DNA of 64,000 nucleotides, from the NCBI GenBank assembly GCA_014360685.1, contig JACIXB010000023.1:9825-73824 (forward strand), written 5' to 3'. Shown here in pieces: positions 1 through 64,000 of this stretch. The stretch is from Actinomycetota bacterium (GTDB lineage: Bacteria; Actinomycetota; Geothermincolia; Geothermincolales; RBG-13-55-18). A model generated the notes under the pieces. The model saw only the letters and a program-made list of their open reading frames with translations. It did no database searches and was not told where the DNA came from. How positions within the stretch are numbered: position 1 is the first letter of the stretch; the number at the start of each line of letters is the position of its first letter. A program made the position numbers and the translations under genes.

Positions 1-884
1 ATACATCCGCTCCGTGGAGAGGGGCCTCTACAACAAGCCCACCGTCCTCAACAACGTGGAGACCTGGGCCAACGTGCCCGAGATCATCCTCAAGGGAGCG
101 GAATGGTACGCGAGCATGGGCACCGAGGGCTCCAAGGGCACCAAGGTATTCTCCCTGGTGGGCAAGGTCAACAACACCGGCCTGGTGGAGGTGCCCATGG
201 GCATCTCCATACGCGAGCTGGTGGAGAACATAGGCGGGGGCATCCTGGGGGGCAAGAAGTTCAAGGCGGTGCAGACCGGCGGGCCCTCGGGGGAGCTGCA
301 TCCCGGAACGCCTGGCTGACCTGCCCATCGACTTCGACAGCCTCACCAAGGCCGGGTCCATGATGGGATCCGGCGGGATCATCGTCATGGACGAGGACAC
401 CTGCATGGTGGACGTGGCCAAGTACTTCACCGGGTTCCTGGTGGAGGAGTCCTGCGGAAAGTGCACCCCGTGTCGGGACGGCCTGCCGCGCATGCTGGAC
501 CTGCTCACGGAGATCACCGAGGGCCGGGGCAGTGAGGAGCACCTGGCCATGCTGGAGGAGCTGTGCGACCTGCTGACCTGGGGTGCGCTGTGCGGCTTGG
601 GGACCTCGGCCGCCAACCCGGTGCTCTCCACCATCAAGTACTTCCGGGAGGAATACGAGGCCCACATCAAGGACAAGAAGTGCCCGGCCGGGGTGTGCAA
701 GGCGCTGATCACCTATTCCATAGACCCGGAGGCGTGCACCGGCTGCCGCCTGTGCGCCAAGAACTGCCCGCAGAACTGCATCACGGGCAAGCGCAAGGAG
801 GCCCACGTGATCGATACGTCCAAGTGCATCAAGTGCGGCGTCTGCAAGGACGTGTACACCTTCGACGCGGTGAGGATCTCGTAG
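1..884 (+). pseudogene. NADH-binding FMN/[4Fe-4S] flavoprotein subunit (NuoF/HydB/HndC-like). The 5' end is cut by the window edge and the reading frame is broken once near 294.
   Basis: The frame from position 2 reads [29 protein letters not shown]...QTGGPSGE, then stops at 317..319. A second frame continues from 297 as [38 protein letters not shown]...ESCGKCTPCRDG, followed by two C-terminal CxxCxxCxxxCP motifs. Deleting the single 'a' at 294 restores the canonical GGPSGGCIP motif. Confidence 0.85.
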
Positions 885-885
885 C

Positions 886-1613
886 ATGGGAAAGATAAGC
901 GTGGTCGTAGACGGGAGGACCTTCCAGGCCGAGAAAGACACCTGCATACTGGAGGTGGCGCGCCGGAACGGCATCCACATCCCATCCCTCTGCTACAACA
1001 GCGAGGTGACCTCCAGCGGCGGCTCCTGCCGCGTGTGCCTGGTGGAAGCCCACCAGGGGGAAAGATGAGGCTGGTCACCGCCTGCAACTACCCGGTGCGC
1101 GAGGGCCTGGAGGTGAGGACGGACACTCCCTTGGTGCGCAGGATACGCAGGGGCGTGCTGGAGCTGCTCCTGGCGCGCGTGCCGGATTCGGAAGTGATAA
1201 GGGAAATGGCCGCCGCGGAAGGGATCACCGAGGCGCGCTACCGCAAGGACGAGGGCGAGAACGAGCGCTACAAGTGCATCGCCTGCGCGCTGTGCACCAA
1301 CGTGTGCGCCGAGGTGGTGGGCGTGCACGCCATAGCCATGGTCGGGCGCGGGGCGGACAAGAAACCCGCCACCCCCTATGACAAACCGTCGGACGCGTGC
1401 ATCGGCTGCGGCGCCTGCGCCTACGCCTGCCCCACCGGGGCCATCTCCTTGAAGGAGCGGGACGGCGTGCGCCGCATATGGCACAAGGATTTCAAGATGG
1501 TCAGGTGCAGCGTATGCGGCACCCCTTACATCCCCGAGGCCCAGGTGGACTGGATAGTGAGGAAAACGGGCAAGGACAGGTCCTTCTTCGACAAGTGTCC
1601 CGACCACCGCTGA
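886..1613 (+). pseudogene. [2Fe-2S] plus 2x[4Fe-4S] electron-transfer subunit (NuoG N-terminal / HydC-like). The frame is broken once at a G-run at 1056..1060.
   Basis: The N-terminal ORF (886..1068) reads ...IPSLCYNSEVTSSGGSCRVCLVEAHQGER*. The next frame continues GGKMRLVTACNYPVREGLEVRTD..., then CIACALCTNVC and CIGCGACAYACP. The fourth 2Fe-2S cysteine (VTAC) lies after the shift. Adding one G to the run gives a continuous protein. Confidence 0.8.
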
Positions 1614-1687
1614 TCCCCGCCCTTGCTTTTTCTTTCCCCATGGGCTATGGTTGAGGCGCATTGGTTTTTGAGGTGTTACGTGGATAC

Positions 1688-1720
1688 GTCCCGAGGAGAC
1701 CGGCTCCTCGGGACTTTTTT
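1688..1720 (+). terminator. Intrinsic terminator-like hairpin
   Basis: Perfect 11-bp stem gtcccgaggag / ctcctcgggac with a 5-nt loop, followed by tttttt. Confidence 0.85.
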
Positions 1721-1740
1721 GAAGCGAAGGAGGTGAGATA

Positions 1741-2013
1741 GTGAAGATATACGTGGGAAACCTGAGTTACTCGACGGACTCGGAGGAGCTCCAAAGGGCT
1801 TTCGAGAAGTTCGGGACCGTGGATTCGGCGGAGGTGGTCATGGACCGCAACACCAACCGCTCGCGCGGTTTCGGTTTCGTGGAGATGCCCGATGACGGCG
1901 AGGCCAGGGCGGCCATCTCCGGCCTCAACGGAAGGGAGATGGGCGGCAGGACCCTCAAGGTCAACCAGGCCAAGCCCAGGAACGCGGAGACCAGGAGCGC
2001 TTACCGCTTCTAA
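1741..2013 (+). CDS. RRM-type RNA-binding protein (RNP-1/RNP-2 motifs)
   Basis: KIYVGNLS (RNP-2) and RGFGFVEM (RNP-1). GTG start preceded by gaaggagg. 90 aa. Confidence 0.9.
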   Translation: MKIYVGNLSYSTDSEELQRAFEKFGTVDSAEVVMDRNTNRSRGFGFVEMPDDGEARAAISGLNGREMGGRTLKVNQAKPRNAETRSAYRF

Positions 2014-2061
2014 AGCCGCATTCCGCAAAAGCGAGGGGAGTCCGGCGACAACCCGAAAGCT

Positions 2062-2093
2062 GGGAGGCGGGGACAACCCCGCCTCCCCCTTTT
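2062..2093 (+). terminator. Intrinsic terminator after the RRM gene
   Basis: Perfect 11-bp stem gggaggcgggg / ccccgcctccc, loop acaa, followed by cctttt. Confidence 0.8.
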
Positions 2094-2241
2094 CCCCGCT
2101 GCCTCCATCGGCCATGTCCCCGCGAGGCCTCGCGCCAAGGTAAGCGCTTCTCCGGCAACCCGCGACCGGCGGTTGTTGACCGGCCCGAAAAGGGGGTCAT
2201 ATCATGTTTTTGCGCGTCAGAAGGAGTATGGAGGTCGAGAG

Positions 2242-3033
2242 ATGGACAGGAAACCGGAGGAGAAGGCCGAACTGCTCATGGAGTTGGCGGAAGCGCCGCT
2301 ATCCCGCCTGGAGGCGGAATTGGCCTTCCGGCATCTCTACCGCCACCTGGAGGGGGACCTTAAAAGAAGCGGCGGGGAGCTGAGCGTCCTGGACGTGGGA
2401 AGCGGCCTGGGTGAGGTGGCCTTGCGTTTCGCCGCCCTGGGACACCGGGTCACCATGCTGGAGCCCCAGGCCTGCCTCCTCAGGACCGCGGAGGAACGGG
2501 CGCGGGAGCAGCTCCCCGACAGGGCTTCCTACCTGCGTTTTCTCAACGAGCGCATCGAGAACCTCGAGGAATGCATCGCCGAGGATTTCGACCTCATCAT
2601 CTGCCACGAGACCATCGAGTACGTGGACGATCCCCTGCGGGCCCTGAACGTCATCACCAGGGTACTGCGCCCCCGCGGGAAACTCTCCCTGGTCTTCTTG
2701 AACCGTTACGGGTTGATCATGGAAAAGGTCATCATGGAGGGCAACATCCGCCTGGCCATGGAGGCCTTTGATATGGAAGAATTTCCCACACCATTGCACA
2801 GTGGACGAGGGCACCTTTACTCCGACGCCGAGATCCTGGCCCTGCTGGACCCCCTGGGCTACAACCTCGAGGGGCAGTACGGCCTTCTGGTCTTTTCCGA
2901 ATTCGTGGACTGCTCCCTCTTCGAGGAAGGCCAATGCTACAAGGGACTGATCGAGCTGGAGCTTAGGGCGGGTCAGGAACCCCACCTCAAGGGGGTGGGC
3001 AAGTACGTCCAGCTGATTTGTTCCAAGGCCTGA
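2242..3033 (+). CDS. Class I SAM-dependent methyltransferase
   Basis: VLDVGSGLGEVALRFA motif I and LRPRGKLSLV motif. ATG at 2242 has ggagg 7 nt upstream. The ORF is open from 2173. Confidence 0.75.
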   Translation: MDRKPEEKAELLMELAEAPLSRLEAELAFRHLYRHLEGDLKRSGGELSVLDVGSGLGEVALRFAALGHRVTMLEPQACLLRTAEERAREQLPDRASYLRFLNERIENLEECIAEDFDLIICHETIEYVDDPLRALNVITRVLRPRGKLSLVFLNRYGLIMEKVIMEGNIRLAMEAFDMEEFPTPLHSGRGHLYSDAEILALLDPLGYNLEGQYGLLVFSEFVDCSLFEEGQCYKGLIELELRAGQEPHLKGVGKYVQLICSKA

Positions 3034-3297
3034 CCCTCGCCCTTCCCCGCCGGGAATCTTCCGGGAACATCCGGAGAAGATCGCATGGGTTTTGCCCGTC
3101 CACCCCTAAAACCCTTGACCTGGAGCGAAGTCACGCGGCACCCCGGCCGCATATCCTGGGGCCGGAGACTGGAAGTCCTTCTCGCGCAAGGGGAGGCGAT
3201 CTTAGCTTTCACCCGTTTTCCCGCTTGGCGCGCATCGGTGAGCGTCGCGCGCCGTTTTCGCCGTTGGTGAGCGTCACTCGCTTTTATCACCAGGCTT

Positions 3298-4584
3298 TCA
3301 GTGTCCCGTTTCCCGGTGAGCCGTTTGCGGCGGGAAACGGCGCAGGGAAGCGGTTTGGCCGTGGATCCCCCTCTTGACCGTCGCGTAGGTCAGAAGCTGC
3401 TGGTAGAGGCTCTGGTCGGCCAGGTCGCGCCAGCGCAATTGCCGCCGGGTGCGGGTCAGGAAGAGCATGGGGATCCAGGTTCCCGTGTTTATGTAATACT
3501 TGCCTTTTTTGCCCTCCAGGACGGGTTGCATCTCGTTGGAATAGTAGCGATGGTCGTGGCCGAAGATCACCACGTCTATGCCCTGGTCCGACAGGAGCAG
3601 GTCCCGGGCGGCCGAGGAAAGGGCGTCCTCCCGGGTGGCCAGGGGATCCAGGTGCAGTCCGTCCTCCCGTCCCCCTTCTTCCTCGGCTTCCTCGGACGGG
3701 AGGTGGTGGATCGGCATCTCCGCTTCCTCCAGGCCCTGCAGCTCCACGCGGGCCCTGCCGGTTATGAAGCCCAGAGCCCTTCTCAGGGAATAGCCCCAGG
3801 TGTCCAGCCGGCCTTCACGGCTCTTGGTCCGCAGTTGGCGGCTTTTTCGGAAAGGGGGAAAGCCCACCTTGGCCATGAAGCGGGCCAGCTTGAACCCGTA
3901 GACCAGCTTGAACCACCAGCTCTCATCCTGGATGCCTAAAAATACCATGTTGGGAATGGGCCTCACGTTATTGACGAACGGGTTTCGCTCGCTCATCATC
4001 CCGTTGGCGAAATATTCCAGGAAACAGTTGCTCCAACTTCTTTCCAGGCGCAGTTCTCCCGTGCGGGGATCGCGGAGGAAGGGATGGGTGAAGTTCTCAA
4101 AGGCGCTGTCCGCGTAGTACTGGTTGCCGTGCTCCACGTAAAGCCCGCCTTCCCGGTAGAAACCCGTGTAAGCGAAATGGAAGTGCTCGGAATCCGGACC
4201 CCCCATCTCCTCCAGGAGGCGCTCCCGGACGCGGGGCCAGAAAAGGTCCACGTCGTGGTTGCCGGGGATCAGGACCAGGCGGTGCCCGCTTTCCATGAAA
4301 CGCCGCAGGGCCGCGAAGCAGTCGCGGTGGGCCTCCAGGATGCGCTCCAGCTTGGCCAGGGATTCCTCTTCCCTGCACCCCAGGCGGGAGAAGGGTTTGA
4401 CGGAGGTCTTCTCCAGGTTTACGGCCACGAAATCCAGGAAGTCGCCGTTGATGATGAGCTCGGAGTGGCGGCGTTCCCCTACGGCCTCCAGGAAGGAACG
4501 GAAGGAAGCGTCCTGGTCGAACTCGTCCAGGTGGTCACCCGCTCCCAGGTGCAGGTCGCTGATCACGAAACTGGTCCTGGCCAC
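3298..4584 (-). CDS. Calcineurin-like metallophosphoesterase
   Basis: Motifs ISDLHLGAGD, INGDFLDF, PGNHD and GHDH. GTG at 4584 is preceded by gggagg. The ORF is open to 4635. Confidence 0.8.
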   Translation of the reverse strand: MARTSFVISDLHLGAGDHLDEFDQDASFRSFLEAVGERRHSELIINGDFLDFVAVNLEKTSVKPFSRLGCREEESLAKLERILEAHRDCFAALRRFMESGHRLVLIPGNHDVDLFWPRVRERLLEEMGGPDSEHFHFAYTGFYREGGLYVEHGNQYYADSAFENFTHPFLRDPRTGELRLERSWSNCFLEYFANGMMSERNPFVNNVRPIPNMVFLGIQDESWWFKLVYGFKLARFMAKVGFPPFRKSRQLRTKSREGRLDTWGYSLRRALGFITGRARVELQGLEEAEMPIHHLPSEEAEEEGGREDGLHLDPLATREDALSSAARDLLLSDQGIDVVIFGHDHRYYSNEMQPVLEGKKGKYYINTGTWIPMLFLTRTRRQLRWRDLADQSLYQQLLTYATVKRGIHGQTASLRRFPPQTAHRETGH

Positions 4585-5185
4585 GTTTTTCTGCCTCCCC
4601 AAGACTGAACGTCGAACCGTATGAAAGTATAGCACCGGAGCCGGGCGGAGGGCGCGCGGTCTTCGCGGGCTTTCCGTGCCGCGGCCGGAACCAGGCCTCG
4701 TGGGGCCCGGAAACCCGCCGGGCGTGAAGGTTTTTCACGGGGAGCGAGGTGTCATCCATCCCCTGTATCTGTGGTGGACGCCGCCGTGGACATCGTCACG
4801 TCTCGTTTCGGCATCGCCCGGCCGGTACAACGGCCGTCGCATACCTCGGCGGTTGCCGCGAAGCGGCGCTTGCGTTTCACCGGGTCAGCCCGAGAAGGGC
4901 CTTTCCTCAACGGGGTGTTTCGCTTCCGGAGTTGGCGGTCCGGAGGGGAGGCCGATTATACTTAGACCGAAACGGTCACCGGAGGCCGGCGGGAAGTGAT
5001 AGAGTTTCACCCGCGTCCTGGGGTGGAAGGGATATCCCGTTGGGTTGGCGCCCGTGGATGGGGGTCACGGATTACTTTTACGCTGACCAGGCGGATCGTC
5101 CAGGGCGATGTCTCCACGCCCGGAACGGCTTGGATGACGAAGGACAAGAAACCAAGGCTTTGGGAGGCTTGTGAGAGGTCCGGAA

Positions 5186-6310
5186 ATGGTCTGCAGTGTG
5201 GGGAAGATCGTAGAGTTTATGGAAAAAATCGCCCCCCCCGGATTCGCGGAGGACTGGGACCGCGTGGGACTGCAGTGCGGTTCGCCGGAGTCCCGTGTGC
5301 ATACCGTCCTGGTGGCCCTGGAGGTGAACCGGGAGGTGGTGGAGGAGGCGCAGGAGAGAGGGGCGGGGTTGATAATCTGTCACCACCCCCTCATCTTCGA
5401 GCCACTTGCCCACTTGCGGGAGGACGGGCCCCCGGGCGACCTGCTCTGTTCCGTGGTCCGGTCCGGCTTGGCGGTTTACGCGGCCCACACCAACCTGGAC
5501 GCGGCGCCCCGGGGAGTGAACGAGGCCCTCGCCGAAACCCTCGGCTTGCGGGATCACGCCCCGCTGGAAGAGGGACTCACCAGGCCGGCTTGCAAGTTGG
5601 TGACCTTCCTGCCTCCCGAGCATCTCGCCCCGGTTAGCCGAGCCCTCTTCGAGGCCGGCGCCGGGGTGATAGGGGAGTATACGGGGTGTTCCTTCCGCTC
5701 CCCGGGAACGGGGACCTTTTATGCCGGCCGGGGTACCAGCCCGGCCTACGGAGTGAAGGGGATGATGAACGAGGTGAGCGAGGTCCGCCTGGAAGTGCAG
5801 GTGGAGGAGAGGTTCCTGGAGGCGGCCCTGCGGGCCCTCCTCCACGCCCACCCCTACGAGGAACCGGCGGTGGACGTTTATTCCATAAGGGTTCCGTCGG
5901 GACGCGGGACGGGAAGGGTAGGTGAGCCGGAGAATCCTATGCGGCTGGAAGAACTGGCCGACCTGTGCCGGAGGCGCCTGCAAAACCCGGGCGTGCGCTT
6001 CGCCGGCGATCCGGGGCGGGTGGTGAGGAAGGTGGCGGTGTGCGGCGGCCGCGGAGCTTACCTGGCGACGGAGGCGTTGCGGGCGGGAGCCGACGCATTG
6101 GTGACCGGGGACGTGAGCCACCACCAGGCGTTGGCGGCCTTGAGCCTGGGCTTGGCGGTGGTGGATGCCGGACATTATCATACCGAGAGGACCGTGGTGC
6201 CCCACCTGGCGCGCATGCTTGGTGAGATGGCGGAGGAAGAAGGGCTGGAGGTGGAGATAGTCGCTTCCCGCGTGGATACCTGTCCCTGGAAGGTCGGAGG
6301 TGCGAGTTGA
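5186..6310 (+). CDS. Nif3-like dinuclear metal-centre protein (YqfO/YbgI family)
   Basis: N-terminus KIVEFMEKIAPPGFAEDWDRVGLQCG. The C-terminal half ends with the DAGHYHTE metal motif. An inserted PII-like domain is typical of long Nif3 proteins. Confidence 0.8.
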   Translation: MVCSVGKIVEFMEKIAPPGFAEDWDRVGLQCGSPESRVHTVLVALEVNREVVEEAQERGAGLIICHHPLIFEPLAHLREDGPPGDLLCSVVRSGLAVYAAHTNLDAAPRGVNEALAETLGLRDHAPLEEGLTRPACKLVTFLPPEHLAPVSRALFEAGAGVIGEYTGCSFRSPGTGTFYAGRGTSPAYGVKGMMNEVSEVRLEVQVEERFLEAALRALLHAHPYEEPAVDVYSIRVPSGRGTGRVGEPENPMRLEELADLCRRRLQNPGVRFAGDPGRVVRKVAVCGGRGAYLATEALRAGADALVTGDVSHHQALAALSLGLAVVDAGHYHTERTVVPHLARMLGEMAEEEGLEVEIVASRVDTCPWKVGGAS

Positions 6311-7014
6311 GCGAGCTGGAGTCGCTGTACCAGGTTCAGCAATTGGACACCAGGATATTCGAGCTGCGGGAGAAGCTGGAGAACAACCCCCTCAAGGAGG
6401 AGTTGGAGGGCCTCCGCGGCCGGGAGCGGGAATGCTCGGAGGAACTTTCCAGGGTCGAGGAGGACTTGGAAAGATCTACCAGGATACAGGCTGCGCTGGA
6501 GGACGAGATCCGGAGCCTGGACCAGAAGTTGGCCCGGGAGGAGAGCAAGCTCTACGGCGGCCAGGTCACCAATCCCAAGGAACTCCGGGGGCTGCAGGCA
6601 GAGGTCCGTTCTCTGAAGAGAAAGAAGGATGAACTGGAGACGAAGCTCCTGGAGGAGATGGAGGGGCAGGACGCCGTGAAGGCGAGGGCCGGGGAGCTGA
6701 GATCCCGGGGACGGGAGCTCGCAGACCTTATCGAGGAAAAGGAAGGCCTCCTGGAAAGGGAGTCGGGAGAGTTGGCCTCCGAGCTCGCGGAGCTGGAAAA
6801 GGAAAGGGAGAAATGGGCTTCCGGGGTGAGCGAGGAAGTCATGCGGCTCTACGAAAAGATCCTCGCCGCCAAGCAGAACCTGGCCGTGGTGAAGGTCATC
6901 GACGGGGTTTGCCAGGGGTGCAGGGTGGAGCTGCCGGGGAAGGAATACGACCGCTTCCTGAAGACGGAAGGCGTCTTCCGCTGCTCCAACTGCGGGCGCA
7001 TACTGGTTCGGTGA
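6307..7014 (+). CDS. Coiled-coil C4 zinc-ribbon protein (COG1579/DUF164-like)
   Basis: Long heptad-like E/K/L-rich region ending CQGCRVELP...FRCSNCGRIL. TTGA overlap with the Nif3 stop. This is the usual Nif3 neighbour. Confidence 0.75.
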   Translation: MSELESLYQVQQLDTRIFELREKLENNPLKEELEGLRGRERECSEELSRVEEDLERSTRIQAALEDEIRSLDQKLAREESKLYGGQVTNPKELRGLQAEVRSLKRKKDELETKLLEEMEGQDAVKARAGELRSRGRELADLIEEKEGLLERESGELASELAELEKEREKWASGVSEEVMRLYEKILAAKQNLAVVKVIDGVCQGCRVELPGKEYDRFLKTEGVFRCSNCGRILVR

Positions 7015-7041
7015 ACCCGGGGCCCCAGGGGGGCGAGGCCG

Positions 7042-7584
7042 TTGGGGAGGAGAAAGAGCAGGAAAAGCGTGGTGGAACCGGCATTCCAGGGAGCCAAGCA
7101 TTTCGATGAGCTCCATGTCTTCATTGACGGGGCCGCCCGGGGCAACCCGGGTCCGGCGGCCATAGGGGTGGTCGTCCTTACCCGCCAGGGACGCCGCGTG
7201 GCCGCCTTCGGGGAGGCCATCGGTGAGGCCACCAACAATTTCGCCGAGTACACCGCGCTGGTGCACGCCCTGCGCCTGCTCTCCGCGTACGAGGTCGACC
7301 GCTTACGCATCTATGCCGACAGCGAACTGGTGGTGCGCCAGATACGCGGCCTTTACCGGGTGAAGGAGAGATCCCTGCGCAGCCTCCATTCCCAGGTCAT
7401 GTCCATGCTGGGGCGGTACCGCGACTGGAGCATCCAGCACGTGCCGCGCGAGGAGAACCGGGAAGCGGACCGCCTGGCCAACCGCGCCCTGGACGAGGCG
7501 GGCGGATCGTCGCCCACCGGTCGCCCGCGTGAAGAGCAGCGGGAGGAGCAACCTGCCCTCTTCCCCGACGAGGAGGAAGGATAG
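7042..7584 (+). CDS. RNase H family protein (RNase HI-like)
   Basis: VFIDGAARGNPGPAAIGVVV..NNFAEYTALVHAL..IYADSELVVRQ..NREADRLAN carries the DEDD-type catalytic motifs. The true start may be a GTG near 7069. Confidence 0.8.
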   Translation: MGRRKSRKSVVEPAFQGAKHFDELHVFIDGAARGNPGPAAIGVVVLTRQGRRVAAFGEAIGEATNNFAEYTALVHALRLLSAYEVDRLRIYADSELVVRQIRGLYRVKERSLRSLHSQVMSMLGRYRDWSIQHVPREENREADRLANRALDEAGGSSPTGRPREEQREEQPALFPDEEEG

Positions 7585-7733
7585 GGAGGCGGAAAGGTTT
7601 TAAGGGCCGGGAAGGCCCACGAGCCTCCCTCCTTCCCAACCAGGGAAAAGCCGAGGGAAAGCAACCATTCGAGGTCCGGTAGCGGAGGTCCACGCGCCGA
7701 GCCCCCGAGCGAGGAAGGAAGGAGAGGAGACCA

Positions 7734-8318
7734 TTGTTCATCCTGGCCCATGCGGGTTTCACCCTGGCCCCCGCCGCCGCTTTCTCCGGCTGGTGGAAAA
7801 AAAACCGGGGATTCCGGCACGGGGCGCCCGATCTGAGGTGGCTCCTGGCCGGCACCGTCCTTCCCGACGTGGTGGACAAGGCGGTGGGGGAGGTGCTCTT
7901 CCGCTCCTATTTCCAGAACGGGCGCATATACTTCCACACCTCGCTCTTCACCCTCCTCCTCCTGCTGGCCGGCCTTTACGGCTGGGCCAGGAGGAGGGAC
8001 AGCCGCCTGCTCCTCCTCTCCTTGGGCATGGCTTCCCACCTGGTCCTGGACCGCATCTGGATAGAGCCCACCACGGCGCTTTGGCCCTCCCTGGGACCCT
8101 TCCTCCGCCATCCATCGGACCTGACCCTGATCCAGCAGGTGCTTGAATATGTACGTGATCCCGTTTTCTGGGTCACGGAGGCCGTGGGCGCGGTCCTTTT
8201 GGTGACTTCACTAAACGCGCTGGGTGTGGATTCAGGGGCCAGGCTCGGAGATTTCCTCCGCCGCGGCAACATGCCGGCGTTGCTATCGCGGAAGGTGACC
8301 GGATCCGGAAACGGGTAG
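7734..8318 (+). CDS. Membrane-bound metal-dependent hydrolase-like protein (DUF457/YdjM-like)
   Basis: Several hydrophobic segments. N-terminal FILAHAG, plus LPDVVDK and HLVLD motifs. Confidence 0.5.
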   Translation: MFILAHAGFTLAPAAAFSGWWKKNRGFRHGAPDLRWLLAGTVLPDVVDKAVGEVLFRSYFQNGRIYFHTSLFTLLLLLAGLYGWARRRDSRLLLLSLGMASHLVLDRIWIEPTTALWPSLGPFLRHPSDLTLIQQVLEYVRDPVFWVTEAVGAVLLVTSLNALGVDSGARLGDFLRRGNMPALLSRKVTGSGNG

Positions 8319-8678
8319 CCGCTTCCGCGGGATCCCACGTTGTCCGGTGGACCGACGGCCCCCGTGACCCCGGAGGAGGGGCGGCGTCGCGCGTGGTTCC
8401 CGGGGTTACCCTCCACCGCGAAAACGTCGAGTTCCCGGGCCTTTGACCCGGGGCCTCGGCCGAAAGGAGACGGCTCGCCCCGGCGCTGCGGCTGACCCGT
8501 GATGCGGGGTGATGTTCACCCACCGGCGGGTTGGGTACCTTGGGCGTTCCTCCCGTATCCATACCGCAAACCGGAGAAGTAAGGGGTCCGGTCCCCGCCC
8601 GGGAAGCGCGAGATCGCGCCCCGTTCGCCCCGTGCCTCGTCTTGCCGCCCGTGGGAGGGGTGCTAAAATAGGTGCGTC

Positions 8679-9305
8679 ATGGGAACGGCCTATCTTCTTA
8701 GACACGGAGAGACCGAGTACCACGCCCGGCAGCGCCTGTTGGGTCGGCTGGACATCGGGCTCAACGAGAGGGGGCGGGAGCAGGCCCGGCGGGTGGTCGA
8801 TTTCTTCCGCGGCCTGAAGTTGGACGCCGTGTATTCCAGCCCCCTGAAGCGCTGCCTGGAGACGGCGGCCCCGGTGGCCGAGGACCAGGGGTTGTCCATC
8901 CAGATAATGGAAGGGCTCATGGAGGTGGACATGGGCGAGTGGGATGGCCGGACCTTCGAGGAGCTCTTCCGGGAGGAGGGAGAGCTGGTGGGGAAGTGGA
9001 TGCGCAACCCCTCCTCGGTGGCTATTCCCGGGGGCGAGGATTTCGGTGCGGTGCGTGACCGGGTGATGTCCTCCTTGAGGGATATTGCCTCGCGCCACCC
9101 CGGTGACCAGCGCGTGCTCGTGGTGACTCACGGGGGGCCCATACGGGGGATCCTTTGCGAGGCGCTGGGCATGGACCTGGACGGGATGTTCCGCATCCAG
9201 ATAGACCTGGCTTCCATCTCCGCCGTCAAGTATTTCGACGGCGGGATTCCCGAGACGGCCATGGTGACCCTGGTCAACGAGACCTACCACCTGCGGCGGG
9301 GCTGA
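8679..9305 (+). CDS. Histidine phosphatase family protein (phosphoglycerate-mutase/CobC-like)
   Basis: LLRHGETEYHARQRLLGRLDIGLNERGREQA carries the RHG motif. VVTHGGPIR is present near the C-terminus. Confidence 0.85.
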   Translation: MGTAYLLRHGETEYHARQRLLGRLDIGLNERGREQARRVVDFFRGLKLDAVYSSPLKRCLETAAPVAEDQGLSIQIMEGLMEVDMGEWDGRTFEELFREEGELVGKWMRNPSSVAIPGGEDFGAVRDRVMSSLRDIASRHPGDQRVLVVTHGGPIRGILCEALGMDLDGMFRIQIDLASISAVKYFDGGIPETAMVTLVNETYHLRRG

Positions 9306-9497
9306 TCGAGCGGGGTGCGGCAGGGACGCCCGCAGGAAGGTCGGGAAGCGCGGAGACGGGCCGCCGGCCGAGCCGAGAGGACCGCTCGGGCAAGGATTCC
9401 CGAGCCCATCTTGCGGATGACTAGTTCTCCAAGGGATGGCCGTGGATTTCCCATGCCGGAAGGCAATGGATAAGGACCGGGATTGCTACCGGGAAAG

Positions 9498-10139
9498 ATG
9501 AAGAAGGACATCGAATACCTGCTTTTCGACCTGGACGGAACGCTGGTGGACACCATCCGGCTCATCCTGCGCGCCTTCCGGGAGACCTTCAGGGCGCTCG
9601 GGCTTCCCCCCCGCGACGACCGGGAGATGCTCCTCCAGGTGGGGAAGCCCCTTTACCGGCAGGCTCTGGACATCGACCCGCAGAGGGCGGACGAGATTTT
9701 CCGGGTCTACCAGGAGATGTACGATAAATATTACCAGGAACTGGTAAATGAATATCCCGGCGTCCGCGAGGCTTTGGCCGGCTTGAAGGAACGCGGATAC
9801 CGCCTCGCGGTGGTCACGTCCAAGCGTCATACAAACGCCGTCATGGATCTGGAGAAGTTCGAACTCCTTCGGTACCTGGACGAGTTGGTGACCGCCGAGG
9901 ACACCGAGAACCACAAGCCGGACCCCGAGCCGGTCTTCAAGGCCTTGGAGAAGCTGGGAGGAAGCCCGGGGAAAGCGGTGTTCATAGGCGACAGTCCCTA
10001 CGATATACGGAGCGCCCACGCCGCCGGGGTGCGGGCGGGGGCCGCCGCCTGGGGTCCCTTCCCCAGAGAGGTGCTGGAGGCGGAGAATCCCGATTACTGG
10101 ATACCGGACCCGCCTTCTTTGCTGCGCATCTTTCCTTGA
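9498..10139 (+). CDS. HAD-superfamily hydrolase (PGP/PpaX-like)
   Basis: LLFDLDGTLVDT (motif I), VVTSK (motif II) and FIGDSPYDIRSAHAAG (motif IV). Confidence 0.85.
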   Translation: MKKDIEYLLFDLDGTLVDTIRLILRAFRETFRALGLPPRDDREMLLQVGKPLYRQALDIDPQRADEIFRVYQEMYDKYYQELVNEYPGVREALAGLKERGYRLAVVTSKRHTNAVMDLEKFELLRYLDELVTAEDTENHKPDPEPVFKALEKLGGSPGKAVFIGDSPYDIRSAHAAGVRAGAAAWGPFPREVLEAENPDYWIPDPPSLLRIFP

Positions 10140-10182
10140 TCGGGAACCGGGCCGAAGGCACGAGGTTGAAGAGGAGAACGAA

Positions 10183-11889
10183 ATGCGGGACAGCGAGGAG
10201 TTGAGAAGGACGCTGCGGCGTATAGACGGAAGGGGTTACAAGGCCTACAAGGATATCGAGGGCCAGTACGATTTCGGGAGCTACGTCCTGTGGGTAGAGC
10301 ACGTGCAGGGCGACCCCTTCGCCGCCCCCAGCAACGTCATCGTCAGGGTCCCGCAGGAGAAGGCACGCTTTCCCCGCGACACCTTCTCCAACCGCAGCAG
10401 GGAGATCGGCTTGCGGGATTATCTCACCCGTAGGTTCCACGACCTGGCGGAGCGGGTTCGGGAGGGGAAGAGGGGAAGCGGCAAGAGCGGCCTCATAGCC
10501 ATTGACCGGCCCCACCAGGAGATACTGGAGAGGACCTCGGTCCTGGTGGACGAGAGGTGGGTGGAGGCCAGGATCGCGGTGGGCCTCCCGGCTTACGGGC
10601 GCAGCATCGCGGGCCGGGAAGCGGAGGAGATGTTTTTCCGCGAGCTTCCCCACATCGTGGCCGGCTCGCTCTTTTTCGACAGCTTGGACCGGGGAGCCCT
10701 CTACCGTCACGTGGAGACCAACGAGGACGCCGACTGTTTGAGGGGCAAGCTCAGGGAGATGGGACTGGCGGCGTTCCTCGCCGACGGCGCCGTCCTGCCC
10801 CGCAGGAGCGGCGTGGACCCCAGGCCCCTGACCGCGGGAAGGGTGATCCCCTTTAAGTCTCCTCCCTCCCTGCGGGTGGAGGTGGAACTCCCCAACCGAG
10901 GCCGGGTCAGCGGTATGGGCATCCCGGCGGGCATAACCTTGATCGTGGGCGGTGGGTATCATGGGAAATCCACCGTGTTGAACGCCCTGGAACTCGGGGT
11001 ATACAACCACATCCCGGGGGACGGGAGGGAGCTGGTGGTGGCCGACCCGGGAGCGGTGAAGATCAGGGCCGAGGACGGACGGCGCATCGAGAAGGTGGAC
11101 ATCTCTCCCTTCATCCGCGGCTTACCCTTCGGCCAGGACACCACCGCCTTCTGCACGGACAACGCCAGCGGAAGCACCTCCCAGGCCGCCAACATCATCG
11201 AGGCCCTGGAGGTGGGTGCCACTCTTCTGCTCATCGACGAGGACACCTCGGCCACCAACTTCATGATCCGTGACGAACGCATGCAAAAGCTGGTTCCCAA
11301 GGAGTTCGAGCCCATCACCCCCTTCATCGACAAGGCGGACCAGCTTTTCCGGGACTACGGGGTCTCGGTGATCCTGGTCATAGGCGGCTCCGGGGATTAC
11401 TTCGACATCGCCCACCACGTTATCTGCATGGTCAATTACGAGCCTCGCGACGTGACCGAACGGGCCCGGGCCATCGCCGCCGACCACGTGGCTCGCCGCG
11501 TGGCGGAAGGGGGCGAAACCTTCGGAACCCTGAAACACCGGGTCCCCCTGGCCCGGAGCGTGGATCCCCAGAGGAGGGGTAAGACCAAGATCCGCGCCCG
11601 CGGGGTCCGGGCCATCGAGTTCGGGGGCGAGACCATAGATCTGTCCAGCGTGGAGCAGCTGGTGGACGAGAGCCAAACCCGGGCCATCGGGCACGCCCTC
11701 CACTACGCCACCCGTTACATGGACGGTAAGGCCACCCTGCGGGAGGTCGTGGAGAGGGTGATGGGAGACGTGGGGATGAAGGGGCTGGACGTCATAGGTC
11801 CTCCCAACCGGGGGGACTATGCCGCCTTCCGCGCTTTCGAGCTGGCGGCGGCCATGAACCGGCTGCGCACCTTCACCGTGAAAACCTGA
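10183..11889 (+). CDS. ABC-ATPase-domain protein (COG3044 'predicted ATPase of the ABC class')
   Basis: N-terminus LRRIDGRGYKAYKDIEGQYDF, Walker A GGGYHGKST and LLLIDEDTSATNFM (Walker B-like). Confidence 0.75.
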   Translation: MRDSEELRRTLRRIDGRGYKAYKDIEGQYDFGSYVLWVEHVQGDPFAAPSNVIVRVPQEKARFPRDTFSNRSREIGLRDYLTRRFHDLAERVREGKRGSGKSGLIAIDRPHQEILERTSVLVDERWVEARIAVGLPAYGRSIAGREAEEMFFRELPHIVAGSLFFDSLDRGALYRHVETNEDADCLRGKLREMGLAAFLADGAVLPRRSGVDPRPLTAGRVIPFKSPPSLRVEVELPNRGRVSGMGIPAGITLIVGGGYHGKSTVLNALELGVYNHIPGDGRELVVADPGAVKIRAEDGRRIEKVDISPFIRGLPFGQDTTAFCTDNASGSTSQAANIIEALEVGATLLLIDEDTSATNFMIRDERMQKLVPKEFEPITPFIDKADQLFRDYGVSVILVIGGSGDYFDIAHHVICMVNYEPRDVTERARAIAADHVARRVAEGGETFGTLKHRVPLARSVDPQRRGKTKIRARGVRAIEFGGETIDLSSVEQLVDESQTRAIGHALHYATRYMDGKATLREVVERVMGDVGMKGLDVIGPPNRGDYAAFRAFELAAAMNRLRTFTVKT

Positions 11890-11909
11890 ACCCCGTGCCC
11901 CGCCGTTCG

Positions 11910-11938
11910 TTGACACCCGGCCCGGGCCGTGCTAATTT
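11910..11938 (+). promoter_or_regulatory. Sigma-70-like promoter (TTGACA-17-TAATTT)
   Basis: ttgaca at 11910..11915, a 17-nt spacer, then taattt at 11933..11938. The next gene starts about 335 nt downstream. Confidence 0.5.
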
Positions 11939-12280
11939 AATCCTCGTCCGCGCGCCGTGTAATGTATAGCGCTTGGAGCTTCCTTACTTTTCCACGGTCT
12001 TCCGCGTGCTTCGCAGCACATCCAGGCGACATTCTTAGGGTGAGGGCCTTCCTCGGAGTTGTCCGTTAACCCCTCCCAGGACGCGCGCCATCTATGGAAG
12101 GCCCTTCACCCGCCGAAAAACCCACGGCTTCCGGGATTCCCTCCGCGACGCGCGTCGTTTACGGCGGATATAGGGTTGGCGGGGGGAGATAATGAAGGAG
12201 GTCGGACCCGGGTGCCGATCAGGTTTGAGTGTCGGGCGGAAGCAGGTAGTGACGGGTAAGGGGAAGGAAAGGAGGAGGCC

Positions 12281-12715
12281 ATGCCCTATTTCCAGGATAT
12301 CCAGGTCTTCTACGGGCTCCTGACGGGGGTCTTCGACGCCCTGATGAAGGATCCCCAGATACGCCGGAAAGCCCTGGATTCCAAGTTGCTAGTCAGGTTC
12401 GTGTACCGCAACCCGGAAGGGGAGTTCTGGGTCGACTGCCGCGGCGACGAGGTGAAGGTATATCCCGGGGGGCCGGGAGAGGAAATGACCCCGGACGCGG
12501 TGATGACCATGGAGCTGGACACCGCCCACCGCTTCTGGTGCGGGCAACTCAACCTCTTGGGAGCGCTTTCCAGCGGGGAGATCGAGGCGGAGGGTTCCAT
12601 GCCCCGCCTCCTCAAGATGCTACCGGTGATAAAACCGGCCTACGACGTGTACAAGAACATGCTCCGGGAGAAAGGCCTGGAGAACCTCATCGTAGAGGAG
12701 GAAGAGGAGGACTGA
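12281..12715 (+). CDS. Stand-alone SCP2 (sterol-carrier-like) domain protein
   Basis: C-terminal GQLNLLGALSSGEIEAEGSMPRLLKMLPV resembles the SCP2 signature. RBS ggaaaggaggagg. Acidic tail. Confidence 0.65.
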   Translation: MPYFQDIQVFYGLLTGVFDALMKDPQIRRKALDSKLLVRFVYRNPEGEFWVDCRGDEVKVYPGGPGEEMTPDAVMTMELDTAHRFWCGQLNLLGALSSGEIEAEGSMPRLLKMLPVIKPAYDVYKNMLREKGLENLIVEEEEED

Positions 12716-12881
12716 GTTTCGATCCGCCGCGCCCGTTCCCGGTACCCGCGCACGAGTTCCCCGCGCCGAAGGCCGGGACTCCCAGTGCATGGGCGCGAGA
12801 TGGAGAACCCTTGGCGACCGCTGCCCGGTGGTCATGTTTTACCTGTCGGCTTAAGGTCGAGACCTGCGGGGGTGAACCGGG

Positions 12882-13751
12882 GTGCCCACCGATCCCTGGG
12901 CGGGATGGCTGGATGGGGTAGAGAGGGAGGTTTCCCGGGATAGGCGGGCGGCGCTTCTGCGGAACCAGGTCCGGGACCGGGTGTTGTCGCAGGCTGGATT
13001 GAGGCCCGGTGCGGTGGCGGTGGACCTGGGATGCGGCCTGGGGTTTCTTTCCCTGGAGGCCGCGCGGTTGGTGGGGCCGGAGGGCAGGGTTTACGCCGTG
13101 GACTCGGACCGGGAAGCCTTGGGCAGGCTGAGCGTAAGGGCGGGCGAGGCCGGCTTGGCTCACGTGATCCCGGTTCACGCGGACCTTTGCAAGCTTCCGT
13201 TGCCCGCGGGGGAGGCGGACGCGGTGGTGGCCAGGTCGGTCTTATCCTATGTGGAGGAACGCGGGAAAGCCCTCCGGGAGTGCTTTCGGATCCTCCGACC
13301 CGGAGGAAGGCTTTCCATCTGCGAACCCCTGCTGGCCGAGGAGGAGCTGTGGGTGGACTGGGATCTCCAGCTTCCCCTTTGGGAGAAGGCCGTGGCCATC
13401 CTGAGGTCTGAGCATCCGGCCTATTCCTTCCGTGGTCCCGACCTGGTACGGGAAGTCCGGGAGACCGGGTTCAGGGAGGCGGACTTTTTCGTATGGTATG
13501 CGGACGTGACGCGTCCCTTCATTGACGCCCGGGAAGTGAAAAGGGAGTTGGAGGGCGCTCTTCCGGGCCGGCTCTCCATCCTGAAAACATTGCGGGCCGG
13601 TGGGATGAGCGAGGAGGAGATAGACCTGCTGGCGCGGCGGTGGGCCGAGGAATCGTGGCGTTTCTCCTATCGCGACATCCTCCCTTGTTGCTTCGTATGG
13701 GGCAGGAAAGGCGAAGAGGGGGAAAAGCGCCCTGAAGGAACCGCCGGGTGA
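12882..13751 (+). CDS. Class I SAM-dependent methyltransferase
   Basis: AVDLGCGLGFLSLEAA..VYAVDSD..ILRPGGRL. GTG start. Confidence 0.75.
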   Translation: MPTDPWAGWLDGVEREVSRDRRAALLRNQVRDRVLSQAGLRPGAVAVDLGCGLGFLSLEAARLVGPEGRVYAVDSDREALGRLSVRAGEAGLAHVIPVHADLCKLPLPAGEADAVVARSVLSYVEERGKALRECFRILRPGGRLSICEPLLAEEELWVDWDLQLPLWEKAVAILRSEHPAYSFRGPDLVREVRETGFREADFFVWYADVTRPFIDAREVKRELEGALPGRLSILKTLRAGGMSEEEIDLLARRWAEESWRFSYRDILPCCFVWGRKGEEGEKRPEGTAG

Positions 13752-13882
13752 TGGGTGGGGGGCGGGGGTGATACCTCGCCGGGCATGGATGATAACGGGT
13801 CCGGGAGGGCGCGTTTCGCCCCCGGGGAAAACGGCCCGGATGCCGTGGAGGGTAGGGAAAGCGTGAGCGAGGAGGAGCGAGG

Positions 13883-15709
13883 ATGAGGGGTTTCTGCGGG
13901 AAGTACCTCCTGGTTGACTTGGAAAGCGGAAGTATGGAGGAAAGGAGCGTAGGGGAGGACGTCTTCCGCAAGTACGTGGGAGGGGCGGGGTTGGGCGCCT
14001 ACCTGATGCTCAAGGAGTTCGACCCTCTGGTGGATCCCCTTTCCCCGGGAGCGCCCCTCATGTTCCTCGACGGCCCGCTGACGGGCACCAATTTCCCGGG
14101 AAGCGGCCGCTCCTCCGTGGTGGCCCTTTCGCCCCTCACCGGGCTCTGGGGGGAGTGCAACGTGGGCGGAGCCTTCGGCGCGGCCATGAAGCTGGCCGGC
14201 CTGGACGGCGTGGTTCTCACCGGGAAAGCGGAAAGACCCGTGTACTTATGGATAGACGGCGGGAAGGCCGAGCTCCGCGATGCCTCCCACCTCTGGGGCC
14301 TGGACACCTATGCGACCAACGAGAGACTTGAAGAGGAGCTCAGGGGGGACGGCGGGTTGGTGCGTACCATGCAGATAGGCCCCGCCGGCGAGAAGGGCGT
14401 ACGCTTCGCCAACATCGTGAACGAGATGGGGAGCGTGGCCGGCCGTTGCGGCCTGGGAGCGGTCATGGGGAGCAAGAACCTCAAGGCGATAGCCGTTCGC
14501 GGCGGGGGCAAGATGGGTTATGCACATCCGGAGAGGGCGCGCGAGGTCCGTAAGGCTATTACCCAGAAACTGGAAAATCACCTCCTGGCCCAGACCCTAC
14601 ACGAGATGGGGACCAACGGCGCCCTGGACACCGGCATGCTTTCCGGCGACATCCCCATCCGCAACTGGAGCGTGGGGGAGTGGATGGAGGCCCTGGACAC
14701 CCTGAATTCCTTCTACTACAACGACCACATCCTGGTGAAGACGGTGGGCTGTTACGCCTGCACGGTGCGCTGCAAGAGGGTGGTGAGGGTGGAGGAGGGG
14801 CCCTATTCCATGGAGGAACACGCCGGCCCGGAGTATGAAACGGTGTGCATGATGGGCACCAACCTCCTCAACCCCAGCCTGGAGGCGGTGGCCAAGGCCA
14901 ACGACCTGTGCAACCGCCTGGGGATGGACACCATAGCCATGGGCTCGGTCATCGCCCTGCTCATGGAAGCCCAGGAGAGGGGCCTCCTGTCGCCCTCGGA
15001 GACGGGCCTGGATTTCTCCTGGGGAAATATGGAAACCGCCCTGGAGGCCATTCGCTTGACCGCCGCCCGGGAGGGCTTCGGAGATCGCATGTCCCGGGGG
15101 TCGCGCGCCCTGGCGGGGGAGCTGGGGGCTCCCGAACTGGCGGTTACCGTGAGGGGCCTGGATTTCCCGGCCCACGACCCCCGGGGGTTCCATGGCTACG
15201 GGCTGGGGTACGCCGTGGGGGCGAGGGGTGCATGCCACCTGAACACCACCAACCTACTGGTGGAAGGCGGGATGGCCTCCTGGCCGGAGATCGGGCTCAA
15301 GGGCCCCTACAAGGGTATGACCAGCAAGGGTAAGGCGGAACTCACCTGGAAGTGCCTCTCCGTGGGCCAGCTGTTCAACTCGCTGTGCATGTGCGAGTTC
15401 ATCGGTGCTTTCCTATCCCTCAACGACCAGGTGGAGATGATGCGCGCCGCCACCGGTTTCGACTGGACCCTGGAGGAGCTCATGGAATGCGGCTGGAGGA
15501 TCTGGTACCTGAAGCGCCACATCCTCAACCTGCGCGGCTCGGGGCGCAACGACGACGTACTCCCCCCCAAGGCCCTCACGCCCACTCGCGAGGGGACCAA
15601 CGCGGGGTCGGTCCCGGACATGGAATTGATGCTCGGGGAGTTCTACCGCCTGGCCGGTCTGGACGAGGAGGGCAGGGTCCCCCCGGAAAAATTGGACATC
15701 GATCCCTGA
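13883..15709 (+). CDS. Aldehyde:ferredoxin oxidoreductase (tungsten AOR family)
   Basis: 608 aa. N-terminus GKYLLVDLESGSMEE..GGAGLGAYL, NLKAIAVRG, and the Cys motif region CYACTVRCKR. Confidence 0.9.
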   Translation: MRGFCGKYLLVDLESGSMEERSVGEDVFRKYVGGAGLGAYLMLKEFDPLVDPLSPGAPLMFLDGPLTGTNFPGSGRSSVVALSPLTGLWGECNVGGAFGAAMKLAGLDGVVLTGKAERPVYLWIDGGKAELRDASHLWGLDTYATNERLEEELRGDGGLVRTMQIGPAGEKGVRFANIVNEMGSVAGRCGLGAVMGSKNLKAIAVRGGGKMGYAHPERAREVRKAITQKLENHLLAQTLHEMGTNGALDTGMLSGDIPIRNWSVGEWMEALDTLNSFYYNDHILVKTVGCYACTVRCKRVVRVEEGPYSMEEHAGPEYETVCMMGTNLLNPSLEAVAKANDLCNRLGMDTIAMGSVIALLMEAQERGLLSPSETGLDFSWGNMETALEAIRLTAAREGFGDRMSRGSRALAGELGAPELAVTVRGLDFPAHDPRGFHGYGLGYAVGARGACHLNTTNLLVEGGMASWPEIGLKGPYKGMTSKGKAELTWKCLSVGQLFNSLCMCEFIGAFLSLNDQVEMMRAATGFDWTLEELMECGWRIWYLKRHILNLRGSGRNDDVLPPKALTPTREGTNAGSVPDMELMLGEFYRLAGLDEEGRVPPEKLDIDP

Positions 15710-15806
15710 ACCTCGGCGCGACCTGCCTTTTTCGGCCACGTGGATCGTGGTTCTAACGGCCTTGTCCCTCCTCCCGCATCCGGCAAGCCGCGTGGGCCGA
15801 GCCGCT

Positions 15807-16454
15807 TCACTTTTCGATGTCCAGGATAACGCGCAGGGGGCCGGTGACGAAGTGCAGGTAATGGGGTAGGGGTTCGCTCATGGAAATGACGAAGGTGGTC
15901 TCCATGGAGCCACCGCCTGCGACCCTTTTGATAGTCGTCACCTTGGGATCCCCGAGGTGGACCTCCTCCCCGAGGTTGTCGAGCTGGGGATCGGAGACCT
16001 CGGGTCCGAGGACGAAGATCAACAGCTTGTTCTGCGCCATGTCGTACCAGGTCTGGGTAAGAGGCAGGCTGCTCACGTCGGTGCCGTCGCTTTTATGGAG
16101 TTCGAAGACGATACGGTAGTAATCGGCGTGGTCCGACCAGCGGACGTCGGTTATCACCAGCCCGGGAACCCCACCCGACCCGATGCTCTGTCCCTCCGAA
16201 CTGAAGGGGATGCTCTCGGTGTCGGTTTCCGTTTCCGGCTCCCTTTCCCCGGTTTCCGCTCCCTCCCGGGCCCCTTCCCCTGGCCCGGTCGTCCTCTCCT
16301 CCGCCTCGGCGGCCTCCTCCCCCACTTCGCCTTCCGTTTCCCTTTCCTCGCTCACCCCGGCAGGCTCCGACTTGCCGCAACCCAGAGGAATGATCGCCGC
16401 CAGGAAGAGCAGCAGGATTGCCAAGCAAGCCATCCACATGGTGGTCCGCCTCAT
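15807..16454 (-). CDS. Lipoprotein with an acidic low-complexity linker and an AMIN-like C-terminal domain
   Basis: Signal peptide plus lipobox LGCG. E/T/G-rich linker. The C-terminus ends in the pattern ...LRVILDIEK. Confidence 0.6.
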   Translation of the reverse strand: MRRTTMWMACLAILLLFLAAIIPLGCGKSEPAGVSEERETEGEVGEEAAEAEERTTGPGEGAREGAETGEREPETETDTESIPFSSEGQSIGSGGVPGLVITDVRWSDHADYYRIVFELHKSDGTDVSSLPLTQTWYDMAQNKLLIFVLGPEVSDPQLDNLGEEVHLGDPKVTTIKRVAGGGSMETTFVISMSEPLPHYLHFVTGPLRVILDIEK

Positions 16455-16895
16455 CGCCTTACCCCCTTTCCCCTTGGATCGTCCCTCTCCGAGATGCGGA
16501 TTCGGGATCGTTTACGATTTTCCCTTTCTCAAGGGAACCGTGACCCTGGAGGTAACGGTTTGGAGGGTTTTCCGTTGTTGGCCGCAGAACCTCTATAGGA
16601 TTTTAACATGGCTGGGGCGGCCATAAAAACGCGATCCTTCGTATGCCGAACGGGGTATGTGGATCCCGCAAGATAAATCACCCCTTTCCTCCCGTTCCTT
16701 GCCTGGTTTTGCAGGGATGATGGGGTGGCCTTTTATCGGTCCTGGAAGCGCATGCTGAAACGGTATGGCATCCGTTTGACGGTGGAGGGAACGGCTTCCC
16801 GGCGGTTTCCACGCGGCGTGTGGACGGACGGTGCCGCCTGCTTCTTGAAGCCCGCCCCGCCTTTCCCCGGGGGTTGACGGGGACGGGATCCCCGC

Positions 16896-18398
16896 TCATC
16901 CCAGGAGGTTAGCCACGTACAGGGCGCTTCCCGCCGCCTGCTCCGTTCCCACGCCCCGAGCTCCGGCGTCGGTTCCCACCAGCCACAGGCCCTCGACCGG
17001 GGTCCGGGGCGCCGGCTTGTGCACCCCGGTCTGTCCCACGCACTGGGCCAGGCCGATGCATTCGCCGGTGGGCTTGCCGGTGATGGAAGCGGTGTGGGCG
17101 ATGTGGGTGCGCATCTTCCACTGGACGTGAGATGCCATGTTGGGGAATATTTCCATGAGCCTCTCTTCCGCACGGTCCAGTATGCGCTCGCACCATTCCA
17201 CGTTCTCCCGGTTGACCTCGATGGGCCCGGGCACCCCCATGATCACCAGTTGCTTGCCCGGAGGAGCGGCGTAGGGATCCCACTCCGAGGGCAGGGGAGT
17301 GAAGAGGAAGGGGTCCTCCGGAACGCCGCCTCTCTCCAGATAGTCGAACATGTGATCGGGATCCAGGTTGGGGATGTTGAAGAAACTGGGGGCGGGAAGG
17401 TCGATCACCCGGCGGTCGAGGCCGAACTTTACGGTGATGAATGAATAGGAGTACTTCAGGCCCTTGACGTAGGCCACGTAATCCTCCGGGAAGTTCTCTT
17501 CCCCGGCCATCTCCACCGTTCGCTTTATGCCGGCGTTGGAGATCACCAGGTCGGCGTCGATCTCCTCGCCGTCCGCGGTGACCACCCCGCGAGCCCTGCC
17601 TTCCCTCACCACGATATTCTTCACCTCGCAGTTCAGGCGCAGCTCACCCCCGTCGCGCAGGAAGGCGCGCAGGAAGGAGCCCGGGATCTCGCGGGAGCCG
17701 CCCCGGGGAACGCCGAGGGTCTTCTTTTGGAATATATTGGTAACACACCATAAAAACTCGCCCGCGCTGACCTGGTGGTAGGGGACCACGGTAAGGAGCA
17801 TGGCAAGGGCGGCCATGCCCTGCAGGACCGTGCGGTCGTCGGTGATGCGGTGCAGGAACTCCTGCAGGCTGATCTCGTCAAGCTCCACGAGGTAGGAGGG
17901 GTTAAGGCGGGCGATCTTCGCCGCCGCGAGAAGGGATTCCAGGAAGGTGTTCCTCTTCGAGGCGCGGTAGACCTCGTTCTGAAGGGCGGTTGCGCCTGGG
18001 CTTCCGTTTTCCCGGCGCAGCAGCCTGTCCCGCAGCATCTTGATCTGCGAAGCGGCGTTGCTCAAGGCCATGCGGGGGTCGAAGGGGCTCTGGTAGAGGT
18101 TGACGCGGTATTTGCCGCCCACCAGGAGGTGCTCGCTGGGCTGGGCGGTCAGCCATTCCAGGTCGCCGCGCACCCGGCGGTTGATGTCCCCGTGCTGTCC
18201 GGAAGCCCCCATGGAGAACATGTGCACGCCGGAATCCACCAGGAAACCATCCCTCTCGAAGGACCAGCACTTCCCGCCGTAGAAACCATTTTTTTCCAGC
18301 AGGGTCACCCGGTGTCCCCTGGCCTGCAGGAGGGCGGCCACGCCCGCTCCTCCCACTCCCGATCCTATGACCAGTATCCTTTTCCCGCCTACAGCCAT
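16896..18398 (-). CDS. Phytoene-desaturase-family (CrtI-like) NAD(P)/FAD-dependent oxidoreductase
   Basis: KRILVIGSGVGGAGVAALLQARGHRVTLLEKNGFYGGK dinucleotide fold. About 500 aa. ATG at 18398 is preceded by gggaggtg. Confidence 0.75.
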   Translation of the reverse strand: MAVGGKRILVIGSGVGGAGVAALLQARGHRVTLLEKNGFYGGKCWSFERDGFLVDSGVHMFSMGASGQHGDINRRVRGDLEWLTAQPSEHLLVGGKYRVNLYQSPFDPRMALSNAASQIKMLRDRLLRRENGSPGATALQNEVYRASKRNTFLESLLAAAKIARLNPSYLVELDEISLQEFLHRITDDRTVLQGMAALAMLLTVVPYHQVSAGEFLWCVTNIFQKKTLGVPRGGSREIPGSFLRAFLRDGGELRLNCEVKNIVVREGRARGVVTADGEEIDADLVISNAGIKRTVEMAGEENFPEDYVAYVKGLKYSYSFITVKFGLDRRVIDLPAPSFFNIPNLDPDHMFDYLERGGVPEDPFLFTPLPSEWDPYAAPPGKQLVIMGVPGPIEVNRENVEWCERILDRAEERLMEIFPNMASHVQWKMRTHIAHTASITGKPTGECIGLAQCVGQTGVHKPAPRTPVEGLWLVGTDAGARGVGTEQAAGSALYVANLLG

Positions 18399-18626
18399 CC
18401 GGTCACCTCCCTTTGCCCGTGCGGGTCTTCCCGCTTGATACACTCCTGCCCGACGTAACGGTCGTCTGGATCCGTCAAGAAAACGGTTCCGTCACCCCGG
18501 CGCGCGTTACCTGCCTCTCCCGGCTGGCTCGCGTCCATTTCTCCTCTCCTTCCCCCGGTATTCACCCCTCCCTTCCGCCGTGCCGTAAAGCCCTGCCCCG
18601 CGTCGACAACGGGAAGGGGACCCTGG

Positions 18627-19685
18627 TCACGGAAAGAGGTTCCGGTACCCCGGCATGTACTCCACCAGTATCCTTTGGGCCGATTTTTTCCTGTCCAAAC
18701 GATGGAAGACCGTCCGGAACCCGATCACGTTCAAGGAAACCGGCACCAGCTCCTTCAGGCGCGCCGCGCAGTAAGCCGGGTAATAAGGGCTGACGCACCT
18801 GCGGAATTCCCTCCAGGCCCTCTCCCGGTCCTCCACGGCCAGGGCGGCTATCTTTCCGGACACCAGGGCGCCGTGCAGGCCGAAGAAGGCAAAGGGGTCC
18901 ATGGCCCCCGCCAGGGTGCCGGCCAGTATGGCCCTCCCGGCGAAGAGGCGCGGCGTGCGGATGGAGGCTGCCGGCACCGGGAAGGTAAAGCCGTTCCAAC
19001 GCGGGATCTCCAACCCCTCGAAGCGGGCTACCTGTTCGGCGAAACGGTCGCGGTCCCGGAGGGATATGGGACGGCGACGGTTGAAGAGGTGCACGTAGAG
19101 TATGCCCCGGAAAGCGGCTACGTACCCGTAATCGCTGGTGTAGGTGTCGTGGTACATGTGCACGAAGTTGAGCTCGGGATCGCAGGTGCCTCGGTAGGTG
19201 AAGTGGTGGGATGTAAGGTAGGGTACTCCGAAGGCGTCGAATCCCTCGAAGTGGAGGCCGGTGGCCACGATGCAATGGGGGTAAAAGTCCCAGAGGTCCT
19301 CGGGGGAGAGCACCGGCGAGGAGAACCGGAATTCCACGCCCGCTTCCCGGGCCAGCCGGTAGAGGTGGCTGTCCAGGCTGGTCTCCCGGGGCCCCCTTTC
19401 GAAGAACCAGGCCCGGATGAGGCGGGGATCGAAGGCGTACGCCTTGCCCCCGGCGATCTCCCGCATCTCCTGGATGGGCTCCACTCCGGGCGAGATGTCC
19501 ACGCCAAGGTAAGCGCACAACTCCTCCAGGTTGAGCGGGCTGCCCTGGCAGGAAGGGTGGTAAAGGGGGGAACCCCCCACTCGTTCCTCCCTCTCCAAAA
19601 CCAGCACCTGGTGGCCCCTTCGGGCCAAGGTGATGGCGGCCACCAGCCCCGCAAGCCCGGCCCCCGCTATCTTCACTTCGGCCAT
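18627..19685 (-). CDS. GGR-like FAD-dependent oxidoreductase, paralogue P0 of the 25257..28682 array
   Basis: VKIAGAGLAGLVAAITLARRGHQVLVLE..VGG, ERGPRETSLDSHLYRLAREAGVEFRF, and RLFAGRAILAGTLAGAMDPFAFFGLHGALVSGKIAALAVED. Confidence 0.75.
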   Translation of the reverse strand: MAEVKIAGAGLAGLVAAITLARRGHQVLVLEREERVGGSPLYHPSCQGSPLNLEELCAYLGVDISPGVEPIQEMREIAGGKAYAFDPRLIRAWFFERGPRETSLDSHLYRLAREAGVEFRFSSPVLSPEDLWDFYPHCIVATGLHFEGFDAFGVPYLTSHHFTYRGTCDPELNFVHMYHDTYTSDYGYVAAFRGILYVHLFNRRRPISLRDRDRFAEQVARFEGLEIPRWNGFTFPVPAASIRTPRLFAGRAILAGTLAGAMDPFAFFGLHGALVSGKIAALAVEDRERAWREFRRCVSPYYPAYCAARLKELVPVSLNVIGFRTVFHRLDRKKSAQRILVEYMPGYRNLFP

Positions 19686-20091
19686 CGCTCCTCCCCCCTC
19701 GACCGGCAAGGCAATCGACATCTTCCATCTCCGGGCCGCCGCGGCCGCCTCTCGCCGCGGTGACGGCGGTCCATGGTCAAAGGCCCGTTAACCCGTTTCT
19801 CCGGGTCCTGCCTTTGCGCGACATGGGCGGGCACCGCGTTCCCATCCGCAGCCAAGCGGTCACTTGCAGGCCGTCTTGCCGAAACCATGGTGGGGCCATT
19901 CAACCCCTCGCCTCACCCTTCGCCTGCCGTATCAAGGACCGCAAGCCGTCACCGTCCAGGCCCCGGGAAACCGTGAAACATGGGCATATCCTGATAAAAA
20001 CGGAACAAGAACCGACTTGATATCGAAATATCTTCTAAGAATCTTGCCTTTGTTCCATCTTTTTTAATGCACCTTTTCGGCTCTTTTCCGC

Positions 20092-20121
20092 TTGACAATC
20101 CCTTCCGCGTGTACCTATAAT
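20092..20121 (+). promoter_or_regulatory. Near-consensus sigma-70 promoter (TTGACA-18-TATAAT)
   Basis: ttgaca at 20092..20097 and tataat at 20116..20121, inside a locally AT-rich island upstream of the 20351 operon. Confidence 0.7.
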
Positions 20122-20132
20122 CCAATTATTAA

Positions 20133-20152
20133 ATGACTGACCAGTCGTTCAT
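20133..20152 (+). promoter_or_regulatory. Imperfect palindromic operator candidate (atgactgacc|agtcgttcat)
   Basis: 7 of 10 arm positions are self-complementary. It sits about +6 to +25 from the predicted start site and shares 13/20 positions, including the ACCAGT core, with the palindrome at 32003..32022. Confidence 0.45.
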
Positions 20153-20350
20153 GAAATTATATAATATATGGCGTAAGAGTATGCAATAACCACCCGCACA
20201 AGAAGCATGGGGGCGGCCGAAAAGGGGATCCACGGAGAAGAGAAGCTTTAGGTCACCGGTGGGGTGAGTCGAACTTTGGTCGTCCGTGGAAAACCCGGTC
20301 TGTATCGGGAGCCGGTAAAAGGCCTCGCGGATTCTTGAGGAGGGAGGGTC

Positions 20351-21751
20351 ATGGCGGTGGATACCGTTCCGGGGGAGATCGGGGATATAGTGGGCCCGGA
20401 AAACGTCAGTCGCGAACCATCCGCGGTCAAAAGGTATTTTCAGGAACCGGTGGGGGAGGTGCGGCTGACCCTGGTGCGGCCGGGCGACGAGTATGAACTG
20501 AGCGATTTGATGGCCGTAGCCGGCCGGGCCGGGATGCCCGTCTATTCCGTGCGAAGGGAGAAGATGGAGGGGCCTCCACCACGGGGGGAAGGCCTGCTCA
20601 TCGACCTCTCGCGCCTTGACGGGATAAAGGAGATAGACCGGCGCAATCTCATGGGGCATATATATGCGGGGGTGACCTACGAACGCCTGCAGGAGGAATG
20701 CCTGAAAAAGGACTGCAGGTTGCTGTTGCCTGCCGCTGCCGAGTCGCGTTCCGTGTTGCGTTCCTACCTGGACCGGGATATCCTCAACGGCAACGCGGTG
20801 TACCGTTTTCCCAACCTTTCCATATTTCACGCCGTGCTCTCCGACGGCCGCATCTGGGTATCGGGATCGCAGCAGTTGACGGCCGAGGGGATAGCCGATT
20901 TCCGGGAGGACCAGGGGCCCCAGTTCTCCCTCTTTTTCGGAGGGAGCGAGGACATCTTCGGCATACCCTTCTACGGGATCGTTTACCTTTATCCCCTACG
21001 GGAAGAACGCCGCGTGCTCCTTTTCGGCTTCGACGCCCTGGAGCCGGCCCTGGAGCTGGCTTACAAGGTGAACCGTGAGGAGCACTGCTTCGAGTGCGTT
21101 ACCGCCAATTCCCGCTACCTCTCCGTGCTCCTGTCCGAGGATGTCGACGGTGCCGAGGACCTGCGCTCCAGGTTACCGGCATGGGTTACCGCCCTCAGCC
21201 TGGAACATCACGTGGAGCTGGTGGACCTGTGGGAAAAGTACGTCAGGGCGGACGCGGAAGCCCTTGGGGCGCGGGAGCTGGACGGTGACCTGGCGGCGGC
21301 CATGGACGCGCAATTCAAGAAGCCCTGGTACCTGTTCGACCGGGATTACCTTCGGGGTCGCACCGCTTTCATCAGGCATTACGACTTCAAGAGGCGAGCC
21401 CCCGCGCTGCTTTCCGGGCTCCGGGAACTGGCCTCCGGCAAGGGATACCCGGCAGAGGAGATCGGCCAGGCCCTGGTCCCCGTGTACTTCGGCGGTTCCT
21501 TCTATTGCGAGACCGACCTCTACTTCCGCCCCTTGGACGAGGAGGATAAAGCCCGGGTGGAGGAGACAGTCCGCGAGGGCTACCGCTACCTGCTGGGCGA
21601 GTCGAGCTTCATAGACCGTCCCCGGGGAGAGGTGGCGGAAATGGTCTTTGCCGCGGCCGACCCAGGTTACCTCAAGGTCATGAGGATCTTCAAGAACATC
21701 GTGGACCCGGCGGGGATCATGAACCCCGGACAGCTCCTCAAGGGGGTGTGA
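20351..21751 (+). CDS. FAD-linked-oxidase-like protein with a degenerate FAD motif (GlcE-like partner subunit)
   Basis: PCMH-type fold pattern (GLLIDLSRLDGIKEIDRRNLMGHIYAGVTYERLQEE), but no GGG[TH]S loop. C-terminal IFKNIVDPAGIMNPGQL is typical of the family. Confidence 0.6.
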   Translation: MAVDTVPGEIGDIVGPENVSREPSAVKRYFQEPVGEVRLTLVRPGDEYELSDLMAVAGRAGMPVYSVRREKMEGPPPRGEGLLIDLSRLDGIKEIDRRNLMGHIYAGVTYERLQEECLKKDCRLLLPAAAESRSVLRSYLDRDILNGNAVYRFPNLSIFHAVLSDGRIWVSGSQQLTAEGIADFREDQGPQFSLFFGGSEDIFGIPFYGIVYLYPLREERRVLLFGFDALEPALELAYKVNREEHCFECVTANSRYLSVLLSEDVDGAEDLRSRLPAWVTALSLEHHVELVDLWEKYVRADAEALGARELDGDLAAAMDAQFKKPWYLFDRDYLRGRTAFIRHYDFKRRAPALLSGLRELASGKGYPAEEIGQALVPVYFGGSFYCETDLYFRPLDEEDKARVEETVREGYRYLLGESSFIDRPRGEVAEMVFAAADPGYLKVMRIFKNIVDPAGIMNPGQLLKGV

Positions 21752-21754
21752 GGG

Positions 21755-22975
21755 ATGAAAAAGCGCGTCACCGCTCCCCGGGAGGTCCTGCACGAGCTCC
21801 AGCAGGACTACTTCATCTGCACCAAATGCAAGATCTGCCAGGCGGTTCATGTCCAGTTCTGCACCGACTCGCGCTTCTGGCGCAACTGCCCGTCCGGGAC
21901 CCGCTTCCGCTGGGATGCCTACTACGCCTCGGGGAAGATGGAGATCGCCCGAGGGCTGCACATCCACGAGATCAAGCCCTCCGATTCCCTCCGCCACATC
22001 CTCTACACCTGCATGCTGTGCTCCTCCTGCCAGGAGCAGTGTTACGAGGTCAAGCAGCTTCACCCCACCCGGGTCTTCGAGCTCATGCGGGAGAAGGCGG
22101 TGCGCGAGGGCTGGGGTCCCATGCCGGAGCACGAGCCGCTACGCGAGAGCCTGGAGAAGAACGACAACCCCTTCGGGGTGGAGGCGAAGAAGAGGGGGGA
22201 ATGGGCCAAGGGCCTGGACCTGAAGCACCTTCCCGAGGAAAAAGCGGAGGTCCTCTTCTACGCCGGGGACGCCTATTCCTCCGACCCGGCCCTCTTCCCC
22301 GCCGTGCGCGCCGCGGCCCGCGTCCTGCAACTGGGAGGATTGGACCTCGGCATTCTGGGCGCCGAGGAGAAAAGCGACGGCGCGCTAATGCTCCTCCTCG
22401 GGGATCGCGATTTCTTCGAGACCTTCGCCTTCGACAACCTGGAGACCTTCAACTCCCTGGGGATGAAGACGATCGTCACCCCCGACGCCCACGCCGCATG
22501 GGTCTTCAAAGAGGAGTACTCCAGGGAGCTGGACCCGGAGGTCAAGGTGAGGCACATCAGCGAGGTCCTGGACCGCATGGTCCGCAAGGGAGACCTGAAG
22601 CCGCGCGAGGAGGTGTCCCTGAAGGCCGTCTACCACGATCCCTGCAAGCTGGGAAGGCGATTCGACATTTACGAGCCCCCGCGCCGCGTGCTCCGGGCCA
22701 TTCCGGGCCTGGAACTCCTGGAGTTCCCGAGGGCCGCTTTCAACTCCCTGTGCTGCGGGGGAGGCGGCGGGGTGCCCTACGCCTTCCCGGACTACGCCCT
22801 GTGGACGGCCAAGGAAAGGCTCTACGAGGCCGAATGGACGGGAGCGGAGGCCGTGGTGACCAGTTGCCCCTACTGCCTCCAGATGTTCCGCAAGGCGGTT
22901 GAGGCCACCGGCAGTTCACTGAAGATCTACGACCTGGCCCAACCGCTGCTCATGTCGTTGGGAGAGGAGGTGTAG
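21755..22975 (+). CDS. (Fe-S)-binding protein with two CCG domains (GlcF/HdrD-like)
   Basis: CTKCKICQAV and CMLCSSCQEQC cluster motifs, then HDPCKLGR and CCGGGGG (CCG domains). Confidence 0.8.
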   Translation: MKKRVTAPREVLHELQQDYFICTKCKICQAVHVQFCTDSRFWRNCPSGTRFRWDAYYASGKMEIARGLHIHEIKPSDSLRHILYTCMLCSSCQEQCYEVKQLHPTRVFELMREKAVREGWGPMPEHEPLRESLEKNDNPFGVEAKKRGEWAKGLDLKHLPEEKAEVLFYAGDAYSSDPALFPAVRAAARVLQLGGLDLGILGAEEKSDGALMLLLGDRDFFETFAFDNLETFNSLGMKTIVTPDAHAAWVFKEEYSRELDPEVKVRHISEVLDRMVRKGDLKPREEVSLKAVYHDPCKLGRRFDIYEPPRRVLRAIPGLELLEFPRAAFNSLCCGGGGGVPYAFPDYALWTAKERLYEAEWTGAEAVVTSCPYCLQMFRKAVEATGSSLKIYDLAQPLLMSLGEEV

Positions 22976-22979
22976 GGAG

Positions 22980-24623
22980 ATGTGGATACGGGATGTGGCC
23001 AAGGACATCAAGGAACGCCGCATATCCGGGATAATATTCCAGCACGAGGCCGAGCCGTTGCACAACCGTCCTCAGGACCTGGCCCGGGCCAAGGAGATGC
23101 TGGTCGAAGCGTTGGGCGAGGAGTGGGTCACCGACGACCCGGTGATCCTCATCGGTTACTCCCGCGACCAGGCGCCTTTACCCGCCCAGTACCCCCACCT
23201 GGTGGTCATGCCCGAGACCACTGAGGAGGTGGCGGAGGTCTACCGCATCGCCAACCAGTGCCGGGTGGACGTGATCCCCATGGGTACCGGCCTCACCACC
23301 ATGGCCCTGCACATACCCCTTTACGGAGGCATAATCATGGACCTCCGGCGCATGGATAAGATACTGGAAGTGGACGGGGAGAACATGTACATGGTCATCC
23401 AGCCGGGGGTCAACTACCTGGCCGCCCAGGTGGAGGCCCAAAAGGTGAAATGCCGGGTGCTCAACCCCTCCACGGCGGCCACCGCGGGGGTGATCTCCAA
23501 CCATGCCTTCTGCAACATCAACACCCTGGCCTCCAAGTACGGTTTCGGCATAGACAACATAATCGACATGACCATGGTCCTGCCCGACGGGACCATTTTG
23601 AAGACGGGGCCGGCCGCCTACGGGGCGGTTAAAGCCCACGTGCCGGGGCCGGGGCCGGACATGGCCTCCCTCTTCCGCTATGCTTTCGGCACCCTGGGAA
23701 CGGTCACGGAGATGACCCTGCGGCTGTACCCGGAGCCGGAGCACATTTACCAGATATTCCCTGCCTACGAGAAGGACGACCTCAAGTGCGTCATCGACGT
23801 CCTCTACAAGGTGGCCAACGAGAACCTGACCCTGGAGCTGGCCCACATGCAGAACTCCTTCTTCGGCATCTTCGTGGGGGCCACCAATGCCCAGGCCAGC
23901 GCCATCGCCGGGACCTTCCCCCGCAACAACCTGTTCACCATTTTCTCCGGTTCCACCCCGGAGGAGGCGCGGCTCAAGGCGGAGATCATCCAGCGCGAGA
24001 TCCTGAAGATCGACCCCGAATGGGAATTTTTGCCTCCGGAGGCGGTGGAGGACCTCACGTCCGATCTGCGCAGCGTGAACCTGGACCGCTGGCAGAAGTA
24101 CTTCAACGTCACCGTACGGGTGATGAGGGTGCGCGGTTCGTTCCTCATCGGGGCCCTCATCGGTCACCTGGATAACTTCCTGGAGGCGGAGCGCAGCATG
24201 CGCGTCGCCACCAGCGACCAGGCCGGCCACACCGAGGACAACCTGCCGCCGGACGACGCTTCCACCTATCTCCAGCCCTACCACATGGGGCGTTCCGCCT
24301 ACATGGAGTACGACGTCTATTCCAACCAGGGGGATAAGGACGACAACATGCGCATGTTCATGACCTACATGCGCGCCATGTTCACGGGCATTTTGGGGCA
24401 TGGGTTGGTCCTGGCCTGCGGGGCGATACCCTTGACCAAGGGAATGCCCGTGCCCTTACCGGAAGGCATGCCCCAGCTGGATGATCTCATGCCGCTGGTC
24501 ATGCCCAACAGCACGACCTTCACGGACACCTTCACCGCCTTCAAGATGGCCGTGGACCCCAACAACATATCCGCCCGAAGGTGGGATTACGAGACGGGCT
24601 TGTGCAAGAAACTGACCCTTTGA
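22980..24623 (+). CDS. FAD-linked oxidase family protein (GlcD-like, divergent)
   Basis: VVMPETTEEVAEVYRIANQCRVDVIPMGTGLTT..GIIMDLRRMDKILEVDGENMYMVIQPGVNY. 547 aa. Confidence 0.7.
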   Translation: MWIRDVAKDIKERRISGIIFQHEAEPLHNRPQDLARAKEMLVEALGEEWVTDDPVILIGYSRDQAPLPAQYPHLVVMPETTEEVAEVYRIANQCRVDVIPMGTGLTTMALHIPLYGGIIMDLRRMDKILEVDGENMYMVIQPGVNYLAAQVEAQKVKCRVLNPSTAATAGVISNHAFCNINTLASKYGFGIDNIIDMTMVLPDGTILKTGPAAYGAVKAHVPGPGPDMASLFRYAFGTLGTVTEMTLRLYPEPEHIYQIFPAYEKDDLKCVIDVLYKVANENLTLELAHMQNSFFGIFVGATNAQASAIAGTFPRNNLFTIFSGSTPEEARLKAEIIQREILKIDPEWEFLPPEAVEDLTSDLRSVNLDRWQKYFNVTVRVMRVRGSFLIGALIGHLDNFLEAERSMRVATSDQAGHTEDNLPPDDASTYLQPYHMGRSAYMEYDVYSNQGDKDDNMRMFMTYMRAMFTGILGHGLVLACGAIPLTKGMPVPLPEGMPQLDDLMPLVMPNSTTFTDTFTAFKMAVDPNNISARRWDYETGLCKKLTL

Positions 24624-24778
24624 CCGGCTTACGCGTGTAAGTGCCGGAGGTCGGCAAGGAGGGAGGTGATAGAGGAAGGAAGGCCGGTATGGAAAGGGAG
24701 GCGGCGCGGGCGGCGCGCGGACGGATCGCCCCGTCGCTTCTTCCGGCGAAGCGGAAAACGGCGATTCTGGGTTCGGGA

Positions 24779-24812
24779 GACCGCCCGCCGGAATCGGTCA
24801 CGGCGGGCGGTC
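24779..24812 (+). terminator. GC-rich perfect hairpin without a U-tract (possible I-shaped terminator)
   Basis: 12-bp perfect stem gaccgcccgccg / cggcgggcggtc with a 10-nt loop, in the 630-bp spacer after the GlcD-like gene. Confidence 0.3.
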
Positions 24813-25256
24813 CGGCCCGGGCCGGAGGGTTCGGAAACGCCCTCCCGCGTTATGGTTTGAGATCGCGGGCATAAGGTAACGGCGCTCTTGCCGTTGGACG
24901 GGGTTCGGATATGCGCTTCCGCGTGTATGGTTTGAAGTCCATGCCGGGTTTGGTTTTCGAGAAGGCCCGTCACATCGGCATTCGTGAAGCTGGTGGGCTT
25001 GAGAAGCCGGTCCCGATGATGGTTTCACCATCGTCTTTTCGGGACGAGGGATCAGGATACGGTGAAAGACCCCGTAGCGGATCCCTTCCCTCCGGGGGTT
25101 TCGGGTGGAACGCAAGGAGGCGTCTCCCGGGTCCTCCAAACGTTTTGGCGGGGCCGAATCCGGTATCCATCACCCGCGCGGGAGAGAAATGGGAGCGAAA
25201 GTGGATTCGGGATACGGTTCGGAAAAGAGCCGTGAAGGGACGGGAGGTCGGAGCCG

Positions 25257-26318
25257 TTGGCCGAGGTCATCGTGGTTGGCGCCGGGTTGGCAGGCCTGGT
25301 GGCGGCCATTAACTGCGCACGGTCCGGGCACCGGGTATGGGTCCTGGAGAAGGGGGAGTGGGTGGGGGGGGATCCGCGCATCAGGCCCACGGTGGATGTG
25401 ACTCCCATGGAGCCGGAGAAGCTGGGCCGCTTCATCGGCATCGACCTCGGCCCCCCTTTCGTGGTCCCCACGCGGGAATTCCTGGTGGACGTTTACGGGA
25501 AGAGATTCCTCTTCCCCGGCGAATATTTCAGCCTCCACTCCGTGGAGAGGGGGAGCCGCTCCACCTCCCTGGATTCATACCTCTACGAAAGGGCCCGGGA
25601 GGCCGGCGTGGAGTTCGAGTTCGGGGCGGAAGTCGGTTCCCGGGAGGAGTTCTCCCGCCTTCCGGCCGACACCATCGTGGCCACCGGGCTGGAGGCGGAA
25701 CCTTTCCTGGCCCTGGGGCGGCCCTACCTCGACGTCTTCGGATTCGTGGCCGCGGCTCCCCACCAGGGAGAGCCGCGTATCCTGGGGTACTTCGACCGCC
25801 ATACCAGATATTACCATTACTGCGCCAACCTCCACGGCACGGCATTCGCCCTGGCCTTCAATACCCGTCCCCTGCCGGGTTCCGCGTGCCGGGAATGGGC
25901 TGGTAGGCTCGAGGAGGAGGGTTTTCGGTTCCCTGAATGGCGGCCCCATAAGGGGGTGGTGGCCACCAGGGGGATCGCCGCCCCCACCCTGTTCGCCGGG
26001 AACAAGATACTGGCCGGCACCCTGGCCGGCATACAGGATCCGCTGTTCCTATTCGGGGTTCACGGTTCGCTTCTCTCGGGGAAGATAGCGGCCATGGCCA
26101 TCGAGGACAAGGAGCGCGCCTGGCGGCTTTTCCGCCGCTTCACCTCCCGTTATCCCTACATGTGGCTTTACAAGAGGATCTTCGACCTTCAGTCGCATTT
26201 TGCGCGCCGCCCGGGATTGAGGGCGGCCTTCGGGGCCCTGTCGAGGTTCCCGGACCTTTTTCGGCCTCTCCTGGGCGGAGCCCTGAAATCCGTCCCCGGT
26301 TTCGGGATGCTGGATTAG
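25257..26318 (+). CDS. GGR-like FAD-dependent oxidoreductase, paralogue P1
   Basis: VIVVGAGLAGLVAAINCARSGHRVWVLE..VGG, ERGSRSTSLDSYLYERAREAGVEFEF, and TLFAGNKILAGTLAGIQDPLFLFGVHGSLLSGKIAAMAIED. TTG start with gggagg upstream. Confidence 0.8.
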   Translation: MAEVIVVGAGLAGLVAAINCARSGHRVWVLEKGEWVGGDPRIRPTVDVTPMEPEKLGRFIGIDLGPPFVVPTREFLVDVYGKRFLFPGEYFSLHSVERGSRSTSLDSYLYERAREAGVEFEFGAEVGSREEFSRLPADTIVATGLEAEPFLALGRPYLDVFGFVAAAPHQGEPRILGYFDRHTRYYHYCANLHGTAFALAFNTRPLPGSACREWAGRLEEEGFRFPEWRPHKGVVATRGIAAPTLFAGNKILAGTLAGIQDPLFLFGVHGSLLSGKIAAMAIEDKERAWRLFRRFTSRYPYMWLYKRIFDLQSHFARRPGLRAAFGALSRFPDLFRPLLGGALKSVPGFGMLD

Positions 26319-26334
26319 GAAGGGAGATCTCGGG

Positions 26335-27459
26335 ATGGCGGCCAAGAGGGTGGTCATCGTCGGGGCCGGCTTGGCCGGCCTGTGCGCGGCCATAACCGCA
26401 CGCAAGCTGGGCTACGAGGTTCATTGCGTGGACCGTTTCCAGCGGGTAGGCGGAATGCCCGAAGCCCATCCCTTCGTGGATTCCACCCCCTTCGACCCGG
26501 TGCTCATGTCCCGTTTCCTCGGCGTACCGATAGGCGAGCCGCAGGTGGGCCCTTGCGAGAATTTCCACGTCTACGCCTTCGGAAAGCTGTACCGCCTCGA
26601 CCCTTCTTTCTCGCGCCTGCACAACGTGGAACGCGGGCCCAGGAGGTCGGCCATCGACCGCTATCTCCATGATTTGGCGCTGGACATGGGGGTGACCTTC
26701 GAGTGGGGAAACCCGGTACTCGGCCGCAAGGACCTGGCCCAGTTCCCGCCGAACACCATCGTGGCCACCGGGCCCTACCCGGAGGTCTTCGAGGCCCTGC
26801 GTATCCCGCACGAGACGGCTTACGGATACGTGATGAGCGGGGTCTACCGTCCCTGGGGGGAAAGGTCCTACGCAAGGCGGTGCGCCGTGTATTTCGACCG
26901 CTATACCCGCGACTATTGTTATCTCCCTGCCGCCAACGGCATCGTGGCCGGGCTGTTCTTCGCCCGCCGCCCGGTGGGCGAGCGGCAGCGTGCCTTGTGG
27001 GAAAGGCAGATCAGGGAAACCGAGGGCGTGGAGTTCAAGACCTGGAGGTTGGAAAGGGGCTTTTTCGCCTCTCGCTATCCATGCCAGCCCCGGCTTTTCG
27101 CCGGGGACAAGATACTGGCCGGCACCCTGGCCGGGGCCCAGGACCCGGGTACCTACTTCGGGTGCCACGGGGCAATGGTCTCGGGCAAGATAGCCGCCAT
27201 CGCGTTGGAGGACAAGGCCTTGGCTCAGGAGATGTTCGACCTCTGCAACCGGAGCTTCAACGCCATGTGGTTCCTGCGCCGGGTGGCCATCAACTACATG
27301 CCGGAATTCCTCCGCAAGTCCTTGCTCAGCACCGTCCTGGGATTCGTCGCCAAATGGGAGATCCTGGGCAGGATGCAGGGAAGGAGCCTGCAGCGGATGA
27401 TTCCCGGCTGCCTGCTCCTGTTGCATATGGATAAATATTCCAAGTATCTGAATATTTAA
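26335..27459 (+). CDS. GGR-like FAD-dependent oxidoreductase, paralogue P2
   Basis: VVIVGAGLAGLCAAITARKLGYEV, ERGPRRSAIDRYLHDLALDMGVTFEW, and RLFAGDKILAGTLAGAQDPGTYFGCHGAMVSGKIAAIALED. An unusual AT-rich segment encodes the C-terminal tail. Confidence 0.8.
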   Translation: MAAKRVVIVGAGLAGLCAAITARKLGYEVHCVDRFQRVGGMPEAHPFVDSTPFDPVLMSRFLGVPIGEPQVGPCENFHVYAFGKLYRLDPSFSRLHNVERGPRRSAIDRYLHDLALDMGVTFEWGNPVLGRKDLAQFPPNTIVATGPYPEVFEALRIPHETAYGYVMSGVYRPWGERSYARRCAVYFDRYTRDYCYLPAANGIVAGLFFARRPVGERQRALWERQIRETEGVEFKTWRLERGFFASRYPCQPRLFAGDKILAGTLAGAQDPGTYFGCHGAMVSGKIAAIALEDKALAQEMFDLCNRSFNAMWFLRRVAINYMPEFLRKSLLSTVLGFVAKWEILGRMQGRSLQRMIPGCLLLLHMDKYSKYLNI

Positions 27460-27584
27460 ATACCTGGTTTCCGGGGCACGAGGTCTTCGCGCCCGTCTCT
27501 CCGGGTGGACGCGAATGGCTCTCGTTCCGCCGGTGATAGGAATGAACATGCAAGTCTTGGTGTAGGCTTGAAGGGGGATGGAAG

Positions 27585-28682
27585 GTGAAAGACAAAGGAC
27601 CCATCTACGTGGTGGGGGCGGGACTCGCGGGGCTTACCGCGGCCATCAACCTGGCCCGGCAGGGCAGGGAGGTTGTGGTCCTGGAGAAGGGGAAACGGGT
27701 CGGCGGGCTGGCCGTCTATAACCCCTCCCCGCACGGTACCCCCATGGATGCCGAGGCCATGTCCGGATACACGGGCATAGACCTGCTTCCGGCCATGGTT
27801 CCCCTGAAGGAAGGTGTGATCTCCATATGGGGGAAGAGGTACCGACAAAAGTTTCCCCGCAACGTGCAGGCCTGGATGATCGAAAGAGGGCCGCGAAAAT
27901 CGTCCATGGACCATTACCTTTATCGACTGGCGTTGGAGGAAGGGGTACGCTTCGAGTTCGACCAGCCCGTGGCGAGCGACCGACAGATCAACGAGTTGCC
28001 CCGCAATTCCATCCTCGCCACCGGCCTGCACGTGGACGGCTTCGAAGCCGCCAACGTCCCTTACCAGATCCTGCACGGCTATTTCGCCAAGTGCCGGGTT
28101 CCCTGGAAAGAAGCCCGGGTGACCATGTACTTCGACGACTACACGCCGGATTACGCCTTCACCTGTTCGGTTAACGGTATAGCCTTCGCCCTCATCTTCA
28201 ACCGCTACCGCCCGGTTGCCAGGTGGGAGATGGAGAAGTTCGCCGAGCAGGCGGTGGTCGAAGACGGGTATCCCTTCAGGAGATTCCAGGTCCTGGAAGG
28301 AGGTGCGGCCCCGGTTCGCCGTTTCACCAACCCCCGGCTTTTCCAAGGGGACATGATACTGGCCGGCACGGTGGCCGGGATGATGGACCCTGTCCTCTTC
28401 TTCGGGATGCACGGCGCCTTCCTCTCCGGGAAGATAGCGGCGCGGGCGGTGAACGATCCCGCCGGAGCTTATGACGAGTTCCGCCGGTTGAACGTGACCT
28501 TTTACCCGCTGCTGGCCGCCAAGCGCCTATTGGATATAAGCCCCCGTGACCTGGCCATAAAATATCCGGCCCGCCTTGCCATGCGTCTCATGCCCCTTTT
28601 TGGCCCCCTGCTCATGCGCCAGGCCTTCAAGGTGAACGTGACCGGATACGGCCGGTTAAAGGGGTCAGGTCTTGAATTTTGA
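27585..28682 (+). CDS. GGR-like FAD-dependent oxidoreductase, paralogue P3. The last 5 codons and the stop lie inside the MITE-like element.
   Basis: IYVVGAGLAGLTAAINLARQGREVVVLE..VGG, ERGPRKSSMDHYLYRLALEEGVRFEF, and RLFQGDMILAGTVAGMMDPVLFFGMHGAFLSGKIAARAVND. Confidence 0.8.
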   Translation: MKDKGPIYVVGAGLAGLTAAINLARQGREVVVLEKGKRVGGLAVYNPSPHGTPMDAEAMSGYTGIDLLPAMVPLKEGVISIWGKRYRQKFPRNVQAWMIERGPRKSSMDHYLYRLALEEGVRFEFDQPVASDRQINELPRNSILATGLHVDGFEAANVPYQILHGYFAKCRVPWKEARVTMYFDDYTPDYAFTCSVNGIAFALIFNRYRPVARWEMEKFAEQAVVEDGYPFRRFQVLEGGAAPVRRFTNPRLFQGDMILAGTVAGMMDPVLFFGMHGAFLSGKIAARAVNDPAGAYDEFRRLNVTFYPLLAAKRLLDISPRDLAIKYPARLAMRLMPLFGPLLMRQAFKVNVTGYGRLKGSGLEF

Positions 28683-28769
28683 TACATCCGAGTACCGAAA
28701 AAATCGATGTCCGATTCCTCCCTTCTCGAAAGGACACAAGGCATCCCGGTATCAAAATCCAAGACCTGA
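28665..28769 (+). mobile_element. MITE-like palindromic element, copy 1 (105 bp, 21-bp TIRs)
   Basis: Left TIR tcaggtcttgaattttgatac (28665..28685). Right TIR gtatcaaaatccaagacctga (28749..28769). The two are reverse complements with 1 mismatch. A homologous copy lies at 35379..35485. Confidence 0.7.
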
Positions 28770-28830
28770 TCTCATGTCTCCTGGACGATCGGTATCCCGT
28801 CGCCCGCACCTTGTCCGTCGCCTGCTTCCC

Positions 28831-29334
28831 TCAGGCCCCGCCGCATTCCCGCATGACCCGGCGGGCGAAGGCCCTGGCCTTCTCCAGGCGGGACTCGTCC
28901 GGTTGGCCCTTGGTGTGCGGACCGTACTCGGCGAACTGGCGGTGCCGCGGGTTGTCGCTCTTGGCCAGGAGCTCGATTATCGACTGGGCGAGTTCCCCCT
29001 GGCAGTCGAACATGCCCACCAGGTCGGCCTCGCACAGGCAGGCCCTGCAGTTTTCCAGGTACCGCCTCGTTTCCTCCTGGTCCTCGGGGGCGGCATGGGT
29101 GACGAAAACGGCGATCTTCTTTCCCTTGCCTTTTTCTTCCAGGAAAGCCTTGGCCTCCGCCGCCGGGTTGGAGGCGTGGATGGGGAAGCCTATGAAGGCC
29201 AGGTCGTATCCCTCCAGGCTCTCCACTTCCGAGAGGGGCTTGATCTCCTTTTCCGCCTCCAGCTGATCATAGATGGCTTCCGCCACCCGCTTGGTGTTTC
29301 CGGTCTGGGACAGGTAGGCTACCAGGATCTTCAT
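28831..29334 (-). CDS. Flavodoxin-family protein
   Basis: MKILVAYLSQTGNTKRVAEAIYDQL FMN-binding N-terminus. ggaggt RBS 6 nt before the ATG at 29334. Confidence 0.8.
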   Translation of the reverse strand: MKILVAYLSQTGNTKRVAEAIYDQLEAEKEIKPLSEVESLEGYDLAFIGFPIHASNPAAEAKAFLEEKGKGKKIAVFVTHAAPEDQEETRRYLENCRACLCEADLVGMFDCQGELAQSIIELLAKSDNPRHRQFAEYGPHTKGQPDESRLEKARAFARRVMRECGGA

Positions 29335-29742
29335 GGCCACACCTCCGGAAGTTGAATCTTTGCGCCCGTCTTTTGACCGGCGCCCGCCCACATGAGGAAT
29401 TGTAACAGAAAGGGAGAAATCACACCGACGTGGAGGGCGGGACCTACCGCGCCCTCGACTTCACGGGAGTGGCCGGTATGTTCGGGCACCCCTTCTTTTC
29501 CCCCCGGCGGGGAACGGCTCCTGTACACCCGGCGTCCTTGGGTCCCTACGGCGAAAGACTTGGTCACGGGTTGAAAGCGGCGGTCACCGGGGAAAACAGG
29601 CCGTGGAAGTGGCCGTGTGCACCAACAAGCGCCTGGAAAGCCCCCTGGTGATCATGAGGAAGGGGCCTCGGGGCTGGGAAGGGGCGGATATGGGCACGTG
29701 CATAGATCCGCCGTCATGGCACCCACCCTTACTGGATTGGAT

Positions 29743-31236
29743 TCACTTAATACCGCACAGGTGGAGCGCCGATTCCAGGGCCTCGGAGCGGTGTGGCTGG
29801 GTGCGCGAGAACTCCAGGAGGCTCATCTTGCAGGCCTGCCCGGAACCTCCCCCATGGGTGGCGGAATGGAGGATGGATCCCAATCCCCAGGAGATGTTCT
29901 CTATCAGCCGGACCATGCGCAGGCGGTGTTCCGCGGGCACGTCGTCCACGCCCTTCAGGAACCGTTCCATCCAGTGGGAGATCTCCGGGTTCTTCATCTC
30001 CTTCTCCCCGGGGCAGCAGGACAGGATGCCGCCGGTGATATCCTCGGCCAGGCGTATGAGGTCGAAGACGGCCCGCGAGGCGTAATACTTCGTGTTGTTG
30101 GCCAGCACCGGGTCGGCCACGTAACCCGCTCCCGGGAGCTGGAAACCGCGCATGGCGGCGGCAAGCCCGCAGGAATACATGGTCTCGGAGATGGCTACCA
30201 TGTCCGCCAGCTTATCCTGCACGTGGGCCGACCTCTCCAGCCCGTTGTAGCGGGCCATGAGTTGGGTGGCGGCGATGAGAACGTCAGCCCATCCCGATTT
30301 GCATCCCCCGGTGGTGGGGCGATGGGAGGTGCCGAAGAGGTTCACCAGTTCCCCCAGGTACTCCACTTCCCCGCAGAGAAAGACCCTTTCCCAAGGCACG
30401 AAGACATCATCGAAGATCACGATGCATTCATGCACCCCGTAGTAAATATTTCCCAGGTCCATCTCCGCTCCTTCCTTCCTGCGGTCGTCCTGGGACTGCC
30501 GCACGGAGATGTGGACCAGACCGGGGGCATCGGCCGGCACGGCACAGGCCACGGCGTAGTCCTCGGCGCCGGCGCGGTGGGTGGTGCAGGGAAGGACCAG
30601 CTTTTCGTGGGAGAATGCGGCTCCCGTCTGGTGCAGCTTGGCCCCGCGGATCACGATTCCCTCCCGGTTCCTGTCCACGACCCTGAGGTACATGTCCGGG
30701 TCGGGTTGTTCCTGGGCGGGGATCTTCCTCCCTCCCTTGGGATCGGTTATGGCCGGGCAGGCCAGAAGATCGTTGCGCTGCATGTAGATTATCCATTCGC
30801 GCAAGCGCGAGTGGTAGGACGTCCCCTTCTCCAAATCGATCTTTCGGGTGATGTACAGCAGGGGGGCATAGGCGTTCTGGATGCAGCGGAAGGAACATAT
30901 CCCCAACCTGCGGTTCATGTAGCGCGTGATGTTCACCTTGGCCACCAGCTGGTCCACGCTCTGCGGGACGTGTTGGAAGAAGGAAACGGGCTCCCCGGTG
31001 AGATGGGATTCAACCGTCAGGCGGTCGGCGAGCTCCGGCTCGTGGACCATGTCGTAGGTGGCGGCCACGGCGTGGGCAGCCGCCCGCACCGCGGGGTGCT
31101 CCAGGGCGTTGTCCAGCCGCCTCCCGTCGATGTAGATGGGGATGGACATTTCCTCGATGCTCTTCAGGTATTCGGCCCCGGTCTTCAATTCCTCCTCCCT
31201 CCCAAGGTTTTCCTTCTTCTTGCTGACGGCGTGCAA
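29743..31236 (-). CDS. abfD: 4-hydroxybutyryl-CoA dehydratase / vinylacetyl-CoA isomerase-like protein (AbfD/HpaB family)
   Basis: ITDPKGGRK..DPDMYLRVVDRNREGIVIRGAKLHQTGA is conserved. The cluster-ligand pattern CSFRC (C-x3-C) plus HRPTTGGC (H-x6-C) matches the clostridial enzyme. The C-terminus ...GIK also matches. The start may be a TTG at 31188. Confidence 0.75.
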   Translation of the reverse strand: MHAVSKKKENLGREEELKTGAEYLKSIEEMSIPIYIDGRRLDNALEHPAVRAAAHAVAATYDMVHEPELADRLTVESHLTGEPVSFFQHVPQSVDQLVAKVNITRYMNRRLGICSFRCIQNAYAPLLYITRKIDLEKGTSYHSRLREWIIYMQRNDLLACPAITDPKGGRKIPAQEQPDPDMYLRVVDRNREGIVIRGAKLHQTGAAFSHEKLVLPCTTHRAGAEDYAVACAVPADAPGLVHISVRQSQDDRRKEGAEMDLGNIYYGVHECIVIFDDVFVPWERVFLCGEVEYLGELVNLFGTSHRPTTGGCKSGWADVLIAATQLMARYNGLERSAHVQDKLADMVAISETMYSCGLAAAMRGFQLPGAGYVADPVLANNTKYYASRAVFDLIRLAEDITGGILSCCPGEKEMKNPEISHWMERFLKGVDDVPAEHRLRMVRLIENISWGLGSILHSATHGGGSGQACKMSLLEFSRTQPHRSEALESALHLCGIK

Positions 31237-31303
31237 CGGCGTCGGTGAGTTCGTCGAAAACGACTACCGGGCCGCGAAAAAAACCACGGCCACGATAAAG
31301 TGA

Positions 31304-31978
31304 TCATCGTGAGCGAACCCCTCCCGGACTTCCGGGCCCATTGGTCCGCGCCTTATCGCCCTCGGGCGAGTTTCCCGGAACGCGCCTTTTCCCGGGGGTG
31401 CGGCTGTTGTCCTCCCGTTTCCGGCACCCCTCCAGGACCAGGCCGGAGAAGACCTCGGCGATCTCCCCGGTGGAGCGCTCTCCGGCCGGGTCGTACCAGG
31501 AGGAGAGCCAGTTGCACATCCCGGAAACGGCCCGGGCCACCATGGGTACGTCCATCTCACGGAAGGAACCCTCCCGCATGCCTTCCTCCAGGACGCCCCG
31601 GAGCACGGTCTCGTATTCCCGGCTCAATGCGCGCACCTTTCTCCTCCGACGCGGGGGGAGCTCGCCCTCGTCGGCCAGGTAAACGTTGGTGATGTCGCCG
31701 TGCCTTGCGAACATGTCCAGGTGCAGCGCGATGAGGCGGCGCAGTTTCTCCTCAGCGGGGAGAGGAGAACTCTCGATCTCCCGCGCCCCGTCGAGCAGCT
31801 CCGTCACCGCCGATTCGCAGATGGCGTAGAGCAGGTCGTACTTGGAATCGATGTAGTGGTAGAGGGCCGGCTTGGTGATCCTCAGCCGGCGGGCGATTTC
31901 CTCCAGGGAGGTCCTCCGAAAGCCTTTCTCCCGAAAAAGCCGGGCGGCAACGGCTCGGATTTCCTCTTGGCGGGTCAC
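31304..31978 (-). CDS. TetR/AcrR-family transcriptional regulator
   Basis: N-terminal HTH FRRTSLEEIARRLRITKPALYHYIDSKYDLL. GTG start with ggagg upstream. Confidence 0.85.
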   Translation of the reverse strand: MTRQEEIRAVAARLFREKGFRRTSLEEIARRLRITKPALYHYIDSKYDLLYAICESAVTELLDGAREIESSPLPAEEKLRRLIALHLDMFARHGDITNVYLADEGELPPRRRRKVRALSREYETVLRGVLEEGMREGSFREMDVPMVARAVSGMCNWLSSWYDPAGERSTGEIAEVFSGLVLEGCRKREDNSRTPGKRRVPGNSPEGDKARTNGPGSPGGVRSR

Positions 31979-32002
31979 TTTCCCGAACCTCCAAACTAAT
32001 AT

Positions 32003-32054
32003 CTTACTTACCAGTAGGTAAGCCGATTGTAAAACGATTTATCTCCATAGTCAA
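32003..32054 (-). promoter_or_regulatory. Promoter (TTGACT-17-TACAAT, minus strand) followed immediately by a 20-bp palindromic operator candidate
   Basis: On the minus strand, ttgact is at 32054..32049 and tacaat at 32031..32026. The palindrome cttacttacc|agtaggtaag at 32003..32022 has 8/10 arm matches. It starts 3 nt after the -10 box and lies 25 nt before the TetR GTG. Confidence 0.6.
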
Positions 32055-32436
32055 GCATGCTCGGAGTTTTTGATTGACGATAACCGCTTCGGCCGCGAGT
32101 GGAATGATCATGGCCGCGGGAAGAATAAGAGCGACCCCGGGGCCCTTTCCTCCTTACCGGGTTGCTCAGAGGCCAGGCCAGGCCGTGGAGAAGTGTTTGG
32201 TTGCCAGATGGGGGAGGCCGGAGGCTGGGAACTGATGACCGTCAAGGCGGCGGGATACGGAAAAAGGGAAAATGGTCCTTGATAGAGGAGATATAAAGTG
32301 ATGCCGGTCCGAGGAGGCACGGTTCCGGGGAGTGACGATCGTGGAACCACGGGCGGACGGTTTACCGAGAATGTAAGAACGTTCGTGCCGTGCCGCCGGT
32401 AAATAAGGCTGATGTCACCGGGTAGGAGGTCAAGGC

Positions 32437-33477
32437 TTGGGCGGGTTGGAAGACACGAGGAAGCCCGAGGCGGAAGGCGCGGAACCCCGGCTGGGAAGAA
32501 GGGAATTCCTGGAAAAGCTTGGGATGGGCCTTGTGGGGCTGGGAGGGCTTTACGCAGCCATGGCACTTCCCGGTTGCGGGGGCGGAAGCCCGGGCACCTG
32601 CCCTACGGAAGGGGGCACGGCTGCGGAGGCGGGTGATATACCAGCCCCCGCAGAGGGAGCGGGGATCTACCGGGGGCTGGTGGTGGCGGAGGGTAAGGAC
32701 CCCCGGACGACGCTCAGGTTGGGCTTGCACGAGTGGGGCGGCCTGGAAGCCCTGGAACCGACGGGCAAGAAAGTGCTCCTCAAGGTGAACGCCGCGTTCG
32801 CGCGGTCTCCGGAGGACGCCGCCACCACCCACCCGGACCTGGTCTCGGAGGCGGTGCGCCTTTTCCTTTCGGCGGGAGCGTCCGAGGTGGTGGTATACGA
32901 CCACATCCTGCAGGACCTCGTGGAGCCCACCCTGGAAAAAAACGGTATAGGACCGGCGGCGAGGGAGGCGGGGGCGAGGCTTGCCGTTTACGCAGTGAAA
33001 AAACCCGGTCCTTCCCGGATCGTCCAGGTTCCAGGAGGAAAGGCTCTTTCCTCCATAGGCATACTGGAGGAGGTCTTCCAAGCCGACATAATCGTCAACA
33101 TGCCCAAGGCCAAGCACCACAGCGGAGCGGGACTCACCCTGGCCATGAAGAACCTCATCGGCTGCACCCAGAACATGGGTAGGATGCACGACGTGGACCT
33201 GCACCGCGCCATCGCCGAGCTCAATGCCCTTATCCGCCCCTCCTTGATAATACTTGACGCCACCAGCGTATTGTTGGATAACGGCCCCGGTGGGCCGGGA
33301 ACCGTCGCCCGTCCGCAAAAGATAATCCTGGGCACAGACCCGGTGGCCGTGGACGCCTACGCCTGCGGCCTCTTCGACAGGTCGCCCAAGAAGATCCGCT
33401 ATCTCTCCCACGGGGAGGAACTGGGGGTGGGCACCATCGATTACCACTCCCTGGGCGTGAAGGAGGTAGAGGCTTGA
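32437..33477 (+). CDS. DUF362-domain protein with Tat signal and lipobox (predicted exported lipoprotein)
   Basis: GRREFLEKLGMGLVGLGGLYAAMALPGCGG (twin-arginine plus LPGC). The core KVLLKVNAAFARSPEDAATTHPDLVSEAVRLFLSAGASEVVVYD is typical of DUF362. TTG start with aggagg 7 nt upstream. Confidence 0.7.
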   Translation: MGGLEDTRKPEAEGAEPRLGRREFLEKLGMGLVGLGGLYAAMALPGCGGGSPGTCPTEGGTAAEAGDIPAPAEGAGIYRGLVVAEGKDPRTTLRLGLHEWGGLEALEPTGKKVLLKVNAAFARSPEDAATTHPDLVSEAVRLFLSAGASEVVVYDHILQDLVEPTLEKNGIGPAAREAGARLAVYAVKKPGPSRIVQVPGGKALSSIGILEEVFQADIIVNMPKAKHHSGAGLTLAMKNLIGCTQNMGRMHDVDLHRAIAELNALIRPSLIILDATSVLLDNGPGGPGTVARPQKIILGTDPVAVDAYACGLFDRSPKKIRYLSHGEELGVGTIDYHSLGVKEVEA

Positions 33478-33677
33478 CCTTTTTGCTTGGGGATAAGCGG
33501 CGGGGCACGGGCTGGGCCTCGTGCGTAGTCAACGCCCGGATGATAGGTGGAGCATGGATGACGCTCTCGAGAGAATGGCCTCCTGGAGCCGGTCTGCGAA
33601 GGGTGTCCGGAAACTTTTAGGCGTCCCGATACGGGCGGGGCCCCGTCGAGAAAACAAGAAAGGTCAGTGGAAGAAAA

Positions 33678-34661
33678 ATGGGCGACAGGCGCGCGGGAAA
33701 TAAGAAACGACGCGCTCTCTCCTGGATCCGGAAGGCGGTTCAGGCCGTTTTCCTGTCCCTCTTCGTGATCCTGGCCTGGTCAGCCTCCTATCCCCCAGGG
33801 GCCTTGAACGAGAACCTCTTCCTGCGCCTCGATCCCCTGGCCGCCTTCGTGGCCGCCTCCTGGAGCGGGCTGTGGGTTTACCTTCTCCCCGCCTGGCTCC
33901 TGCTCCTGGCCACAGCCTTCAGCGGGCGGTTCTTCTGCGGCTGGGTTTGCCCCCTGGGCACGGTATTGGAATGGGTGCCCTCCCGGCGCGGAAGGCGGCG
34001 GAGGAGGAAATTCTCGGAACTGCGGGTAGTGGACTTGACCGGAAAGGAGATAGGGGAGGGGGAGAGGAGGGTCCGATTAAAGTACGCCTTCCTGGTCCTA
34101 TTCATCGCCCTTTCTTTGGCGGGCGTCAACCTGGCTTGGGCCTACGACCCATTGGTCATCGCCAACCGGACCCTGGCCTTCCTCTTCTCCGGCGGTATCC
34201 CGTTTCTCTTCCTGGTGCTGCTCCTCCTGGCGGTCATCGCCGGCCCCCGCTTCTGGTGCCGGGAGATGTGCCCGCTGGGAGCCTGCCTGTCCCTCACCGG
34301 CATGCTCGGATCCAGGCTTCCCGCGGATGCCAGCCCGCTCTCCCTGGTCAAGGAGGAAGAATCGTGCATCCACTGCGGGAGGTGTTCCCTGGCATGTCCT
34401 TTCGAGATAACCGAGGTGGCTGACTCGCGGCATACTGGCAGGCTGGCCATCCCGGACTGCGCTCTGTGCGGGGAATGCGTTGCTTCCTGCCCGTGCGAGG
34501 GCGCCCTGTCCCTGCGCTCCTTCGGGCTCGTCCTCTCCTCGTCCGGGACGAGGAAGGGCGGAGACACGGCGATCCGGGACGCGGGGAAGGAGGAAGGCAA
34601 TGTCATTACCCATCCGCGGCGGATGAGAGACGGAAGTCCCGGCTCGGGGGTGGCCCCGTAA
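33678..34661 (+). CDS. NapH/MauN-family polytopic membrane Fe-S protein
   Basis: FCGWVCPLGT and FWCREMCPLGA membrane CxxxCP motifs between hydrophobic helices. C-terminal CIHCGRCSLACP and CALCGECVASCP. Confidence 0.75.
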   Translation: MGDRRAGNKKRRALSWIRKAVQAVFLSLFVILAWSASYPPGALNENLFLRLDPLAAFVAASWSGLWVYLLPAWLLLLATAFSGRFFCGWVCPLGTVLEWVPSRRGRRRRRKFSELRVVDLTGKEIGEGERRVRLKYAFLVLFIALSLAGVNLAWAYDPLVIANRTLAFLFSGGIPFLFLVLLLLAVIAGPRFWCREMCPLGACLSLTGMLGSRLPADASPLSLVKEEESCIHCGRCSLACPFEITEVADSRHTGRLAIPDCALCGECVASCPCEGALSLRSFGLVLSSSGTRKGGDTAIRDAGKEEGNVITHPRRMRDGSPGSGVAP

Positions 34662-34804
34662 CCGGTTCCATGATTAGGAAGATTTTACCTCATGGGTCAC
34701 GGCGGCAGGCGACGGGGAAAGCGGTGGGGGAACGCGCGGTCAGGGACTGTGCGGCCCCCAAAGGCACTCGATCTTACCCGGCGCATAGAGGAGGTCTTGG
34801 AGAA

Positions 34805-35389
34805 ATGTGGAAGCTGAGGTTGGCGCGGCGGGAGTTCCTGGCCTGGAGCCTTGCCGGGGCGGCCACCGCCATCACCTACGGGCTGTGGCCACGTGATTCT
34901 GGCGCTTCGCCGCTGCTCAGGCCCCCGGGAGCGCAGGACGAGGAGGATTTCGTGTCCCGCTGCCTGCGCTGCCAGGAATGCGTGCGCGCCTGCATGACCG
35001 GGTGCCTGGAACCGGCGGGAAGGGAATTCGGGGCGGGCAAGATCTGGACCCCCCGTTTCAATCCTTCACTGGCCAAGTGCGAGTTCGAGCTCTGCGGCCG
35101 GGCCTGCGCCCGCGCCTGCCCCGTGGGGGCCATCCGTCGTCCGGGAGACGAGGAGGTGCGCATCGGGACAGCGTCCGTGGACAGGAAGAAGTGCATCGCC
35201 TGGAACGAGGGCAAGGACTGCCTGGTCTGCTACGAGCGCTGTTCCTACGGGGCCATCGAGCCCGATTCCAGGGGCAGACCCCGTGTGAAGTCCAAACGGT
35301 GTACGGGTTGCGGAGCCTGCCAGAACACCTGCGTGACCTGCCCCGACCCGGCCATCGTGGTCTATCCGATAAAAGGGGACAGGTCTTGA
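34805..35389 (+). CDS. Tat-exported poly-[4Fe-4S] ferredoxin (NapG/MauM-like). The last 3 codons and the stop lie inside the MITE-like element.
   Basis: MWKLRLARREFLAWSLAGAATA twin-arginine signal. Four Cys clusters: CLRCQECVRAC, CGRACARACP, CLVCYERC and CTGCGACQNTC. ATG at 34805 has gaggagg upstream. The longer ORF from 34466 overlaps the NapH-like gene. Confidence 0.75.
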   Translation: MWKLRLARREFLAWSLAGAATAITYGLWPRDSGASPLLRPPGAQDEEDFVSRCLRCQECVRACMTGCLEPAGREFGAGKIWTPRFNPSLAKCEFELCGRACARACPVGAIRRPGDEEVRIGTASVDRKKCIAWNEGKDCLVCYERCSYGAIEPDSRGRPRVKSKRCTGCGACQNTCVTCPDPAIVVYPIKGDRS

Positions 35390-35485
35390 ATTTTGATACA
35401 CCCGAGTGCCGAGTCGTTTAAACCGGGTGCCTTGCCCTTGACGATTTGGATACATGACATCCGAGTATCAAAATTCAAGACCTGA
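35379..35485 (+). mobile_element. MITE-like palindromic element, copy 2 (107 bp, perfect 20-bp TIRs)
   Basis: caggtcttgaattttgatac (35380..35399) and gtatcaaaattcaagacctg (35465..35484) are perfect reverse complements. Subterminal ...acccgagtgccga and catccgagtatc match copy 1. Confidence 0.7.
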
Positions 35486-35573
35486 TCCTTAGATTAGGCA
35501 TCCCGCTCCGGAATTGGTGGTAAAATGTTCTCGGCCCGTTTCCGGCCGCCACCACGGCGAGGAAAGGAGCACC

Positions 35574-36707
35574 ATGGATGCGCGCATGACGGTCGAGGAA
35601 TGCCTGGAGATGTGGAGGAATCCCTACCCCCGCCTGGCCCGCATGCGGGAGGAAGGGGAAAGGCCGGTGGCCTTCTTCTGTTCCTATACCCCGGAGGAGA
35701 TACTCCACGCCGCCGGTTTTACGCCGGTGCGGCTCATGGGTGCCGTGCGCACCATAACCCATGCCGACGCTCACCTCCAAGCCTATTGCTGCTCCCTGGC
35801 CCGCACCGACCTGGACATGGCCCTGGCGGGAGAGCTTGATTTCCTGGAAGGAGCGGTTTTCGTGCAGACCTGCGATACCATGATGCGCCTCTCGGACATC
35901 TGGCGTCGCAACACCTCCTTTCCCTTCCACGGGGACCTGGTCTTACCCATCCGCATGGGCGAGGAGATCTCCCTCCCCTTCCTGGTGGAAGAGGTGCGCC
36001 GCTTCCGGGGAAGGGTGGAAGAGTACCTGGGGCGGAGCATCCGGGACGATGCCCTGGAAGAAAGCATCCACGTGTACAACCGCAACCGGCGGATGGCGGA
36101 CAGGCTTTATCTGCTGCGCCGGGAGAGGCCGGGAGCCCTGGACGGCCTTTCAGCCACCGCCTGCCTGGTTGCCGGTTTCTGGATGAGGCGCGAAAAGCAC
36201 AACGATCTTCTGCACCATATTTTGGAAGAAGCCGAGGCCGGGAAGGAGAAAGCCGCGGAGAAGCTGCCCCTGCTGGTCAGCGGGAGCGTCTGCGCCACCC
36301 CCGACCTTTACGAGCTTTTAGCCGAGCTGGATGCCGAGGTGGTTGACGACGACCTCTGTTGCGGTCACCGCTATTTCGACGCCTTTGCCGACGAGAACAT
36401 CTCACCGGAGGAGGCACTGGCCCGGCGCTTGTGGCAACGGGTCAACTGTCCGGCCAAACACCAGTGCCTGGAGGACCGGGCGGAGCGCCTCCTGAGGCAA
36501 GTGGGGGACAGCGGAGCGAAAGGTGTGGTGTTCTTCCTGCAATCCTTCTGCGAACCGCACCTCTTCGACATCCCCTACCTGAGGAACCGCCTGCGGGAAG
36601 AGCTTGGCATACCCTCTCTGGTTTTGGAGAGCGAGCTGCAATCCTTCTCCCGCGGGCAGCTCCGGACCAGGCTGCAGGCCTTCCTGGAGACCATCCGCGG
36701 GGTGTGA
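35574..36707 (+). CDS. 2-hydroxyacyl-CoA dehydratase / benzoyl-CoA reductase BcrC/BadD/HgdB-family subunit
   Basis: VAFFCSYTPEEILHAAGFTPVRLMG N-terminus and C-terminal VVFFLQSFCEPHLFD, typical of the HGD-D family. aaggag RBS. Confidence 0.75.
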   Translation: MDARMTVEECLEMWRNPYPRLARMREEGERPVAFFCSYTPEEILHAAGFTPVRLMGAVRTITHADAHLQAYCCSLARTDLDMALAGELDFLEGAVFVQTCDTMMRLSDIWRRNTSFPFHGDLVLPIRMGEEISLPFLVEEVRRFRGRVEEYLGRSIRDDALEESIHVYNRNRRMADRLYLLRRERPGALDGLSATACLVAGFWMRREKHNDLLHHILEEAEAGKEKAAEKLPLLVSGSVCATPDLYELLAELDAEVVDDDLCCGHRYFDAFADENISPEEALARRLWQRVNCPAKHQCLEDRAERLLRQVGDSGAKGVVFFLQSFCEPHLFDIPYLRNRLREELGIPSLVLESELQSFSRGQLRTRLQAFLETIRGV

Positions 36708-36889
36708 GCGGCGATGCCCGATCAGGTGGCATGGGAAGGGGCGAGTGGCCGGAAGAGGCCCGGAATGGACGCGCCGGAAGCGTGGCATGGGTCGGGGAGC
36801 AAGGCGCGCGATGGAAGGGGTTTGATCTGGAAATAAATGCTAAATATTTCAATACCGCATAAACGTGATCGGGCGAAGGAGGTTCGGGG

Positions 36890-38125
36890 ATGAGCTCCGG
36901 CGAGAATCGCGACGAGGAGAGGGAAGCAAAGGAAAGGCGACGCATCAAGTCCGGGGAAGCCATGCGCGACCTGATGACCAAGTACTACATGGAGGCCAAG
37001 GCCGCCGAGGGGACGGACAAGCACATCGCCTGGATCACCAGCGGGGGGCCGGTGGAGCCGCTCATCGCCTTCGACGTCATCCCCGTGTACCCCGAGAACC
37101 ACGGCGCCATGTGCGGGGCCGCCCACATGAACGTGGAGCTCTGCGAGGTGGCGGAATCCCGCGGCTTCTCGCGGGACCTGTGTTCCTATGCCCGCGGAGA
37201 CATAGGGAGCGCCATCACCAAGGGCGGACCCATCGGAGGACTGCCACGGCCCACTTTCCTGGTGTGCTGCAACAACATCTGCAACACGGTGTTCAAATGG
37301 TACGAGGAGCTCGCGCGCTTCTTCGACGTCCCCCTGTTCATCTTCGATACCCCCTTCGTGAGGGGAGGACTGCCCTCCCATCACCTGGATTACACCCGCC
37401 GCCAGATGGAGGAATACATATCTTTTCTGGAAAGGATTACCAGCCGGGAATACGACGAGGCACACTTCGTGGAGGTGGCGGCCAAGTCCCTCTACGCCTC
37501 CGGCCTGTGGGCGGAGGTGCTGGCCTGCAACCAAGCCCGGCCGGCCCCCATGACCTGCTTCGACGCCTTCATCCTCATGGCCCCCATCGTCACCCTGCGC
37601 GGGACCCAGGAGGTGGTGGACTTCTACCAGGGCTTGCTCCAGGAGATGAGGGACCGCGTCGAGCAGGGCATCGGCATCCTTCCTTCCGAAAAGTATCGCC
37701 TGCTGTGGGACAACATCCCGGTGTGGTACGAGATGCGTAACCTGGGTCGGCTTTTCATGGAACTGGAAGCCTGCCTGGTAGCGGACACCTACACCAGCGC
37801 CTGGACCTTCCAGGAAGTGGACACCGAGGACCCGCTGGAGGCCATGGCCGCCATCTACACCGAGGTATACCTGAACATCAACCTGGAGCGCATGGCGGAC
37901 AAGATAGAGTCCCTGGCCCGCCGCTACGAGGTGGACGGCATGGTAATGCATTCCAACCGCAGCTGCAAGCCCTATTCACTGGGCCAGTACGACCTGGCCA
38001 AGGAGTTCACCCGGCGCACCGGAAAGCCGACCCTGATTATCGAGGCCGACCATACCGACTCGCGCTGGTACAACCGTGCCGAGGTGGAAGGGCGCATCAG
38101 GGACTTCGTGGAAAACCTCCTTTAA
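36890..38125 (+). CDS. 2-hydroxyacyl-CoA dehydratase-family subunit (HgdA/BcrB-like partner)
   Basis: HIAWITSGGPVEPLIAFDVIPVYPENHGAMCGA.., LCSYAR, and C-terminal DGMVMHSNRSCKPYSLGQYD. gaaggagg RBS. Confidence 0.75.
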   Translation: MSSGENRDEEREAKERRRIKSGEAMRDLMTKYYMEAKAAEGTDKHIAWITSGGPVEPLIAFDVIPVYPENHGAMCGAAHMNVELCEVAESRGFSRDLCSYARGDIGSAITKGGPIGGLPRPTFLVCCNNICNTVFKWYEELARFFDVPLFIFDTPFVRGGLPSHHLDYTRRQMEEYISFLERITSREYDEAHFVEVAAKSLYASGLWAEVLACNQARPAPMTCFDAFILMAPIVTLRGTQEVVDFYQGLLQEMRDRVEQGIGILPSEKYRLLWDNIPVWYEMRNLGRLFMELEACLVADTYTSAWTFQEVDTEDPLEAMAAIYTEVYLNINLERMADKIESLARRYEVDGMVMHSNRSCKPYSLGQYDLAKEFTRRTGKPTLIIEADHTDSRWYNRAEVEGRIRDFVENLL

Positions 38126-38176
38126 TGGGCTCAGATCTTGTTGTTCGATGCCCCGGGCATATTTACGGGGTTTCCC

Positions 38177-40759
38177 ATGCTGGACGTATATGAATCGCTT
38201 GCCTCCCGGGGACTGGTCCCCCTCGGCGAGGAGGAGGCCGCCCGGCGCCTGGAGGCGGAGGGTCCCAACCTGATCCCCTCCGCGGAAAGGAGGACCTCCC
38301 CGCGCATCGTCCTGGATATCCTCCGCGAGCCCATGTTCCTCCTCCTGGTGGGTGCGGGCTCCATATACCTGGTGCTGGGAGACCTGCGCGAGGCTCTGGT
38401 CCTTCTGAGTTTCGTGGTCCTGGTGATGGGCCTCACCTTCGTCCAGGAGAGGAGGACGGAAAAGGCCCTCGAGGCGCTGCGCAACCTCTCCAGCCCCCGG
38501 GCCCTGGTGATCAGGGACGGGAGGAAGCGCCGCGTGGCGGGAGTGGAGGTGGTGCGGGGGGATGTGCTTCTCCTTTCCGAGGGGGACAGGGTGCCCGCCG
38601 ACGCGGTGGTGGTGGATTGCTCCAACCTGGCGGTGGATGAATCCTTGCTCACGGGGGAGTCGGTCCCCGTGCGCAAGCTCCCCTGCGAGGGGAGGCTGGA
38701 GATGGGAACCCCAGGAGAGGAGGGGCAATCCTCGGTGTTCGCCGGCACCCTGGTGGTCAGCGGGCGGGGTGTCGCCGTGGTCCAGGCCACCGGCTCCGAC
38801 ACCGAGATGGGTAAGATCGGCCGCTCCCTGCGGGAGATTTCGCCACGGCTGACCCCCATCCAGAGGGAGACCCGGGGCATGGTCGTGCGCCTGGCCTTGC
38901 TGGGGGCGGCCACCTGCCTCCTGGTCTTCGTGGCTTACGGTTTGACCAGGGAGAACTGGCTGCAGGGCTTGCTGGTGGGTATAGCCCTGGCCATGGCCTT
39001 GCTCCCGGAGGAGTTCCCGGTGGTGCTGACCGTCTTCCTCACCCTGGGAGCATGGCGCATGTCCCGCCACCGCATCTTGACCAGGCGCATCCCGGCCGTG
39101 GAGGCGCTGGGCTCCACCACCGTGCTCTGCGTGGACAAGACGGGCACGCTGACGGAAAACCGTATGACCGTCTCCCGGCTGGCGGTGGAGGGGGAGGTCA
39201 TCAGGATGGAGGACATCCCGGAGGGCATCCTTCCGGAGAGATTCCACGAGCTCCTCGAGTTTGGAGTGCTGGCCTCGCAGAAGGACCCCTTCGATCCCGT
39301 GGAGGTGGCCATTGCCGGGCTGGGGGACGCGGCCCTTGAGGGCACGGAACACTTGCACTTCGACTGGATTCTGGAAAAGGAATACCCCCTTTCGCCGGAG
39401 TTGATGGCCATAAGCCACGTGTGGCGGTCCCCGGACGGGCAGAGATATGTCATCGCCGCCAAGGGCGCGCCGGAGGCCATAATGGACCTCTGTCATCTCT
39501 CCCCGGAAGAGAAGGCCGTGGTCCAGGCCGTGGTGGAGGAGCTGTCCGCGGAGGGGCTGCGCCTCCTGGGCGTGGCCCGGGCCGACTTCCGCATGGGGGA
39601 ATTACCGCGGGACCAGCACGATTTCGATTTCCAGTTCCTGGGTCTCGTGGGCCTGGAGGACCCCTTGAGGCCGCTGGTGGCGGAGTCGGTGGCCGAGTGC
39701 CGCGAGGCGGGCGTGCGGGTCCTGATGATCACCGGCGACCACCCGGGAACCGCGCTGCGGGTGGCGGAGAAGGCGGGGATCGTGCACGAGGGAGAGACGA
39801 TCACTGGCCCCGAGCTGGAAGCTATGGGGGAAGAAGAGCTGCACCGTAGTGTGGGTTCGGTCAACGTCTTCTCGCGCATGGTTCCGCAACAGAAGCTGCG
39901 ACTTGTGCGTACCCTCCAGGAACGGGGGGAAGTGGTGGCCATGACCGGCGATGGGGTGAACGACGCGCCGGCCCTGAAGGCGGCGGACATAGGGGTGGCC
40001 ATGGGAGGCAGGGGGGCGGACGTGGCCCGGGAATCGGCCGACCTGGTGCTCCTGGACGACGATTTCCCCTCCCTGGTCTGGGCGGTGCGCTCCGGCAGGA
40101 GGATCTACGAGAACCTCAAGAAGGCCTTTTCCTATATCATCGCCGTTCACGTGCCCATTGCGGGCATGACCATTCTCCCGGTCTTTTTCCGCCTTCCCCT
40201 GGTACTGTCTCCCATCCACATCGCTTTCCTGGAGATACTCATCGACCCATCCTGCTCCCTGGTCTACGAGGCGGAGCCGGAGGAGGAGGGTATCATGAGG
40301 CGTCCGCCGCGACCCCGGACGGAGCGCCTCTTCAGCCGCCGCAACCTGGCCTTCGGTTTCCTGCAGGGATTGACCGCCCTGGCCGTGGTGTTCGCGGTTT
40401 TCCTCATCGCCTACCTGAGGGGCATGGAGGAGAAGGAGGTACGAGCCCTCACCTTTTCCTCCCTGGTCGTCACCAACGTGGCGCTCCTGCTGGCGAACCG
40501 GTCCTGGGAAAAGATGGTATGGCAGCTACGGGGGAGGAATAACCCGGTCGCGCGGTGGATCGTCCCCGGGGCCCTGTTCCTCCTGGCCCTGGTCCTCTAC
40601 GTACCCCCGTTGCGGCGGCTTTTCGACTTCACACCCCTTCACCCCATGGACCTGGCCATATGCATGGGAGCGGGAATGGCGAGCGTGGCTTGGTTCGAGG
40701 CTTTCAAGGCGACCAGGCGGTGGAGAGCAGCCACGAGGAAAGGGGCCGCTTCCGGGTAA
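38177..40759 (+). CDS. P-type cation-transporting ATPase (type II, Ca2+/Mg2+-like)
   Basis: CVDKTGTLTENRM phosphorylation motif, MITGDHPGTA, TGDGVNDAPALKAADIGVAMG, and several TM segments. The ORF is open from 38138. Confidence 0.9.
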   Translation: MLDVYESLASRGLVPLGEEEAARRLEAEGPNLIPSAERRTSPRIVLDILREPMFLLLVGAGSIYLVLGDLREALVLLSFVVLVMGLTFVQERRTEKALEALRNLSSPRALVIRDGRKRRVAGVEVVRGDVLLLSEGDRVPADAVVVDCSNLAVDESLLTGESVPVRKLPCEGRLEMGTPGEEGQSSVFAGTLVVSGRGVAVVQATGSDTEMGKIGRSLREISPRLTPIQRETRGMVVRLALLGAATCLLVFVAYGLTRENWLQGLLVGIALAMALLPEEFPVVLTVFLTLGAWRMSRHRILTRRIPAVEALGSTTVLCVDKTGTLTENRMTVSRLAVEGEVIRMEDIPEGILPERFHELLEFGVLASQKDPFDPVEVAIAGLGDAALEGTEHLHFDWILEKEYPLSPELMAISHVWRSPDGQRYVIAAKGAPEAIMDLCHLSPEEKAVVQAVVEELSAEGLRLLGVARADFRMGELPRDQHDFDFQFLGLVGLEDPLRPLVAESVAECREAGVRVLMITGDHPGTALRVAEKAGIVHEGETITGPELEAMGEEELHRSVGSVNVFSRMVPQQKLRLVRTLQERGEVVAMTGDGVNDAPALKAADIGVAMGGRGADVARESADLVLLDDDFPSLVWAVRSGRRIYENLKKAFSYIIAVHVPIAGMTILPVFFRLPLVLSPIHIAFLEILIDPSCSLVYEAEPEEEGIMRRPPRPRTERLFSRRNLAFGFLQGLTALAVVFAVFLIAYLRGMEEKEVRALTFSSLVVTNVALLLANRSWEKMVWQLRGRNNPVARWIVPGALFLLALVLYVPPLRRLFDFTPLHPMDLAICMGAGMASVAWFEAFKATRRWRAATRKGAASG

Positions 40760-40823
40760 AGGGCCACCCGGCCCGGATCTTTCGGTGAGGGCGCTTCCGG
40801 ATCCGGTCCGGCATGCCCTTTGC

Positions 40824-42167
40824 TCAGTCCAGCCCCGCCTCGTGCTCCGGCAGGATGAAATATTTTACATCCCGCGCGTAGCGGCGCAGCTCACCCCGGA
40901 AATCGGGATGGGCCACGCTGATGAGGGCCCGGGCCCTCTCGCGGAGGTTCTTCCCCTTGAGGTTCACGCACCCGTACTCCGTGGCCACGTACATGACGTC
41001 GGTGCGGGTGAGGGTGACCACCGCTCCCGGGCGGAGCTGGGGCACGATCTTGGAGACCGTCTCCCCGGTTTCCTTGTCCACCACTGTGGAAGGGGTGACG
41101 ATGAAGGCCTTCCCTCCCCGGCTGAGCCAGGCCCCGCGCGTGAAGTCCACCTGGCCCCCGGTGGCCGTGTATTGGATGGGGCCGAAGGATTCCGAGGCGC
41201 ACTGCCCGGTGATGTCTATCTCCAGGGTGGTGTTAATGGATATGAGCTTGTCGTTCATTCCTATTATGTACGGGTCGTTGTTGTAGCTGATGGGGGACAG
41301 GTAGATCATGGGGTTGTCGTCCATCCAGTCGTAGAGTTCCTGGGAGCCCAGCCCGAAATAGCATAACATCTGGTAACGGTGGAAATTTTTTTGCGTGTTG
41401 TCCAGGGCCCCCGCCTGGAAGAGCTTCATGTAGGCGTCTCCCATCATCTCCGTGTGGCAGCCAAGGTGTTTCTTCTCCAGCAGGAGCTCCCCGATGGCGT
41501 TGGTTGTGCCCCCGATGCCCAGCTGCACGGTGGAGCCGTCCTCGACGAGGTCGATGATGTTCTCGGCGATGGCCCGGTCCACGTCGCTCACCGGCTCCGG
41601 GGGCAGGGCGAAAACGGGGTGGTGGTTCTCCACCACCTTGGTCACCTGGCTGACGTGCAGCCAGTTGGGCCCGTGCACCACGGGCTGCTTCTCGTTGACC
41701 TCCACGTAGATCTCATCCAGCCGGTCCACCACGTCCAGGTAGTTGGCAAAAAGCCCCAGGTTGAGGTAGCCGTTCTTGTCCATGGGACCGGTCTGCACCA
41801 TGAGCTTGCGGTAGCCCACGTCCTCGACCGCCAATCGGGTGACCTGATGGAAATGATAGGGGGTGTGGGTCATAAGCCCCGCGGCCATGGCGGAGCGGTC
41901 CAGGGGAGAGGTGTAGTAGTTGTCGATGAGGAGGTTCTTCTGGTACTCGGGCTTGAGGATGTCGAAGATGGGGGCCAGGATGATGAAGCTTCCCATCAGC
42001 ACGTTCTCGATCTCCCCGGCCATGGCCCGCTTCACCAGCGCCTCCAGCAGGGCCACGGGGGTGGAGGAGGCGCCGCTGCAGAAGACCTTGTCCCCCGATT
42101 TTATGCCCTTTACCGCTTCCTCGGGGGTGGTCAGCTTGGATTTGTAGAGGTCCTTCCACTTACTCAT
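40824..42167 (-). CDS. Acetyl-CoA hydrolase/transferase family protein (4-hydroxybutyrate or butyrate CoA-transferase-like)
   Basis: MSKWKDLYKSKLTTPEEAVKGIKSGDKVFCSGASSTPVALLEAL, internal GIGGTTNA, and C-terminal AHPDFRGELR. gggagg RBS. Confidence 0.8.
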   Translation of the reverse strand: MSKWKDLYKSKLTTPEEAVKGIKSGDKVFCSGASSTPVALLEALVKRAMAGEIENVLMGSFIILAPIFDILKPEYQKNLLIDNYYTSPLDRSAMAAGLMTHTPYHFHQVTRLAVEDVGYRKLMVQTGPMDKNGYLNLGLFANYLDVVDRLDEIYVEVNEKQPVVHGPNWLHVSQVTKVVENHHPVFALPPEPVSDVDRAIAENIIDLVEDGSTVQLGIGGTTNAIGELLLEKKHLGCHTEMMGDAYMKLFQAGALDNTQKNFHRYQMLCYFGLGSQELYDWMDDNPMIYLSPISYNNDPYIIGMNDKLISINTTLEIDITGQCASESFGPIQYTATGGQVDFTRGAWLSRGGKAFIVTPSTVVDKETGETVSKIVPQLRPGAVVTLTRTDVMYVATEYGCVNLKGKNLRERARALISVAHPDFRGELRRYARDVKYFILPEHEAGLD

Positions 42168-42474
42168 CTCATGCCTCCCTCTTGCCATCTTTTGGATACG
42201 AACCCGTTATGGGAACGAAGTTTTTCCGCTCTTTGCACCTCCCACCTCCAGGTTTGAATGGGGACCGGTCATGGAAACAATATAACTCTACTATCCCCCG
42301 CTTCTTCCACGCGCTGACAGGGCTTTTTCCGCGTCGGCCGGGCCACGAAAGCCTTCCCTCTCTCCTTGCACGCACGGAATGTGTTTCTTCATGCCGCCGG
42401 CCACTTCTATTATTCCACCGCTGCGCTTCTTTTCTCGGGTTATCGAATAGCAGGAAAAGGATACCACGGCGCCA

Positions 42475-42933
42475 TTGAACGGCGTTAAGGAGGAAAGTGC
42501 GGCGTTGAGAACCTCGACCACCCCCGTCGCTGATCGTTTTCCAAGGACGCCGGCTTATTTCCCTGGAAAGATCCAGAAGGTTTACGATGGTTGCGTTGGA
42601 AGTCCTGTCTCGAGGTCGGTGAAAGGCGGTGTTTCAAGTGAGCGAGGTACCCGAATACGAAAGATACCCGGCGGGATACCATCGATGACTCCTTTGCCAA
42701 TTTCTGGGATGGATACGTCGAAAGGATCCCCCAGGGCCTTCGAGAAGGAACTCAAGACCTGCCCGGTGGCGCGCATCTGGTCGCGGGAGCCCGAACTGTG
42801 CGAGGTCATGCTGGCCTTCTCCTTCGCGGGCATGCTCGGGGAGCTCAACCCCAGGTTCAAGACCACGGGGTTCTCCAGGCTGTTGACCAAGGGGGATCCC
42901 GTCTGTCGTTTCCGGGTGGAGCTGGAGGACTGA
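42475..42933 (+). CDS. C-terminal fragment resembling L-2-amino-thiazoline-4-carboxylate-hydrolase-like (ATC_hydrolase) domain. The N-terminal part is uncertain.
   Basis: Only the last ~75 aa look protein-like: KTCPVARIWSREPELCEVMLAFSFAGMLGELNPRFKTTGFSRLLTKGDPVCRFRVE. The upstream part of the ORF looks like noise. Confidence 0.3.
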   Translation: MNGVKEESAALRTSTTPVADRFPRTPAYFPGKIQKVYDGCVGSPVSRSVKGGVSSERGTRIRKIPGGIPSMTPLPISGMDTSKGSPRAFEKELKTCPVARIWSREPELCEVMLAFSFAGMLGELNPRFKTTGFSRLLTKGDPVCRFRVELED

Positions 42934-43039
42934 GGGTCTCGCGCCACTCCTTACCGAACACTCTCGGGCTATGTTCCGCCACGGGTGCAAGTGGGGGAAG
43001 GATCACGCCCTCTTGGTCCGGCTCTCCTGTGCCTCCGCC

Positions 43040-44762
43040 TCATCGGGCCAGGACCTTGCCGGGGAGGGCGCCCGCGTCATAATCACCCTGGTCCAGGACC
43101 AGCCTCCCGTTCACCATGACGAAGTCGATACCCTCCGGGAAATGGCGGAGGTCGTCGTAGGTGGATTTGTCCCGCACCCTTTCGATGTCGAAGACCACCA
43201 GGTCGGCGGCGGCTCCTTTCCTGATCACGCCGCGGTCCTCGAGGCCGAAGCGCGAGGCGGCCATGCCGGTGCAGCGGTGGACGGCGTTCTCCAGCGTGTA
43301 GAGCCCCAGTTCCCGCACGTAATGCTGGATGATGCGGGGGAAGGTGCCGTAGGCGGTCTGGGGTGGGGAGCCCTTCTCGGGGAAGAGGACGTCCGCCCCC
43401 ACTGATAGTTGAGGGTGGTCCTGCCCCTTGAGGAAGACCTTCTCCGACCAGGGGCGCGGAGGTATGCCCATGAGGAAGACCACGGAACCCTCCTCCTCGA
43501 TGGTCAGGTCGGCCAGGAAGTCGAAGGGGTCCTTGCCCGCCTCCCGGGCCAGGTCCACGATACGCCGCCCCTCCATGTGCCGGTTCTTCTCGCTGCCCAC
43601 GGATAGGATGGAGAGCATCTTCCAACCCAGGCACTTTATATAATTAGTGGCCCAGGACCCAGGCTCCCAGTGGGGCCACCTGGCGGTGACCGTCTCCACG
43701 TCCCGCCTTATCCTGGCCCGTTCCCCGGGATCGCCCAGGCGCCGCAGCAGTGCCTCGGTCCCTCCCTCCAGGGACCAGGGCGGGTAGAGTTGGGTCACGG
43801 TGGTGTTCCCCAGGACGTAAGGGATGAAATCCAGCCCCACGTCCATCCCGTTTTCCAGGGCGCGGTCCACGATCCCATATGCGCGGCGGAGCACCTTGTT
43901 GGGAATCCCGGGCAGGGGTAATATCATGTTATTTTTTCCAGGACATCCACCGCCGCGTAGACCAGGTCTGCCGTCCACCCCAGGTTGGGCACGCACATGA
44001 AATGGCTTATCTGTAGGGAAGAGCCGCTACGCTCCGCGATCTCCACCGCCTCTTCCACGGCGCGGTCGAAGGTGTCGGTGAGGGAACGCACGTGGGTTAC
44101 GTAACGTCCCCCGTATTCCCCTGCCACCCGGGCCAGCTCCACTAACTCGTCGGTGTGGGCGTACATGCCCGGGAAGTAGGTGAGGCCGGTGGAGAAACCG
44201 CGGCAGCCCGCCTCCATGTCCCGGCGCACCATCACCTTCATCCTCTCCAGCTCCTCCGGGGTGGAGAAGCGGGCCTGGGACCCCATGACCGCGATGCGGA
44301 TAGGGCCGTGCGCCGAGAGGGGGACGAAGTTGAGGGGGAGGCCTCGCCGCCGGAGCCATCCGAGGAACTCGCCCTGGGTCTCCCACTCCGGCTGGAAACT
44401 GCTGGAAACCCCCATGCTGTGCAGCGTGGAGCGGAAAAGGTCCCCGTGCTCCCGGGGCCAGGGGGCCAGGGACCAGCCGCAGTTGGAGACCACGCAGGAG
44501 GTGATGCCCTGCCTCAGGTAGGACTCGAAGAGCTCGCGGTAATCGTCCCGGATGATGTAGAGTTCGTTATGGCTGTGGATGTCGATGAATCCCGGTGCCA
44601 CCACCCTTCCCTTGGCCTCAAGGACGCGGGCGGCGGTGGCGTCGGACAAGCGGCCCACCTCGGCGATCCTCCCTCCTTCACCGCGATGTCCGCCTCCCGG
44701 GATGGGGCGCCCGTCCCGTCAATGACCCGGCCTCCGCGGATGAGGATGTCGAACATCTTCAT
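43040..44762 (-). pseudogene. N-acyl-D-amino-acid deacylase (D-aminoacylase, amidohydrolase superfamily) split over three frames
   Basis: Piece 1: MKMFDILIRGGRVIDGTGAPSREADIAVKEG. Piece 2: GRLSDATAARVLEAKGRVVAPGFIDIHSHNE... Piece 3: NNMILPLPG...AADLVVFDIERVRDKSTYDD...VNGRLVL. The junctions are a G-rich run near 44667..44677 and a T6 run at 43932..43937. Confidence 0.8.
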
Positions 44763-45087
44763 GCCACCACCTTCCAAGCCGCTCGGATGCCTTTTCACCC
44801 CAAACGCCCAGGGCGTTTGCCGTCGATTCGTCTCGTGGGCCCGCGGCCCTGCTTTTTACCTCGGAGAGTTCGGGGCCTCGTCGGCCGGCCCTCTTTTTGG
44901 TCGTCTTCAATCCCTTTTCCTCAACCGCCACGAAGACTTCCAGGATGGCCGGTGAACCGTGAACCTCGTCAGTCATCCCCATGCCTTTGTCCTTAAAACT
45001 CCGCCGGGCCCGTCAGGATGTCAAGGAGGACCGCGGTCCTCCCCGGGTCATCCTCGATCCTTGGCCCGCGATCCACAGGTCGAGGTC

Positions 45088-45993
45088 TCAAGTCCCGCGA
45101 ATGAAATCCACCACCACCGCGGCCAGTTCCTCGCCCTTGTCCTCCTGAAGGAAATGGCCGGCGCCCCTAATGGTCACGTGTTCACGACCCGCGGCCCCGG
45201 GGATGGAGGACTGCAGGAGGACGTCGCCGCCCCGGGTTATGGGGTCCCCGTCGCTGAAGGTGGTTAGAAAGGGTTTTTCGAACAGGCGCAGGCTTTGCCA
45301 GGCCCTGCGGTTGTCCTCCGCGGCCGGGTCGTCCGGCGTGACGGGCACCAGGGAGGGGAAGATGCGCGCCCCTTCCTTGTAGCTCTCGTCGGGGAAGGGC
45401 GCTTCGTAGGCGGCGATGACCTCCGGCGGCAAGGGTGTGAGGCAGCCGGACTGGATGATATTGCCGATGGGGAGCTCCGGGACTTCCTGGGAATATCGGC
45501 GCCAGGCCATGAAGGCCTCTCCCAGGGGGTAGTCCCCGGTGGGCAGGCCGGTGTTGGCGGCCACCACGCGGGAGAAGATCTCGGGCCTCTCCGCGACCAG
45601 CCGGAGCCCGATGAGCCCTCCCCAGTCCTGGCAGACCAGGTTTATGTCCCGGAGGCCCAGCCGCGTCAGCCATTCCCGCATCCACTCCACGTGGCGCCGG
45701 TAAGTGTAATCCTCCCGCCGGGAGGGCTTGTCGGAGCGCCCGAAGCCCACCAGGTCGGGGACCACGGCCCGGAAACCGGCATCCACGACAACGGGTATCA
45801 TCTTGCGGTAAAGGTAAGACCAGGAGGGCTCGCCGTGCAGCATTAGCACGACCTCTCCTTCCGGGTCCCCCTCATCCAGGTAGTGAACCCGTAGGCGCCC
45901 GCCTTCCCCGTCGGGGATCTCCAGGTAATGGGGCTCGAAAGGATAACCCGGCAGGTTCCGAAATCTCTCATCGGGAGTGCGCAGGACGTCCAT
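45088..45993 (-). CDS. Haloalkane-dehalogenase-like alpha/beta hydrolase
   Basis: RTPDERFRNLPGYPFEPHYLEI..LRVHYLDEG..VVLMLHGEPSWSYLYRKMIP, nucleophile motif VCQDWGG, and C-terminal GAGHFLQED. Confidence 0.8.
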   Translation of the reverse strand: MDVLRTPDERFRNLPGYPFEPHYLEIPDGEGGRLRVHYLDEGDPEGEVVLMLHGEPSWSYLYRKMIPVVVDAGFRAVVPDLVGFGRSDKPSRREDYTYRRHVEWMREWLTRLGLRDINLVCQDWGGLIGLRLVAERPEIFSRVVAANTGLPTGDYPLGEAFMAWRRYSQEVPELPIGNIIQSGCLTPLPPEVIAAYEAPFPDESYKEGARIFPSLVPVTPDDPAAEDNRRAWQSLRLFEKPFLTTFSDGDPITRGGDVLLQSSIPGAAGREHVTIRGAGHFLQEDKGEELAAVVVDFIRGT

Positions 45994-46492
45994 GATACCC
46001 TATCTCCTTTCCTTTCCAGATGTTTCCTCTTCAACGGAGCGGCGGCCGCGCGGATGGGACGCCGGCTTCTTACCTTTCCGGCCGGGTCTTTTTCCCCGTG
46101 ACCCGCGCTTTGCCGACTACTCGAGGCCTTTCGTTTGCGAGTGCTCTGCTCATTTTCCGGCCATACGGGCGCGAGGTCCCGATTGGTTCCTGCACCGGCC
46201 GAAAGCCCTCCACGGTGAAGTCCCGCAATTATTGTAAATCAACCATTCAAGCCACGCATGCCGGAGAAAACGGGGTCGCCGATCCCCGCTCCGGTAGAAG
46301 GGATAAAAGGTATTCCGTACCCGGTTGTCAGGAGTGTCGGTCCTCGATCTCGCGTCGGGGGGCTGAAAAAGTGCTCCGACAGGCCGATGGAGGCCATGAG
46401 CGTCGGAAGGAAATCGAAAACGGTGCTATCATTTCCCCCATCCGCAAGGGGAGGCTTCGGTAACGGATGTGAAGTAAAAGGAGGTGGTCGGG

Positions 46493-47062
46493 ATGGCTTA
46501 CGTTTACGGCACCAGGGAGTGGGAAGAGGCTTTCGATAAACTGATGCGCGACCTCATGGAGGTGGAAAGACCCCCCTACATCATGGGCACGCCGGCCTGG
46601 ATAGGTAATTACCAGGAGCTCATCCGGAAGGACGAGACCTATCGGAACCTGGCCAAGGGTTGGGAGGGATCCGTGGTCATCCACATCCTCCCGGAACCTG
46701 CCGTGGGGCTGGAGGATGACATGTACCTCATGCTTGACCTTTGGAACGGGGAATGCCGCTCGGTGCGCCTGGTGCCCAAGTCGGCGGGGGAAGGAGGCGA
46801 CTACGTGCTCACCGCCGACTACCACCGCTGGAAGCAGGTGATGACCGGGGAACTTGACGCCACCAAGGGCATGATACAGGGCAAGATAAAGCTCAAGGGG
46901 AACCTGCCCACCATCGTCCGTTACGCCAAGGCGGCCACCCGCCTGACCGAGCTGGTGGGCATGGTGGACACCGTTTTCCTGGATGAGATGTCCCCGGAGG
47001 AGGTGGAGGCCTTCAAGCCTTGGGTGGATTTCGTGAGGGAAGAATTCTCCCTCTCCGCTTGA
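46493..47062 (+). CDS. Stand-alone SCP2 domain protein
   Basis: GELDATKGMIQGKIKLKGNLPTIVRYAKAATRL SCP2 signature. aaaggagg lies 8 nt before the ATG at 46493. Confidence 0.7.
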   Translation: MAYVYGTREWEEAFDKLMRDLMEVERPPYIMGTPAWIGNYQELIRKDETYRNLAKGWEGSVVIHILPEPAVGLEDDMYLMLDLWNGECRSVRLVPKSAGEGGDYVLTADYHRWKQVMTGELDATKGMIQGKIKLKGNLPTIVRYAKAATRLTELVGMVDTVFLDEMSPEEVEAFKPWVDFVREEFSLSA

Positions 47063-47077
47063 GCGGAACGTGGCCCC

Positions 47078-47152
47078 CCGCCTACCATCTCCCGTTACTC
47101 CAAGGCGGCCACCAGCTTGGCCGGGCCGGTGGGCATGGTGGACGCCGTTTTC
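47078..47152 (+). repeat. Decayed duplicate of the 3' part of the preceding SCP2 gene
   Basis: 47081..47152 aligns with 46908..46979, roughly 80-85 percent identical by eye. It encodes PTISRYSKAATSLAGPVGMVDAVF versus PTIVRYAKAATRLTELVGMVDTVF, offset by 174 nt, so it is in the same frame. Confidence 0.7.
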
Positions 47153-47268
47153 CCGCCGCTGGCGCTTGTAATACAATCGGGACGTAGGAGAGGGAATGCC
47201 GGCAAACAAGGGAGTGATGGGGGATGCTCCGCTGGGTTGGCTCGATACCGGCCGGAACACGAGGCCCG

Positions 47269-49974
47269 ATGACCAAGGCCTTTCGCCTTCTTCTTCCCGT
47301 TTTCCTTTCCCTGGCCTTGGTCGCGGGCAGCGCGGTGAGCTCATGCACGGGTGGCCTTCCGGCCGCGGCGGGGATGTTTCACCCCGCCGGTTCCCTTCCG
47401 GAGATCGCCAAGCGTATCAACCAGCTCATCTACCCGACCTTCGGCTTTCCGGCCATAGTCCCCCGCGGCGCCAGGCTGGTCATCGAGTGGGACTGGCGCA
47501 AGGGAATCCCCGGGGCCCCGCGGCCGGATTTCGAGTTGGTGAGCCGACCGGAGGATTGGAGGGTATGGGTGACCACCTCGGTGGCGGCCAACGCCCGGAA
47601 TTATGATGGAACCGTTCCCGGCTCCCCGGACGATCCTCCGCCGGAGTGGTACCGCCTGGGCGGGCCGCCTTACGGGACTTATCCCCATCCGGTGCACACG
47701 GTGGTAAACACCAGGCAGCTCAGGGTCATGGGGTTGGCTCGGGGACCCAGCCGCCGTTGGCCGGAGATATTCGGGCAGCCCGGTTTCGAGGTCGATCACA
47801 TCGAGGTGGAAGTGCCTCCAGACGTCCCCCTGGACCTCTACGACCTTCACGTGCAGTGCCTGTCGGGAGGCGTGGAGCCGGCCTTCCGCGTAACGGATCA
47901 CCAGCCCCATGCGCTGCAGGTCATAGATGAGTACCGTGACGATCTGAGGATCGTGCACATAACCGACACTCACGTCTACGGACCGGAGATCAGGAACGGC
48001 TTGAACCTGGATTACAACTCTTTCGAGCTGCGTGAACCGCGTCCCGGGACCCCCGACCGTTTCGACCTCTCCGTTTTCGGGTATCCGGGTTTTCCCATGG
48101 ACCTGGACGGCGACGGCAAGGTGAACGAGGGGGCCATCTACCTCCAAGAGGAGCTGCAGGCCATCAACCTCATCGACCCCGATTTCGTGGTCTTCACCGG
48201 TGATGCCGTCTACGCCCAGAAGAACTTCAACACCTATCCCAAGGACACCTGGCTGTGGGGAGACGTCAACGGGGATCCGGGCAGCGAGTACCGCTTTGAG
48301 TACACCTGGTGGTACGATGAGCTGCTGGCCCTCAACGTGCCCGTGTTCTGCGTCCCCGGGAACCACGACGGCTACTGCTGGGACGGACACGCGGCGGAGC
48401 ACGACGACGGCCAGGAGATCTGGCAGGATCTTTTCGGGCCCCTTTATTACTCCTGGGATTACGGGGACATGACCTTCCTGGCCGTGAATTCGATGGACTG
48501 GGAAAAGATGGACCCCGATGGGCCGGAGCCCTTCGTCCCCGAAAACACCAATCCCATATTGTGGTCTCTGGCTACCTCGATTTTCCCGGAGATGGCCGAG
48601 GACTACGACGACCGGAACGGATTCCTGGCCGATTTTTCCAGTATCTTTCTACCCCTCAAGGTGATCATCCCGCATAAGTGGCACGGACAGGTGAGGGGAG
48701 ACGGAGACCTCTGGGAATGGCAGCCCTGGCCTTGGGGTCCCGATCCCGACGGCGACGGCTTCAGCGGGCAGCTGGCCTGGCTGGAGAGGGAACTGCGCCG
48801 CGCCCAGGCGGAAGGCAAGAAATTGAAGGCGGGCTTCATGCACCACGACCCGCTGCGGCCGGCCGGTTCGCCTCCGGAGACTTTCGCCAACGCCAAGGAG
48901 TTCGGACTGGTGGAGTTGGCGGCGGGCGAGGGAGAGGGATCTCAGGCCCTCATGTACCTCCTCCGGAAGTACGAGGTCTCCTTCGTGGCCACGGGCCACA
49001 CCCACAGCGACGCCATCAACCGCGTGCCCTGGTCTCCCTACGGGAGCTCCCCAGGCGAGGTGGTGTGCATCAACACCACCGGGGCGGAGATCCCCGTGGA
49101 TGGTAATTCCCTTCTCATGGACAGGGCTTCGGAGGGCTACGGGGGCTTTCGGCTGATAACCATCCGCGATTGTCGCCTGTTCGACTGGGGGTTCGCCGGA
49201 GCGGATGGAGACCCCGACCGCAAGTGGTCCATCCCCGGCTGGGAAGGCCTGGCGGTGGGTGCGGGCGAGGTGAACGATTATCGAAAATATCGTTCCGGCC
49301 GCCCGGTGATCCAGTGGATGGAGCAGGAGGATTCCCCGGATCCCTCTTATGCCAGGCCTTCCATTCGGGATGGTGAGGGCACTTTCGATAAACCTCTTCC
49401 GCTCAACCGGGAAGGGCCCTTCGAAGACGTCACCTGCAGGGTCAAGAACACCCTCAACCAGCCGGGGGCGGTCTTGAACCTTCAGGGGTGCCGCTTGGAG
49501 TTCCCCATGAAGTACCTCTCCGGCGGGGCGTACTACGCGGTGCAGAACGGTTGCATCCTTGAGCAGTACGACACGGATTCGGGTGAACGCATGGTGGTGG
49601 TACTGGCGGATGTGCCCGGTGGAAGTGTGCTCCCCATAAGGGTTCGCGCGGCAGGCAGGGATCGACGCAGGCCGGTGGTGGATGAAGCGAGAATAGGCGA
49701 CGGGCGGGGCTTCACGGACCGCCTCGAGGTTCTGGTGACCCTCAGGGCACACGACCGGGAAGCGGGACTGATGGACGTCCGCGTTTCCAACCGGCCGGAT
49801 TTCGCTGGGGCGCCCTGGATACCTTGTCGGGATGGCCGGACCCTGTTGCTTCCCTGGGAACTCGAGGAGGGACCACGAGGAAAGCGCCACGTGTACGTGC
49901 AGTTCAGGGATGCCGCCATGCCCGGAAACCTGCGCACCGTGAGGCTCACCGTGTATTACGATCCCGGAGCATGA
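47269..49974 (+). CDS. Large lipoprotein with a calcineurin-like metallophosphoesterase core
   Basis: MTKAFRLLLPVFLSLALVAGSAVSSC signal plus lipobox. Motifs VHITDTHVYG, FTGDAVY, PGNHDGY and TGHTHSD. About 900 aa. Confidence 0.75.
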   Translation: MTKAFRLLLPVFLSLALVAGSAVSSCTGGLPAAAGMFHPAGSLPEIAKRINQLIYPTFGFPAIVPRGARLVIEWDWRKGIPGAPRPDFELVSRPEDWRVWVTTSVAANARNYDGTVPGSPDDPPPEWYRLGGPPYGTYPHPVHTVVNTRQLRVMGLARGPSRRWPEIFGQPGFEVDHIEVEVPPDVPLDLYDLHVQCLSGGVEPAFRVTDHQPHALQVIDEYRDDLRIVHITDTHVYGPEIRNGLNLDYNSFELREPRPGTPDRFDLSVFGYPGFPMDLDGDGKVNEGAIYLQEELQAINLIDPDFVVFTGDAVYAQKNFNTYPKDTWLWGDVNGDPGSEYRFEYTWWYDELLALNVPVFCVPGNHDGYCWDGHAAEHDDGQEIWQDLFGPLYYSWDYGDMTFLAVNSMDWEKMDPDGPEPFVPENTNPILWSLATSIFPEMAEDYDDRNGFLADFSSIFLPLKVIIPHKWHGQVRGDGDLWEWQPWPWGPDPDGDGFSGQLAWLERELRRAQAEGKKLKAGFMHHDPLRPAGSPPETFANAKEFGLVELAAGEGEGSQALMYLLRKYEVSFVATGHTHSDAINRVPWSPYGSSPGEVVCINTTGAEIPVDGNSLLMDRASEGYGGFRLITIRDCRLFDWGFAGADGDPDRKWSIPGWEGLAVGAGEVNDYRKYRSGRPVIQWMEQEDSPDPSYARPSIRDGEGTFDKPLPLNREGPFEDVTCRVKNTLNQPGAVLNLQGCRLEFPMKYLSGGAYYAVQNGCILEQYDTDSGERMVVVLADVPGGSVLPIRVRAAGRDRRRPVVDEARIGDGRGFTDRLEVLVTLRAHDREAGLMDVRVSNRPDFAGAPWIPCRDGRTLLLPWELEEGPRGKRHVYVQFRDAAMPGNLRTVRLTVYYDPGA

Positions 49975-50297
49975 TGACCAGGCGCTCAACCTCGTGGATA
50001 TGACTTTCGAGACGGACATAACGGCATGCAAGCGGCTCCCCGCGGTTCCCCAAGAGCACCTGATGCCCTTGGTGGTCATGTCTTTCACGTCATGTCTTTC
50101 CCGGTTACTGCCGGCCGTACCGTTCGCTGCTTGGTGGAGAACGAGCTTCCCCTGTTCTCGTCGATGTCGAGGTGTGCCCGGGCTTTACGCAGCTTGCGCG
50201 ATTACCGGGAGATCAGGACGGCGGGATTGGAGGGTGTCCACGGGACGGCGGGCGCCGCCGGGTGAGGTCCGTTCCATACCTTGCATTTCGGCGTGCG

Positions 50298-50747
50298 TCA
50301 ATGGGGCGGTTCGATCTCCTTGAACAGCCGCTCCCGGGCCTTCATCATCTCCGCCTCCGATTCGGGCATGGAGATCCGCCAGGCTCCATCCTCGAGTACA
50401 AGGACCATGTCGAACCTCAGTTCATGCTCCAAGGGCTTGAGTTTGAGGGTCACCGGAACCTTGGCCTTCTCCCCGGATACCTCGGGGTGGCCGACGGAAT
50501 AACTCCCTATGCTCTCCGAGAAACCTGCCACGAACTGCTCCTTGTTTTCCACTTCCGCCTGGCTTTCGCGGTCCAGGAGCTTGAAAGCCGTATCCGCCTC
50601 CTTCGCCATAGCTGCCTCGTAGAATTTCACTACCACGGTGTCCGGGCCCCCGGTTAGGTCCACCTTCCTTCCGCAGCCGGACGGGAAGGAGAGACAGAGC
50701 GCTGCCAGGATGAAAACAACGGCGGCAACAAGGATCTTATACCTCAA
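50298..50747 (-). CDS. Small lipoprotein of unknown function
   Basis: Signal peptide and lipobox PSGCG. 149 aa. Confidence 0.6.
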   Translation of the reverse strand: MRYKILVAAVVFILAALCLSFPSGCGRKVDLTGGPDTVVVKFYEAAMAKEADTAFKLLDRESQAEVENKEQFVAGFSESIGSYSVGHPEVSGEKAKVPVTLKLKPLEHELRFDMVLVLEDGAWRISMPESEAEMMKARERLFKEIEPPH

Positions 50748-51150
50748 GGCGCCTCCTTTCGCTGCCCTTTGGAATGATTCCTAAAGCCCACGCTCAAGAA
50801 TGATAGCCTCTCCGGATTTCTTTTTGAAGGGCTGTTGAAAGGAGGCGGAGCGGCCGTAATGTGCCTGGAGATGGATCACTCGTTCCGGAAACGGAGTTCT
50901 TGGAACGGTACGAAGTTCACCGGTGCACCCCTCCATGCGCCCTGAATACAAATCGCGTGAGTGGCCTGCTTTCCTCCGGTCGCCGGTGTATGATTCGTAC
51001 ATGGATAAACCTTTTTCCTCGTCAAAGGGGCATGGTTTGCCTTCCCCCGGAAAAAGTGAATAATATTTCCTTAGTCTCGTTCCTTTAAAGACTTGGTCCG
51101 TGGAAACGAGGACCAGGGCTTCATGGCCGGGCACGAGGAGGGATGGTGGA

Positions 51151-52809
51151 ATGCTACGGGAGGGCTGGCCCAGGGAGGGCGTGATAGACGAGTGGTTCGA
51201 GGGGGCTCTGGAAACAGCGTATGCCAGGAGATACCCCAACTTGACGGCCATCTTCAAGGAGGGGCTGGCGCGCTTCCCGGACGAGGAGATCTTCATTTTT
51301 CCCACCTTGGGGGAGAGGTATACCCGTCGCCGCCTGGACGAGGCGGTGCGCAAGGTGGCCGCCTCCCTCAAAGACGATTACGGCATCGCCAAGGGGGACC
51401 GGGTAGCCATGATCCTGCTCAACAACCCCGAGTTCTGCATCAGCTACCTGGCCATCGCCGCCGTGGGCGCCATTTCGGTGGTCATCAACGCCAGGCTGGA
51501 GACGGAAGAGCTGGCCTTCCAACTGCGGGATTCCGGTGCCCGCCTGGTCATCGTGGAGAACGATCTCTACGAGAGGGTAAAACCCCTGCGGGGAAAGCTG
51601 GAGAGCCTGGAAGAAGTGGTAACGACCGGCGACGAGGGGAGGGAAGGAACGGCGCCCTTCAGCGCTCTGATGGCCCGGGAGGCCCCTCCCTACATAGACG
51701 TGGAAGTGGGAGAGAAGGACATCTGCAGCATATGTTACACGTCCGGGACCACGGGCAGGCCCAAGGGAAGCATCATCACCCACCGCAACGTGTGCACCAA
51801 CGCCCAGGCGCTCTTGAGCTGCATGCCCTACCTGATACCGGAAAAATATACCATGGACGACATATTCCGCATAAAACAGATGATATCCGTGCCCCTTTTT
51901 CACGTCACCGCGCTGCATACCCTTTTCAACCTCTGCCTGCTGGGCGCCTCGGCCGTGGTGCTGCCCGTATTCCAGGCGGACCAGGTCATCGAGAGCATGA
52001 TCGAGGAAAAGGTGAACTTCTTCGTAGGCGTAACCGCCATGTTCTGGCTGTTGCGCATGCAACCCAATTACCAGAAGCTGGTGGAAGCCGGGCACATCGA
52101 GGTGATGTTCCAGGGCGGTTCCCCCATGCCTCCCGAGCTGGGTGAACTCATGCTCAAGGATTTCCCTGACGCCAAGATAGGAAACGGTTTCGGGATGACG
52201 GAGACCACCTCCATAGGTGCCGGTTCGCTGCTCCCCCCGGAGCAGGTCATCAAGAGAGGGTCCTCCATCGGCTGGCCCACGCCCCCCACGCTTTTCAAGG
52301 TGGTGGACGACCAGCTCAGGGAGGTGCCGGTGGGGGAACCCGGCGAGCTCCTGATAAGCGGGGCGGGGGTCTGCCGGGGTTACTGGAACCTTCCGGACAA
52401 GACCAGCGAGAGTTTCGTAGTCGATTCGGAGGGGCGCAGGTGGCACCGCTCCGGGGACGTGGTGATCAAGGACGAGGAGGGTTTTTACACCATAGTGGAC
52501 CGCAAGAAGGACATGATACTCCGGGGAGGGGAGAACGTGTACTCCGTGGAGGTGGAGAACCTCATCCTCACCAACCCCAAGGTGCTGCAGGCGGCGGTGG
52601 TGGGGGTTCCCGATCCCGTGCTGGGGGAGAAGATCAAGGCGGTGGTTTTTCCCATGCCCGGCCACACCGTGACCCCCGAGGAGATCGTGGAGTTCTGCCG
52701 GGGGAAGATAGCCGATTATAAGGTGCCGGATTACGTGGTCGTCTCGGACGCCCCTCTGCCCATGAATCCCGGCGGGAAGATAATCAAGGAGCGCTTGCGG
52801 GAGCTTTAG
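51151..52809 (+). CDS. AMP-dependent acyl-CoA synthetase/ligase (fatty-acid-CoA-ligase-like)
   Basis: YTSGTTGRPKG AMP-binding motif, GFGMTET, GDVV..DEEGFYTIVDRKKDMI, and GKIIKERL. ATG at 51151 has gaggagg upstream. Confidence 0.9.
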   Translation: MLREGWPREGVIDEWFEGALETAYARRYPNLTAIFKEGLARFPDEEIFIFPTLGERYTRRRLDEAVRKVAASLKDDYGIAKGDRVAMILLNNPEFCISYLAIAAVGAISVVINARLETEELAFQLRDSGARLVIVENDLYERVKPLRGKLESLEEVVTTGDEGREGTAPFSALMAREAPPYIDVEVGEKDICSICYTSGTTGRPKGSIITHRNVCTNAQALLSCMPYLIPEKYTMDDIFRIKQMISVPLFHVTALHTLFNLCLLGASAVVLPVFQADQVIESMIEEKVNFFVGVTAMFWLLRMQPNYQKLVEAGHIEVMFQGGSPMPPELGELMLKDFPDAKIGNGFGMTETTSIGAGSLLPPEQVIKRGSSIGWPTPPTLFKVVDDQLREVPVGEPGELLISGAGVCRGYWNLPDKTSESFVVDSEGRRWHRSGDVVIKDEEGFYTIVDRKKDMILRGGENVYSVEVENLILTNPKVLQAAVVGVPDPVLGEKIKAVVFPMPGHTVTPEEIVEFCRGKIADYKVPDYVVVSDAPLPMNPGGKIIKERLREL

Positions 52810-52940
52810 GAGGAGTCCGCCGATCTTCCCGGATTATCCGGGTTGCGGAAGGGCCGGCCTCCAGGAGTATGTAAGTGCGCATCTTCGAGGAGCATGGAAG
52901 AAAGGGTTCGAGCAGCGGAAGCCGGCCCTCCATCCCGGTC

Positions 52941-53480
52941 TCAAGGCATCAGGTTCGCCAGCGAGAGTGCGAATGACATGTCGCCGTCCAACTTGACCTT
53001 ACCCTGCATGAAGGCCATCGGGCCGCTCAGTTCCCCGGTGGCCATTTTCGCGAAGTCCTGCGATGAGGCGGAGATGGTCACGCTTGGGGAATCGGCCCCG
53101 TTGAACTTGATGGTTACCGGGAGTGTCCAATTGCCGGGCATGCCTATCTCGAAGGTAACCGTCCCCTTGGCCGCGGTCACCGCGTCATATTGCTTGCGGC
53201 CGGTAAAGGAGCTGACCATGTCCACCAGGGGGCGGATGACCTCCTCGGGGATGGTCACCTCGAGCATGGGGTTTTCGAGGCCGCCCGGATGGACGGTGAT
53301 ATCCCGGGCATCCTTGATGGAGATGCCGTAGACCAGGCTCTTTTCCCCCTTCAGGACCAGTTGCACGGAGAACTCGGTTCCCTCCATGTCCGGGATGGGC
53401 TTTTCCTGCAATCGCCTTGAGACCAGCCCGGGCACGTAGGATTCAACGTATTCCTGCAGGGTCACGGAACTTTCGGTCAT
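52941..53480 (-). CDS. Stand-alone SCP2 domain protein
   Basis: C-terminal DFAKMATGELSGPMAFMQGKVKLDGDMSFALSLANL SCP2 signature. Confidence 0.7.
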   Translation of the reverse strand: MTESSVTLQEYVESYVPGLVSRRLQEKPIPDMEGTEFSVQLVLKGEKSLVYGISIKDARDITVHPGGLENPMLEVTIPEEVIRPLVDMVSSFTGRKQYDAVTAAKGTVTFEIGMPGNWTLPVTIKFNGADSPSVTISASSQDFAKMATGELSGPMAFMQGKVKLDGDMSFALSLANLMP

Positions 53481-53551
53481 GTGTAGATCCCCCCTTCAAT
53501 CCCTGGATCGAGCGGCTTAAACGCTGCCCGGACGGGGCTTCCACCGCACCG

Positions 53552-53986
53552 TCATTTCCCGCGGGGGGCGGCATACCACGGGTCCCGGTTACGGTCGATC
53601 TTTTCCCCTTCGGGTTCGCAATAGACCAGGTTCTTTCCCTCCAGGCGCCGGAGCGCCCGCAAAACCTCTTTGCGGCTCAGGCCGAGGGATTCGGACAATT
53701 CGTCCACGTCCGCCCCGGGGCATTCCTCCAGATAGGCAAGCACGTTCTGCGCGTTCTTCTTGAGCTCGTGCACCTTCTGGAGCCCCTTTTCCGTAAGGCC
53801 GATTTTCTCTAGACTCCTCACCTCCTTTCGCGCCGCCAGGAAGGCGTCGAGGTCTTCCTGGGTGATGATGTACTTCTTCCCGACGCGAGCCGCCTTCAAT
53901 TCTCCCTTACGGATGTAATGCCTTACCGTCTGGATATTGACTCCCAGACCTTTGGCCACCTGGTAAGTGCTGAGATAGTTCTTCAA
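53552..53986 (-). CDS. DNA-binding protein: excisionase/MerR-type HTH (HTH_17) fused to a winged-helix domain
   Basis: LSTYQVAKGLGVNIQTVRHYIRKGELKAARVGKKYIITQEDLDAFL, then DVDELSESLGLSRKEVLRALRRLEGKNLVY. The TTG at 53986 (ggagg upstream) is the first start downstream of the predicted promoter. The ORF is open to 54049. Confidence 0.6.
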   Translation of the reverse strand: MKNYLSTYQVAKGLGVNIQTVRHYIRKGELKAARVGKKYIITQEDLDAFLAARKEVRSLEKIGLTEKGLQKVHELKKNAQNVLAYLEECPGADVDELSESLGLSRKEVLRALRRLEGKNLVYCEPEGEKIDRNRDPWYAAPRGK

Positions 53987-54020
53987 TACGCCTCCAGCTC
54001 TGTGTGGGGATTTTGAAACT

Positions 54021-54049
54021 ATGATATGTATACCTGATATATATGTCAA
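54021..54049 (-). promoter_or_regulatory. Near-consensus sigma-70 promoter (TTGACA-17-TATCAT, minus strand)
   Basis: The reverse complement of 54044..54049 is ttgaca and of 54021..54026 is tatcat, with a 17-nt AT-rich spacer. Confidence 0.6.
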
Positions 54050-54182
54050 TATTATTTTACGTTGTTCTACTTGTCCACGGCGGTCTCTCAGCGAGCCGCC
54101 TTGGCATGCGGGGAAGTGTCCCCGGGATCAAGGCCGCGGACGGTGGATAAAGGGGTTAGGGGAAGAGTCGCGATGCCGTTCC

Positions 54183-55604
54183 TCAGCGGTTGACCAGCGA
54201 AAGGGCGCGCATGGCCCGGGGCATGGAGGGATATACCAGGACACCGTCCGAGAGCAATTTGTCCCTCACCCGGCGGGAGAGTTCCTCCACGGCCATGTCC
54301 CCCAGGCGCAAGGCCCGAGAATAGGCGACCAATATCACCGGTTTTCCGGTTTCCCGCCTCACCTTGATCAGTATGTCCGCCACGGCCTCCACCCCGGCTT
54401 CTCCAGCCAGTCCGAGCGCGAAGTTCAGGGCCAGGTCGAAGACCAGCGCGTCGGTGGTGGGGTTGAGCGCCGCCTCGCGCATGGCGGCCTCGAAGACGGG
54501 CAGGTGGACGAGGGGAGTGCCGATGTCCAGGGGGTTGCCCACCGAGGCTCCGGGATAGTCCAGGATTGCACGCAAGCGCCTCTCCGCATCACCGTGGAGC
54601 AGGGGGACCTCCAGCCCTTCGGCTTCCGCCAGGTCGCCGGCATATGCTCCCAACCCGCCGCCCCCGCCGGAGATGAATATCCTCCTGCCGGGCCTTCGTC
54701 CGAGGTGCTTCAGGGCCAGGAGAACGTCGCACAGCTCGTCGACTCCGGAAACCTCTATGACCCCGCATTGCCTGAACAAGCCTTCCCAGAGAGAGGTGGA
54801 GCCGGCCAGGGAGCCGGTGTGAGAAGCGGCGGCACGGCGGGAGGATTCCGACTTGCCCACCTTCCAAAAGACCACGTCCTTGCGGGAGGCGGCCGCCTTG
54901 AGGGCCTCGAAGAGGCTCCGGCCGTCGGATGTGCCTTCCAGGTAACCGGAGATGACCTTGGTGGACGGGTCGAGGGTGAAATATCGCAGGAGTTCTATCT
55001 CGTTGAGGTCCGCCCCGTTTCCGTAACTTACCACGGCGCTGAAATTGATGCCCAGGTCCCCGGCCATGCGGGCCACTTGAGCGGAGAAGCCCCCGCTCTG
55101 GGAGATGAAGGCTACCTCCCCCGGGACGCCGCTGAAGTCGTGCCCGGGGAGAAGGGTCAAGCGGTTGCGGGGATTGTAGATGCCGAAGCAATTGGGCCCG
55201 ATGATGCGAAAGCCGCCGTTGCGGGCTATGGAAACGGCTTCCATTTCCAGTTGCGCACCCTTATCTCCCATTTCCCGGAAGCCGGCGGCCAGGAGCACCA
55301 CCCCCTTGACCCCCAGGCGGGCGCATTCCCGGAGGATGTCCAGGGAGCGGTAGGCGGGAATGGCGATATAGACCAGCTCGGGCACCTCGGGTAGGGAGGC
55401 GAGGTCAGGATAGCATGGATGTCCCATGATTTCCTTCTCGCTGGGGTTGACGAGGTAGACGGGTCCGGAAAAACCGAAGGTCAGCTGGGAAGCGGTGAAA
55501 AGGGAGCCGAACTTCAACGGCTTTCCCGACGCCCCCACGATGGCCAGGGAGCGGGCGTTGATAATGGCGTCTATTTCCTCGAATCGGAAGTCCAACCTTA
55601 CCAC
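54183..55604 (-). CDS. CoA-binding / succinyl-CoA-synthetase-like protein (alpha-type subunit of NDP-forming acyl-CoA synthetase)
   Basis: ARSLAIVGASGKPLKFGS (CoA-binding Rossmann), RIIGPNCFGIYNP, and SQSGGFS. No ATP-grasp partner is adjacent. Confidence 0.7.
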   Translation of the reverse strand: MVRLDFRFEEIDAIINARSLAIVGASGKPLKFGSLFTASQLTFGFSGPVYLVNPSEKEIMGHPCYPDLASLPEVPELVYIAIPAYRSLDILRECARLGVKGVVLLAAGFREMGDKGAQLEMEAVSIARNGGFRIIGPNCFGIYNPRNRLTLLPGHDFSGVPGEVAFISQSGGFSAQVARMAGDLGINFSAVVSYGNGADLNEIELLRYFTLDPSTKVISGYLEGTSDGRSLFEALKAAASRKDVVFWKVGKSESSRRAAASHTGSLAGSTSLWEGLFRQCGVIEVSGVDELCDVLLALKHLGRRPGRRIFISGGGGGLGAYAGDLAEAEGLEVPLLHGDAERRLRAILDYPGASVGNPLDIGTPLVHLPVFEAAMREAALNPTTDALVFDLALNFALGLAGEAGVEAVADILIKVRRETGKPVILVAYSRALRLGDMAVEELSRRVRDKLLSDGVLVYPSMPRAMRALSLVNR

Positions 55605-55769
55605 GTCCCCTCCTGCGCGGCTTCAATTATAGCAGGTGGCGGAGCGGGGGCCGGTCGCCCGGGCAACGGCCTTCGATACGGGAAAGGGGGAATGGCCGTA
55701 GGAAAAGGCTATTCCAAGAGGCCTAGGTGTCCTATTGTCGCCCGGTTGGGAAGTGGCCGGGAACCTTCG

Positions 55770-55778
55770 TGATATAAT
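55770..55778 (+). promoter_or_regulatory. Extended -10 promoter element (TGaTATAAT) 6 nt upstream of an ATG, suggesting a leaderless mRNA
   Basis: tgatataat at 55770..55778 and ATG at 55785. No Shine-Dalgarno sequence lies between them. Confidence 0.5.
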
Positions 55779-55784
55779 CCAACC

Positions 55785-56702
55785 ATGGCTGAACGGCTTC
55801 AATTCATGGACCTGACGGGGCCGGAAATCGATTCCCTGGACCGGGAGAATTCGGTTTTCGTGTTGACCATAAGTCCCCTCGAGGTGCACGGGCCCCACCT
55901 TCCCCTGGGAACGGACGTCTGGGTAGCGGAGGAAGTGCGCGAACGCGCGTTGGCCAAGGCGTCGGAGAGGGACCCGGAGCTCGATTTCGTGGTCTTCCCT
56001 TCCTTCTGCTTGGGAAGCGATACCATCCCGGGATCGGTGGAAACGGACAGCCGGGCGGTGAACCTCGTTTTGCGGGGGGTCGCCGGCTTCCTGGCCCGAC
56101 GCGGTTTCAGGTACCTCCTGGTGGTGGACAACCACGGCGGTCCGCGGCACCAGATTGCCACCGCCAAGGCGGTGCGTCGCCTGTACCGGGAACATGGCTT
56201 TCATATCATCGCCCCCTTCCTCTCCTTTTACCGCCGCATGGTGGAGTTGGATCCGGCCCTCCTCGCCCGCTTGGGGGCCGGCCCGGGAGCCTGCGGGGAC
56301 GCCCAGGATTGCCACGCCGGACTCAACGAGACCTCCCTGATGCTCAGGGCTTATCCGGAGAAGGTGAAGCCCTTGTGGAAGGAACTGGGAAGGATCTCCA
56401 TAAACACGGGTCGATGGCCGGGAATCCTGCTGGGCTCCGCGGGCAAGTTGCTGCGGCTTCTGGGCCGGGAGGAGTTGGGAAGGGATCTTTCCTACGTGGG
56501 GCAGATGCTCTGCTGGGTGACGGAGAAGCACCCCTCCAATTATATAGGGGAACCCGGCGCCGCTTCTCCCGAGGCAGGCGAGCGCATGCTGGACGCCTTT
56601 TCCGACGAAGCCGTCGAACGCTTGGAGGCCGCGCTGCGGGGAGAGCCTCCCTACCACACGCCGCTGGGCTGGACCCTCCGTTTCATGGAGCCCAGCCGTT
56701 GA
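55785..56702 (+). CDS. Creatininase-family amidohydrolase
   Basis: ISPLEVHGPHLPLGTDVWVAEEV, VVDNHGGPRH, and GDAQDCHAGLNETS motifs. Confidence 0.75.
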   Translation: MAERLQFMDLTGPEIDSLDRENSVFVLTISPLEVHGPHLPLGTDVWVAEEVRERALAKASERDPELDFVVFPSFCLGSDTIPGSVETDSRAVNLVLRGVAGFLARRGFRYLLVVDNHGGPRHQIATAKAVRRLYREHGFHIIAPFLSFYRRMVELDPALLARLGAGPGACGDAQDCHAGLNETSLMLRAYPEKVKPLWKELGRISINTGRWPGILLGSAGKLLRLLGREELGRDLSYVGQMLCWVTEKHPSNYIGEPGAASPEAGERMLDAFSDEAVERLEAALRGEPPYHTPLGWTLRFMEPSR

Positions 56703-56928
56703 GTCCCCCGGGCCCGGCCTTGTCCATCCCCGGAGGGGGTTCAAACTCCGAGCCGGGGCTCGCCCACCTGTTATTCCACCCCGGCCGACCCGGCATGGCA
56801 AGGTCTTATCCTGGCTGGGATTTCACGACTCCCCCTGCGGGGATCAGGTATCCTCCCCGATGACTCCGTGGTCCCCTCCAGGTGTTCGGCCGCCCAAGTA
56901 GGGCTGGTAAATGCACCCGCGTGGAGGA

Positions 56929-58128
56929 TCACTCACGCCCTCCCGCGGAGGAGCGGAGGATGCGGGCCAGCTCCTCGAACTCCTCCCGCGACAGGTCGCC
57001 GGTTACGGTTACCTCCAGACCGCCGGCCACCAGGTGCATCTCCTGGCGGTTGGAGGCCACGGTGTAAATGACATCCGCGTATTCGCCGGAAAATCTTTCC
57101 TGCTGTACAAGGTAGGCGCCCGAAAGCAGGCCCAGCCCGGAAGTGTAATACCCGAAGTCCTCGACCAGGGGGGCTTGCCTGATCTCCACCTGGCGGTGAC
57201 CGTCGCGCAGCAGGAGGTAGAATTCCCGGAAGCCCTCCGGGAACTTCAGGGATTGTTCGGAGGCCGTGAGGTTGGAGGCCTCGGGGTTTCGCCAGAAGGA
57301 CCCCGCTTCCCCGAAGCCCTGGAGTTGCGGCCGGAGGGGGGAGAAGCCTGCCTCCGCGGTCGTCGCCCACCCCTCCGCCGGGCGGCATCCCCCGTCCCGG
57401 ACGGTGATATCGACGGGAGCCGAGGGACGGCCGAAGAGGGAATTCAACTCCTGTGCGGATTCCGGGAAGGGTTCGAGGGGATCCGGGATGTTCGCCGCCA
57501 TATCCCGGTAGGTGAACGTCACCTCGCGTTCACCCTCGAGAAGCAGTTCTTTGCGCACCGGTAAACCGGTCCCGCTTTCCAGCCACATCTCGGTCTGCGG
57601 GGTAAGACCGGACGCGGAGCGGAGGCGGTAAGCGTCGGTGCCGTCCAGCTTTTCCCGGGAAACGACCTCCAGGGACCCCCCTTCCAGCAGGGAGATCAAG
57701 GAATAGTAATAATCACCGTTTCCCACCAGGTGGTAAAGGGAAAGGTATATCCCGGTGCCCCGGATGGGCGGAACGTCCTCGAGGAGCTCTGCCCTGAGGG
57801 AGGCCCCCGGATCCGCGCTATCCAGGCCGGCACGCAGCACGCGGTTCCCGGATTGGGCGGCGTAGCGCACGAGGACCTTCTCCCCGTTCACGACCTGGAA
57901 GAAGCGATAACGGTAACCGTCGGGAAAGAGAAGGCGGAACTCCTCGAGGTACAGTTTCTCCCCGTCCACGGTCTGGCAGGTGAAGGCCAGGGACTCGATG
58001 CTGCCCGCCTTTTCGCGGAGTAACCCCAAGAGCTCTTCACGTAGGTCCGTCTTCCCGCATCCCGGAAAAACAGTGATGGAGAGCATCAGGGCGGCGAGGG
58101 CCACCAACCTGAGCGCAGCGCGTCGCAT
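56929..58128 (-). CDS. Lipoprotein of unknown function (LolA-like fold possible)
   Basis: MRRAALRLVALAALMLSITVFPGCG signal plus lipobox. 399 aa. Confidence 0.55.
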   Translation of the reverse strand: MRRAALRLVALAALMLSITVFPGCGKTDLREELLGLLREKAGSIESLAFTCQTVDGEKLYLEEFRLLFPDGYRYRFFQVVNGEKVLVRYAAQSGNRVLRAGLDSADPGASLRAELLEDVPPIRGTGIYLSLYHLVGNGDYYYSLISLLEGGSLEVVSREKLDGTDAYRLRSASGLTPQTEMWLESGTGLPVRKELLLEGEREVTFTYRDMAANIPDPLEPFPESAQELNSLFGRPSAPVDITVRDGGCRPAEGWATTAEAGFSPLRPQLQGFGEAGSFWRNPEASNLTASEQSLKFPEGFREFYLLLRDGHRQVEIRQAPLVEDFGYYTSGLGLLSGAYLVQQERFSGEYADVIYTVASNRQEMHLVAGGLEVTVTGDLSREEFEELARILRSSAGGRE

Positions 58129-58514
58129 GTCGCTCCCCTTTCCTTCACCTCTTTTTATTTATGTACCTGACGGCGGCGGTTCGTCATCCATCCGCCGCGC
58201 GGCCCGGCCGAGGATCGCCGTCCTCCATCGAACGTCCTCCATTAAAGCTCACGGTTGATGCGGAAAGTGCGTACCCCCCTGTTTTTCTCCGCACGGCTCC
58301 CTTCGTTGGCTCCCTGGCCTCCTTCGCCACCACCTATCCACGCGTGCATGGAGAGCCGCTTCCGGCACCTTATAGCCTCACCTCCGCGGCTTTCATTCTT
58401 GCTCGGTGTCGGGACTTCCCTGATGATTGTAGTACAATGCGGAAGAAACGAGGGAACCGGCCGGATACCAGGTAGCAAGTCGCGTTTTCCGCAGGGAGGA
58501 GGTAACGCAGGCAG

Positions 58515-59540
58515 ATGGACGGGCGGGTCGAGCACAAGCGAGGGGAGCTTCCGGAGGTCCACCGGGTTATCCCGGACCGCTGGGCGAGGGGGAAGACGGG
58601 AGCCCAGGCGGAAGGAGTGGAGTGGATTGATCCCCACGTGCACATCCTACCGCCCCGGCGCATGGCGGGACTTGTGCGCTGGGTCAGGAAGTTCACCCCT
58701 GGATTCCCGGTGAGCGAGGAGATCACGCCGGAGGAGATCGTATCCGCCCTGAGGGAATCGGGCATCCGGCTCTTCTTCAACCTGGTCTTTCCCTTATGGG
58801 AGGAAGAAACGGAGGAGCTCAACCGTTTCAACCGGGACTTGTGCTCGGGGATCCCTGAGGCGGTGCCCTTCGGATCCCTGCATATCGAGACCCCGGACAA
58901 GGAGAAAGAGACCAGGCGATGCATCGAGGACTACGGCTTCGTGGGTATGAAGCTCCACCCCTACGCCCAGCGCTTTCCGGCCTTCGGCGAGGAAATGCAC
59001 CCCATGTTCAAGGTTCTGGACGAGTACCGCCGCCCTTTACTGGTGCACACGGGCTTCGACACCTTTTACGGGATGTACATGGACCTGGAGAAGATGGAAA
59101 CGGTGCTGCGCGATTATCCCGGCATGCAGCTGGTGGCGGTCCACGCGCTCTTTCCGCGCTTCCGCCTGGCCCATCGATTGTTGGGCGAATATGACAACTT
59201 CTGGCTGGATATGACCAACTCCATATCCTGCATGCGCATGTACGAGGACTTGAAGGCCCGGATGGAACCCCTTCCGCCCATGGCCGAGAGCCTGGAGGTG
59301 GAGGAGGTGGACGAGAACTACCCCTGGTTCCGGCGCCTTTTCGAGGATTTTTCCCATCGCATCCTCTACGGGACCGACTTTCCGGTAGGGTTCGGGTACC
59401 ATCCCGCGCTTTGGGAGGACCTGCGTTATTTCGAGTTCGGCGAGGAAATCGAGAAGGACCTTCTGGGAGGCGCGGTGCGCAACCTCCTGGAACGCTGCGG
59501 ATTCGGCCACCTCTTGCCGGCTCAGCGGGAAAGCAGGTGA
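58515..59540 (+). CDS. Amidohydrolase-2 (TIM-barrel metal-dependent hydrolase) family protein
   Basis: IDPHVHILPP metal motif, GMKLHP, LLVHTG, and YGTDFP. The start is uncertain (an alternative lies near 58614). Confidence 0.65.
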   Translation: MDGRVEHKRGELPEVHRVIPDRWARGKTGAQAEGVEWIDPHVHILPPRRMAGLVRWVRKFTPGFPVSEEITPEEIVSALRESGIRLFFNLVFPLWEEETEELNRFNRDLCSGIPEAVPFGSLHIETPDKEKETRRCIEDYGFVGMKLHPYAQRFPAFGEEMHPMFKVLDEYRRPLLVHTGFDTFYGMYMDLEKMETVLRDYPGMQLVAVHALFPRFRLAHRLLGEYDNFWLDMTNSISCMRMYEDLKARMEPLPPMAESLEVEEVDENYPWFRRLFEDFSHRILYGTDFPVGFGYHPALWEDLRYFEFGEEIEKDLLGGAVRNLLERCGFGHLLPAQRESR

Positions 59541-59874
59541 CGTATATCGCGGTGCCCGACGAAAATGAAACGGGCCTTTACGTGGGAGGCGAGGCCTGCC
59601 GGCAGTAAACTCCTGGGCCCACCGGTGACCATCCGGAAGGAGATGGTGACTAACCCGGGAGAAGACGATCTTATTTCCGGTAATCGGAGTATGGCGGCCG
59701 CCGGGATGACCCGTTTTATGAGCCCGGCTTGAAAACCGTGACCGGGATGCCGGGGCACCCTTCGCCGAAGGCCGGCTTTTACCTACCTTAAGTAACTGGA
59801 AGTGATCCGGAGGCAAGATTAGAATAAGGTAAGGCGTACGGCAGGTCTCGGATGGGCGCACGAGGAGGTGGGAG

Positions 59875-60159
59875 ATGTCCGCGGTCAGGGATTACTTGAA
59901 GACGCAGCACCTTTTCACCATGAAGGCTTTCCTTTCGCCGGAGGAGAATCCCTCCCAGAAGGTATGGTTTCACTTCGACGAGGAGGGGAAGGTCACCGGG
60001 CACAGCTTCGAGCCCGCGGACAAGGAATGGGACGGCACGGGGCCGAAGCCGGTGATCACCCCTATGGGTCGCTTCGAGGGGGAGGCCAAGCTCTCCGAGA
60101 ACTGGGCCGAGTTCATCAAGATGGCCGAGGAGGAGGAACGGAAGCAGCGGGGATCCTGA
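59875..60159 (+). CDS. Hypothetical small protein (94 aa)
   Basis: Strong RBS gaggaggtggg before the ATG and plausible composition. No recognisable motif. Confidence 0.5.
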   Translation: MSAVRDYLKTQHLFTMKAFLSPEENPSQKVWFHFDEEGKVTGHSFEPADKEWDGTGPKPVITPMGRFEGEAKLSENWAEFIKMAEEEERKQRGS

Positions 60160-60188
60160 GCGGTCTTATCCCCGGTCAATGGATCGAA

Positions 60189-60194
60189 TATAAT
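60189..60194 (+). promoter_or_regulatory. -10 box (TATAAT) positioned to start transcription at the rnpB 5' end
   Basis: tataat ends 3-7 nt before the first P1 nucleotides of RNase P RNA. The -35 region is weak. Confidence 0.45.
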
Positions 60195-60196
60195 TA

Positions 60197-60590
60197 GAGG
60201 AGGAGGGAGCCGGCCGGGTGGTCGCGGGCGCGCGAAAGTGCGCCTGAGGAAAGTCCGGACTCCACAGGGCAGGGAGCTGGGTAACGCCCAGGCGGGGTGA
60301 CCCGACGGAAAGTGCCACAGAAAGGGAAACCGCCCACCGCCTCCTCACGGGGGCAGGGGCAAGGGTGAAAAGGTGGGGTAAGAGCCCACCAGCGGTCCTG
60401 GTGACAGGGCCGGCTTGGTAAACCCCTCCCGGAGCAAGGCCAAGTAGGAGCCGATGCCGTGGCCCGCGGCGCTTGAGGCTCGGGTAGGCCGCACGAGGCC
60501 GTCGGTAACGGCGGTCCCAGATGGATGACCACCGCCCGGGGATTTGACCCGGGTACAGAATCCGGCTTACAGGCCGACTCCCTCCTCCTG
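60197..60590 (+). ncRNA. rnpB: RNase P RNA, bacterial type A
   Basis: Universal motifs GAGGAAAGTCCGG..CACAGGGCAGGGAGCTGGGTAACGCCCAGG, ..GGTAAGAGCCCACC.., GGTAAACCCC.CCCGGAGCAAGGCCAAGTAGG, and ..ACAGAATCCGGCTTAC. The P1 stem is aggaggagggag.. / ..ctccctcctcct. Confidence 0.95.
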
Positions 60591-60704
60591 TTTTCCCAGG
60601 TAGATGGGCAAATTTCAAGGCTTCCCTCCAGACCCCTTCAGCTTGTGCCCGAAATACTCCGAAACTCTGGACGCGTTCCGCGTTTCCGCGGGTTACCGAC
60701 CACC

Positions 60705-60731
60705 GCCCTCTCGCCGGAGAGGGCAGATTTT
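60705..60731 (+). terminator. Intrinsic terminator
   Basis: Perfect 8-bp stem gccctctc / gagagggc, loop gccg, followed by agatttt. Confidence 0.7.
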
Positions 60732-60964
60732 CACGGCATAACATCTGATTCGGAGACAGCTTACAAGGCGGAAGGCGCGCGAAACTGACTCCTGGAAATG
60801 CGGAAAATGTTGTAGGCTTAAAACGTCCGTGGACGCTCAAGGTTTTCCGGTTACATGAGGTTGACCGAGTCGCTTGTAGGATTTTCATAAACCGCATATC
60901 CTTTCCCCAACGGCTGGGGACTAACGTCGAGGCAATGTATCGTGGCAGGAAGGGAGGTGGGTGG

Positions 60965-61765
60965 ATGCACCCTCTGATAGACGAGAACATGGTCCGGAAC
61001 ATACTGGAGACCGGCAATGCCGCCGCCGGGTTGCCCCCGAGGGTGGAAGTGCTGGAGAAGCACGGCCTGCCCTACGACCGTGAAGCGGAGAACGTGGTGA
61101 TCAGCGGTTGCCAGGTCATGTACCTGCTTCCGCAGGTCATCGCCTCCCTGGCATGGGTGCTGGAAAGGGGTGGCATGTCCTTCACCTTCCTCTCCCGGGA
61201 GTACTGCTGCGGCAATTACCTTTACCGTCCCGCGATCCAGGCTCGGGATGAGGAAGCCCTTGAGGAGTGCCGTGGGCTCTCCCGGAAATTCGTGTCCCTG
61301 AACCTGGAGAAGGCCAGGGAGCTCGGGGCCCGGCGCCTGGTCATTTTCTGTTCCCCCTGCTACCCCATCTACAGGCACGCCTTCCCGGAGGAGGAGATAA
61401 TCTTCTATCCGCGGGCCCTAGCCGAGGTCATGAGAGAGATTCCCTGGGAGGGGGATGTGGATTATTACGCGGGTTGTTACCGCCTGCACCGCAGGTTCTC
61501 ACCCGTGCCCATGGACCTGGAGTCCGCGGAGGAAGTGTTTTCCAAGATGCCGGGTTTGCGCGTTAACCGCATAGGCGCCCCAAGTTGCTGTTATAAGCCC
61601 GAGGGCATAACTCACCTGGTTGACAACCTGCGCACGGGAATGCTGGTCACCATCTGCACGGGATGCTACGGTCAGGCGCTGGCCTCCGCTCCGAAGGAGA
61701 AAGGCGTCGAGGTGGTCATGCTTCCCCAGCTGGTGGAAAGGGCTATGCAACGGCGGGGCGATTAG
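60965..61765 (+). CDS. Cysteine-rich CCG-domain protein (HdrB/GlcF-C-terminal-like)
   Basis: REYCCGNYLYRP, FCSPCYPIY, YYAGCYRLH, APSCCYKPEG, and ICTGCYGQ. gggaggtg RBS before the ATG at 60965. Confidence 0.65.
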   Translation: MHPLIDENMVRNILETGNAAAGLPPRVEVLEKHGLPYDREAENVVISGCQVMYLLPQVIASLAWVLERGGMSFTFLSREYCCGNYLYRPAIQARDEEALEECRGLSRKFVSLNLEKARELGARRLVIFCSPCYPIYRHAFPEEEIIFYPRALAEVMREIPWEGDVDYYAGCYRLHRRFSPVPMDLESAEEVFSKMPGLRVNRIGAPSCCYKPEGITHLVDNLRTGMLVTICTGCYGQALASAPKEKGVEVVMLPQLVERAMQRRGD

Positions 61766-61863
61766 CGGGCAGGTTCCCCGTTGAGGGTGTCCGGTTCATG
61801 GAATTTCCTGCCGCGATGCCGGTGCGGGGTTGTAAGGTGCATAGGGATAGCAAGGAGGGAGAG

Positions 61864-62082
61864 ATGGAGGAAAGAACGGAGACCCAATGGGACGAGAAGA
61901 CCCGGAAGAGGGCGGATTTCTGCCTTAACAAGTGCACCCTCTGCAAGCTGGGGAGAAAGAGGGGCAAGGGGCTCTTCTACCAGCTGGTCAAGCTGGAGGC
62001 GGGGCTCAAGGTCTGTCCCTGGTGCCGGGCCTACGAGAAGGTGTACGGGGTTCCCGCCTACGAGAAGCCTCCCCAGGGATGA
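61864..62082 (+). CDS. Small Cys-rich (zinc-ribbon-like) protein, 72 aa
   Basis: CLNKCTLCKLG ... CPWCRAYE. aaggaggg RBS 5 nt upstream. The stop overlaps the next ATG (ATGA). Confidence 0.5.
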   Translation: MEERTETQWDEKTRKRADFCLNKCTLCKLGRKRGKGLFYQLVKLEAGLKVCPWCRAYEKVYGVPAYEKPPQG

Positions 62083-63413
62083 GGGGACCGGGTATCGATC
62101 CTGGACCGCTGACCTCCGCGGAATGGGAGGATCTCCACCGGGAGTCCCGCCGCGTCCTGGAGCTCAACGAAGTGGAGGAGGGCGACGTCTATTACCACAT
62201 GCCCTCTTTCCACCACTACTCTTCCCTCTTCGGCTGGGACAGCGGTTTTCACGCCGTGGCCATGCTGCATATCGACCCCCGCAAGGCGGCCCGGGAGCTG
62301 GAGACCCTTTTCCGGCAGGTCAGGGAGGACGGCCATCTCCCTCACGAGGTCCTGCTTCCTCACCGTACCTCTCACCCCTGGTTGAACAACCTCAAGACTT
62401 GGCTGGTCCGCTGGGAGTTCGACCGCCGGGGCGCTTCCTACATGATCGATCCCCCCAGCTACCATTACGCGGCAGAGCTGGTGTACGAGAGGACAAGGGA
62501 CAGGGATTGGCTTGGAAGGTTGTGGCCGAACATGTGCCGGAGCCTGGATTACTTATTGGAAGAGCGCGACGTGTTCGGGAACGGGCTGGTCACCATCTTC
62601 CACCCCTGGGAATCGGGGACGGACATGTCCCCCCAGTTCTTCAGCGCCATGGGACTCGATCGCGGGGGCTTGAAGAGCCTGTTGCGCTCCGACCTTTACC
62701 CCACCGCACTCTTCGCTTACAACCGGGCGATGGGATGGGATCCGCAAAGGTTGGCCAAGGCCGACCGGTTCGTATGCCAGGAACTCACCGTCAACTGTCT
62801 CGCCATCCGCGCCTGCCGGAGCATGGCCTTTCTGGCCGGCGAGATAGGAGAAGAAGTGAGAAAAGAAAAATATGAGCAAAGGGCGGCTAGGCTCATGGAA
62901 GCCCTTGACGCTTTATGCTGGGATGAGGAAGCGGGGTGTTATTTTCCGCGTTTCGGTTTCCGGAGGCCGCGCCTGGCAAGAAGAAAAACCGCCGATTCCC
63001 TCATGCCCCTATTCGGTGGCTTGTGCATCCCGGAAAGGGCGGCGAGGCTGATAGAGGACCACCTCCTCAATCCCCGGGAATTTTTCACCCCTTATCCGAT
63101 ACCCTTCAACCCCGTGGATGAGGTGGAGAAAGAAGGGGGATGGGTGGAGAAGCGCCTGTGGGCCGGGCACTGCGTTTGGGTCAACTTCTGCTGGATGCTG
63201 TGCATAGCCCTCGACGAACATGGATACCGGGATGTGGCCAGGGAGATAACCCGACGGGTGGTGAGGATGATACTCCGGGAGGGATTCTTCGAGTTCTACG
63301 ATTCCCGAACCGGGGAGGGCAGGAGGATTCCCGATTTCTGCTGGCCGGCCCTTGCCTTGGATATGACGGCCAGGTTCTGGCCGGAGGTAATAAGAGAGCA
63401 GGATCCCGGCTGA
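62079..63413 (+). CDS. (alpha/alpha)6-barrel glycoside hydrolase, GH63 / mannosyl- or glucosylglycerate-hydrolase-like
   Basis: YYHMPSFHHYSSLFGWDSGFHAVAM, TIFHPWESGTDMSPQF, and FFEFYDSRTGEG..DFCWPALAL resemble MGH/GgH-type enzymes. Confidence 0.65.
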   Translation: MRGPGIDPGPLTSAEWEDLHRESRRVLELNEVEEGDVYYHMPSFHHYSSLFGWDSGFHAVAMLHIDPRKAARELETLFRQVREDGHLPHEVLLPHRTSHPWLNNLKTWLVRWEFDRRGASYMIDPPSYHYAAELVYERTRDRDWLGRLWPNMCRSLDYLLEERDVFGNGLVTIFHPWESGTDMSPQFFSAMGLDRGGLKSLLRSDLYPTALFAYNRAMGWDPQRLAKADRFVCQELTVNCLAIRACRSMAFLAGEIGEEVRKEKYEQRAARLMEALDALCWDEEAGCYFPRFGFRRPRLARRKTADSLMPLFGGLCIPERAARLIEDHLLNPREFFTPYPIPFNPVDEVEKEGGWVEKRLWAGHCVWVNFCWMLCIALDEHGYRDVAREITRRVVRMILREGFFEFYDSRTGEGRRIPDFCWPALALDMTARFWPEVIREQDPG

Positions 63414-63456
63414 GCGGTGACCGGGCCGCCATCCCCCCTTGCGTTGGACGCCAAGG

Positions 63457-63870
63457 TCATTTGCGGGGAACACGATTGGGGAAAGCGTCATGGAGCATCC
63501 CGGTGCGCAGGTAGTCCAGGTACATCCTCCTTCTCTTGGCGGCCTCGACGTAGAGAGGCACGAGGATGCCGGCGACGATTATGGTCAACCAGGAACGGAA
63601 ACCCAGGGCTATTCCCAGGTTCATCACCGTGCGGGCCGCTATCCTGCGGTAGCCTTGTTGGGCATGGGCCCTACTGTGAGTGGCTCTCCTGCGCCGCTGG
63701 TCCTCCATGATCCTCGCGTTGAGGAAGAACCCAAGAAGCCAGACCGCCAAGCCCAGGGGAAGGGAGACGTAGGGTTGCAGGGGTACAGACCAACCCGCCA
63801 TGAGGCTGGTGGCCACGCTCATCCATATGGCCAGGAAGTGAAGCAATATGATCCAGTTTCCCTGCGGCAT
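63457..63870 (-). CDS. Small integral membrane protein of unknown function
   Basis: 137 aa with about four hydrophobic segments and an R-rich loop. Confidence 0.5.
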   Translation of the reverse strand: MPQGNWIILLHFLAIWMSVATSLMAGWSVPLQPYVSLPLGLAVWLLGFFLNARIMEDQRRRRATHSRAHAQQGYRRIAARTVMNLGIALGFRSWLTIIVAGILVPLYVEAAKRRRMYLDYLRTGMLHDAFPNRVPRK

Positions 63871-64000
63871 AGCATTTATATACCCAATCGTAATAAACTA
63901 TGCACATCCTATACACGACGATCCTACAAGTTCGGGCTGCGGGAAGGAAGTGGGCGGGCTTGCCGGCGGAAGGTAGTCCACCGGCTTCCGGAGAAATTTA

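Follow-up and report, generated by a model that had tools for sequence, protein, structure and literature searches.

Tandem flavoproteins of a geranylgeranyl-reductase-like clade in anaerobic Actinomycetota are candidate polyprenyl-lipid reductases

Three consecutive flavoprotein genes and one distal relative lie in a 64,000-nucleotide stretch of Actinomycetota DNA (the window, meaning the whole stretch analysed), and we asked what family they form and what chemistry they might perform. The tandem genes, all on the + strand, are P1 (25257..26318, TTG start, 353 aa), P2 (26335..27459, ATG start, 374 aa), which begins 16 nt after the P1 stop, and P3 (27585..28682, GTG start, 365 aa). The distal gene, P0 (18627..19721, - strand, ATG start, 364 aa), had been predicted to span 18627..19685; the gene itself stands but its end does not, since 19685 falls on an internal Met 12 codons downstream and the reading frame reaches 19721. 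GC3 of the four genes is of coding type (0.78-0.84).

We found that the four proteins share 36-43% pairwise identity (BLASTP, E 1e-63 to 1e-86). At the DNA level the copies are alike only over short stretches of 31-152 nt, most of them 70-80% identical, with 94% in a single P1/P2 stretch of 31 nt, and these apparently correspond to motif-coding parts. Judged by these comparisons, P1, P2, P3 and P0 are true paralogues, as such protein identity combined with short, diverged DNA similarity excludes both chance and an assembly duplication. A four-way alignment contained every motif originally proposed as shared: VGAGLAGLxAAI...VGG, ERGxRxxSxDxxL, ATG and the C-terminal LFxGxxILAGT(L/V)AGxxDPxxxFGxHGxxxSGKIAA. 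In P1, for example, GxGxxG is intact and the ATG and LAGTLAG motifs are present.

Public records name these proteins only as 'NAD(P)/FAD-dependent oxidoreductase'. Pfam, NCBIfam and PDB sequence searches recognised the first ~40 residues alone, that is, the FAD Rossmann motif (residues ~4-45 in the Pfam Rossmann models), in which G11-A-G13-L-A-G16 (GxGxxG) is invariant across a 58-sequence alignment. The original prediction of an uncharacterised family was upheld in that no Pfam or NCBIfam model reaches past this motif and profile searches place none of the four in a well-characterised family with known function. For three of the four proteins the top NCBIfam match was TIGR02032 (IPR050407), the geranylgeranyl reductase (GGR) superfamily model. 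Its scores were 35.7 (P1), 25.5 (P2), 51.8 (P3) and 36.5 (P0) bits, all under the cutoff of 158.8, and it aligns to residues 9-133 of P3.

Structure was more informative than profile scores. The AlphaFold (AF2) model of P3 (pLDDT 94.9) has the GGR/PHBH fold, as had been proposed, and its first-ranked Foldseek match is the GGR-like protein Ta0516 (3oz2, E 1.3e-16, TMq 0.65), while Sulfolobus acidocaldarius GGR and related hits (3atq, 4opt, 4opl) reach TMq 0.64-0.68. Group-A monooxygenases scored nearly equal to GGR (E 1e-16 to 1e-13). Our data indicate that the P proteins are FAD-binding oxidoreductases and that their clade, small and uncharacterised, falls within the geranylgeranyl-reductase/PHBH-fold superfamily.

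The active-site Cys (Cys47 in S. acidocaldarius GGR) is conserved in archaeal GGRs and in the sterol reductase Bsr (PMC10821996, PMC12004948) and is essential in the S. acidocaldarius enzyme (PMC10821996). We found no invariant or nearly invariant Cys in the 58-sequence alignment; P3 has Cys170 and Cys194 only, P1 has Cys20, Cys189 and Cys211, and the segment past strand beta-2 reads RVGGxxxxxPxxxxTP. Nor was the (P)xxYxWxFP strand of the catalytic cavity found: the strand that matches it by sequence order, D-Y190-x-(F/Y)-x-x-x-x-N-G, keeps an invariant Tyr without the Trp and Phe-Pro. The ERGxR...D block is the putative equivalent of RxxFD, represented by invariant R101/R104 and D109 at another spacing (R-x4-D). 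In place of LxGD stands L-A-G-T, whose Thr is present in 89-96% of the sequences in each of the two clades described below, and alignment bore out the predicted AGT(L/V)AG in place of GDAAG, so that Thr stands for Asp in both flavin motifs (ATG for ADG, LAGT for LxGD). Some true GGRs also lack the LxGD and RxxFD motifs (PMC10821996). With respect to monooxygenases, PF01494 (FAD_binding_3) aligned to residues ~2-42 only, and the fingerprints DG (ADG) and GD (GDAAH) were not found in the P proteins, whose corresponding motifs are ATG and AGT(L/V)AG. We read the C-terminal ...SGKIAA block as probably of GGR type rather than monooxygenase type.

Few proteins belong to the family: we counted about 140 among 1.84 billion representatives, nearly all from Actinomycetota metagenome-assembled genomes (MAGs). 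P3 shares 92% identity with a protein cluster in which the named members come from Ca. Solincola spp. and Actinomycetota MAGs. An old split divides the family into clade A, with P1 and P2, and clade B, with P3 and P0 (the latter as B0); P1 clusters with the first tandem copies from other loci. The locus had been read as a tandem triplication; three consecutive paralogues are indeed present, but they are not three equivalent copies, the arrangement being A-A-B plus a distal B. In agreement with the predicted age of the duplications, the A/B split is older than the divergence of the lineages sampled. The order within arrays at other loci is A followed by B (AB, AAB, AABAB, with as many as ten copies), and it holds in every fully contained array. 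Expansion to 6-10 copies is seen in loci L009 and L001, where P2 orthologues mostly precede a P3-type gene; in L001, P2-P2 and P3-P3 neighbours occur as well. A sister family of ~352 aa in archaea likewise forms tandem pairs, in Bathyarchaeia. The A-then-B order of the arrays suggests that A-type and B-type paralogues possibly work as a heteromer.

We found that seven representatives of a sister clade (about 600-635 aa) join a UbiA prenyltransferase to a P-type domain and that two further fusions (945 and 1021 aa) combine GT21, UbiA and a P-type domain. The UbiA parts best match PRK12884, PRK12875 and chlorophyll synthase ChlG models (NCBIfam), all under cutoff, and in the fusion proteins the C-terminal end of TIGR02032 matches the region of the SGKIAA block. 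Since the fusions belong to a more distant subclade (170-217 bits, versus >300 for the core family), their function may differ from that of the core family. Together with CrtI-family and SCP2 neighbours, they nevertheless lend independent support to the original guess of a lipid or isoprenoid substrate. The host, an anaerobe of hot springs similar to Ca. Solincola, has the Wood-Ljungdahl pathway, Rnf, AOR and HGD-type enzymes, and such a host favours a reductase over an O2-dependent hydroxylase.

Upstream of P1, on the + strand, lie three genes whose domain order (FAD_binding_4, Fer4+CCG, FAD_binding_4) matches GlcDEF at the level of architecture, as GlcE-F-D: a GlcE-like, divergent FAD_binding_4 subunit (20351..21751, 466 aa), a GlcF/TfrB-like iron-sulfur subunit with 4Fe-4S dicluster and CCG domains (21755..22975, 406 aa; PF13183, PF02754; TfrB model E 1e-41, under cutoff) and a VAO/GlcD-type FAD_binding_4 flavoprotein (22980..24623, 547 aa). 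Sequence searches recognised the FAD domain of the last (PF01565) and not the FAD-oxidase_C cap domain, and GlcD models gave 91.7 bits (TIGR00387, cutoff 567.9) and 75 bits (NF008408, cutoff 897). Its structural model, of low confidence (pLDDT 67.5), had 9h40, 8s7n, EUGO and 1dii as top Foldseek matches (E 1e-22 to 1e-19, TMq ~0.6), that is, proteins of PCMH/VAO/eugenol-oxidase type, followed by D-lactate dehydrogenases (to 1e-18). As far as this model goes, the 'GlcD-like' subunit may be no less similar to 4-alkylphenol oxidoreductases of VAO/PCMH type than to glycolate oxidase.

These observations bear on a reading in which the P proteins, acting on non-isoprenoid substrates (unsaturated acids, aromatic or humic-derived compounds), serve either as terminal reductases in the cytoplasm or as electron-transfer flavoproteins of the FixC/ETF-QO kind, with the trio as electron-supplying dehydrogenase and copy number reflecting substrate diversification, as in reductase arrays of other anaerobes. 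In its favour, the host is anaerobic, the trio is similar to substrate dehydrogenases (D-LDH, GlcD, PCMH), arrays of 6-10 copies are typical of catabolic or respiratory reductase families, and FixC (7koe_C, E 5e-14) is among the top structural matches of P3. However, the FixC model NF007542, whose cutoff is 610, gave only 22-25 bits, neither ETF nor FixX genes were found in the window or in L001, L085 and L089, and the conserved companions are of lipid or isoprenoid type (SCP2, three CrtI-family proteins and the UbiA fusions of the sister clade). We consider this reading rather unlikely.

Gene neighbourhoods were informative in 49 metagenome loci, and in 30 of them the P genes lie directly downstream of the GlcDEF-like set. 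This part of the predicted context stood, whereas flavodoxin and DUF362 genes, like the HpaB-like and TetR genes, were not conserved cluster members across the relatives' loci. The trio occurs without P genes in some relatives (L100), and single P genes occur without it (L002, L087). Between the GlcD-like gene and P1 is a 634-bp spacer (24624..25256) with no convincing ORF and no Rfam match; in five loci (L004, L005, L085, L086, L090) a gene for a 45-59 aa single-TM peptide, absent from the window, occupies this position. A promoter-like site, TTGACA-18-TATAAT (20092..20121, + strand), lies 230 nt upstream of the GlcE-like gene and matches the sigma-70 consensus at 12/12 positions, as a consensus match only.

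P0 lies upstream of, and co-oriented with, a CrtI/phytoene-desaturase-like FAD oxidoreductase gene (16896..18443, - strand, 515 aa; PF01593; TIGR02734 116 bits, under cutoff). This P0-type and CrtI-like pairing is conserved, and a PB0-CrtI(-MTase) unit divergent from the GlcE-like gene was found in >20 loci. Up to three CrtI-family proteins occur in the cluster; one exceeds the TIGR02734 cutoff, and the fusion of one to an NAD(P)H/iron-sulfur module resembling GltD suggests reductive chemistry. Two further members of the conserved cluster are displaced in the window. The first is an SCP2 lipid-carrier-domain protein (12281..12715, + strand, 144 aa) with orthologues in 22 loci; in the loci with called genes (L085, L089/L090) and in classified metagenome loci, the orthologues lie directly upstream of the GlcE-like gene. 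The second is an ArsM/UbiE-like class I SAM methyltransferase (12882..13751, + strand, 289 aa); a homologue of it comes after the PB0-CrtI unit in L089/L090 as well as in many metagenome loci. These methyltransferases match UbiE, MenG and MpqE weakly, far under cutoffs, and ArsM-type models score higher. Most likely, this cluster, kept across uncultured anaerobic Actinomycetota, tailors an isoprenoid lipid.

CrtI-family enzymes are classically desaturases, and the chemistry could in principle run in the oxidative direction, with desaturases or dehydrogenases degrading saturated isoprenoid or other lipids (e.g., archaeal phytanyl chains), electrons leaving via the CCG subunit and SCP2 solubilising the substrate. 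Three SCP2 genes and a gene for an acyl-CoA ligase lie in the window, some loci carry SCP2 with SCP-x-type thiolase/DUF35 genes nearby, and copy-number expansion is also compatible with catabolism. Desaturation of unactivated alkyl chains requires a high-potential acceptor, which is unlikely in a Wood-Ljungdahl/Rnf anaerobe, and the NAD(P)H-dependent GltD-like fusion points to reduction, as do the characterised GGR-family enzymes that we found in the literature, all of which are reductases. We regard the oxidative direction as very unlikely.

The same companions can be arranged as a Ubi-like metabolon for a phenol or quinone that carries a prenyl chain, in which P proteins would modify the ring like UbiH/I/F, SCP2 would take the role of UbiJ/UbiT and the methyltransferase that of UbiE, and the trio would carry out O2-independent benzylic or ring oxidation of an alkylphenol. 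SCP2 proteins are part of the Escherichia coli Ubi complex, the UbiA fusions are compatible with aromatic prenylation, and the closeness of VioD, 3HB6H, KMO and PHBH relatives to GGR in Foldseek score, the weak UbiE/MenG/MpqE matches and the 4-alkylphenol oxidoreductase matches of the 547-aa protein fit as well. Yet the last comes from a low-confidence model, the methyltransferases score higher with ArsM-type models, the DG and GDAAH motifs are absent with PF01494 limited to the first ~40 residues, and the C-terminal motif is presumably of GGR type. Furthermore, four to ten O2-dependent hydroxylases are unlikely in hosts that resemble strict anaerobes (Wood-Ljungdahl, Rnf). This arrangement appears quite improbable to us.

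We give about an even chance to the reading that P1-P3 and P0, possibly as A/B heteromers, use FAD to reduce C=C bonds of a polyprenyl lipid. In this mechanism, reduced FAD would pass a hydride to a polyprenyl C=C bond and saturate the chain, without the canonical GGR Cys and with Thr replacing the two flavin-motif Asp residues. The reductases would belong to a conserved lipid-tailoring cluster of SCP2 carrier, VAO/GlcD-type pair with CCG subunit, A then B paralogue, CrtI-family oxidoreductases and methyltransferase, and the flavoprotein/iron-sulfur trio may supply them with electrons or act on the same lipid. Counting against polyprenyl reduction are the missing Cys47 equivalent, YxWxFP and LxGD, the monooxygenase and FixC Foldseek scores near those of GGR, and the occasional separation of trio and P genes; moreover, no polyprenyl synthase, UbiA or phytoene synthase gene was found within the 64-kb window or the conserved cluster.

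A bolder version, which we consider improbable, would make A and B an obligate heteromeric prenyl reductase wired to a membrane-associated VAO-type/CCG complex that, with CrtI-family saturases and the methyltransferase, yields heavily saturated isoprenoid lipids. If true, this would be a previously unknown electron-input route for isoprenoid chain saturation, and the isoprenoid lipids of anaerobic Actinomycetota could reach full or heavy saturation, with archaeal-like or lycopane-like products. In that case the long-sought 'extra' GGR-type enzyme that saturates non-phospholipid terpenoids would be the ~352-aa sister family of archaea.

Compared with known systems, the P family shares overall fold and size with group-A monooxygenases (PHBH, UbiH/I/F, VioD, KMO), and Ubi enzymes have an SCP2 protein and the methyltransferase UbiE as partners; it differs in its flavin motifs, in a PF01494 match confined to the Rossmann start and in its anaerobic host. 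With FixC/ETF-quinone oxidoreductase, an electron-transfer partner of flavoproteins and iron-sulfur proteins in anaerobes, it shares a GGR-like flavoprotein fold, whereas ETF/FixX partner genes were not found in the window, L001, L085 or L089 and the FixC profile score is far under cutoff. The trio, like GlcDEF, has two FAD_binding_4 subunits and a dicluster/CCG subunit. It differs from glycolate oxidase GlcDEF in its GlcD scores, its unrecognised cap domain and, in relatives, co-transcription with the SCP2 lipid carrier, while PCMH, eugenol oxidase and vanillyl-alcohol dehydrogenases are similar to the 547-aa subunit in length and are the best structural matches of its low-confidence model.

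Within the GGR superfamily, Bsr, the BchP paralogue and the menaquinone reductases of Mycobacteriales each saturate one particular isoprenoid double bond, with genes beside the pathway served. The sterol C-24 reductase Bsr of Myxococcota is a GGR paralogue on a new isoprenoid substrate and keeps YxWxFP and the active-site Cys (PMC12004948), neither of which the P family keeps. The BchP paralogue of Chlorobaculum forms a 1,2-dihydrocarotenoid (PMC6166724), a case similar to the co-location of P-family and CrtI-family genes. In contrast to such paralogues, the P family stands apart as a small clade with nearly all of its members in Actinomycetota MAGs. Archaeal GGRs are themselves multiple, a precedent for paralogues with new isoprenoid substrates (PMC10821996). 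Relative to archaeal digeranylgeranylglycerophospholipid reductase/GGR (Ta0516, S. acidocaldarius GGR; TIGR02032), the P family has identity of only 13-17% and TIGR02032 scores of 25-52 bits, lacks a conserved Cys, has YxWxFP cut to an invariant Tyr then Phe/Tyr, and occurs as A/B pairs that follow a VAO-type/iron-sulfur complex instead of neighbouring a ferredoxin. What it has in common with archaeal GGR is the three-domain FAD fold (TMq 0.65-0.68) at similar size, the placement of GxGxxG, ERGxR...D and the C-terminal G..G....SGxxAA within TIGR02032-aligned regions (of P3 and of the fusions), and relatives fused to or adjoining UbiA-type prenyltransferases.

We found four related open reading frames in the window: P1 (25257-26318), P2 (26335-27459) and P3 (27585-28682) in tandem on the plus strand, and P0 (18627-19721) distally on the minus strand. 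The original prediction had described these as genes for flavoproteins resembling geranylgeranyl reductases (GGRs), and every motif that it quoted is found in their four-way alignment, which has a mean column identity of 58%. In a window of 63% G+C where real genes carry a strong GC3 bias, the four proteins share 36-43% identity in pairwise BLASTP comparisons (E 1e-63 to 1e-86), and DNA alignment is confined to short stretches of 31-152 nt that are mostly 70-80% identical. Since likeness is limited in this way, the copies are old paralogues; both chance likeness and an assembly duplication, which had been considered as the alternative, are ruled out.

We searched the P proteins (i.e., members of the P1-P3/P0 family) against Pfam, NCBIfam and profiles of all PDB sequences, and only the N-terminal ~40 residues, a dinucleotide-binding beta-alpha-beta motif, were recognised. 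The best fuller match was TIGR02032, the GGR superfamily model, which gave 25-52 bits where its cutoff is 158.8. HMMs therefore place the proteins in no characterised family, in line with the proposal that the family is uncharacterised. The AlphaFold2 model of P3, built from 58 homologues, is very confident (pLDDT 94.9, pTM 0.93). Its first-ranked Foldseek match in the PDB is the Thermoplasma GGR-like protein Ta0516 (E 1.3e-16, TMq 0.65, 16% identity), with group-A flavin monooxygenases, FixC and the Sulfolobus GGR (TMq 0.64-0.68) close behind. Given this ranking, the modelled assignment of the P proteins to the GGR/PHBH superfamily, suggested earlier from motifs, is sound at the level of the fold, and close kinship with a characterised family is not.

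Among 1.84 billion representative proteins, a profile search found no more than 140 family representatives at E <= 1e-30, rising to 617 at E <= 1e-10. Named members are annotated as "NAD(P)/FAD-dependent oxidoreductase" and come from Actinomycetota MAGs, including Ca. Solincola and Ca. Geothermincola; the organisms with the P clade are Actinomycetota of hot springs, peat and sediment. The clade is distinct and is covered by no current Pfam or NCBIfam family model. The cautious interpretation made from the window holds: the family is real, conserved and outside every curated model. The 547-aa GlcD-like protein encoded upstream of P1 is 93% identical to its S. tengchongensis counterpart, while P3 shares 92% identity with a protein cluster in which the named entries come from Solincola and Actinomycetota MAGs; the window host is a Ca. 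Solincola-like organism. Two genes of the 2-hydroxyglutaryl-CoA dehydratase D-component type (35514-36707 and 36890-38125) and an aldehyde:ferredoxin oxidoreductase gene (13883-15709), all on the plus strand, are in our judgement typical of strict anaerobes. In such hosts, a role of the P proteins as oxidative, catabolic desaturases is thermodynamically unattractive, and we consider it highly improbable. According to the Ca. Solincola genome paper, Solincola lives in hot springs and has hydrogenases, Rnf and the Wood-Ljungdahl pathway; the paper nowhere mentions isoprenoids, carotenoids or menaquinone. Our literature search found no report on the membrane or isoprenoid lipids of these Actinomycetota. 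Elsewhere, the window carries an HpaB/4-hydroxybutyryl-CoA-dehydratase-family gene (29743-31236, minus strand), a full-length bacterial RNase P class A RNA (RF00010; 60206-60585, plus strand; 302.7 bits) and two overlapping minus-strand reading frames (43040-43996 and 43924-44658) that match Amidohydro_3 profile positions 385-471 and 2-206 and may be a frameshifted or split gene.

We built a neighbour-joining tree of the P copies of 17 loci and found two clades. Clade A contains P1, P2 and the first tandem copy at other loci; clade B contains P3, the second tandem copy at other loci and a P0-type subclade. The tandem triplication described in the original prediction thus stands as three consecutive copies, and these are of two types, the window having an A-A-B array and, further away, a B0 copy. 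The flavin motifs are kept in both clades, with GxGxxG and the C-terminal flavin block intact, which rules out A-type copies as degenerate pseudoenzymes; the sole position less conserved in clade A is the beta-2 acidic residue (Glu in 53% versus 100%). Of the metagenome loci, 28 extend at least 5 kb beyond the downstream end of the GlcD-like gene. The array is AB at 12 of them and AAB at 3; AAAB, AABAB and a single A (L127) also occur, and 10 have no co-oriented P gene. The largest expansion, on the 258-kb contig ERZ25039527 (L001, 830-12209), comprises ten tandem copies after the GlcD-like gene, whose best window matches run P1, P2, P3, P2, P3, P2, P2, P3, P3, P3 (i.e., five A-type and five B-type). 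The gaps between these copies are only 3-61 nt, which would fit co-transcription. The constant order of A before B points to either a heteromer or two obligatorily consecutive steps, and is proof of neither.

The P genes are part of a conserved cluster. Scanning metagenome contigs with a profile of the 547-aa protein returned 79 loci, 49 of which have at least 1.5 kb downstream; a P gene lies within 2 kb downstream of the GlcD-like gene in 30 of these 49, so the reported succession of a GlcDEF-like set and P genes is a conserved link. At two more loci (L142 and L144), CrtI-like (phytoene-desaturase-type) and B-type genes lie convergently downstream. The canonical cluster has a methyltransferase gene, a CrtI-like gene and PB0 (the P0-type member) on the minus strand, and, on the divergent plus strand, genes for an SCP2 lipid-carrier protein, the GlcE-, GlcF- and GlcD-like proteins, a 45-59 aa single-TM peptide, PA, PB (the clade A and B members), a CrtI-family protein, which scores above the TIGR02734 cutoff (293.8 versus 238.1 bits), and a fusion of ~970 aa. 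The fusion recurs (L085 15009-17951; L087 6787-9678), is absent from the window, and has an N-terminal CrtISO/CrtI-like (carotenoid-isomerase) domain followed by a GltD-like flavoprotein module of the NAD(P)H/iron-sulfur type at its C-terminus; one possible role is that of a polyene saturase driven by NAD(P)H. The window does contain the SCP2 gene (12281-12715) and the methyltransferase gene (12882-13751), displaced by the aldehyde:ferredoxin oxidoreductase gene. Together with those at 46484-47062 and 52941-53480, the window encodes three separate SCP2 (sterol-carrier-type) proteins, which suggests extensive handling of hydrophobic substrates.

Flavodoxin and DUF362 genes, whose co-occurrence with P genes had been put forward, accompany them in the closest relatives only and lie outside the conserved unit; we rejected them as parts of the system along with the similarly restricted HpaB-like and TetR genes. 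In the close relative L100 (OGCI01000383.1, 10001-12140; GlcD-like protein 83% identical), the GlcE/F/D-like trio is followed directly by a flavodoxin gene; with no P array and no PB0/CrtI unit in the 10 kb examined, this relative seems to have lost the P genes naturally. The expansion in copy number, and FixC among the structural matches of P3, would fit P proteins that receive electrons from the upstream dehydrogenase, either as terminal reductases of non-isoprenoid compounds or as electron-transfer proteins like FixC; we regard this as unlikely, as the companions of the P genes are of lipid type and include no ETF or FixX genes.

The upstream trio comprises a divergent FAD_binding_4 protein (GlcE-like, 20351-21751, domain match), a dicluster/CCG iron-sulfur protein (GlcF-like, 21755-22975; TfrB-like, E 1e-41) and the 547-aa FAD_binding_4 protein (GlcD-like, 22980-24623, domain match). 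A perfect sigma-70 consensus (TTGACA-18-TATAAT; 20092-20121, plus strand), in a genome of 63% G+C, precedes the GlcE-like start by 230 nt and would give a long 5' leader. The 547-aa protein scores far under the GlcD cutoffs, and its PDB sequence matches cover the FAD domain only. Its model best matches 4-alkylphenol oxidoreductases of the PCMH/VAO/eugenol-oxidase type, just above D-lactate dehydrogenases, a tentative assignment since the model is only moderate (pLDDT 67.5). A subgroup of this family with ~57% identity and an N-terminal extension to ~580 aa (L115 4530-6269; L116 9863-11602; L131 1816-3534) neighbours HGD-D, ADP-forming CoA ligase, alpha/beta hydrolase and MFS transporter genes and no P genes; for L115 and L116, these neighbours were uninformative. 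Between the GlcD-like gene and P1 lies an apparently non-coding spacer of 634 bp (24624-25256), where relatives encode the conserved single-TM peptide (...LDEGTKR...MPGRL.T; L004 7057-7191; L005 2107-2238; L085 8568-8747; L090 4861-5040). This spacer holds neither that peptide gene nor an Rfam match above noise, and an RNA element or small gene there was set aside. A short DNA block at about 24755-24800 (GGAAAACGGCGATTCTGGGTTC...) also occurs just upstream of P1 in L003.

Chlorophyll (ChlG/ChlP) and archaeal lipids (DGGGP synthase/GGR) are made by combining a prenyltransferase with a GGR. Seven sister-clade representatives (~600-635 aa) fuse an N-terminal UbiA prenyltransferase domain to a P-type flavoprotein domain, and two further fusions (945 and 1021 aa) add a GT21/HpnI-like glycosyltransferase. 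Their UbiA parts best match the NCBIfam prenyltransferase models PRK12884 and PRK12875 and the chlorophyll synthase model ChlG, all below cutoffs. Since the fused members are more distant than the core family (170-217 bits), their function would carry over to it only by inference. The 1021-aa fusion (L083 7856-13066, contig DATJGS010000037.1) follows 3beta-HSD/epimerase-family and KASIII-like genes, which points to a different, likewise uncharacterised lipid pathway; the label Ca. Saccharimonadaceae looks doubtful for this 321-kb contig with secretin and CHAT genes. A larger archaeal sister family (~352 aa; 1604 hits; present in Bathyarchaeia, Methanobacterium, Theionarchaea and Nanoarchaeota; genes at L171/L172 8001-10409 and L170 8001-9056) matches the P profile with 99.3% hhalign probability, has GEAAG where P proteins have AGTLAG, and is equally uncharacterised; it forms a tandem pair in Bathyarchaeia, and its Methanobacterium neighbourhood held nothing informative. 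The UbiA fusions, the SCP2 and UbiE-like methyltransferase and the PCMH-like flavoprotein would also suit a Ubi-like metabolon for a prenylated phenol or quinone in which P proteins modify the ring, a quite improbable arrangement given that monooxygenase fingerprints are missing from the P proteins and the host is anaerobic.

We propose that the P proteins are FAD-dependent enzymes that reduce the C=C bonds of a polyprenyl lipid; the trio could either donate electrons to these reductases or act on the same lipid. This saturation is the best-supported function, and we give it about an even chance. Several lines of evidence favour it: the fold and the C-terminal motif are of GGR type, relatives are fused to UbiA, one of the three CrtI-family neighbours is joined to a reductase module of the NAD(P)H/iron-sulfur kind, the cluster includes an SCP2 lipid carrier, and the host is anaerobic. 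The same fusions and neighbours favour the reduction of a lipid or isoprenoid raised in the original prediction, the substrate class being probable rather than fixed.

How saturated isoprenoid lipids, quinones and chlorophylls are, and in some bacteria sterols too, is determined by enzymes of the GGR type. For many GGRs, electron donors and the roles of "extra" paralogues are still open (PMC10821996), questions on which this well-defined and experimentally tractable cluster bears; our literature search for a cluster of this kind returned general GGR papers only. If the proposed function is true, prenyl reduction would gain a new mechanistic variant and a candidate module for electron supply, and the cluster would point to bacteria that have gone unrecognised as sources of saturated isoprenoid biomarkers. 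Should one of the rival readings be true, a recurrent cluster of 8-12 genes would still gain annotation. We compared the P family with GGR-defining features drawn from PMC10821996 and PMC12004948. Like GGRs, the P family retains GxGxxG, the ERGxR...D block and the C-terminal G..G....SGxxAA block. Unlike GGRs, it lacks the conserved catalytic cysteine, all that is left of its YxWxFP motif is an invariant Tyr with Phe or Tyr after it, and Asp is replaced by Thr in both flavin motifs (ADG to ATG; LxGD to LAGT). The loss of the cysteine and of both aspartates implies that the family binds flavin and delivers protons in other ways than canonical GGRs. With these altered motifs, its A-then-B order and its conserved partnership with the trio, SCP2 and CrtI-family proteins, the P clade is best described as a variant inside the GGR superfamily that has unusual motifs, a paired A/B architecture and an unusual partner complex; it stands between an ordinary annotated enzyme and a system that is new in category.

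Follow-up and report, generated by a model that had tools for sequence, protein, structure and literature searches.

A gene-less inverted-repeat doublet at the end of a flavoprotein gene, probably served by a TIRYT/RAYT-type Y1 (HUH) transposase

At the 3' end of the flavoprotein gene P3, the reading frame runs into a small inverted repeat, which raises the question of whether a mobile element has settled in a pre-existing gene end, or whether the repeat is a structure that belongs to this locus. We consider it probable, at about 0.85, that the P3 element is a non-autonomous, REPIN-like doublet of terminal inverted repeats (TIRs) of a TIRYT/RAYT-type Y1 (HUH) unit (a "TIRtron"), carrying no gene and a core unrelated to that of its autonomous partner, which lies on contig C24. 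The original prediction of a mobile, non-autonomous inverted-repeat element was supported by the dispersal of the TIR, by a transposase gene with matching TIRs, and by empty orthologous P3 sites. Because the cognate enzyme is of the HUH/Y1 (TIRYT/RAYT) type and not a DDE transposase, REPIN-like TIR doublet is a better name than the classical MITE that was first proposed.

A repeat search recovered the predicted arms at 28665-28685 and 28749-28769, each 21 nt long, 95% complementary (one mismatch) and 63 nt apart. While the arms of the reported 105-bp element stood, its extent did not, as it continues 4 nt further outward on each side (GGGG on the left and, in reverse complement, GAGA on the right), giving 25-nt arms and an element of 113 bp (28661-28773; Table 1). 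The left arm is among the top nhmmer matches of the arm model (E 3.8e-08), and the right arm departs from the consensus at three positions. With up to three mismatches, the 21-mer occurs four times in the window (the whole 64-kb stretch of DNA that was analysed), compared with 0.00 expected from 100 shuffles; the two matches outside the P3 element, at 35379-35399 and 35465-35485, are the arms of a second copy. This homologous copy, which had been predicted, is related to the P3 element at 75% identity, as is, at 78% identity, another one that lies on contig C6 (5595-5708). Alignment of the three doublets showed that the left subterminal sequence ATCCGAGTACCGAAAAA is common to all of them.

Table 1. 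Coordinates of the P3 element, its relative in the window and the adjoining genes.
Feature	Coordinates	Strand	Details
P3, FAD/NAD(P)-binding flavoprotein gene	27585..28682	+	365 aa; N-terminal matches to Pfam NAD_binding_8 and Amino_oxidase
Left arm (TIR)	28661..28685	+	GGGGTCAGGTCTTGAATTTTGATAC
Non-coding core	28686..28748		63 nt; left subterminal ATCCGAGTACCGAAAAA; middle diverged
Right arm (TIR), inverted	28749..28773	-	Minus-strand reading GAGATCAGGTCTTGGATTTTGATAC; nhmmer E 4.7e-05
Convergent flavodoxin gene	28831..29391	-	Pfam Flavodoxin_3, E 5.5e-26
Second doublet, P3-element subfamily	35375..35489	+	115 bp

Examination of the P3 gene end confirmed that the frame enters the left arm and stops there at a TGA (28680-28682), with the product ending in ...TGYGRLKGSGLEF. 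The arm encodes the third base of the K codon, the last six full codons (GSGLEF) and the stop. The motif PG[FYC], given as the common point near which the paralogues end, needs amending for P3 itself, which reads TGY there. The orthologues of P3 end in GYGRI, GYGRI and GYGRF, and in the two congeners with GYGRI only about 7 nt or about 24 nt remain up to the flavodoxin stop, indicating that the element was inserted at the P3 stop codon. The site is empty in the congeners G002 and G003, in agreement with the predicted insertion into a pre-existing gene end. The P3 element occupies the stop-codon position of the congeners: the native stop position (about 28659) is out of frame in the element-bearing gene, translation continues 21 nt into the arm, and, compared with the orthologues, codons 28659-28679 (KGSGLEF) and the stop that follows them are new. 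At the junction, the source genome (G000) has CGGTTAAAGGGG, and its relatives have AGGATTTGA/TAA or CGGTTCTGA. The element did not simply go in behind a stop codon left intact; an additional small indel or an assembly error must be assumed.

As predicted, the element lies between convergent genes, P3 on the plus strand and a flavodoxin gene on the minus strand, whose stop is found 57 nt past the right arm. Doublets fold with z-scores of -4.7, -5.4 and -7.9, and the predicted stem is about 25 bp long, at -43 to -52 kcal/mol. The idea of a bidirectional terminator is unsupported by the sequence because there is no U-tract: a promoter and terminator scan of 28300-29100 gave no terminator on either strand and no promoter within the element, and no T run follows either arm. 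An E-value scan of 27000-37000 with Rfam gave no match. A role as a 3' hairpin is possible. In that role the RNA stem would form a cap at the 3' end of each of the two convergent transcripts, where it may hinder 3' exonucleases. Its start lies within the final codons of P3, so that it may disturb translation termination as well.

The TIR proved to be dispersed genome-wide, with about 42–45 arms in the 2.6-Mb genome (37 sites for the 21-mer at up to four mismatches, and 42 arms by nhmmer at E<=0.1). The 42 arms comprise about 26 single-arm sites, six inverted doublets and a few direct pairs. The arm is a non-palindromic sequence of 25 nt headed by GGGGTCAG. Most other copies consist of a single arm followed by a small hairpin, the palindrome ATACCC-N4-GGGTAT, in which the stem is conserved and the loop varies; this palindrome is absent from the arms of the P3 element. 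Besides ATCCGAGTACCGAAAAA on the left, a degraded right subterminal sequence, GGAYACA..CATCC.G, is common to the P3 element, the other two G000 doublets of the subfamily and a tandem pair in G001. The sharing of subterminal core sequence indicates that the doublet and its core were copied as a whole. The core of each of the other three doublets, C8:102721-102850, C18:20206-20303 and C19:6388-6513, is found in no other doublet. Good folding, the three common core ends and the G001 tandem pair would fit the doublet as the replicating unit; most copies, however, are singlets, which come and go as well. As G000 has only three doublets of the P3-element subfamily and is dominated by singlets, it may be that the family does not move mainly as doublets. 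We also considered singlets as mobile promoters, given the promoter-like TTGAAT-N17-TATATN, and downgraded this idea, as most G000 singlets have no T at the last -10 position; in other phyla, the arm that precedes the transposase gene does have the promoter geometry.

The transposase gene with matching inverted TIRs, which the original prediction had proposed to look for, was found on contig C24. Inward-facing arms at C24:49113(+) and C24:50360(-) form perfect inverted termini of 25 nt around an ORF of 282 aa (C24:49311-50159), both of them identical to the left arm of the P3 element, and this Y1/HUH transposase gene is the only gene in the genome that these TIRs bracket. The protein matches Pfam Y1_Tnp (E 7e-14) and the NCBIfam model NF047646 for "REP-associated tyrosine transposase" (93.6 bits, cut-off 80), whose 146 positions span residues 8–141. 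The HYH motif and the tyrosine of RYVVLNPV are invariant in 11 orthologues. In a profile search, the tyrosine region aligned weakly with Escherichia coli TnpA-REP (PDB 4ER8, E 0.056), and a phmmer search of the PDB gave no match. TIRYT proteins are expected to exceed RAYTs in length and to end in an HTH domain (Bac_DnaA_C, HTH_23 or HTH_28-like). The C-terminus of the C24 protein has only weak matches to Sigma70_r4, HTH_38 and HTH_3 (E 0.03–0.1), and homologues have precomputed matches to PF13936, PF13384 or PF04545. The autonomous partner has an HUH motif, a catalytic tyrosine and a putative C-terminal helix-turn-helix. A second TIRYT paralogue on contig C29 matches Bac_DnaA_C (E 0.005), and each of the two co-resident genes has its own repeat family. 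Nothing in the core of the P3 element, or in those of the other doublets, resembles the inside of the C24 transposase unit, so that the doublets are not simple deletion derivatives; derivation of the doublet from the C24 unit by deletion was rejected, the match being limited to the arms. In several genera the transposase gene adjoins the same molybdopterin-oxidoreductase gene, and this constant neighbour suggests vertical inheritance.

All three congeners (G001, G002 and G003) have 23–51 arms and an orthologous arm-flanked gene, and the layout of a gene between arms is also found in seven other relatives; one congener is on record as GCA_015711855.1. Arms are most numerous in G001 (51), although two stop codons interrupt its cognate gene; the gene is intact in G000, G002 and G003. 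Other genera of the family have variant arms beside genes that are 57–62% identical, and the 23-mer is absent from all 17 genomes searched from other families. Inverted boxes of GGGGTCAGGTCTTG, the first 14 nt of the arm, stand beside the gene at 75 of 80 distant homologous loci in many phyla; the closest named homologues are from Syntrophales, Deltaproteobacteria and Nitrospirae MAGs, at up to 50% identity. A literature search for the literal box sequence matched only unrelated primers. This conserved box may be both the recognition end and the -35 element of the transposase promoter.

Comparison of orthologous sites within the genus revealed arm copies that are present in one genome and absent from another. 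At the site of the second doublet, G001 has two tandem doublets and G002 has none; G000 lacks one doublet (L178) and two singlets (L160 and L172) that G001 has, and two more G000 singlets are absent from congeners. No consistent target-site duplication was found. The differences between the genomes suggest that TIRYT repeats have been gained and lost recently. Conservation at the P3 site together with absence elsewhere had been named as the pattern of a locus-specific RNA; what we clearly found is a motif that recurs elsewhere and is missing from P3 in relatives.

The arms tend to lie at stop codons. A same-strand stop lies 1–4 nt upstream of 11 of the 42 G000 arms, compared with 0.24 expected under random intergenic placement, and same-strand genes end 1–4 nt before or inside the arm in 20/42 cases in G000 and 31/47 in G001. 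The flank is A/T-rich (A at position -2 in 31 of 42 arms), and native stops are found at the equivalent position in empty sites. One orthologous site is filled, in two sister species, by two unrelated TIR families in exactly the same position after the stop (family 1 at L158 in G001, family 2 at C23:3906 in G000). At the second doublet, the ORF of a NapG-like ferredoxin (34466-35389) runs into the left arm, where the first in-arm TGA ends it (...VVYPIKGDRS). Together, these findings suggest that insertion is biased to gene stop codons, rewriting C-termini such as those of P3 and the NapG-like ferredoxin. On the reading that we favour, the C24 enzyme would bind the arms, cleave them and move singlets and doublets in trans, and insertion would prefer a position 0–1 nt after TAA or TGA. 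We tentatively put forward, as an idea that may well not hold, that TIRYT-type elements target gene 3' ends with near-nucleotide precision, 0–1 nt past TAA/TGA and with the GGGG end facing the stop. Acting as modular "gene-end cassettes", they would equip a gene with a 3' hairpin, a short tail at the C-terminus and reserve stop codons in two frames. We know of no HUH transposon with such a stop-codon target rule.

A classical MITE, the deletion derivative of a DDE-transposase insertion sequence that moves by cut-and-paste with target-site duplication, would also be a small, non-coding element with TIRs of 21–25 bp and several copies, and two doublets have flanks that resemble duplications: C19:6388-6513 has identical 5-nt flanks (CTTTG), and L178 lies between imperfect copies of GTGAAA (6 nt). 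However, of the six G000 doublets only one has flanking direct repeats, the autonomous unit has no counterpart of the cores, and the sole TIR-bracketed gene encodes a Y1/HUH transposase, a pairing that holds at 75/80 loci across phyla; we regard this reading as highly improbable. The abundance of singlets, the unique cores of the C8, C18 and C19 doublets, the preference of individual arms for gene stops and the C6 doublet, in which each arm abuts the stop of a convergent gene, would all fit two solo arms that entered the same convergent-gene gap independently in opposite orientations, each by one gene end, with no mobile unit. Against this stand the subterminal core that the P3 element has in common with two other G000 doublets and the G001 tandem pair, and the lack of the singlet-marking ATACCC/GGGTAT hairpin in its arms, and we consider such a coincidence very unlikely.

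A further reading, in which mobility is merely historical and the arms are host-serving 3'-end modules kept near stops by selection, draws on the frequency of stops at or inside arms in G000 and G001, the constant molybdopterin-oxidoreductase neighbour, the conserved stem and variable loop of the singlet hairpin, and the stable stem between convergent genes. Variants of it include mRNA-stabilising or termination hairpins, and HTH binding sites of a domesticated transposase. Presence and absence nevertheless vary among congeners, the genes function without the element, and there is neither a U-tract terminator nor an Rfam family, making this reading unlikely as a full account; it is compatible with the REPIN-like doublet and does not exclude it. 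The strong hairpin between two redox genes could finally point to a structured RNA or attenuator specific to the P3/flavodoxin locus, but the P3 locus has no element in any of the three congeners, the sequence is present at dozens of unrelated loci and it has no Rfam match, which refutes this explanation.

The TIRYT/TIRtron repeats, to which the P3 element probably belongs, are known but rank among the least studied HUH transposase systems; in the literature searched, none of the papers that name them reports mobility. The genus offers a compact natural experiment, with intact and broken cognate genes, 23–51 arms per genome, filled and empty orthologous sites, and two TIRYT genes. For annotation, the arms explain odd short C-terminal tails (...KGSGLEF and ...KGDRS) and broken assemblies around such genes.

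Among known systems, IS200/IS605 elements (IS608, ISDra2) have the same HUH/Y1 catalytic fold, and the A/T-rich flank of our arms would agree with the way in which they insert, beside a short specific flank and with no duplication; however, their hairpins are subterminal, they lack terminal inverted repeats, and the HTH extension is missing from their TnpA. REP hairpins of E. coli reportedly lie within a few nucleotides of stop codons, where they can bring terminating ribosomes to a halt and shield the 3' end of the mRNA (Liang, Rudd & Deutscher 2015). The likeness to our element is a stable repeat hairpin close to a stop codon; the difference is that here the stop is often inside the repeat arm itself. 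Classical MITEs (Correia/NEMIS, RUP and ERIC; PMC3733652) are likewise about 100 bp long and non-coding with TIRs of 20–25 bp, lie near or in gene ends, are co-transcribed, form long hairpins and may alter C-termini, but they are mobilised by DDE enzymes with target-site duplications (TA for Correia), whereas here the enzyme is Y1/HUH and duplication is not consistent. As in REPIN-RAYT systems (Bertels & Rainey 2011, PMC3116915; Bertels et al. 2017, PMC5581495), a single cognate HUH gene, flanked by the repeats, is apparently vertically inherited, and it scores above the NCBIfam RAYT cut-off; in those systems, however, the repeat unit is a palindrome of 20–40 bp headed by GTAG or CGTC, which is not so here, where doublets are the minority form, copies number in the tens rather than hundreds, and the enzyme has a putative extra C-terminal domain. 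The original prediction recognised no named repeat family, but the literature does have a name, that of the TIRtron TIRs with the motif GGGGWSAS (Di Nocera, De Gregorio & Rocco 2013, PMC3733652; Quentin et al. 2018, PMC6006769). TIRYT corresponds to what Quentin et al. 2018 (PMC6006769) class as TnpA-Y1 subclass 2.1; they found no REP-like repeats adjoining genes of this subclass. Like TIRtrons, the present system has a TIR-flanked Y1/HUH homologue of about 280 aa, and TIRs that begin with GGGGTCAG, fitting GGGGWSAS, and are dispersed as singles, dimers and groups; a C-terminal HTH-like extension is a candidate for a further likeness. It differs from them in the small GC hairpin added to singlet arms, in the location of copies at stop codons, and in the empty congener sites that show recent gain or loss.

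A repeat search of the window reproduced the two predicted inverted arms, 21 nt long with one mismatch and 63 nt apart, and the 21-mer occurred four times in the window at up to three mismatches (0.00 expected from 100 shuffles), the remaining two matches being the arms of the second homologous copy that had been claimed. Comparison across all copies revealed that the true arm is 25 nt long, GGGGTCAGGTCTTGAATTTTGATAC, rather than 21 nt, so that the element, a doublet of two inverted arms, occupies 113 bp. A long hairpin was predicted for either strand (-42.9 and -52.1 kcal/mol; z of -4.7 and -5.4; equalled by 0 of 200 shuffles), and its stem would fall within the 3' portions of the two convergent transcripts, those of the flavoprotein gene P3 and of the flavodoxin gene beyond the right arm. 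The suggestion of a bidirectional terminator was not borne out, as a terminator scan found no U-tract terminator at this locus. A comparison with REPs and MITEs makes it plausible that the stem acts as a 3' exonuclease barrier or an obstacle for terminating ribosomes, the roles reportedly indicated by work on E. coli REPs. Background to this analogy is given in PMC3733652.

Coordinates and ends of the principal features (C-numbers are contigs of the source genome G000 unless another genome is named; G001, G002 and G003 are genomes of the same genus)
Feature	Location	Size or sequence	Remark
Element	window 28661-28773	113 bp	hairpin doublet
21-nt arms of element	window 28665-28685 and 28749-28769	21 nt each	63-nt spacing
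P3	window 27585-28682		stops within left arm
Second window copy	window 35375-35489		doublet
21-nt arms of second copy	window 35379-35399 and 35465-35485	21 nt each	
Third doublet of subfamily	C6:5595-5708		
Inward-facing arms	C24:49113 (+) and C24:50360 (-)	1.25 kb apart	bracket one ORF
Cognate ORF	C24:49311-50159	282 aa	between the two C24 arms
Cognate-gene orthologue	G001 C43:35506-36185 (locus L043)		split
Second TIRYT-type gene	C29:22411-23581 (locus L032 1309-2509)	348 aa	outside window
P3 orthologue end	G003	...GGA TAC GGA AGG ATT TGA	
P3 orthologue end	G002	...GGT TAC GGG AGG ATT TAA	
P3 orthologue end	G001	...GGA TAT GGC CGG TTC TGA	

P3, whose product a Pfam domain search assigned to the flavoproteins, with a FAD/NAD(P) fold at its N terminus, does run into the element as originally described, its 3' end reading ...ACC GGA TAC GGC CGG TTA AAG GGG TCA GGT CTT GAA TTT TGA and its product ending in ...TGYGRLKGSGLEF*, with the stop codon inside the left arm. 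The claim of insertion into an existing gene end gained support from G002 and G003, where the P3 orthologues stop normally and the P3 and flavodoxin stops are about 7 nt and about 24 nt apart, respectively, too close for any element; the corresponding gap in G001 is 295 nt of unrelated sequence. At the G000 junction, CGG TTA AAG GGG TCA..., a TAA is visible (gTTAAAg) but out of frame, and the P3 ORF therefore continues to the second in-arm TGA. These junctions suggest insertion of the element at the P3 stop, with the frame moved by a small indel at that time or later; the frame shift itself may be an assembly error. In the same way, a NapG-like ferredoxin takes its final residues (...PIKGDRS*) from the second window copy; the orthologous site holds two tandem doublets in G001, and in G002 the doublet is absent and the ferredoxin tail is different and longer. 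The two doublets do not resemble the ends of a composite transposon spanning 28661-35489: the first is absent from all three congeners and the second is common to G000 and G001. The genes flanking this interval lie on one contig in G002, with neither doublet present and ~3.7 kb apart vs 6.2 kb, indicating a difference in gene content within the interval.

The window corresponds to C16:9825-73824 of the source genome (2.61 Mb, 30 contigs, about 63% G+C, estimated completeness 80%). In this genome the 21-mer had 37 matches at up to four mismatches, and an arm profile (nhmmer) recovered 42 arms at E<=0.1. About 26 sites carried a single arm, and most of these singlets continued directly into a small hairpin of constant stem and highly variable loop (A/T-rich flank, then GGGGTCAGGTCTTGAATTTTG-ATACCC-N4-GGGTAT). 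Inverted doublets occupied six sites, three of which (the element, the second window copy and one on C6) form a subfamily with a common subterminal core sequence, ATCCGAGTACCGAAAAA at the left and GGATACATGACATCCGAG at the right; the element is its most diverged member, with 75-78% identity to the other two. The other three doublets have cores unique to each. At C6 about 126400-126600, to the left of the arm C6:126695-126734 and next to it, a unit of roughly 36 nt, GAGGGTTTACGCGCCTCCTCGCCATGACGTTTTAA, is repeated four times in tandem. tRNA-like sequences lay within about 30-250 nt of three arm sites (C8:102850, C18:20303 and C7:8541), for example GGCCGGCGTAGCTCAGCAGGT after the C8 doublet and GGGCCGCTAGCTCAGTTGGCAGAGC downstream of C7:8502.

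A transposase gene with matching terminal inverted repeats (TIRs), sought on the basis of the original prediction, was found on C24. Its product matched the Pfam family Y1_Tnp at E 7e-14 and, with 93.6 bits, exceeded the 80-bit cut-off of NCBIfam NF047646, 'REP-associated tyrosine transposase'. Both the HUH motif (NHYHLL) and the tyrosine of RYVVLNPVRAG were invariant in an alignment of 11 orthologues, the profile of which matched E. coli TnpA-REP (PDB 4ER8) weakly (E 0.056) over the same tyrosine-containing stretch. HTH matches to the C-terminal 100 residues were all weak; homologues from a large protein collection have HTH_23, HTH_38 or Sigma70_r4 among their precomputed matches and are named 'REP element-mobilizing transposase RayT'. 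The gene adjoins the 3' end of the same molybdopterin-oxidoreductase gene in several genera, which suggests vertical inheritance of the locus.

All three congeners contained matches to the 23-mer (51 in G001, 30 and 23 in the others) and an orthologue of the C24 gene (84, 76 and 75% identity) flanked by inward arms. The orthologue in G001 is interrupted by two in-frame stops (one TGA, one TAA), yet G001 is the genome richest in arms. Genes 57-62% identical occur in genus g7 and in others of the same family, flanked by a variant arm, GGGGTCAGGTCTTGTTTTTTGCATAC-N4-GTATGC, that retains the 14-nt head of the G000 arm and differs in spacer and hairpin stem. The 23-mer was absent from all 17 searched genomes of other families in the order and class. 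G012, from another genus of the same family, has 20 arm copies (e.g. C45:6082-7746), of which 15 match the G000 23-mer exactly. The closest homologue of the C24 protein in G012, situated at a contig edge, reaches only 37% identity; either the cognate gene is unassembled or the repeat was acquired horizontally.

Comparison of 40 G001 arm sites with G000 showed about 15 in common and several cleanly empty in G000, including doublet L178 (136 nt in G001, a 6-nt gap in G000) and singlets L160 and L172; conversely, G001 and G003 both lack the singlets that G000 has at C9:203933 and C3:324728. Empty sites in relatives, which the mobile-element reading had led us to seek, thus occur both at P3 (G002, G003) and elsewhere, and together with 42 dispersed arms and a TIR-flanked transposase gene they support and sharpen that reading. 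The target-site duplications also sought were inconsistent: one doublet had a perfect 5-nt flanking direct repeat, two cases were imperfect, and five of the six G000 doublets had none.

Arm positions were related to gene ends using crude gene calls (ORFs >= 80 aa, GC3 >= 0.72, GC2 <= 0.57). A same-strand stop ended 1-4 nt before the GGGG of 11 of the 42 arms; when intergenic position and strand were drawn at random 2000 times, the number averaged 0.24 and never exceeded 3. At 9 further arms an ORF ended at an in-arm TGA (+12..14 or +19..21); the combined figure for G001, stop before or inside the arm, was 31/47. Position -2 was A in 31 of 42 arms, despite the 63% G+C of the genome. Empty sites have a native stop in the same position, indicating that the stop codon is the gene's and not the element's. 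We infer that stop adjacency reflects target preference together with selection against insertions within genes.

A protein-alignment scan of species-representative genomes gave at least about 600 loci, and the best 80 (L061-L140), from Syntrophales, Nitrospirota, Acidobacteriota, Gammaproteobacteria, Bipolaricaulota, CPR and others, were examined for the 14-nt box GGGGTCAGGTCTTG. It was present at up to two mismatches, almost invariant at both unit ends, in 75 of these 80, typically about 45 nt before the start codon and, inverted, 25-50 nt past the stop; some loci (e.g. L133, L081, L123) have 2-6 tandem boxes at one end. The TTG of the box is a putative part of a -35 hexamer in these distant loci: TAnnnT lies exactly 17 nt downstream of 27/69 upstream arms vs 0/53 downstream arms, and an ATG follows the predicted -10 by about 6 nt, a spacing that would imply a leaderless transposase mRNA started inside the left end. 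Singlets are not proposed as promoters, since in the window's genus the arm is about 200 nt from the transposase gene and most singlets are missing a good -10.

RAYT-like genes flanked by TIRs have been named TIRYTs, and the units TIRtrons, with a common motif GGGGWSAS and TIR families of moderate abundance in which the repeats occur singly, as dimers or in clusters (Di Nocera et al. 2013, PMC3733652). Quentin et al. 2018 (PMC6006769) assign most TIRYTs to TnpA-Y1 subclass 2.1, whose members end in a Bac_DnaA_C or HTH domain. Since GGGGTCAG of the G000 arm fits GGGGWSAS and a Y1 gene with flanking TIRs is present, the element is, on sequence criteria, a dimer of TIRtron TIRs. The element matched no family in Rfam, and the original failure to recognise a named repeat family gives way to this assignment (PMC3733652, PMC6006769). 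The second TIRYT-type gene, on C29 (Y1_Tnp, E 6.6e-10; Bac_DnaA_C weak, E 0.005), has a flanking inverted repeat of its own, GGGGTCAGTCCCTTTCCCTGTC, with 35 genome copies, mostly direct tandem pairs of 36-nt period; G000 thus holds two TIRtron systems with one repeat family each. At an orthologous site directly after a TAA, G001 (L158, arm 599+) reads ...GAATAAA followed by an arm of the first family, and G000 (C23:3869-3906) reads ...GAATAAT followed by arms of the second; either this spot is a target of both families or their ends were exchanged at the GGGGTCAG common to them.

The element belongs to a known but barely studied kind, that of TIRtron-type TIR elements; what merits further attention is the putative targeting of stop codons and the 14-nt end found across phyla. 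The element differs from REPs in having no GTAG/CGTC palindrome, and from classical MITEs in having neither a DDE transposase nor consistent target duplications; by analogy with REPIN-RAYT systems, a TIRtron TIR dimer of this type would be the functional analogue of a REPIN.

Follow-up and report, generated by a model that had tools for sequence, protein, structure and literature searches.

DUF362 proteins and NapH-NapG polyferredoxins are linked here as a reciprocal gene pair spanning phyla, and the DUF362 member, once modelled, shows a LarA-like fold with a His/Lys motif resembling the one found in the LarA active site. The NapH-NapG fusion was already known as a polyferredoxin to which no function had been assigned and which has served as a model of Sec/Tat dual insertion (PMC5449189). 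We propose, with a probability of about 0.6, that the three genes studied here, g1, g2 and g3, encode one dedicated redox complex located on the outside of the cytoplasmic membrane, an extracytoplasmic oxidoreductase of which DUF362 would be the catalytic subunit. The module, which we class as a variant of the modular NapH-type systems, joins two orphan families into one testable system with cultivable hosts, including Sporomusa silvacetica DSM 10669, where the pair lies at ~557.5-559.9 kb of NZ_CP155573.1 (locus L058).

Organization of the module

The module is composed of three adjacent and co-directional genes at positions 32437-35389 (+) of the window, i.e., the whole stretch of 64,000 nucleotides analysed here. 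This arrangement is as described in a previous, sequence-only reading. The first gene, g1 (32437-33477, +), encodes a DUF362 protein of 346 aa with a Tat motif and a lipobox; its start codon is TTG, and an AGGAGG ribosome-binding site can be read in the sequence 7 nt upstream (32424-32429, +). It is followed by g2 (33678-34661, +), encoding a NapH-like polytopic membrane iron-sulfur protein of 327 aa, and by g3 (34805-35389, +), encoding a NapG-like polyferredoxin. The open reading frame of g3 spans 34466-35389; the evidence supports ATG 34805 as the start, with GAGGAGG upstream of it, and another gene caller gives GTG 34724 as an alternative. From ATG 34805, the g3 product is 194 aa long and begins with MWKLRLARREFL, and g2 and g3 are two separate genes with a gap of 143 bp.

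The membrane protein and the polyferredoxin

The motifs of the NapH/MauN architecture attributed to g2 are recovered. A hydropathy heuristic places four hydrophobic helices at about residues 14-34, 63-81, 132-150 and 169-187, and the N-terminus and the loops are positively charged. CxxxCP motifs are present at C87 (C87xxxC91P) and C194 (C194xxxC198P), in loops that are presumably cytoplasmic, and the C-terminal domain contains two CxxCxxCxxxCP ferredoxin motifs, beginning at residues 230 and 261. The Pfam domains are two Fer4_5 plus Fer4 families, and the best NCBIfam matches are NapH/MauN (TIGR02163, 84.6 bits vs a cutoff of 213.05; NF007013 NapH, 72.6 bits vs 234).

Likewise, g3 proves to be a twin-arginine ferredoxin with four cluster motifs and the NapG/MauM architecture, once its start is moved from 34466 to 34805. 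The Tat motif ARREFL occupies residues 7-12, an LRPPGA motif is also present, and the RR is invariant in the NapG-like alignment. Sixteen Cys residues, invariant in 12 homologues, form four groups corresponding to the four cluster motifs and would be enough for four [4Fe-4S] clusters. Among proteins of solved structure, its nearest relatives are MvhB and FwdF, polyferredoxins that act as electron wires, and the best NCBIfam matches are NapG (NF007012, 83.4 bits vs 269) and NapG/MauM (TIGR00397, 56.9 bits vs 178.85). Because the scores of both proteins are far below the family cutoffs, g2 and g3 are, as judged from these profiles, sharers of the NapH/NapG architecture and not NapH/NapG orthologues.

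Conservation of the DUF362-polyferredoxin pair

The triad, whose absence elsewhere would have refuted the sequence-only reading, is conserved in many phyla, whether the search starts from DUF362 or from the NapG-like side. When genome loci are retrieved with DUF362, a NapH/NapG-like sequence lies directly downstream on the same strand in 68 of 80; it is fused in 44, split in 8, cut by a contig end in 8, and part of a long open reading frame with only the NapG part detectable in the 8 others. Conversely, DUF362 adjoins the NapG-like domain in 64 of the 80 metagenome loci retrieved with this domain, being directly upstream in 43 and directly downstream in 21. A contig end truncates at least 10 of the remaining 16 metagenome loci, and only 3 lack DUF362 although their flanks are complete. 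Given these counts in both search directions, the arrangement is far beyond chance. Apart from the pair itself, no gene family is conserved, the largest one found beside it being present in 7 of 80 loci.

Two variations are seen around this common theme. First, the NapH-NapG fusion is the form found outside the closest Actinomycetota, with an RR motif that precedes a fifth transmembrane helix, while the two parts are split in the window and in its closest Actinomycetota relatives. Second, several loci contain 2-3 DUF362 paralogues per polyferredoxin, a pattern consistent with catalytic subunits that draw on a common electron module.

Nine of the 80 DUF362 loci have room downstream and yet no polyferredoxin; among them are Syntrophaceae loci whose gene order otherwise matches that of polyferredoxin-bearing ones. 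An adjacent partner is therefore not needed for DUF362 to be encoded, and perhaps not for its function, an observation that speaks against the redox complex proposed here.

The DUF362 protein and its kinship with LarA

The assignment of g1 to the DUF362 family is firm: it matches Pfam PF04015 with E=1.2e-47 and 163 bits (cutoff 24) over residues 113-310 (nt 32773-33366), i.e., positions 1-199 of the 200 of the profile. Its sole NCBIfam match is the uncharacterised 'Npun_F2552' model, at 54 bits vs a cutoff of 500, and no characterised NCBIfam family is matched. The family is very large, an exhaustive search at E<=1e-3 giving 12,266 DUF362 clusters at 50% identity. In agreement with the earlier remark that the family has no established function, a full-text literature search found no functional study of DUF362 or PF04015.

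Both export signals previously read in g1 are present, the twin-arginine motif GRREFL at residues 20-25 (nt 32494-32511) and the lipobox L-P-G-C at residues 44-47 (nt 32566-32577), but the latter departs from the canonical form by a Pro at position -2. The lipobox Cys is conserved in 90% or more of the 20 sequences of alignment A1, which covers near and distant DUF362 homologues, and a lipobox-like Cys is found in only ~55% of the wider family; g1 is probably lipid-anchored. The RR motif is present in 244 of 259 DUF362 relatives; this conservation, like that of the RR in the NapG-like alignment, supports the predicted export signals. The near-universal Tat motif of DUF362 also argues for a cofactor that would be loaded in the cytoplasm. 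Six polar residues are 100% invariant in the relatives (N118, K226, H228, K238, H251 and D274, g1 numbering); neither a conserved Cys besides that of the lipobox nor a recognised cofactor motif is found among them.

Structural modelling, which the sequence-only reading had suggested in search of a pocket and of conserved Cys or His residues, gives a first handle on DUF362 chemistry. In the AF2 model of g1 (pLDDT 85, pTM 0.81), DUF362 has a LarA-like fold: when the model is compared with the PDB by Foldseek, ranks 1-15 are all LarA, malate racemase (Mar2) or LarA-like proteins, with a probability of 1.00, E values down to 4e-5 and TM scores of 0.33-0.46 at the top ranks, and LarA-family proteins are the only confident matches. 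H228 and H251 are the invariant His residues, and no Cys except that of the lipobox is conserved. The kinship is also visible at the profile level, as the Pfam DUF362 model matches residues 82-245 of authentic LarA (E=1e-5) and as DUF362 and the LarA superfamily (PDB 5HUQ, 7S91) belong to the same Pfam clan, CL0471 (PMC11770544).

A motif, H-x2-A-G-hydrophobic-[ST]-x3-K-x-hydrophobic-hydrophobic-x-G, is common to DUF362 (H228...K238) and to the LarA proteins of three species (H174...K184). DUF362 H228-x9-K238 thus parallels LarA H174-x9-K184, and one hhalign run paired them, in alignments that are not significant and that changed with the template profile. In LarA, His174 is catalytic, Lys184 tethers the cofactor, His200 binds Ni and His108 is the second catalytic His. 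H251 of DUF362 is located 13 residues past K238, vs 16 for His200 in LarA, and hhalign put it elsewhere; by the same method, no clear counterpart of LarA His108 was found in DUF362.

DUF362 also differs from LarA in several ways. It is ~150 residues shorter, and it has a Tat motif and a pairing with an iron-sulfur wire; LarA is not known to be exported or to have such a partner. PF04015 is the only one of these models matched by g1, with no HMM match to Lar_N (PF09861) or LarA_C (PF21113), whereas true LarA proteins have both. Finally, larB, larC, larE or other nickel-pincer biosynthesis genes are found neither among the window ORFs scanned nor as conserved neighbours in the 80 clustered genome loci.

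A bolder extension, which we regard as doubtful, would be that the LarA-like enzymes have a second, very large branch, the Tat-exported DUF362 proteins. Their cofactor, covalently tethered to a Lys and loaded in the cytoplasm, would be either pincer-type or another new organometallic or organic one, and, in contrast to the redox-neutral racemases, their hydride/electron chemistry would be coupled to the membrane via a dedicated NapH/NapG polyferredoxin; they would then represent a so far overlooked class of respiratory or electron-disposal enzymes acting outside the cytoplasm, with a wide distribution among anaerobic bacteria. If DUF362 does carry a pincer-type cofactor, pincer chemistry would reach beyond racemases.

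Proposed mechanism and alternative explanations

In the redox complex that we favour, g2 would draw electrons from menaquinol, from a low-potential donor in the cytoplasm or from both, via its cytoplasmic region comprising the CxxxCP motifs and the two [4Fe-4S] motifs, and the electron flow through it could equally be reversed. g3, exported in a folded state by Tat, would act as a wire and relay the electrons along its four [4Fe-4S] clusters. g1 would likewise be exported folded by Tat, implying cofactor or metal loading in the cytoplasm, and, in a presumably monoderm organism, would be tethered by its lipid anchor and a flexible linker rich in Gly and Pro. As the putative catalytic subunit, it would contact this wire and reduce or oxidise a small-molecule substrate outside the cell, in a LarA-like pocket that would be formed by N118, K226, H228, K238, H251 and D274. 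If DUF362 is a redox enzyme, the module would represent a new terminal module for anaerobic extracytoplasmic electron transport.

Several observations sit uneasily with this mechanism, in addition to the loci devoid of polyferredoxin. The residue-level alignments to LarA are not significant, and nickel-pincer biosynthesis genes are missing from the window ORFs scanned and from the conserved neighbours in the 80 clustered loci. LarA chemistry is a redox-neutral hydride shuttling, which has no obvious need for a one-electron iron-sulfur wire, and the extracellular DUF362-CBM9-dockerin proteins that have been reported (PMC5742341) would have no obvious electron supply.

The polyferredoxin could alternatively be a maintenance or activation reductase. 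DUF362 would then perform a redox-neutral reaction outside the cell, e.g., the racemisation or epimerisation of a sugar or hydroxy acid in the manner of LarA, and the rest of the module would only keep an oxidation-sensitive cofactor reduced. NosR is thought to serve NosZ in this manner. The kinship of DUF362 with LarA racemases and epimerases, in both fold and motif, is in favour of this possibility, as are the nine loci without an adjacent polyferredoxin, the fusion of DUF362 to CBM9 and dockerin in secreted proteins and the existence of a characterised NapH-like system, the nitrous oxide reductase (Nos) cluster, which includes a NapH-like protein (PMC8238504). A four-cluster wire and a membrane subunit kept at nearly every locus would however be a heavy cost for occasional repair, and the C-terminal domain and His108 of LarA are without clear counterpart in DUF362. 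We consider a maintenance role unlikely.

Another possibility is that the polyferredoxin is itself the terminal extracytoplasmic reductase, acting on metals, humics or other external acceptors, DUF362 being a non-catalytic lipoprotein involved in substrate binding, docking or assembly. This would be in line with the frequent occurrence of the system in anaerobes of sediment, peat and digesters, with the kinship of the NapG-like part, whose closest relatives of known structure are pure electron wires, and with the lack, lipobox Cys aside, of conserved Cys or of a recognised cofactor motif in DUF362. It appears improbable, since the six invariant polar residues (Lys, His, Asp and Asn) are grouped in motifs that share homology with the active-site segment of LarA, as is typical of an enzyme, since the near-universal Tat motif of DUF362 argues for a cytoplasm-loaded cofactor, and since it is DUF362, and not the polyferredoxin, whose paralogues multiply, which fits catalytic diversification.

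The genomic context suggests a further explanation, in which the module would be the electron outlet of the neighbouring fermentative genes and would carry to the cell exterior the excess reducing equivalents supplied by reduced ferredoxin or flavodoxin. The module is located between such genes, which encode a flavodoxin, an AbfD/HpaB-like enzyme, two HGD-D dehydratase/reductase-like subunits and FAD oxidoreductase paralogues, and the cytoplasmic 2x[4Fe-4S] domain of g2 could accept ferredoxin or flavodoxin electrons. In the closest relatives (L001-L004), the module likewise has the upstream FAD oxidoreductase paralogues and the downstream HGD-D pair as neighbours. This synteny is however confined to the closest clade, being absent in L005-L008, in L010 and in all other phyla, and even L002-L004 are devoid of the TetR gene, the AbfD-like gene and the flavodoxin gene. 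A dedicated link with these genes is thus very improbable; it would anyway be compatible with the redox complex proposed here, as it concerns the electron source and not the identity of the system.

Comparison with known electron-transfer systems

A first architectural parallel, given the four helices predicted for g2, is NapGH, the quinol dehydrogenase of periplasmic nitrate reductase (E. coli, Wolinella), and MauMN, which also associate a 4-TM protein containing two CxxxCP and two cytoplasmic ferredoxin motifs with a Tat-type four-[4Fe-4S] protein containing LRPPGA after its signal. The HMM scores of g2 and g3 are, however, 2.5- to 3-fold under the family cutoffs, and the NapH-like and NapG-like parts are fused in most phyla. 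The earlier remark that NapA, NapB or any other known catalytic subunit is absent also holds true, in that the scan of the major window ORFs turned up no gene for NapA, NapB, NapC, a molybdopterin protein or a cytochrome c. A reading of the three genes as a leftover or variant Nap (NapGH) or Mau (MauMN) accessory pair, which the best NCBIfam matches and the architectures might suggest, is effectively refuted by these sub-cutoff scores, by the lack of Nap or Mau genes among the window ORFs scanned and by a conserved partner that is DUF362 in ~130 loci.

A second parallel is the polytopic polyferredoxin (PFD, Q1NSB0) of the delta proteobacterium MLMS-1, whose insertion uses both Sec and Tat and leaves the four-cluster domain on the outer side, its Tat dependence having been shown with reporter fusions (Tooke et al., 2017; PMC5449189). 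It was given no function, and no DUF362 partner was mentioned. Its architecture is that of the fusions of loci such as L013, L034 and L063, with an internal RR before TM5, whereas in the window and the closest Actinomycetota the protein is split in two genes and the RR has become part of an N-terminal Tat signal. g2 and g3 together are thus, by their architecture, a split relative of this polytopic polyferredoxin family.

More generally, NapH-like proteins are known as modules that supply extracytosolic reductases with electrons or receive them from oxidases (Méheust et al., 2021; PMC8238504). In the flavinylated systems (NosR, PceC/RdhC and uncharacterised ones), as in the module proposed here, a PF12801 membrane iron-sulfur protein links membrane or cytosolic electron pools to an extracytosolic oxidoreductase. 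The relay differs, as it would here be a four-cluster ferredoxin instead of an ApbE-flavinylated FMN-binding domain (no FMN_bind or ApbE domain is detected by Pfam in g1-g3), and the terminal partner would be DUF362. MsrPQ (YedYZ) offers a similar logic with unrelated proteins and cofactors: a Tat-exported cofactor enzyme is fed by a dedicated membrane partner, encoded separately or as a Sec/Tat dual-inserted fusion (PMC5449189), with molybdopterin and haem b in place of a LarA-like fold and [4Fe-4S] clusters.

Neighbouring elements

The Pfam domains support the divergent TetR, HpaB/AbfD-like and flavodoxin genes reported earlier. The TetR-family regulator (31304-31978, -; TetR_N and TetR_C_24) is given as context only; a synteny test does not find it kept beside the module in other loci. 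Near its gene, a promoter scan detects a promoter-like site (32054-32026), and a palindrome, CTTACC-AGTA-GGTAAG (32007-32022), can be read in the sequence. The repeats said to bracket the unit are also there, in two copies only. They are hairpin elements of ~120 nt with AT-rich terminal inverted repeats of 24-25 bp, located at the left (28652-28775) and right (35366-35491) edges of a 6.7 kb block; both copies have the same orientation, and the right one overlaps the g3 stop codon.

Organization of the module and its host

The sequence-only reading had proposed three co-directional genes at 32437-35389, an arrangement borne out by the ORFs of the window. The first gene, g1 (32437-33477, +), has a TTG start with AGGAGG ahead of it and encodes a DUF362 protein. 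Its match to the Pfam DUF362 model is strong (E=1.2e-47, 163 bits for a cutoff of 24), residues 113-310 spanning the entire model, and its sole NCBIfam match is the uncharacterised 'Npun_F2552', at 54 bits against a cutoff of 500. The twin-arginine motif and lipobox ascribed to it are both present, as GRREFL at residues 20-25, followed by a weakly hydrophobic segment and then by L-P-G-C47. The second gene, g2 (33678-34661, +), does display the NapH/MauN architecture, with four hydrophobic helices, two CxxxCP motifs (C87 and C194) adjoining very basic loops, and two CxxCxxCxxxCP motifs (residues 230 and 261). As for the third gene, g3 (+), its identification as a NapG-like polyferredoxin stands, with four cluster motifs, but its start has to be corrected: the supported one is not the ORF opening at 34466 but the ATG at 34805, which has GAGGAGG ahead and gives a protein beginning MWKLRLARREFL; another gene caller places it at GTG 34724.

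The best NCBIfam matches are NapH/MauN for g2 and NapG/MauM for g3, with scores all far below their cutoffs (84.6/213, 72.6/234, 83.4/269 and 56.9/179). Judged from these profiles, g2 and g3 have the predicted NapGH architecture, yet are no Nap or Mau orthologues.

The g1 protein recurs in identical form on a single Logan contig, where it is followed by the same genes (g2, g3, a pair of HGD-D subunits and an ATPase). Its closest relatives, at 59-75% identity, are encoded in MAGs of uncultured Actinomycetota, and it shares 49-56% identity with proteins of Candidatus Geothermincola. As the nearest relatives belong to Actinomycetota, the host is most likely an uncultured anaerobic actinomycete, probably monoderm, which would fit the predicted lipid anchor on g1.

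Reciprocal conservation of the DUF362-polyferredoxin pair

The module recurs well outside of the window. When 80 genome loci were retrieved by DUF362 alignment and all their six-frame ORFs searched with g1, g2 and g3, a NapH/NapG-like sequence was found directly 3' of DUF362, on the same strand, in 68 of them. The two parts of this polyferredoxin are fused in a single ORF in 44 loci and encoded by two separate genes, the arrangement of the window, in 8, which are from the closest Actinomycetota only; in 8 the sequence is cut by a contig end, and 8 have long ORFs in which the NapG-like part alone is detectable. Nine loci have no polyferredoxin gene despite downstream room and three are truncated. 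According to the record titles, the genome loci come from Actinomycetota, Negativicutes (two Sporomusa genomes), Armatimonadota, Chloroflexota, Verrucomicrobiota, Kiritimatiellia, Lentisphaerae, Planctomycetia, delta-proteobacteria/Thermodesulfobacteriota, Acidobacteriota, Spirochaetes, Zixibacteria, Sumerlaeota, WOR-3 and Endomicrobiales.

The reverse test used 80 metagenome-contig loci retrieved by the NapG-like domain (alignment A4, 5 sequences). DUF362 is next to it in 64 of these, immediately upstream in 43 and immediately downstream in 21, in the latter case often in tandem as two or three paralogues. Among the 16 loci without DUF362, at least 10 are cut at a contig end and just 3 (L135, L136 and L159) have full flanks. 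Flanking-gene clustering of the 80 genome loci revealed neither a third conserved partner nor lar biosynthesis genes, the next commonest flanking family being present in 7/80; the recurrent flanking genes look like lineage-specific housekeeping ones, their sequences being judged by eye and not against Pfam. Only in its four closest relatives is the module flanked by FAD-oxidoreductase paralogues and by the HGD-D pair, which is clade-level synteny. The two-way locus counts and the lack of a third partner in this clustering thus show that the DUF362-polyferredoxin pair is a self-contained, reciprocal and phylogenetically broad unit. This reciprocal pairing supports the initial proposal that an exported DUF362 protein would be coupled to a NapH/NapG-type module as a redox system.

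Two variations were observed among the loci. In Syntrophaceae-like delta-proteobacteria, loci without a downstream polyferredoxin (L022, L035 and L057) share common upstream neighbours with L034, L049, L053 and L054, which suggests that the polyferredoxin was recently lost or relocated in the former. An extended system (L128, 5595-8211; L030, 4645-7292; L031, L037, L041 and many metagenome loci within L125-L160) adds to the canonical pair a small lipoprotein of about 165 aa and a second, divergent DUF362 paralogue with a Tat signal. The small lipoprotein has a Pfam DUF6599 match in the L128 copy, while the L030 copy has no Pfam match and was linked by eye alone. The polyferredoxin gene comes first in these metagenome loci and last in Armatimonadota.

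The fused ORF starts with the NapH-like membrane part, followed by cytoplasmic ferredoxin motifs, and an internal S/T-RR-x-F-L motif and a hydrophobic helix then precede the NapG-like domain; the ferredoxin motifs were not found in two Verrucomicrobiota/Kiritimatiellia fused ORFs inspected in full (L044 and L026). This fused protein is the 'polytopic polyferredoxin' studied by Tooke et al. (2017; PMC5449189), who termed the MLMS-1 protein a NapH-NapG fusion and showed, via reporter fusions, that its region beyond TM5 is translocated by Tat; that study mentions no function and no DUF362 neighbour. More generally, Méheust et al. (2021; PMC8238504) present NapH-like proteins as a modular apparatus that connects electron pools with extracytosolic reductases or oxidases, most of these systems being uncharacterised. 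The relay analysed there is a flavinylated FMN domain, whereas that of the module is a four-cluster ferredoxin. No functional study emerged from our full-text searches on DUF362 and PF04015, in agreement with the earlier statement that DUF362 has no established function, and to our knowledge its link with a polyferredoxin is undescribed in the literature searched.

The DUF362 family and its relationship to LarA

An exhaustive profile search recovered 12,266 representative DUF362 clusters at E<=1e-3. Of 259 relatives in the alignment, 244 have the RR motif, and in about 55% a lipobox-like Cys follows it. Six residues (N118, K226, H228, K238, H251 and D274, g1 numbering) are 100% invariant, K116, T131 and D306 reach at least 98% conservation, a G-P-x-G-P-G loop is present, and the sole conserved Cys is that of the lipobox. 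That Tat export is predicted almost throughout the family, in proteins with no recognisable cofactor motif, suggests that something could be loaded into DUF362 in the cytoplasm, before export.

No polyferredoxin-DUF362 fusion was found among the long DUF362 relatives, two of which carry other architectures. P0353 (778 aa, from the representative library) has its DUF362 domain at about 497-770, behind a polytopic membrane region with TPR-like repeats and no Tat signal, while P0256 ends in a Pro/Thr-rich linker with a hydrophobic tail anchor; both are alternative membrane attachments of DUF362.

The AF2 model of DUF362, built from a 20-sequence alignment (A1), has a pLDDT of 85 and a pTM of 0.81, with disorder in the signal/linker region only. 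Its sole confident matches in the PDB, at ranks 1-15, are all of the LarA (lactate racemase) family, namely malate racemase Mar2, LarA itself and other LarA-like nickel-pincer enzymes (E down to 4e-5, probability 1.00 at the top ranks, TM 0.33-0.46). DUF362 differs from LarA by the absence of the C-terminal domain. A PDB sequence search with the DUF362 profile gave nothing meaningful, even at E<=10. The Pfam DUF362 model matches residues 82-245 of authentic LarA (E=1e-5), and one Pfam clan holds both DUF362 and the LarA N-terminal domain (PMC11770544).

True LarA sequences of three species, recovered through the PDB search, share E-x-H174-x-x-A-G-[FY]-S-G-G-R-K184-x-[ILV]-x-P-G, and the DUF362 counterpart is K-x-H228-S-G-A-G-L-T-L-A-M-K238-N-L-I-G. 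The two segments are in register at the His, at A-G, at a hydrophobic residue followed by a hydroxyl one, at the Lys and at the hydrophobic residues after it. In LarA (5HUQ), His174 is a catalytic base and Lys184 bears the nickel-pincer nucleotide, the two positions having been verified against the LarA sequences. With hhalign, the DUF362 alignment gave no significant result against a single LarA sequence, nor against 121 close LarA homologues, though H228/K238 were then paired with H174/K184, nor against a more diverse set including LarA of Thermoanaerobacterium and Isosphaera, where different regions were aligned; all sequences from the LarA homologue search were at least 77% identical, too close for a good profile. 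As no hhalign run was significant, the correspondence rests on motif similarity, the Pfam cross-match and the fold. These alignments being also template-dependent, it is therefore a well-motivated hypothesis, and not a result, that H228 and K238 are the counterparts of His174 and Lys184. The invariant H251 might tentatively be matched to the LarA Ni ligand His200 (spacing of 13 versus 16).

Proposed mechanism

Modular NapH-type extracytoplasmic electron transfer is known; what is new is its LarA-fold partner, DUF362. The NapH-like subunit, followed by the four-cluster NapG-like wire, would convey electrons between the membrane or cytoplasm and the cell exterior; the nearest solved relatives of this wire are the electron-wire polyferredoxins MvhB and FwdF. 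The electrons would reach a DUF362 catalytic subunit kept at the membrane surface by its lipid anchor and flexible linker. Some loci have two or three DUF362 paralogues for a single polyferredoxin, a pattern that fits interchangeable catalytic subunits sharing one electron module; in Armatimonadota and some metagenome loci, a small DUF6599 lipoprotein accompanies them. In the window's genome, a role of the module in electron disposal is plausible, we infer, because g2 has two cytoplasmic [4Fe-4S] motifs and the neighbouring genes belong to families that typically use ferredoxin or flavodoxin.

The main alternative is that the wire would only keep a redox-neutral, LarA-like DUF362 enzyme reduced. 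We consider this unlikely, though it would account better both for those DUF362 genes that have no polyferredoxin beside them and for secreted proteins with the DUF362-CBM9-dockerin architecture (PMC5742341). The reading as a nitrate-reductase remnant was rejected, given scores below the HMM cutoffs and the genes present. Neither a molybdopterin enzyme nor a cytochrome c was found when most of the window's large ORFs were scanned, consistent with the earlier remark that no known catalytic Nap partner is present; nor did these scans show anything like a nickel-pincer biosynthesis protein.

Genomic surroundings

Genes for a TetR regulator, an HpaB/AbfD-family enzyme and a flavodoxin lie upstream of the module in the opposite direction, as described initially, and two HGD-D (2-hydroxyacyl-CoA dehydratase/benzoyl-CoA reductase-like) subunits, without an obvious adjacent activator, and a P-type ATPase lie downstream. 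No riboswitch or other RNA element was found near the module with Rfam, and a promoter/terminator scan of the module itself gave nothing exceeding background. In front of the TetR gene are a sigma-70-like promoter (TTGACT-17-TACAAT, minus strand, 32054-32026) and, just downstream of it, a perfect palindrome (CTTACC-AGTA-GGTAAG, 32007-32022), which looks like a candidate operator for TetR autoregulation; the DUF362 operon is 415 bp away from this palindrome.

The repeats said to bracket the module are two copies of a hairpin element of about 120 nt (28652-28775 and 35366-35491, same orientation), the sole ones in the window. They have AT-rich terminal inverted repeats of 24-25 bp (CAGGTCTTGAATTTTGATAC and its reverse complement), a variable interior and fold z-scores of -4 to -7.5. 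They enclose a 6.7 kb block from the flavodoxin gene to the NapG-like gene, including the TetR and AbfD-like genes, and the second copy overlaps the g3 stop codon. This element may be of the MITE or REP type, or it may delimit a block that is mobile or has recombined. A direct repeat, D5 (12522 versus 34240), was considered as a second NapH-like gene and rejected, being a chance match within an unrelated 144-aa ORF.

The window is rich in anaerobic ferredoxin-linked metabolism (13883-15709, 20351-24623, 29743-31236, 35514-38125 and 40824-42188), with an aldehyde:ferredoxin oxidoreductase, a GlcD/GlcF-like set (FAD_binding_4, CCG/Fer4), the HpaB/AbfD-family enzyme, the two HGD-D subunits and an acetyl-CoA hydrolase/transferase. 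A tandem array of three paralogous genes, each of about 365 aa, occupies 25257-28682 (+); the two scanned (26335-27459 and 27585-28682) encode FAD/NAD-binding, geranylgeranyl-reductase-like oxidoreductases. A further inverted paralogue lies 7 kb upstream (18562-19728, -). These paralogues were detected as DNA repeats D1, I1 and I2, and the array is also upstream of the module in relatives L002-L004.

A bacterial class A RNase P RNA is located at 60206-60585 (+; Rfam RF00010, 302.7 bits), so that the opposite-strand 283-aa ORF at 60166-61017 is probably spurious. Finally, calcineurin-like metallophosphoesterase ORFs are found at 47224-49974 (+) and 3298-4635 (-), one of them of 916 aa; polytopic metallophosphoesterases of the YkuE type are another candidate Sec/Tat dual-inserted family (Tooke et al., 2017; PMC5449189).
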